Source: Planctomycetota bacterium (GTDB taxonomy: Bacteria > Planctomycetota > B15-G4). From it: a stretch of 15,417 nt of DNA. The position numbers and the translations under genes were made by a program. The stretch is taken from the NCBI GenBank assembly GCA_038212275.1, contig JBBQUR010000035.1, positions 1 to 15,417 of the forward strand, written 5' to 3'. Shown here piece by piece: positions 1 through 15,417 of this stretch. Every line of letters begins with the position of its first letter. Positions within the stretch are counted from its first letter, which is position 1. A model generated the notes under the pieces. It did no database searches. It saw only the letters and a list, made by a program, of their open reading frames with translations, and was not told the origin of the DNA.

Positions 1-513
1 ATGGGTCAACTGCACCAGGCGCTTCAAATGTCCTTCGGTTGGAGGGACGCCCATGCACATGAGTTCAACGTGCACGGCGACCGCCTGGGCGCTCCCGTGG
101 CCAGCGAGCCTGACGACGAGGACATGTGGGACGAGAACAACGTGCTCGTCGCGAACTTCCTTTCACGTGAGGGCGACGAGTTCCAGTACGACTATGACCC
201 CGGGGACGAATGGATCGTCAACGGCAAGGTCGAGTGCATCGAGTGCGATCCGCTTGCTCAACGCGCCACTCCGTCACCTGTGCCGCGCGCCGAAGTGATC
301 ACGTGCCTCGATGGCGCCCGCGCTGGGCCTCCGGAGGATTGCGGCGGACCGCCCGGATACCGCCGGCTTCTGCGAGAGATTTCTAACGCAACTCACGCGC
401 AGCACCAGGAGGCGATCGATTGGGCCACTGACGACTTCGCGCCGGAGCGATTCTCAGTGGACGAGCTAAATCGCCAGCTCGCCGCGATGTCGGTTCGCAC
501 CACACAGATTTAG
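1..513 (+). CDS. Plasmid pRiA4b ORF-3 family protein (IS1096 passenger TnpR-like), 5'-truncated by the window edge
   Basis: Motifs LHQALQMSFGWRDAHAHEF, FQYDYDPGDEW and CLDGARAGPPEDCGGPPGY match the family pattern. The usual N-terminal strand before 'LH..IQ..FGW' is missing, so the true start probably lies upstream. Confidence 0.85.
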   Translation: MGQLHQALQMSFGWRDAHAHEFNVHGDRLGAPVASEPDDEDMWDENNVLVANFLSREGDEFQYDYDPGDEWIVNGKVECIECDPLAQRATPSPVPRAEVITCLDGARAGPPEDCGGPPGYRRLLREISNATHAQHQEAIDWATDDFAPERFSVDELNRQLAAMSVRTTQI

Positions 514-734
514 CCCATGACGCTGCGCCCACGGTGCTGCCGTGTCATCGATTTAGCCGTTTTGTGTCATTCTGTGTTTCTTGCTAACTGCATGCCCATT
601 TCCTCCAGACGCTGAGTGAGGCCACCCGGGGGCCGGGCCGGGGCGGGTGAATTGCGTCCAAAGTTGCGCTTTTGACTCCCGTTTCTCGCGAGATCGCCCC
701 CGGAGGAAGCTTTGACGCACCCCCCGCTCCCCGA

Positions 735-763
735 TTGAACCGCCCTTCCGGCTACGCTAGCGT
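735..763 (+). promoter_or_regulatory. Candidate sigma70-type promoter for the ParB-MTase/terS-like pair, with a palindrome over the -10
   Basis: TTGAAC (735-740), 17-bp spacer, TAGCGT (758-763). The perfect palindrome ACGCTAGCGT (754-763) overlaps the -10 box. Confidence 0.4.
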
Positions 764-780
764 GGTCCCCGTTCCTCACG

Positions 781-831
781 CGAAGTCCACGAACGGCCGG
801 TTTCCGGCCCGAAGTCCACGCCGAGTCCACG
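781..831. repeat. Three AGTCCACG direct repeats flanking a small hairpin
   Basis: CGAAGTCCACG at 781-791 and 810-820, AGTCCACG at 824-831. GGCCGG-TTT-CCGGCC inverted repeat at 795-809 lies between copies 1 and 2. Confidence 0.7.
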
Positions 832-877
832 CTCCCCTTCTGCCGCCGGGCACTGCCCGCCGGCCTTGGAGTCGGCC

Positions 878-2341
878 ATGGATAGTCCTTCGTCTTCCCA
901 TCCAAATGTTTCGACCAGTTTGCATCCCACTGCGCCGCTGCGGGTCCGACGCGTTTCACTGGCGCAGCTGCACCATGACCCGGCCAATGCCCGGCTCCAT
1001 GGATCGGTCAACCTCGATGCGATCTCCGCGAGCCTGAAACGGTTCGGCCAGGCCGAGCCCCTCATCGTGCAGGCCGGCACCGGGATGGTCATCGCCGGCA
1101 ACGGCCGGATGGATGCGATGAAGGCTCTCGGCTGGACCGAGTGTGACGTCGTCGAGCTGGACGTCACGGGGCTCGACGCGACCGCGCTGGGCATTGCCCT
1201 CAACCGCACGGCCGAGCTCGCCGAGTGGGACAATCCCGCCCTGACGCGCCTGCTCGAGACGCTGCGTGCCGAGGACAGCCTGGACGGCGTCGGGTACTCC
1301 TCCGGCGACATCGACAACCTGCTCGACGAGCTGCAGGCGTCGCTCGGTGACGGCAGCAACGGCGACCTCGACGTCGTGCCGGAACCGCCCGAGAACCCGG
1401 TAACGCGCCCGGGGGACCTCTGGCTGCTCGGCAACCACCGCCTGCTCTGCGGCGACAGCAGCTCCCCTGCCGATCTCGACCGGCTGCTGGCAGGCGCGCC
1501 TGTTCACTTGGTGAACACCGACCCGCCCTACAACGTGAAGGTCGAGCCGCGCAGCAACAACGCCATCGCCGCGGGCAATTCCAGCTTCACGAAGACGCCC
1601 CAAACCCACCACCAGAAGCTGGACCTCGCGCGGCACCCCGAGAAGGCCAGGCCGACAGGGCGCATGCGCGCGAAGGACCGCCCGCTCGCCAACGATTTCG
1701 TGAGCGACGAGGCCTTCGAGAAGCTGCTCGCGGCGTGGTTTGGGAACATCGCGCGCGTGCTGCTGCCGGGCCGCGCCTGCTACACGTGGGGCGGCTACAG
1801 CAACTGCGGCAACTACCCGCCCGCCTTGAAGGCGGCCGGCCTGTACTTCAGCCAGGCCATCATCTGGGTGAAGGGGCACCCAGTCCTGACCCGCAAGGAC
1901 TACATGGGAGACCACGAGTGGTGTTTTTACTCGTGGAGAGAAGGCGCGGCGCACCAGTACTTCGGGCCGAACAACGCGACGGACGTGTGGGCCGTGAAGA
2001 AGGTCAACCCGCAGTCCATGGTGCACCTCACGGAAAAGCCCGTGGAGCTGGCCTCACGCGCGATCCTCTACTCGTCGCGGCGTGGTGAGAACGTCCTCGA
2101 CCTGTTCGGGGGCAGCGGGTCCACGCTCATGGCCTGCGAGGACACGCAGCGCCACGCCCACCTCATGGAGCTGGACCTGCCCTACTCCGATGTCATCGTC
2201 ACGCGCTGGCAGAATGCCACCGGACGCAAGGCCGTGCTCGAAGCCACCGGCCAGCCCTTCGATGAGGTCGCCCGCGAGCGCGCCGCGAGCGCCGAGTCCA
2301 CGACGCCGCCCCCGCCTGACACCGCGTCGCCGCCGGAGTAA
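878..2341 (+). CDS. ParB/Srx N-terminal domain fused to an N6-adenine/N4-cytosine DNA methyltransferase (beta class, orphan), about 487 aa
   Basis: ParB-like N-terminus (DPANARLH...ISASLKRFGQAEPLIV...VIAGNGRMDAMKALG), then the phage-MTase linker GDLWLLGNHRLLCGDS. Motif IV TDPPY precedes HLTEKPVEL and motif I VLDLFGGSGSTL. ATG 878 was chosen because GGAG lies at 868-871. Confidence 0.93.
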   Translation: MDSPSSSHPNVSTSLHPTAPLRVRRVSLAQLHHDPANARLHGSVNLDAISASLKRFGQAEPLIVQAGTGMVIAGNGRMDAMKALGWTECDVVELDVTGLDATALGIALNRTAELAEWDNPALTRLLETLRAEDSLDGVGYSSGDIDNLLDELQASLGDGSNGDLDVVPEPPENPVTRPGDLWLLGNHRLLCGDSSSPADLDRLLAGAPVHLVNTDPPYNVKVEPRSNNAIAAGNSSFTKTPQTHHQKLDLARHPEKARPTGRMRAKDRPLANDFVSDEAFEKLLAAWFGNIARVLLPGRACYTWGGYSNCGNYPPALKAAGLYFSQAIIWVKGHPVLTRKDYMGDHEWCFYSWREGAAHQYFGPNNATDVWAVKKVNPQSMVHLTEKPVELASRAILYSSRRGENVLDLFGGSGSTLMACEDTQRHAHLMELDLPYSDVIVTRWQNATGRKAVLEATGQPFDEVARERAASAESTTPPPPDTASPPE

Positions 2342-2347
2342 CGGCCC

Positions 2348-2857
2348 GTGAACCGCCTCCCGCCCGACGCCTACCAGTACTTCGCCAGCCTCGATCCCAA
2401 GCGCCGCAGCTACGAGACCGTGGCCAACCACTTCGGCGTGTCCAAACGCACGGTCTGCACGCGGGCGGGCCGCGAACAATGGCGCGCCCGCATCGCCAAG
2501 ATCGAGGCGCAGGCCCGCGATCAGTTCGACGAGAAGCAGGCTGAGTCACTCCAGGCGATCAACGCCCGGCATGTGAAGACGGCGCGGTTCATCCTGGCCA
2601 AGGGTATTGAGGCGCTGCGGTCAATGCCGCTGCTGTCCGCGATGTCGGCGGTCAGGGCGATCGAGATCGCCATCAAGGTCGAGCGACTCGTGGTGACAGA
2701 CCCCGGCTCAAACGCCTCCGAAGATGCGGCGGCGAAGCGGCGCACGAAGGCGCACGAGCTGGCGGAAGAGATGCGGCTGGCGATCGCGGGCTGGCATGCC
2801 TTGGTGCCGAGCGCGCCGCCGGACGACGCCCCGGAGGCGCACGACGCCGACGCCTGA
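2348..2857 (+). CDS. HTH + helical protein resembling a phage terminase small subunit, 169 aa
   Basis: N-terminal HTH (RSYETVANHFGVSKRTVCTRAGREQW) followed by long amphipathic helices. It starts 6 bp after the ParB-MTase, the usual position of terS in prophages. GTG start. The function is inferred. Confidence 0.55.
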   Translation: MNRLPPDAYQYFASLDPKRRSYETVANHFGVSKRTVCTRAGREQWRARIAKIEAQARDQFDEKQAESLQAINARHVKTARFILAKGIEALRSMPLLSAMSAVRAIEIAIKVERLVVTDPGSNASEDAAAKRRTKAHELAEEMRLAIAGWHALVPSAPPDDAPEAHDADA

Positions 2858-3110
2858 TCGGGCCCGCGACGGAGCGTGCCACGCCGGCGCGATCTAGGCG
2901 CAATCCGAACATGTCCTCCCTACTCAACGACCGCCCCGAGATCGGTGGCGGAGCCTGGCGAGAAGAGGCCGGGACGCGAGCCGCTGCGCGTTAAGTTCAC
3001 GAGGAACCCGCTGAGCTAAGCGACCGGATGCTCGGCAAGCGTGGCTCGGCTTCCCACCGTGAGTCGAAGCACTGACCCGCGCGCGCTCGGCGATACCAGC
3101 GCCGCGCTGC

Positions 3111-3728
3111 TCACGGTCGATGCACTCTTGTCTGGCGCAGGAGGCGCACCACGGCCTTCCCGGGCTCGCTGAGCGCCCACACATCGTGCCCGGCCTTGGT
3201 ACTCGCATCACCGAGGCTCTCGCGAGCCAGCACTTCCAGAAGCGCGTTCAGCGAGACGTAGGCACCAAAGGAATGCAATGCGAGGTGTGAGCGCTGTAGC
3301 AGCGCGCGAATGGCTGGTTCCCTGAGATCGTGCAGCCCGCTGGACATCTCATCGCCGAGGGCCAGCAGGTAGTCAGCCGCAGGCGCAGATTTTCCGCCAA
3401 TCGAGACCGCTTCGGACTGGAGCGTGGCGACGGCAGCGTGGATGTCTATGCCGTCAATAACGTGCAGGCTGCGTAACCGCAGCCAGGTTGGAAGGCGTGC
3501 GTCGAGGGCCCGTAGCCACGAGTCGGGTATCGCGGGCAGGGCGAGTGCCGCCGCTACGAGCATTCCAAGCACCGAGGCCACGCCAAGGATGTTGTTGATC
3601 GTCAGCATCTCGGGCGCCTTCCCAGTCGCTTCCTTGGCGCCAAGGAGTGCCGCGTAGCCACAGATCGCGGATACGACGAGGAGGAAAAGCGCAATGACCC
3701 GATGCCCAGCTGGAAGGGGAGTTCCCAT
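3111..3728 (-). CDS. Hypothetical membrane protein (2 N-terminal TM helices + soluble C-terminal domain), about 205 aa
   Basis: This is the 3' part of ORF 3111..4082; the upstream part is antisense to the integrase and unlikely to be coding. Hydrophobic segments VIALFLLVVSAICGYAALLG and ILGVASVLGMLVAAALALPAI. The C-terminus WALSEPGKAVVRLL resembles a winged-helix tail. Confidence 0.65.
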   Translation of the reverse strand: MGTPLPAGHRVIALFLLVVSAICGYAALLGAKEATGKAPEMLTINNILGVASVLGMLVAAALALPAIPDSWLRALDARLPTWLRLRSLHVIDGIDIHAAVATLQSEAVSIGGKSAPAADYLLALGDEMSSGLHDLREPAIRALLQRSHLALHSFGAYVSLNALLEVLARESLGDASTKAGHDVWALSEPGKAVVRLLRQTRVHRP

Positions 3729-3861
3729 TCGCGCAGCCTGCCCGCTCGACCACCCCGCTGGCAAACCGGCTCCGGAGTCCGCGCCGCGGCGGTGATCGGC
3801 GCCCTCGTCCAAAAGATGCCACGCACGGGCGATCCCAGCGCGACTCCGCGCCGTTTGAGGG

Positions 3862-3890
3862 CCTTCCCCTCTGCAGCCTTCCCTTCTCCT
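3862..3890. repeat. Pyrimidine-rich CCTTCCC repeat tract upstream of the tyrosine recombinase
   Basis: CCTTCCCCTCTGCAGCCTTCCCTTCTCCT. CTTCCCTTCT (3878-3887) is the exact reverse complement of AGAAGGGAAG (13364-13373). Confidence 0.5.
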
Positions 3891-3926
3891 AGCAAATGAG
3901 CCCTGATCCTGGCCGGAGGTCCCAGG

Positions 3927-4802
3927 ATGCAGGTGCGGCAGGCACTCGAACGATTCCTGATCCAGCTTCAGGCCGACGGCCGCGGCGGCTCGATCTGCGC
4001 GCAGTACCAGCGGCACGTGCGCTGCTTCGACGCCTGGCTCGCGCGGAACCGCTACAAGCGCGACGTCGCCGGGCTTTCCCACGAGCGCGTTGCGGAGTTT
4101 CTCGCGTCACCGGCGGCGCGGGTGCGGCCCGACGGACAGCCGAAACTGGCGACCAGCGTGAACGTCCTGCGCGGCTCGCTGAAGAACTTCTTTCGCTACT
4201 GCCACCTCGCGGGCCTGACCGACAGCGACGTGGGGCGCCTCATCCGCCGTGCGCACTGCAGCACGGCACCGCCACGCTGGCTGTCACCCGACGAGTGCAC
4301 GCAGTTGCTGCGCACGCTCAAGGCCGAGAGGGGCGCTATCGCCCGGCGAGACGCGATGTTCGTGCAGCTGCTGCTCGGGACGGGCGTGCGCCTCGGGACG
4401 GCCCTGGCGCTCACCGACGCGGACGTGGACCTCCCCCGCCGCCTGCTCGCACTCCGCGAGATGAAAGGCGACCGCCCGGACCTGCTGGTCATCAGCGCCG
4501 GAATCGCCAAGGCCCTGAGGGCGTACCTGCGCGGCCGGTCGCCCGGCGCACTCTTCGACAACGGCGCGGGTCGGCCGCTCGGGCGGCGGCAGGCTGCGAC
4601 ACGGCTGGCCCTATGGGGCGAGCGCGCCGAGTTACCGCAGCGGCTGACCGCGCATTCGCTGCGGCACACCTTCGCGAGGCGGCTGTACGAGCGCACCGGC
4701 GACGTCTTGGTCGTGAAGGAGTTGCTCCGGCACAAATCCGTGGCGTCCACCCTCATCTATGCCAGCGTGGACGGCCGCGACCTGCGGCGGGCGCTGGGGT
4801 AG
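3927..4802 (+). CDS. Tyrosine recombinase/integrase, XerC/XerD-like, 291 aa
   Basis: Catalytic set intact: R in GTGVRLG, K in EMKGD, HSLRH, LLRHKS and terminal IY. A SAM-like core-binding N-terminal domain is present. GGAGG RBS at 3915-3919. Confidence 0.95.
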   Translation: MQVRQALERFLIQLQADGRGGSICAQYQRHVRCFDAWLARNRYKRDVAGLSHERVAEFLASPAARVRPDGQPKLATSVNVLRGSLKNFFRYCHLAGLTDSDVGRLIRRAHCSTAPPRWLSPDECTQLLRTLKAERGAIARRDAMFVQLLLGTGVRLGTALALTDADVDLPRRLLALREMKGDRPDLLVISAGIAKALRAYLRGRSPGALFDNGAGRPLGRRQAATRLALWGERAELPQRLTAHSLRHTFARRLYERTGDVLVVKELLRHKSVASTLIYASVDGRDLRRALG

Positions 4803-4803
4803 G

Positions 4804-4819
4804 CCGCTGTGCGCAGCGG
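4804..4819 (+). terminator. Hairpin immediately after the integrase stop (possible weak terminator or pause site)
   Basis: CCGCTG-TGCG-CAGCGG, a 6-bp stem with no U-tract. Confidence 0.25.
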
Positions 4820-5102
4820 TGAAGGAGTTGGCCGCGACCGTGGGTCGTTCCGCGCGCCCCCTCGGCCGGTTTGTAGCGCTCACCGGTGAACTCGCCGACC
4901 GCGCCAGCCCCGAGTTTCCGCTCCTCCTCACTCGGCACATGGTCCCGCGTGGGCTTCTGCGGGCGGTAGCTCGTCCTTCGTCGCAACGAACGATCGCCCG
5001 GAGAATGCGGTCGAGGGGGCTGACAGCACAACCATCCCCTCGCCGCTTGCTTCGATCACCTCGTGTTTCGATCCTACGCACAGCGACACGTCCCCTGCGA
5101 GG

Positions 5103-5792
5103 ATGCCGACGATGCGGAACCCGAAGGCCAATAGCCGCGCGCGCCCGGCCACGGCAGGCGTCACGTCGGACGCTCATCCTGTGAATTTGGATCGAGCTGG
5201 CCGCACGCTTCGGGATCGCCAGCAAGTCCTCCGACTCTGCAAGCAATCGCCGCTCCGAGCTCTGTCGGTCGAACTCGACGCACATCTGCGCGCCCATGAC
5301 CGGGAGCCAGAGCCGCGCGGAGGCAAGCGCGGTGGCGGCCATTGGCTCGCACAATCTGCGGACCGAGCGGCCGCATTCGTCCATCACCTGAGACTGAACG
5401 ACGGCGAGAGCCTTTCAGCGTTGCCAGACATGAACATACGCAAGCATCCACGTCGTGCGTTCGTAAGCCTGCAGATGTGGTGCGAACTGGAAGAACACAA
5501 CATGATGGGCGAAGTGGATCACCTTGGTGCACGACCCGGCACGCTTGCTGCGCTCCGTGAGCTAATGGATGTGCTCACGATCAACGAGCCATTGCCGGTC
5601 GTCCGAAAGGCCGCCCACGTACGGCGAGACTGGGACGAGATCGCCGCCATCGGTAAGAACTGGAAGGAGAACGGACGTCGAGGCCTGCCAGCGTTCGCTG
5701 CCGATCACGGATTCACGATCGACGAAGCGAGACGGATCATCGATCGATTCCGCAAGGGCCCTCCCAAGAGTTGGAATCCTGGCAAGCGCTAA
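5103..5792 (+). CDS. Hypothetical protein with probable C-terminal HTH (candidate element regulator), up to 229 aa
   Basis: Best ORF between the integrase and the control region. The C-terminal LPAFAADHGFTIDEARRIIDRFRKG is HTH-like. The start codon is uncertain. Confidence 0.55.
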   Translation: MPTMRNPKANSRARPATAGVTSDAHPVNLDRAGRTLRDRQQVLRLCKQSPLRALSVELDAHLRAHDREPEPRGGKRGGGHWLAQSADRAAAFVHHLRLNDGESLSALPDMNIRKHPRRAFVSLQMWCELEEHNMMGEVDHLGARPGTLAALRELMDVLTINEPLPVVRKAAHVRRDWDEIAAIGKNWKENGRRGLPAFAADHGFTIDEARRIIDRFRKGPPKSWNPGKR

Positions 5793-5798
5793 CTGCAC

Positions 5799-5961
5799 GT
5801 TCCGATTCCGACGCGGACTCGCGAGTTCTCGCTAATTCCCGCAGGTCCGCAGCAGTCCCCGGTAGTCCATTCCAAGATGGAATGGACGTCGGAAGGGATT
5901 TCCGGATTCCATTCCGAGATCGCCCTTAGAAATCGCGCCGGTGCGGAGAACGGTTCTCCGC
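5799..5961. promoter_or_regulatory. Control region with helically phased repeats and perfect palindromes upstream of the xis-rep operon
   Basis: GTCC recurs at 5845, 5855 and 5865 (10-bp period, degenerate copies at 5825 and 5835). Perfect IR GTCCATTCCA-AGA-TGGAATGGAC (5865-5887), perfect IR GCGGAGAAC-G-GTTCTCCGC (5943-5961), palindrome ACTCGCGAGT (5817-5826), and many ATTCC/TTCCG copies. Confidence 0.7.
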
Positions 5962-5989
5962 TGCTCAGCCGACCCCTGAGGGCGCGTAC

Positions 5990-6133
5990 ATGGCCTCCAA
6001 TTCTCGCGGAGCGCAAGCTCCACCTGCTTTGCTCACCACGCTTGAAGTGGCAACCATTCTGGGCTGCCTCCGACGTCACGAGCGTCGCCTCGCCTCAACG
6101 ACTCCAGCACAGGCTGGCAAGGGCGCTTCATGA
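5990..6133 (+). CDS. Short Xis/AlpA (HTH_17)-like protein, 47 aa, apparently lacking the wing (possibly degenerate); not in the ORF track
   Basis: Translated by hand: MASNSRGAQAPPALLTTLEVATILGCLRRHERRLASTTPAQAGKGAS*. LLTTLEVATILGC.RRH.RRL fits the excisionase-type HTH start. GAGGG RBS at 5978-5982. The stop overlaps the rep ATG (ATGA 6130-6133). Confidence 0.6.
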   Translation: MASNSRGAQAPPALLTTLEVATILGCLRRHERRLASTTPAQAGKGAS

Positions 6134-6975
6134 GGATGAGAACCATCAAGCCGGACTTCTTCGCCAACGAATACCTTGCCGAGCTTTCACCGCTGACGCG
6201 CCTGCTCTTCGCCGGGCTGTGGTGCTACGTCGACCGTGAAGGCCGCGCTGAGTTGCGTCCCAAGCGCATCAAGGGCGCGATCTTCCCATACGACGAATGT
6301 GACGTCGCGACGATGCTGAGCGAGCTCGAATCGCGCGGCTTCATTAGAAAGTACAGCGTTGGTCACGTGGATTACCTCGTGATCCCGAAGTTCCTCGAGC
6401 ACCAACGGCCTCACTCCAAGGAGGCTGACAGCACCATCCCGAGTCCGCCCCGGCACCCACTTGGGTTGGTGCCGGCACCGACCCTGGTAGGTGCTTGCAC
6501 TGACCTAGGCAGTGGCGAGCACGCTCAGTCGTTGGGGGCTGGGGAGTTGGATCTTGGTAATGGGATCTTGAATGCAGGTTCGGTGCCGGTCGGCCCCGGC
6601 GTGTCGAAGCAAGAAAGGGTCACGCGCAAAGCTGCGACCGGCGCTCACGCAGAACTGCTCGCCTGGTTCGTCGCCCGCTATGCCGAGACGCAGCGATCGC
6701 CGTATCACGTCACCGGAAAGGATGGGACCCTCCTAGCTCGACTTCTAAAGATCTTCTCCGCCGACGAACTCCGAGTCCGAGCAGAACGGCTCCTGACGAC
6801 GGACGACACCTGGATCGGAACCACGGACCGAGGAATCGGCGTGCTGGCCTCGCAGATCAACAAGCCTGTCCTGCGCGGCATTAAGCCGCCCTCCGTGAAA
6901 CGCGACATCCGGGTCGGCCAAGCCTCGCCGTCGCCGGCATCCGCATTCATCGAAACGCGGGAGGTGCAGCTATGA
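6130..6975 (+). CDS. Phage-type replication initiator (replisome organizer, lambda O analogue), 281 aa
   Basis: The N-terminus RMRTIKPDFFANEYL...RLLFAGLWCYVDREGR...IKGAIFPYD...LSELESRGFIRKY...IPKFLEHQRP is the typical phage initiator winged-helix domain. It has an iteron-containing linker and is coupled to a DnaC-like gene. Confidence 0.85.
   Translation: MRMRTIKPDFFANEYLAELSPLTRLLFAGLWCYVDREGRAELRPKRIKGAIFPYDECDVATMLSELESRGFIRKYSVGHVDYLVIPKFLEHQRPHSKEADSTIPSPPRHPLGLVPAPTLVGACTDLGSGEHAQSLGAGELDLGNGILNAGSVPVGPGVSKQERVTRKAATGAHAELLAWFVARYAETQRSPYHVTGKDGTLLARLLKIFSADELRVRAERLLTTDDTWIGTTDRGIGVLASQINKPVLRGIKPPSVKRDIRVGQASPSPASAFIETREVQL
6431..6575. other. Putative replication origin inside the initiator gene: 22-bp iterons plus an adjacent G/T-rich unwinding-like tract
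   Basis: GCAC recurs at 6431, 6453, 6475, 6497 and 6519 (exact 22-bp period). Central units are hyphenated palindromes, e.g. GCACC-G-ACC-CT-GGT-A-GGTGC at 6475-6494. GGATCTTG follows twice (6549-6556, 6563-6570). Confidence 0.75.
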
Positions 6976-7694
6976 AGAACGACTTGGCAGGAAGGGTGGC
7001 GGCCGCAAGGGCGAAACAGGCAGAAGCGGCCGTTCGCGCGGCTGCTGACGATGGCCGACTGGAGGTCGTCGTGCCGCCGCGGTCTTTCGTTGCCGACGAT
7101 GTGCCTCGAACTGATCCCGCGGATCTAAAATCCAAAGAGACGCGCGCCGCCCTCGTCGCCGCCGGGGTGCCACTGGACTATGCCGAGCTGGCGTTGAGCG
7201 AAGCCGTTCACGACACGTCGTCTGTCCATCATCTTCGCAGTGCGCTCACAAAGGGCGCCCGATTCGTGGTCTTGGCAGGCGACGTGGGCGTCGGCAAGAG
7301 CATGGCCGCTGCGTGCTGGCTTCGGCAGATGCGCTCCATCCACGGCCCCTGCGGCATGCAATGGCGCCACGCTCACCAACTTGCGCGGATTGCTGGCTAC
7401 GGTCACGAGGATGAACAGAAACTGCTCGAGCAGTGCAACTTCCTCGTGCTCGACGATCTGGGAGTGGAGTTCAACGACGCCAAGGGTTTCCTCGCCGCGA
7501 CGATCGATTCGCTCGTTTACCAGCGGCATGGCAACCGGCGGCACACCGTGTGCACGACGAACCTCGCATTGGATGACTTCAGGGCGAGGTATGGGCCTCG
7601 CGTAACCGACCGACTCAAACAAGTGGGCGTCTTCCTGGAGATCGCGGGCCAGTCGCTACGCACCGCACTTAGGCAGCCGGAGGCGGCGTCGTGA
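6972..7694 (+). CDS. DnaC/IstB-like AAA+ ATPase (helicase loader), 240 aa
   Basis: Walker A GDVGVGKS, Walker B LVLDDLG, sensor-1 TTNL, and RYGPRVTDRL...GQSLR. ATGA overlap with the initiator. Confidence 0.9.
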   Translation: MKNDLAGRVAAARAKQAEAAVRAAADDGRLEVVVPPRSFVADDVPRTDPADLKSKETRAALVAAGVPLDYAELALSEAVHDTSSVHHLRSALTKGARFVVLAGDVGVGKSMAAACWLRQMRSIHGPCGMQWRHAHQLARIAGYGHEDEQKLLEQCNFLVLDDLGVEFNDAKGFLAATIDSLVYQRHGNRRHTVCTTNLALDDFRARYGPRVTDRLKQVGVFLEIAGQSLRTALRQPEAAS

Positions 7695-8041
7695 CTTCAT
7701 CCGAATCCCCGCCGGCACGCTCCATGCGTGTAACCGTCACGAGTATCCGCCCCGCGGGTGATCGCGAACGCGACCGCGGCCTGCTCGCCTACGTGACGGT
7801 GCTGGTCAACGACTCGCTGCGCCTCGATGGCCTCACGATTCGGATCAGCCGCGAGGGCCGGCCGACCGTCTGCTTTCCCGAACGGTCCGATGGTCGTGGT
7901 CGCAACCATCCGCTGGTCTGGCCGGTCACGCCGGAAGCGTGGCGCGCCTTCGAGTCCGAGATCCTGTCGGCCACGGACATCGGGCGCTTCGTTGCGCCAG
8001 CGGCATCGCGGCCCGCAACGCAAGCGGATTCCGGCCCATGA
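7691..8041 (+). CDS. SpoVG-family nucleic-acid-binding protein, about 116 aa
   Basis: LLAYVTVLVNDSLRLDGLTIRISREGRPTVCFPERSD...HPLVWPVTPEAWRAFESEIL follows the SpoVG pattern. GTGA overlap with the DnaC-like gene, GGAGG upstream. Confidence 0.8.
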   Translation: MTSSESPPARSMRVTVTSIRPAGDRERDRGLLAYVTVLVNDSLRLDGLTIRISREGRPTVCFPERSDGRGRNHPLVWPVTPEAWRAFESEILSATDIGRFVAPAASRPATQADSGP

Positions 8042-8346
8042 ACGCGTCCACGATTTCCAGGTTCGACCCCGCCACGATGGCCCCGCTCGCGCGCCTGGCC
8101 GAGATCGCGCAACTCTTCGCGATCGGCTACCTCCGCGCGCGTGTGCGCGCCACGGCGCGCCGTGTGGCCAAGGATGCGCCCGTCCTCCGCAGTCCTGCCG
8201 TCAAGGGCCGAAGTGCCGGCTGTAGCCGCCCCCGGAATCGCCTTGCGCTCTCTCGCGAGCCTGAGCGTGCATGTCCACGCCGAGAGCGGCGGGGCTCCCC
8301 GACGCGCGACTCGGCGACGGAAACCACGCGCGAGAGTCCTCGATGA
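8038..8346 (+). CDS. Small hypothetical protein, 102 aa
   Basis: ATGA overlaps at both ends. The N-terminal DPATMAPLARLAEIAQLFAIGYLR resembles, from memory, the small ORF usually found directly upstream of DUF2924-recombinase pairs. The C-terminus is low complexity. Confidence 0.6.
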   Translation: MNASTISRFDPATMAPLARLAEIAQLFAIGYLRARVRATARRVAKDAPVLRSPAVKGRSAGCSRPRNRLALSREPERACPRRERRGSPTRDSATETTRESPR

Positions 8347-8747
8347 GCAAGACCGAACAGACGCCCCTCTGGTGGAACGCAACGGCCGCGATCCGCTGCC
8401 GAGATCACCTGCCCCTGCCGGGCAGCCACTCGTGGTGGCACGGCAACTGGACCATGATGCCGCCGCAGGACCGCGACCGCCTCGCGCGATTGAACGGCCA
8501 CGCGCCGACGTGCGAGACCTGCGAGTCCGAATCCTCGATCAACCCCGCGTGCGCGCACGCCGCGTACCTCGCCGCCCGCGTCCGCGTCGCCCGCGCGATC
8601 ACGGCGCTGGTCGAGCACCTCGACATCCTCGATGCGGGCGAGGACATCGCGCAGACCGACTGGTCCTTCGCGGGCACGTTCAACCACGTCGCAGAGACCA
8701 TCGAGACGCTGGTCCCGGCCGCCTCGACGCGGGAGGCCGTGCGATGA
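8343..8747 (+). CDS. Hypothetical protein, 134 aa; N-terminal Trp-rich C-x2-H...C-x2-C putative Zn domain plus C-terminal helical domain
   Basis: ATGA overlaps at both ends and strong GC3 bias. Motifs IRCRDHLP, CETC and DWSFAGTFNHVAETI. Confidence 0.7.
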   Translation: MSKTEQTPLWWNATAAIRCRDHLPLPGSHSWWHGNWTMMPPQDRDRLARLNGHAPTCETCESESSINPACAHAAYLAARVRVARAITALVEHLDILDAGEDIAQTDWSFAGTFNHVAETIETLVPAASTREAVR

Positions 8748-9019
8748 AGACCGCCACCACGCCACGCCCCGTCCTCCGCGACGACCAGCTCTACCTCGGC
8801 GACAACGGCCGGATCACCTGCGGCGCGCATGCCGGGATGTCCGCACGCTTCACGGGCCGCGCGCTCGACGGGATGCCCGTGGTCGAGATCACGGGCGCGA
8901 CGCTCGACGCCATGCTCGCCGACCTTGGGCCGAGCATGGCCCACCTGCTGCGCTGCGAGGTCCCGTCCTGCGCATGCACCCCGAAGCGCGTGATCGTTCC
9001 GATGGGCGGTGGCCGATGA
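8744..9019 (+). CDS. Hypothetical protein, 91 aa; C-x2-H...C-x4-C putative Zn domain
   Basis: 3' part of ORF 8141..9019, starting MKTATT. GGAGG RBS and ATGA overlaps. Motifs LYLGDNGRITCGAHAG and RCEVPSC. Confidence 0.7.
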   Translation: MKTATTPRPVLRDDQLYLGDNGRITCGAHAGMSARFTGRALDGMPVVEITGATLDAMLADLGPSMAHLLRCEVPSCACTPKRVIVPMGGGR

Positions 9020-9438
9020 ATCCGATGACCAAGGAGAAGGCGGCCGCGCTGAACCGCGACCTGCAGGTGGCCATCGCGTCGATCGCCGGCCGGCACGGGA
9101 TGTTGATCCGGAGCTGCGTGCTCAGCTACGGGCCGACGTTCGTCCGCATCCGCGCCGAGATCGCGGGCGCGCTCGACGACGACTCCCCCATCGCGGACTC
9201 CGCCGCCGTGGACTTCGACAACCACGCGGCGCGCATCGGCCTCGGGCACGTCGCGCGTGGCGAACCCGTGAAGCTCAGCGACGGGCGCACGTACACGGTG
9301 ATCGGCTTCAAGCCGCGGGCGAAGGCTCGGCCCGTGATCGTCGAACGCGACGGGAAGCAGTACATGGTTCCGGTCGCCGAGATCGCGGCGGCCACGCGCG
9401 GGGGCGCAAGCGGGCCCGGCGTGGGAGGTGTCGCATGA
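9016..9438 (+). CDS. Phage-type hypothetical protein, 140 aa, with an SH3-like beta-rich C-terminus
   Basis: 3' part of ORF 8632..9438, starting MNPMTKE. ATGA overlaps. C-terminal GRTYTVIGFKPRAKARPVIVERDGKQYMVP. Confidence 0.7.
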   Translation: MNPMTKEKAAALNRDLQVAIASIAGRHGMLIRSCVLSYGPTFVRIRAEIAGALDDDSPIADSAAVDFDNHAARIGLGHVARGEPVKLSDGRTYTVIGFKPRAKARPVIVERDGKQYMVPVAEIAAATRGGASGPGVGGVA

Positions 9439-9647
9439 CGGACACATACGGACCGATGTACCCCGACATCCGCGTGACGCTCACGGGCACCGACGGCAAT
9501 GCCTTCGCTGTACTCAGTGCGGTGAATCGGGCGTTGCGACGCGCCGGGATCGGGAAGGTCGAACGCGATGCGTTCATCGCCGAGGCCACGGCCGGCGACT
9601 ACGACCACCTGCTAGCCACCGCGATGCAGTGGGTGGACGTCGCATGA
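9435..9647 (+). CDS. Conserved small phage/MGE protein, 70 aa
   Basis: YPDIRVTLTGTDGNAFAVLSAVNRALRRAG...AFIAEATAGDYDHLLATAMQWVDV is a recognisable uncharacterised family (GxDGNAF...GDYxHLL). GGAGG RBS and ATGA overlaps. Confidence 0.8.
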   Translation: MTDTYGPMYPDIRVTLTGTDGNAFAVLSAVNRALRRAGIGKVERDAFIAEATAGDYDHLLATAMQWVDVA

Positions 9648-9895
9648 AACGCCCCACCACGACCACGCTTCCGATGCACCGCGCCGACCGCGCCCGCGCA
9701 GCCGCCAACGCCATGCGCGCGGTCGAGGCCGCCATCGGCCACGCTCGGCAGGCGCTCGCTGCCGCCAGCGCCGCCGAGCGGGAGTCCGGCGCGTGGTCCG
9801 ACCACGCCGCCCGCGCCCGGCTCGCCGCCACGCTCGTGGACCTGCGCGCCATCCGCCGCGACCTGCTGCGCCTCGCCCGCGGAGGCGGACGATGA
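9644..9895 (+). CDS. Ala/Arg-rich helical hypothetical protein, 83 aa
   Basis: 3' part of ORF 9428..9895, starting MKRPTT. It exactly fills the gap, with ATGA overlaps at both ends. Confidence 0.6.
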   Translation: MKRPTTTTLPMHRADRARAAANAMRAVEAAIGHARQALAAASAAERESGAWSDHAARARLAATLVDLRAIRRDLLRLARGGGR

Positions 9896-10200
9896 CTGCG
9901 ACCGACACCTTATCTATGGCGACCGTCACCCCCCTCGCGCGGGCCTTCGCCGTCGGCCTGCGCCGCGACCTGCTGCCCGCGGTGCTCGCCGAGATCGACG
10001 CAGCCAACGCGGCCGGCGACGAGGCGTGCGCCTCACACGAATGGGTGGACGCCAACGAGACGATGGCCGATGCCTTCGCCGCCGTCATGGGCCGCGCCTG
10101 CAACCTCGACAGAGACGCCGACTGCGCGCTCTGGAACGCCGCGTGGACGCACGCGCGCACCATCGGGTTCGCCGTGCTGGCGCGAGAGGCGACCTCATGA
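9892..10200 (+). CDS. Hypothetical phage-type protein, 102 aa, CASHEWVDAN motif
   Basis: 3' part of ORF 9793..10200, starting MTATDT. GGAGG RBS at 9881 and ATGA overlaps. Confidence 0.7.
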   Translation: MTATDTLSMATVTPLARAFAVGLRRDLLPAVLAEIDAANAAGDEACASHEWVDANETMADAFAAVMGRACNLDRDADCALWNAAWTHARTIGFAVLAREATS

Positions 10201-10625
10201 CGCCCCGCCGCATCGAGGCCGCTGGCCCGGCCCTCAGCATCGCCACGCAGGTCGCCGCCTTCTTCCGGATGGACGAGGCCACGCTCCGTGCCGCCTACCG
10301 CGACCTGTTCGGCGTCGAGCCCAGCTACAGCTCGCGCACATGGATCGCCAAGGCGTGCGCCAAGCAACTTCAGATCAACGCGCGCGTCACCGAGCCCACG
10401 CCTGCGCCGCGCCGCCTCGGCCCACTGCGCCCCGGCGTCGTACTCACGCGCCTCTGGCACGGCGTCGAGCACCGGGTGCAGGTCACCGACCAGGGCTTCG
10501 TGCACGACGGCGTGCCCTACCGCTCGCTCACCGCGGCGGCCCGCGCGATCACCGGCCAGCACTGGTCGGGGGCGCTGTTCTTTGGGCTGCGCGGCCGCAG
10601 CGGCAAGCGGAGCCGGAAGCCGTGA
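10197..10625 (+). CDS. DUF2924 domain-containing protein, 142 aa
   Basis: LRAAYRDLFG...LRPGVVLTRLWHGVEHRVQVTDQGFVHDGVPYRSLTAAARAITGQHWSGALFFGL is the DUF2924 signature. It sits in the canonical position directly upstream of a serine recombinase. Confidence 0.9.
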   Translation: MTPRRIEAAGPALSIATQVAAFFRMDEATLRAAYRDLFGVEPSYSSRTWIAKACAKQLQINARVTEPTPAPRRLGPLRPGVVLTRLWHGVEHRVQVTDQGFVHDGVPYRSLTAAARAITGQHWSGALFFGLRGRSGKRSRKP

Positions 10626-12190
10626 CGACCACGGCCGCTCATCGCCGCACCAACCGCCCGGTCGCCTCCGTCACGCAGCCGATTCGCGTGGCGCTCTACA
10701 CGCGCAAGAGCACCGCCAAGGGCCTCGACCAAGAGTTCAGCTCCATCGATGCCCAGCGCGAGTGTCTCGAAGCGTTCGTCGAGGAGCATGCTGCCGACGG
10801 ATGGGAGGCCATCTCGACGCGGTACGACGACGGCGGCATCTCCGGAGCAACTACCAACCGCCCGGCGTGGCAGCGGCTTCTCAGCGATGTGAAGCACGGC
10901 CTGATCGACAAGGTCGCCGTCTACAAGCCCGACCGCCTGTCGCGCGACTCGACCGACGCCGCGTTGATGATGAAGTACTTCCGCAGCGTCGGCGTGACGG
11001 TGGTGTCGCCCACCGAGAGCCTCGGCCAGGACACGGCCAGCGACCGCCTCTCGCTGGGCCTGCGCATGCAGGTCTGGCAGTACGAGCGCGAGATTGCCGT
11101 CGAGCGCATCCGCGACAAGATGCGCGCCGCCCGGAAGCGGGGCCAGTGGCAGGGCGGGCGTCCCGTGCTCGGCTACGACGTGAAGGACAAGAAGCTCGTC
11201 GTCAACGCCGCCGAGGCCGCCGATGTCGTGGCCATCTTCGAGACCTTCGCGCGCACGACGTCCATCTTCGCCACGCTCCAGGATCTGGAACGCCGCGGTA
11301 TCCGGCTCAAGAGCTGGACCACGCAACGAGGTCGCCGCAACGAGGGCCGCGCCTTCCGTGATCCCTCGCTGAGGACGCTGCTGACCAACCCGCTGTACGT
11401 CGGCCAGATGTACGCGGGCGACGAGGTGGTGCCGGCCGACCACGAGGGCATCGTCGCGCAGCCGCTCTTCGACGAGGTGCAGGCGCTGCTCGTCGGGCAG
11501 ACTGCCGCGCGGGCAACCCGGCAGCCGTGGAGCGCACTGCTCACTGGGCTGCTGACGTGTGGCGCCTGCGGAGCCGGGATGACGCCGAGCTACTGCGTGA
11601 AGGGCGGCGTGCGGTACGGCTACTACACCTGCCAGCGCATCAAGGAGGCCGGCGCGACGGCGTGCCCGGGCTCGCGCGTGGCGCAAGGCGCGGTCGAGGC
11701 AGCGGTGATTGAGCACCTCCGCGCGCTCGGCAAGAACCCCGCGCTACTCGCCGAGACGGTCGCGGCCGCGCACGTCGAGGTGGATGCGCAGCGCGTCGAG
11801 CTGGCAGCCGACGCTCAGCGGGCCGGCACGGAGGCCGCGCGCCTGGCCACCGACATCAACGACCTGGTGGCGCGTGGCACGGACGGTCCGGAGCTGCGGC
11901 GACGACTCGAATCCCTCCGCGATGCGCACGACGCCGCGACACGCCGCAACACGGAAGCGAAGGACGCGCTCGCCGCGCTCAAGGCGCAGGACATCGACGC
12001 GACCGACGTGCGCCGGGCCATCGAGAGCTTCGGGCCGGTGTGGGACGAGCTGTTCCCGGAGGAACGGGCGCGGCTGATCCGACTGGTCGTGCAGCGCGTC
12101 ACGGTCACGGGGGCGACGGGCGAGACGGCGGTCGAGCTGCATCCAAGATCGGGCGCCTCGAATGCAGAAAACGTACGCGCTTCACGGTGA
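10622..12190 (+). CDS. Large serine recombinase (resolvase + recombinase + zinc-ribbon + coiled coil), about 522 aa
   Basis: ALYTRKS (catalytic Ser), DDGGISG, RPAWQRLL, DRLSR, YEREIAVERIRDK, LGYD, LLTNPLYVG, and zinc ribbon CGACG...YYTC...C. Real start is taken as GTG 10622 (GTGA overlap with DUF2924), not 10070. Confidence 0.95.
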   Translation: MTTTAAHRRTNRPVASVTQPIRVALYTRKSTAKGLDQEFSSIDAQRECLEAFVEEHAADGWEAISTRYDDGGISGATTNRPAWQRLLSDVKHGLIDKVAVYKPDRLSRDSTDAALMMKYFRSVGVTVVSPTESLGQDTASDRLSLGLRMQVWQYEREIAVERIRDKMRAARKRGQWQGGRPVLGYDVKDKKLVVNAAEAADVVAIFETFARTTSIFATLQDLERRGIRLKSWTTQRGRRNEGRAFRDPSLRTLLTNPLYVGQMYAGDEVVPADHEGIVAQPLFDEVQALLVGQTAARATRQPWSALLTGLLTCGACGAGMTPSYCVKGGVRYGYYTCQRIKEAGATACPGSRVAQGAVEAAVIEHLRALGKNPALLAETVAAAHVEVDAQRVELAADAQRAGTEAARLATDINDLVARGTDGPELRRRLESLRDAHDAATRRNTEAKDALAALKAQDIDATDVRRAIESFGPVWDELFPEERARLIRLVVQRVTVTGATGETAVELHPRSGASNAENVRASR

Positions 12191-12254
12191 GGTGTCTGGC
12201 CTCCAGCTCTTCGACGAAGGCGCGCAATTTATTACAGTGGCGCGGTATTCCTCG

Positions 12255-13280
12255 ATGGCACAGGGAAGAATGCATCAGCACACTCTCGCCGCGACCTACC
12301 TAAAAGGGTTTCTCTCGCCTGAGACAAGACCCGGACACCAGCCGTCATTATGGGTACACAACCTCGCCCGTGACTCATGGAAGGCACGAGCGCCCAGCAA
12401 CGTCAGCAAGCTGCCGAACTACTATTCCGTCGAGGGCGATGACGGCAAGCTTCGCCACGATGCCGAACGTGCACTTGGCGTCCTCGAAACTAAGATCACT
12501 CCGATCCTCCGCGACCTACTTCCCGAACAACGCGAGCTCGATCCAGAGCAACAGTTGGACTTGGCAATGTTCGCCGGGACAACGTTGTGGCGCGTGCCGC
12601 ATGTTCATGAGGCCGTTCGCCCGAGCATGGAGGCGCGAATGCGTCAAGCATTCGCGCGGCAGTGGGTGTTCGTCCAGTCAGAACCCGAGTTGCTCGCCGA
12701 ATGGCGCCGCCTCTTCAGCGACACTCTTGGTCCGTGTGGCTCGCTTGAGGAACTCATGGGTGTGGTCTTGGACCCCACCAAGATTCGCATCGTTCCTGAG
12801 CGCCACATCATTGTCGGTCACTGTCTTCAGCGTGGCATTGCCACTGCTAGGGCTCTCATGCAGATGGGCTGGCGCATACTTGTCGCACCGCCGAGTACAT
12901 GCTTCGTCACCAGCGACAAACCCGGCGGTGTGCTCCACCCCTTGCCTGGGCTATCCAGCGTCGGTCACAACGCGTTGGTCGCAGAGAGCATGCTGATGCT
13001 CCCTCTGACCAGTTCCCGGGCCTTGCTCGCAGCACCGTGGATGGAGCAGCGAGGCTACGAAGACGCCTCGGCTGACGACGTCGAAATGATGAATGGCGTA
13101 ACGGTTGAAGAAGCGAACCACGTCGTCGCCCCATCGACAGCCTTTCTTGGCGACGCCTATCTGAGCATCTGGCGTGAGCGCGCGCGAAAGGTCGCGAGGG
13201 GGGAGCCCGTGGTGCCAGTCCCCGTGCCTGATGCTGAGTTCTCGAACCTGCTGCGGCAGCACTTCGGAATCCAGGGATGA
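12255..13280 (+). CDS. DUF4238 domain-containing protein, about 341 aa (cargo)
   Basis: N-terminal HQHTLAATYLKGF, SNVSKLPNYYS, AERALGVLE, FVTSDKP and LMLPLTSSRAL follow the DUF4238 pattern. Start is ATG 12255 or 12270. Possible promoter TCGACG-16bp-TACAGT at 12211-12238. Confidence 0.75.
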   Translation: MAQGRMHQHTLAATYLKGFLSPETRPGHQPSLWVHNLARDSWKARAPSNVSKLPNYYSVEGDDGKLRHDAERALGVLETKITPILRDLLPEQRELDPEQQLDLAMFAGTTLWRVPHVHEAVRPSMEARMRQAFARQWVFVQSEPELLAEWRRLFSDTLGPCGSLEELMGVVLDPTKIRIVPERHIIVGHCLQRGIATARALMQMGWRILVAPPSTCFVTSDKPGGVLHPLPGLSSVGHNALVAESMLMLPLTSSRALLAAPWMEQRGYEDASADDVEMMNGVTVEEANHVVAPSTAFLGDAYLSIWRERARKVARGEPVVPVPVPDAEFSNLLRQHFGIQG

Positions 13281-13314
13281 AGCGGACGTACACCTGGCGC
13301 TGACGTGACGGTGG

Positions 13315-13373
13315 AGTCCAGGACTTGCAGGGGGAACCGAAGGGAAACGCTGGGAAAAGGGGAAGAAGGGAAG
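13315..13373. repeat. GGGAA repeat tract with an adjacent small palindrome
   Basis: GGGAA at 13332, 13342, 13352, 13360 and 13368 (spacings 10, 10, 8, 8). AGTCC-A-GGACT inverted repeat at 13315-13325. Confidence 0.65.
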
Positions 13374-13668
13374 ATGCGTTTCACGCCTGATGAGGGCAAC
13401 CCCTCGGCTCCACGGCACGAGCATACCGCAACATCAGGGTCATGCAGGTCCCCTCGCCAACGGTCGCTATTCGAGGCACGGACCGGCGACGGTGCGGGCG
13501 CTGAAGCAGCTAGGCAAGGCGGGAGCCTGAGGCGTAGGAGTGCTTTTCAATCACCACGGAACATTCCGTTTCGCCCCTACCTGCGGCATTGGTACACGAA
13601 TGGGAGTAGGCGGCGAGTGAAGAGGCGGTGAACATGGTTTGGCGCAACAGATCTACTAGGAACCGAGA

Positions 13669-14334
13669 ATGAGAACTAAAGCAAAGTTCTGGCTCGCCGC
13701 TGGCAGTTGGGCACTTTGGTTTTTCTTAGCGATGCTCGGGCTGCTCGGCAATTGGGACACCATCGTAGGAAGTCTCCCCGAGTCGTGGTCGGCTCTCTTG
13801 ATCGGATCTATGCCGACTGGGACGCGCTGGGCGCTACTGGCACTGGCCGCACTGGCAGGAGTAGCTGTACGGCTCTTCATTGAGAATCAGCGCCTCATGG
13901 CTGGTGAGGATCCAGTCGTCTTGGCCGAGGTCAAGGGAACCGGTGGCTTCTATTGGCGGGTACTGCCGCGCCCGTACTCGATCCCCGACGATCCCGCGGA
14001 ACCAGAACGTGGCTATGCCGAGACGTGTATGTTGACGCTCATGAATCGCAGCGGAACGCGTCACGCGGCCGTTGTTCCATTCATTGAAGTCATGCAGCCG
14101 AACGGTCCTGCCAAACTTGTGGAAGCGCGCTGGTCGAATGCGGGCGGTAGGCCCGGATCATATCTGCATGAGTGCCTCGCACCAGGACAGGTTTCAAATC
14201 CGACTCCCTTCGTCTACATGAAGTCGATGCCCGATCTGGATCTGCTGCGACAATCGAGGCTTGTCCTGCGTGACATGTATCGCGTTGGGGAGCATTACGT
14301 CTTGGTGGAGCCCGGCCGACAGACCGAAATCTAG
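13669..14334 (+). CDS. Hypothetical membrane protein (2 N-terminal TM helices + beta-rich C-terminal domain), 221 aa
   Basis: AGGA RBS before ATG 13669. Hydrophobic FWLAAGSWALWFFLAMLGLLG and WALLALAALAGVAVRLFI. Weaker GC3 bias than the neighbouring core genes. Confidence 0.7.
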   Translation: MRTKAKFWLAAGSWALWFFLAMLGLLGNWDTIVGSLPESWSALLIGSMPTGTRWALLALAALAGVAVRLFIENQRLMAGEDPVVLAEVKGTGGFYWRVLPRPYSIPDDPAEPERGYAETCMLTLMNRSGTRHAAVVPFIEVMQPNGPAKLVEARWSNAGGRPGSYLHECLAPGQVSNPTPFVYMKSMPDLDLLRQSRLVLRDMYRVGEHYVLVEPGRQTEI

Positions 14335-14441
14335 AATCTCTTGCAGCTCTTGGTCGTGGCCAACTCATTGCAACGAACAGATTGAATCACGGTCAAACCG
14401 AAGTTAGATATCGACTCCATCCCGGTGAAAGGACCCCGCCC

Positions 14442-14984
14442 ATGAAACTGAAGGACGTCGCCGTTTCCGATCTCCGCCGCGAACTCGCCCGCCGCGAATC
14501 CGGAGCCACGAAGCTCCAGGCCACGCGCGCTGCCATCAGCAAGCAGCTCGCCGCGCTCGAGGCTGAGCTCGCCGATCTCGGGATGGATGCGGCTCCCGCG
14601 CGGCGTGGCCGCAAGCCGGGCCGCCCCAAGGGCAGCACGAACAAGCCGGGCAAGGTCGGCCGGCCGAAGGGCTCGAACGGCAAGCGCGCCAAGAACTCCA
14701 TGAGCCTCGTCGATGCGATTCTGAAGGGCGTGCCGACGGGGAAGACCGTGTCCCCCGCCGAGGCAGCCGTCGCCGCGAAGAAGGTCGGCTACAAGACCAC
14801 CTCGCCCAACTTCGGGATGATGGTCGCGAACGCGCTAAGCAAGGACAGCCGCTTCAAGCGCCTCGGGCGCGGGCAGTACCAGGTCGGCGGCGGGAAGCTC
14901 GCTGCGCCGAAGGGCAAGAAGGCCGCGAAGGGCAAGGTGGGCCGCAAGCCGAAGTCTGCGGCCGCCGCTTCGGCCGCGGCCTGA
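14442..14984 (+). CDS. Basic nucleoid-associated-like protein: coiled coil + AT-hook-like linker + winged helix + Lys/Ala tail, 180 aa
   Basis: AAAGGA RBS at 14428-14433 before ATG 14442. Coiled coil LRRELARRE...LAALEAELADLG, linker RRGRKPGRPKGS and VGRPKGS, wHTH-like SLVDAILK...NALSKDSRFKRLGRGQY. Confidence 0.75.
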   Translation: MKLKDVAVSDLRRELARRESGATKLQATRAAISKQLAALEAELADLGMDAAPARRGRKPGRPKGSTNKPGKVGRPKGSNGKRAKNSMSLVDAILKGVPTGKTVSPAEAAVAAKKVGYKTTSPNFGMMVANALSKDSRFKRLGRGQYQVGGGKLAAPKGKKAAKGKVGRKPKSAAAASAAA

Positions 14985-15126
14985 GGATCAAGCCATGATC
15001 ATGAAGTCGGACTTCGTGCGCGCGCTCGATCCCCGGAGGTCGTACCTGCCGGCACCTCGGGCGCCAGAAGCCACGTCCCGGATCACCGAGCACGCTGACG
15101 CCCCCACCAATCGGACTCTGCACGCC

Positions 15127-15417
15127 ATGACGAACGTATCCGCTCTGTCCCTCGCCGGACTCCGTGCCGAGATCGAGCGCCGCGAGAAGGCATCCGGCCA
15201 ACTCCAGGCACGCCGCGAGAAGCTGGTCGCGGAACTCGCCGCCCTCGACTGGGAGATTGCGGCGATGGGCGGCAAGCCTGGCGCCGCCGTCGAGTCCACG
15301 GGGGCGGCGTCAACCCGCAAGTCGCCAGGCCCGCGCGGCCCTCGAGCGAAGAACACCGTCAGCCTTGCCGATGCGCTCGCCATGGCCGTCGAGCCGCGTG
15401 CGGTCATCTCCCCCGCC
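15127..15417 (+). CDS. Paralog of the 14442-14984 protein, 3'-truncated by the window edge; not in the ORF track
   Basis: Translated by hand: MTNVSALSLAGLRAEIERREKASGQLQARREKLVAELAALDWEIAAMGG...RAKNTVSLADALAMAVEPRAVISPA. It aligns with LRRELARRE/LAALEAEL/RAKNSMSLVDAIL/VSPA of the upstream gene. The frame is open back to ATG 14995, an alternative start with GAGGA upstream. Confidence 0.8.
   Translation, partial: MTNVSALSLAGLRAEIERREKASGQLQARREKLVAELAALDWEIAAMGGKPGAAVESTGAASTRKSPGPRGPRAKNTVSLADALAMAVEPRAVISPA

Follow-up and report, generated by a model that had tools for sequence, protein, structure and literature searches.

A terminase-bearing island family of Planctomycetota and a window that probably holds a TerL-less derivative

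In the available text of their descriptions, the satellites that we compared either borrow the large terminase subunit (TerL), as PICIs, VEIMEs, and EPIPs do, or build a head of their own, as cf-PICIs do. PICIs and SaPIs (PMC10085698) are small integrative elements with an integrase, a replication module, and a small terminase subunit (TerS), and they have no tail or lysis genes; cf-PICIs (same article) encode TerL as well as TerS, and also capsid, portal, and head-tail proteins. VEIMEs (PMC9618062) and PICI-like tycheposons (10.1101/2020.12.28.424599) are integrase-bearing, replicating, and capsid-less elements that, as far as these descriptions extend, carry a TerS or a capsid gene and depend on the helper for TerL. 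Some VEIMEs combine a serine with a tyrosine recombinase, some have TerS, and VEIMEs have been seen in virions, concatemers there being one of their defining traits. The EPIPs of Mycolicibacterium (PMC12822802) are about 11 kb long and carry a serine integrase and TerS together with head-tail adaptor, stopper, and tape measure genes; the available part of their description lists no TerL.

The window analyzed here is the whole of contig C35 (15.4 kb) from a Planctomycetota MAG (G000) that is 91% complete. We regard it, with a probability of about 0.6, as a TerL-less derivative of an integrative-island family of Planctomycetota. Judged from sequence, the layout of this family is a ParB-MTase, TerS, TerL, Xer, a variable replicon, a SpoVG-like protein, DUF2924, and a large serine recombinase. 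In contrast to PICIs as described in the available text, the family encodes a TerL, lacks a capsid-morphogenesis gene, and has a ParB-MTase heading the packaging genes and DUF2924 with a large serine recombinase in addition to Xer; the window copy further differs in using Rep/DnaC and in having lost a predicted TerL-docking motif. Unlike the VEIMEs, the island family is described here from its genes. A literature search found no paper describing the window layout or a class with a terminase but without a capsid, which agrees with an earlier note on this DNA that knew of no described satellite family with this layout.

Genes of the window

The genes of the window are real (Table 1), and the earlier note is partly confirmed in its observation and partly supported in its interpretation. 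Its calls of a ParB-MTase, a TerS-like protein, an Xer-type recombinase, Rep with repeats, a DnaC-like protein, DUF2924, and a large serine recombinase are borne out, as is the absence of capsid, portal, tail, and relaxase genes, none of which was matched by the window proteins in Pfam, PHROGs, or NCBIfam.

Table 1. Features of the window.
Feature	Position	Strand	Evidence and remarks
pRiA4b ORF3-like gene (PF07929)	1..513	+	E 5e-36; profile begins at position 29, 5' end cut by contig start; probably a cargo gene of the left arm or a target gene
AT-rich 58-bp motif, candidate element end	550..607		78% over 58 nt to C17 sibling left arm, E 2e-5 against the genome
ParB-like domain fused to N6/N4 DNA methyltransferase (ParB-MTase)	878..2341	+	phrog_498 E 1e-115; DPPY, FGGSG motifs; 79% identity to L093, dN/dS 0.22
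TerS (small terminase subunit)	2348..2857	+	phrog_6299 E 1.4e-7; residues 1-119 are family core
Hypothetical membrane protein	3111..3728	-	Occupies slot of TerL in relatives; no significant family match
Xer-type tyrosine recombinase	3927..4802	+	Catalytic R-K-H-R-H-Y motifs visible
Decayed TerL N-terminal fragment	4777..4950	+	Profile positions 39-96
Hypothetical protein, post-Xer slot	5103..5792	+	Slot position in relatives, probable regulator slot; no assignment from Pfam, PHROGs, NCBIfam, or atlas search
xis/AlpA-slot ORF, 47 aa, coupled to rep	5990..6133	+	Position in relatives' slot; no family match in Pfam, PHROGs, NCBIfam
Rep, phage-type replication initiator	6130..6975	+	phrog_16167 E 1.5e-44; match is N-terminal 107 aa
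Three imperfect palindromic repeats, 22-bp spacing, inside rep	6453..6516		Candidate iterons (origin); repeat score reached by 0/200 codon shuffles
DnaC-like helicase loader	6972..7694	+	Walker A and B present
SpoVG-like small DNA-binding protein	7691..8041	+	Family core gene
Seven small coupled ORFs	8038..10200	+	Common to relatives; phrog_1933 at 9435-9647, phrog_21393 at 9892-10200
DUF2924	10197..10625	+	E 2e-29; coupled to large serine recombinase gene
Large serine recombinase	10622..12190	+	Resolvase, recombinase, Zn-ribbon domains; YxRxS present; 72% identity to L027, dN/dS 0.33
DUF4238 cargo gene	12162..13280	+	Lower GC; no PADLOC match
Non-coding motif of ~96 bp with internal inverted repeat	13329..13426		Copies on C37 and C4 (same genome), weakly in L027; no Rfam family; hammerhead ribozyme reading dropped, stem I missing
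Hypothetical membrane-anchored cargo protein	13669..14334	+	Sequence
Two paralogous basic proteins	14442..15417	+	Coiled coil, low-complexity basic linker, probable winged helix; second cut by contig end; right-arm genes in relatives

Set beside the PICIs, the window has the integrase, as an Xer-type and a large serine recombinase, and TerS is its only match to head families, capsid-morphogenesis genes being absent from SaPIs as well. A primase-replicase is absent from the window, where Rep and DnaC form a functional analogue, and primases occur in relatives. Where the PICI regulation module has an AlpA, MerR, or Stl homologue, the window has the 47-aa ORF that had been called xis-like. The ORF does lie in the slot; however, an identity as Xis is unconfirmed by the libraries, profiles of the relatives' genes in the same slot give only E 0.03-0.09, and the ORF is perhaps truncated. 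A candidate pac/cos-like motif 5' of the MTase gene was rejected: three seeds on 32 upstream regions gave weak and patchy matches; with two of them the window did not exceed background, and with the third it just matched the background maximum.

The island family in relatives

Synteny across relatives indicates that these genes are conserved together as one set, as the earlier note's proposal of a distinct element required. The island cores measure about 9-14 kb. Of 401 genomes of the phylum, 23 match the TerS profile and 14 contain the close TerL group (>700 bits), and a sibling with MTase, TerS, TerL, and Xer resides on contig C17 of the same genome. The relatives form a series with one TerL, two TerLs (tandem duplicates), a TerL reduced to the ATPase with a zinc-finger tail, or none. 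Their replicon slot holds primases, helicases, or PolA; the replacement of a primase-helicase by Rep and DnaC, on which the earlier note had remarked, is thus present in the window but peculiar to this copy.

An alternative explanation is that the loci are prophages, each stripped of its structural genes, or that the window is a prophage cut by assembly. The nearest relatives of the TerLs (56-59% identity) belong to phages that have both portal and capsid, mobile DNA is found at both ends of contig C35, and DUF2924 also adjoins a portal-bearing module in G065. However, among loci with a TerL and at least 3 kb downstream, which are not independent and include some near-copies, 27 of 29 have no portal or capsid match near TerL, and not even a portal fragment; the remaining two are phages. 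Portal, capsid, and head-tail genes also set cf-PICIs, as described in the available text, apart from these 27 loci and from the window. Moreover, the same island genes follow TerL across many families, bounded examples are devoid of virion genes, and TerL dN/dS values of 0.04-0.38 in 11 pairs indicate purifying selection. The stripped-prophage explanation is therefore largely refuted for the family and is very improbable for the window. Nor does the window appear to be the edge of a complete prophage, as neither the window nor the rest of the 91%-complete genome yielded terminase-linked genes for a portal, a major capsid protein, or a tail. In the TerL phylogeny, 42 rows from portal-less loci cluster (SH-aLRT 93, quick method, not starred), and two phage TerLs fall just outside; among the tree labels, L137 is marked as portal-adjacent but the scan found no portal, and L126-L128 and L131 bear portals yet are unlabelled.

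The family terminase might instead be a decoy or competitor that acts against phage packaging, on islands that mainly carry defence genes, with the window copy having lost this function. A clade of seven TerLs (support 100) has an intact ATPase and carries a CxxC..CxxC tail where the nuclease would be, TerL occurs in tandem duplicates, neighbouring cargo matches the models for Shango, DISARM, restriction-modification, and PD-T4-3, and resident portals are rare. However, Walker A and B and three nuclease aspartate motifs are retained in all 34 full-length TerLs, and a mere decoy could dispense with the aspartates; TerS, MTase, and replicon are retained alongside, as a packaging life cycle predicts. 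We consider the decoy explanation rather improbable, although the two roles are not exclusive.

The TerL remnant and the TerS tail

The window was described earlier as having no TerL. That is correct as regards an intact gene; at the 3' end of xer, however, there is a decayed N-terminal TerL fragment, from a gene that most relatives possess. Across the genome the fragment matches with E 2.2e-6 (next best 2.6), it is 67% identical in DNA to intact terL genes, and its Walker A lysine is absent. Its start is an 18-nt likeness to the 3' end of xer; without this overlap it scores 15.1 bits, and random genome peptides reach at most 6.2, save for two outlying rows, at 88 and 23 bits, which we take to be draws from TerL or from the remnant itself. 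The remnant sits behind xer, however, and not in the usual slot behind terS, which counts against our preferred reading.

The structure predicted for the window TerS (pLDDT 87) consists of a helix-turn-helix, a long helical hairpin, and a tail helix. In a Foldseek search of viral structures an annotated TerS ranks third (E 2e-3); against the PDB there was no match at E 0.001, only generic helical hairpins with Z about 8. In the complex modelled for the C17 sibling, TerS residues 126-142 are placed on the N-terminal domain of TerL with a score of 0.72 (best control 0.42); the pass mark is reached by 116 of 157 solved pairs and 2 of 215 mismatched pairs, the runs share at least 62% of contacts, and partner pLDDT is at least 53. 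A TerS C-terminus on the ATPase domain of TerL is the textbook arrangement in the available text of PMC6854486, so that the passing model may mirror likeness to known complexes. A profile of this predicted docking motif scores 31-55 in all 24 TerS that adjoin a full TerL and 2.2 in the window (shuffled median 2.0), which suggests that the window tail after P119 is devoid of the motif. The correspondence has exceptions that count against our reading: L059 (39.8) and L066 (39.3), both scored as TerL-less, retain the motif, although the TerL of L066 is located elsewhere in its locus, and L072 is intermediate (21.7). The TerS core, with dN/dS of 0.43-0.71 versus 0.38-0.64 in TerL-bearing pairs, is also not visibly more relaxed, and the new tail contains a confident helix (residues 124-152), so the window TerS may have a partner.

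This partner could be the TerL of a helper phage; if so, the window would have become a true TerS-only satellite after TerL loss, its new tail recruiting the helper's TerL in the manner of PICIs. The intact TerS with its new predicted helix would fit, as would three TerL-less copies in one genome that have a common replaced tail and TerS dN/dS of 0.22-0.24, and a TerS-only island in G306 that is co-resident with a prophage bearing TerL, portal, capsid, and tail genes. However, the tails of TerL-less copies are unlike one another and occur dispersed across the TerS tree (7 changes), the window tail departs from the family motif, G000 yielded neither a portal nor a capsid gene, and the gene in the xis slot is weak. 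This explanation is unlikely. The functional equivalence to PICIs that the earlier note had proposed, with TerS diverting the TerL of a helper, is not supported here, as the family encodes a TerL, the window holds the ruin of one, and its TerS scores at shuffled level for the predicted docking motif. The expectation that TerL-less copies always accompany a TerL-bearing sibling failed: G306, G224, and G159 have TerS and no TerL match at 1e-10.

Under the preferred reading, the island family would have acquired the opening genes of a phage packaging operon (ParB-MTase, TerS, TerL) and left portal, capsid, and tail behind. Gene content and synteny, the remnant of TerL, the loss of the motif, and purifying selection are observed and the TerS-TerL contact is modelled, whereas excision, replication, packaging, and a helper are inferred. 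The odds are about even that intact members excise by recombinase, replicate with the island's replicon, and employ the island-encoded terminase both for cutting island DNA and for filling heads made by an infecting phage. In the window copy, probably a decaying member, TerL would have been lost and the TerL-docking tail of TerS would have drifted. It can therefore probably still integrate or recombine and replicate but not package itself or start packaging through its own TerS, and its spread, if it spreads at all, would depend on riding along with a TerL-bearing sibling like that on C17. A resident helper is not apparent in the 91%-complete G000, where no portal or capsid genes were found, and the portal family of the nearest phages has a strong match in only 1 of 10 element-bearing genomes, which suggests that resident helpers are rare.

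A family in which selection maintains TerS and TerL although portal and capsid are absent would have to dock its motor on a foreign portal, and terminase-portal specificity could then be tested with natural pairs. The window copy and its relatives also provide a natural deletion series of TerL, in which the predicted docking helix is lost alongside TerL, and SatelliteFinder-style logic could misread an eroded copy as a TerS-only PICI. More tentatively, the family may be satellites with a complete terminase that borrow only empty heads and tails and have working variants: TerL-less copies, the window copy among them, that ride a sibling's terminase or re-aim TerS, and nuclease-less ATPase-zinc-finger TerLs that jam or re-route phage packaging.

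Limits of the island

The limits first assigned to the element (878-13375) are not borne out, as candidate island sequence continues on both sides. The basic-protein (histone-like) gene at 14442 lies 3' of the recombinase in several relatives too, and the C17 sibling is likewise flanked by the 58-bp motif and preceded by a 3' piece of a relative of the pRiA4b ORF3-like gene. This suggests that the island probably extends past both contig ends.

Assembled contigs from two sediment runs of one study, one run possibly being the origin of the window DNA, served as read-level data; long pieces gave a depth of 25-33 along the window. The circular junction suggested as a check was not seen, none of the joints listed being credible (each with at most 23 letters on one side), although contigs cannot prove absence. 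No significant direct repeats (att sites) connect the left and right flanks of the window, and a first pass over relatives gave none for most; in G380 and G306 repeats were found only once wider flanks were fetched. In one relative, 58-bp tRNA-Arg repeats separated by 18.7 kb delimit the island, with no virion gene match inside.

Terminase islands and their head-gene content

The window spans the entire contig C35 (15,417 bases), 1 of 40 contigs of a genome that is 91% complete; where relatives of its genes carry a name, they belong to Planctomycetota MAGs. The genes listed for the window are real (a ParB-MTase, TerS-like, Xer, Rep, DnaC-like, SpoVG-like, DUF2924, large serine recombinase and DUF4238 proteins). 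The identity of its xis-like ORF could not be confirmed. The TerS assignment is supported by a PHROG match, Foldseek matches to annotated viral TerS and its position in relatives; its structure model comprises an HTH, a helical hairpin and a tail helix. Three palindromic repeats inside rep, spaced by 22 bp and scoring above all 200 codon shuffles, are candidate iterons. Judged from sequence, the recombinases, methylase and replicon appear intact.

The gene set recurs as a unit, commonly in the order MTase, (PnuC-like), TerS, TerL, Xer, regulator slot, AlpA slot, replicon, SpoVG, small genes, DUF2924 and serine recombinase, the last sometimes replaced by a second tyrosine integrase. The replicon slot is interchangeable among relatives, and the Rep/DnaC type is found only in the window. 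DUF2924 is present in 18 of 101 related genomes; across 401 genomes of the phylum the TerS profile matches 23, and the close TerL group is present in 14. Collection scans contributed 10 genome, 12 metagenome and 15 IMG/VR loci. With five duplicates removed (L047, L049, L052, L053, L080), TerL is present in 39 of 54 loci, counts that are not independent, some loci being near-copies. Twenty-nine of the 39 retain at least 3 kb downstream, and tblastn with 13 queries gave no portal, protease or capsid match in 27 of these. A PHROGs scan of about 220 of 323 cluster representatives, those in or near elements, found head genes besides terminase only in two phage contigs, L079 and L085. In genome G380 one element is bounded by 58-bp tRNA-Arg repeats at a distance of 18.7 kb; the island of genome G306 lies between 234-bp repeats 32 kb apart, adjoining tRNA-Gln. 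In another genome (G021) a different, lambda-type TerS-TerL pair occupies the same MTase to DUF2924-recombinase chassis, with no portal match.

In a quick tree the 42 TerL rows from portal-less loci cluster with an SH-aLRT of 93, which is below the starred mark; the two phage TerLs lie directly outside, and more distant TerLs, several of them portal-adjacent, further out. This topology is compatible with the family having arisen once, from a phage packaging operon, although it is no proof of this. All 34 full-length TerLs (two from phages) retain both Walker motifs, A and B, as well as three nuclease aspartate motifs, and dN/dS is 0.04-0.38 in 11 pairs. That the family terminase serves interference is an improbable reading.

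TerL loss and the TerS tail in the window

A second family copy lies at the end of contig C17 of the same genome. This sibling carries TerL, which shifts the question from a TerS-only satellite, as first proposed, to the fate of TerL in the window. A profile built from the 34 full-length TerLs and run on this genome had one match besides the C17 gene, a remnant in the window (E 2.2e-6; next best 2.6). The remnant spans Walker A but lacks the lysine of that motif; its DNA shares 67% identity with intact terL genes. Without its xer-overlapping part it scores 15.1 bits; random genome peptides reach at most 6.2, setting aside two high rows that we assume to be TerL-derived. It starts at an 18-nt likeness between the xer end and the Walker A codons, a pattern suggestive of TerL loss through a microhomology deletion.

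The window TerS matches the family through P119 and then diverges. In a model of the sibling complex, TerS residues 126-142, centred on W137, contact the TerL N-terminal domain. The model scores 0.72 (best control 0.42), passing a mark passed by 116 of 157 solved pairs and 2 of 215 mismatched pairs; at least 62% of contacts recur between runs, and partner pLDDT is at least 53. PMC6854486 reports this arrangement for phage and GTA terminases, so the pass may reflect likeness. Scored leave-one-out against a profile of the docking helix, 24 of 24 TerS that adjoin a full TerL reach 31-55; the window TerS scores 2.2 (shuffled median 2.0). Among 11 TerS with enough flank and no adjacent TerL, eight score below 10 and three higher (L072 21.7, L059 39.8, L066 39.3); L076, a weak 119-aa match, was left out.

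The window copy has neither a motor nor a hook for one and is therefore probably a passenger or relic (probability roughly 0.6). Two observations speak against plain decay: by dN/dS the window TerS core shows no more relaxation than its counterparts in pairs with TerL, and TerS dN/dS is 0.22-0.24 in three TerL-less copies of one genome. Plain prophage decay is considered very unlikely. Alternatively, the window TerS may have been re-aimed, which we consider doubtful, if slightly less so than interference.

Proposed cycle and known satellites

Intact islands would most likely excise, replicate and have their own terminase load island DNA into foreign heads. Four PHROG families and tblastn detected no portal or capsid gene in the 91%-complete genome of the window. 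Among 10 element-bearing genomes a phrog_2662 search gave one marginal and one strong match; the strong one belongs to a full prophage of G306, a genome in which the island has TerS without TerL. A helper, if any, would mostly be an incoming phage.

At best the window copy functions as a phage satellite would; it departs from PICIs and cf-PICIs in features by which PMC10085698 defines them. VEIMEs (PMC9618062), tycheposons (10.1101/2020.12.28.424599) and EPIPs (PMC12822802) carry TerS or capsid genes, and the portions available do not describe TerL without capsid; the portion of PMC12366544 holds nothing relevant. Full-text searches, in a library with few subscription papers, gave no description of a terminase-without-capsid class, and the VEIME and SatelliteFinder supplementary element lists could contain cases. 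The new findings are a TerL-less derivative that still carries a TerL remnant, the docking-helix loss matched to TerL loss, and a TerL clade with an ATPase domain and a zinc-finger-like tail.

Variant terminases and accessory genes

That clade (7 rows, support 100) keeps an intact ATPase domain and has a CxxC..CxxC tail in place of the nuclease domain; docking motif scores of the accompanying TerS are intermediate. In four of five fetched f58 loci (L134, L135, L136, L143) a more distant TerL, possibly a domesticated terminase, follows an ABC-type ATPase gene and precedes phrog_35576-like genes, with no portal match among scanned genes.

Multi-copy basic proteins that accompany the islands are encoded in the window and on C37, C17, C8 and C4 of its genome, the C37 end carrying the same pair as the window. 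They combine a coiled coil, a basic linker and a probable winged helix. In the Atlas they neighbour Planctomycetota clusters without names, and 15% of the members of one such cluster have HARE-HTH; we would guess that the proteins are silencer-like. The 96-bp non-coding motif contains an inverted repeat with one compensatory change; the L004 copy is isolated among housekeeping genes, scar-like. Shango and DISARM matches adjoin family members at L073, L123, L109 and L116.

Features of the window, its sibling and related loci
Feature	Location	Remarks
TerL remnant	window 4777-4950	
Sibling MTase	C17	69% identical to window MTase
Sibling small membrane protein	C17	between MTase and TerS
Sibling TerS	C17	42% identical to window TerS
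Sibling TerL	C17	428 aa, Terminase_6N/6C
Sibling Xer	C17	47% identical to window Xer
ATPase-zinc-finger TerL	L070:6835-7809; L082:1118-2026; L084:3068-4000; L086:1717-2673, 2673-3758; L088:2120-3253, 3246-4199	also L087
G306 prophage	L104:1538-3503	ParB-MTase, PnuC-like gene, TerS in a row, as in the islands' opening block
Two tandem islands	L030:3618-6441; L031:2177-4829	lambda-type TerS/TerL, same DUF2924-recombinase chassis, no portal match
Basic proteins	window 14442-15417	
96-bp motif	window 13329-13426; L003:12076-12178; L004:8223-8306	
Small element at tRNA-Asn (C4)	L006:2970-5638	integrated; tyrosine integrase, HTH_17 excisionase, SpoVG-like and basic-protein genes
C37 genes	L003:270-387, 7613-8740, 12209-12961	group II intron fragment, SoFic-like and PD-T4-3-like genes
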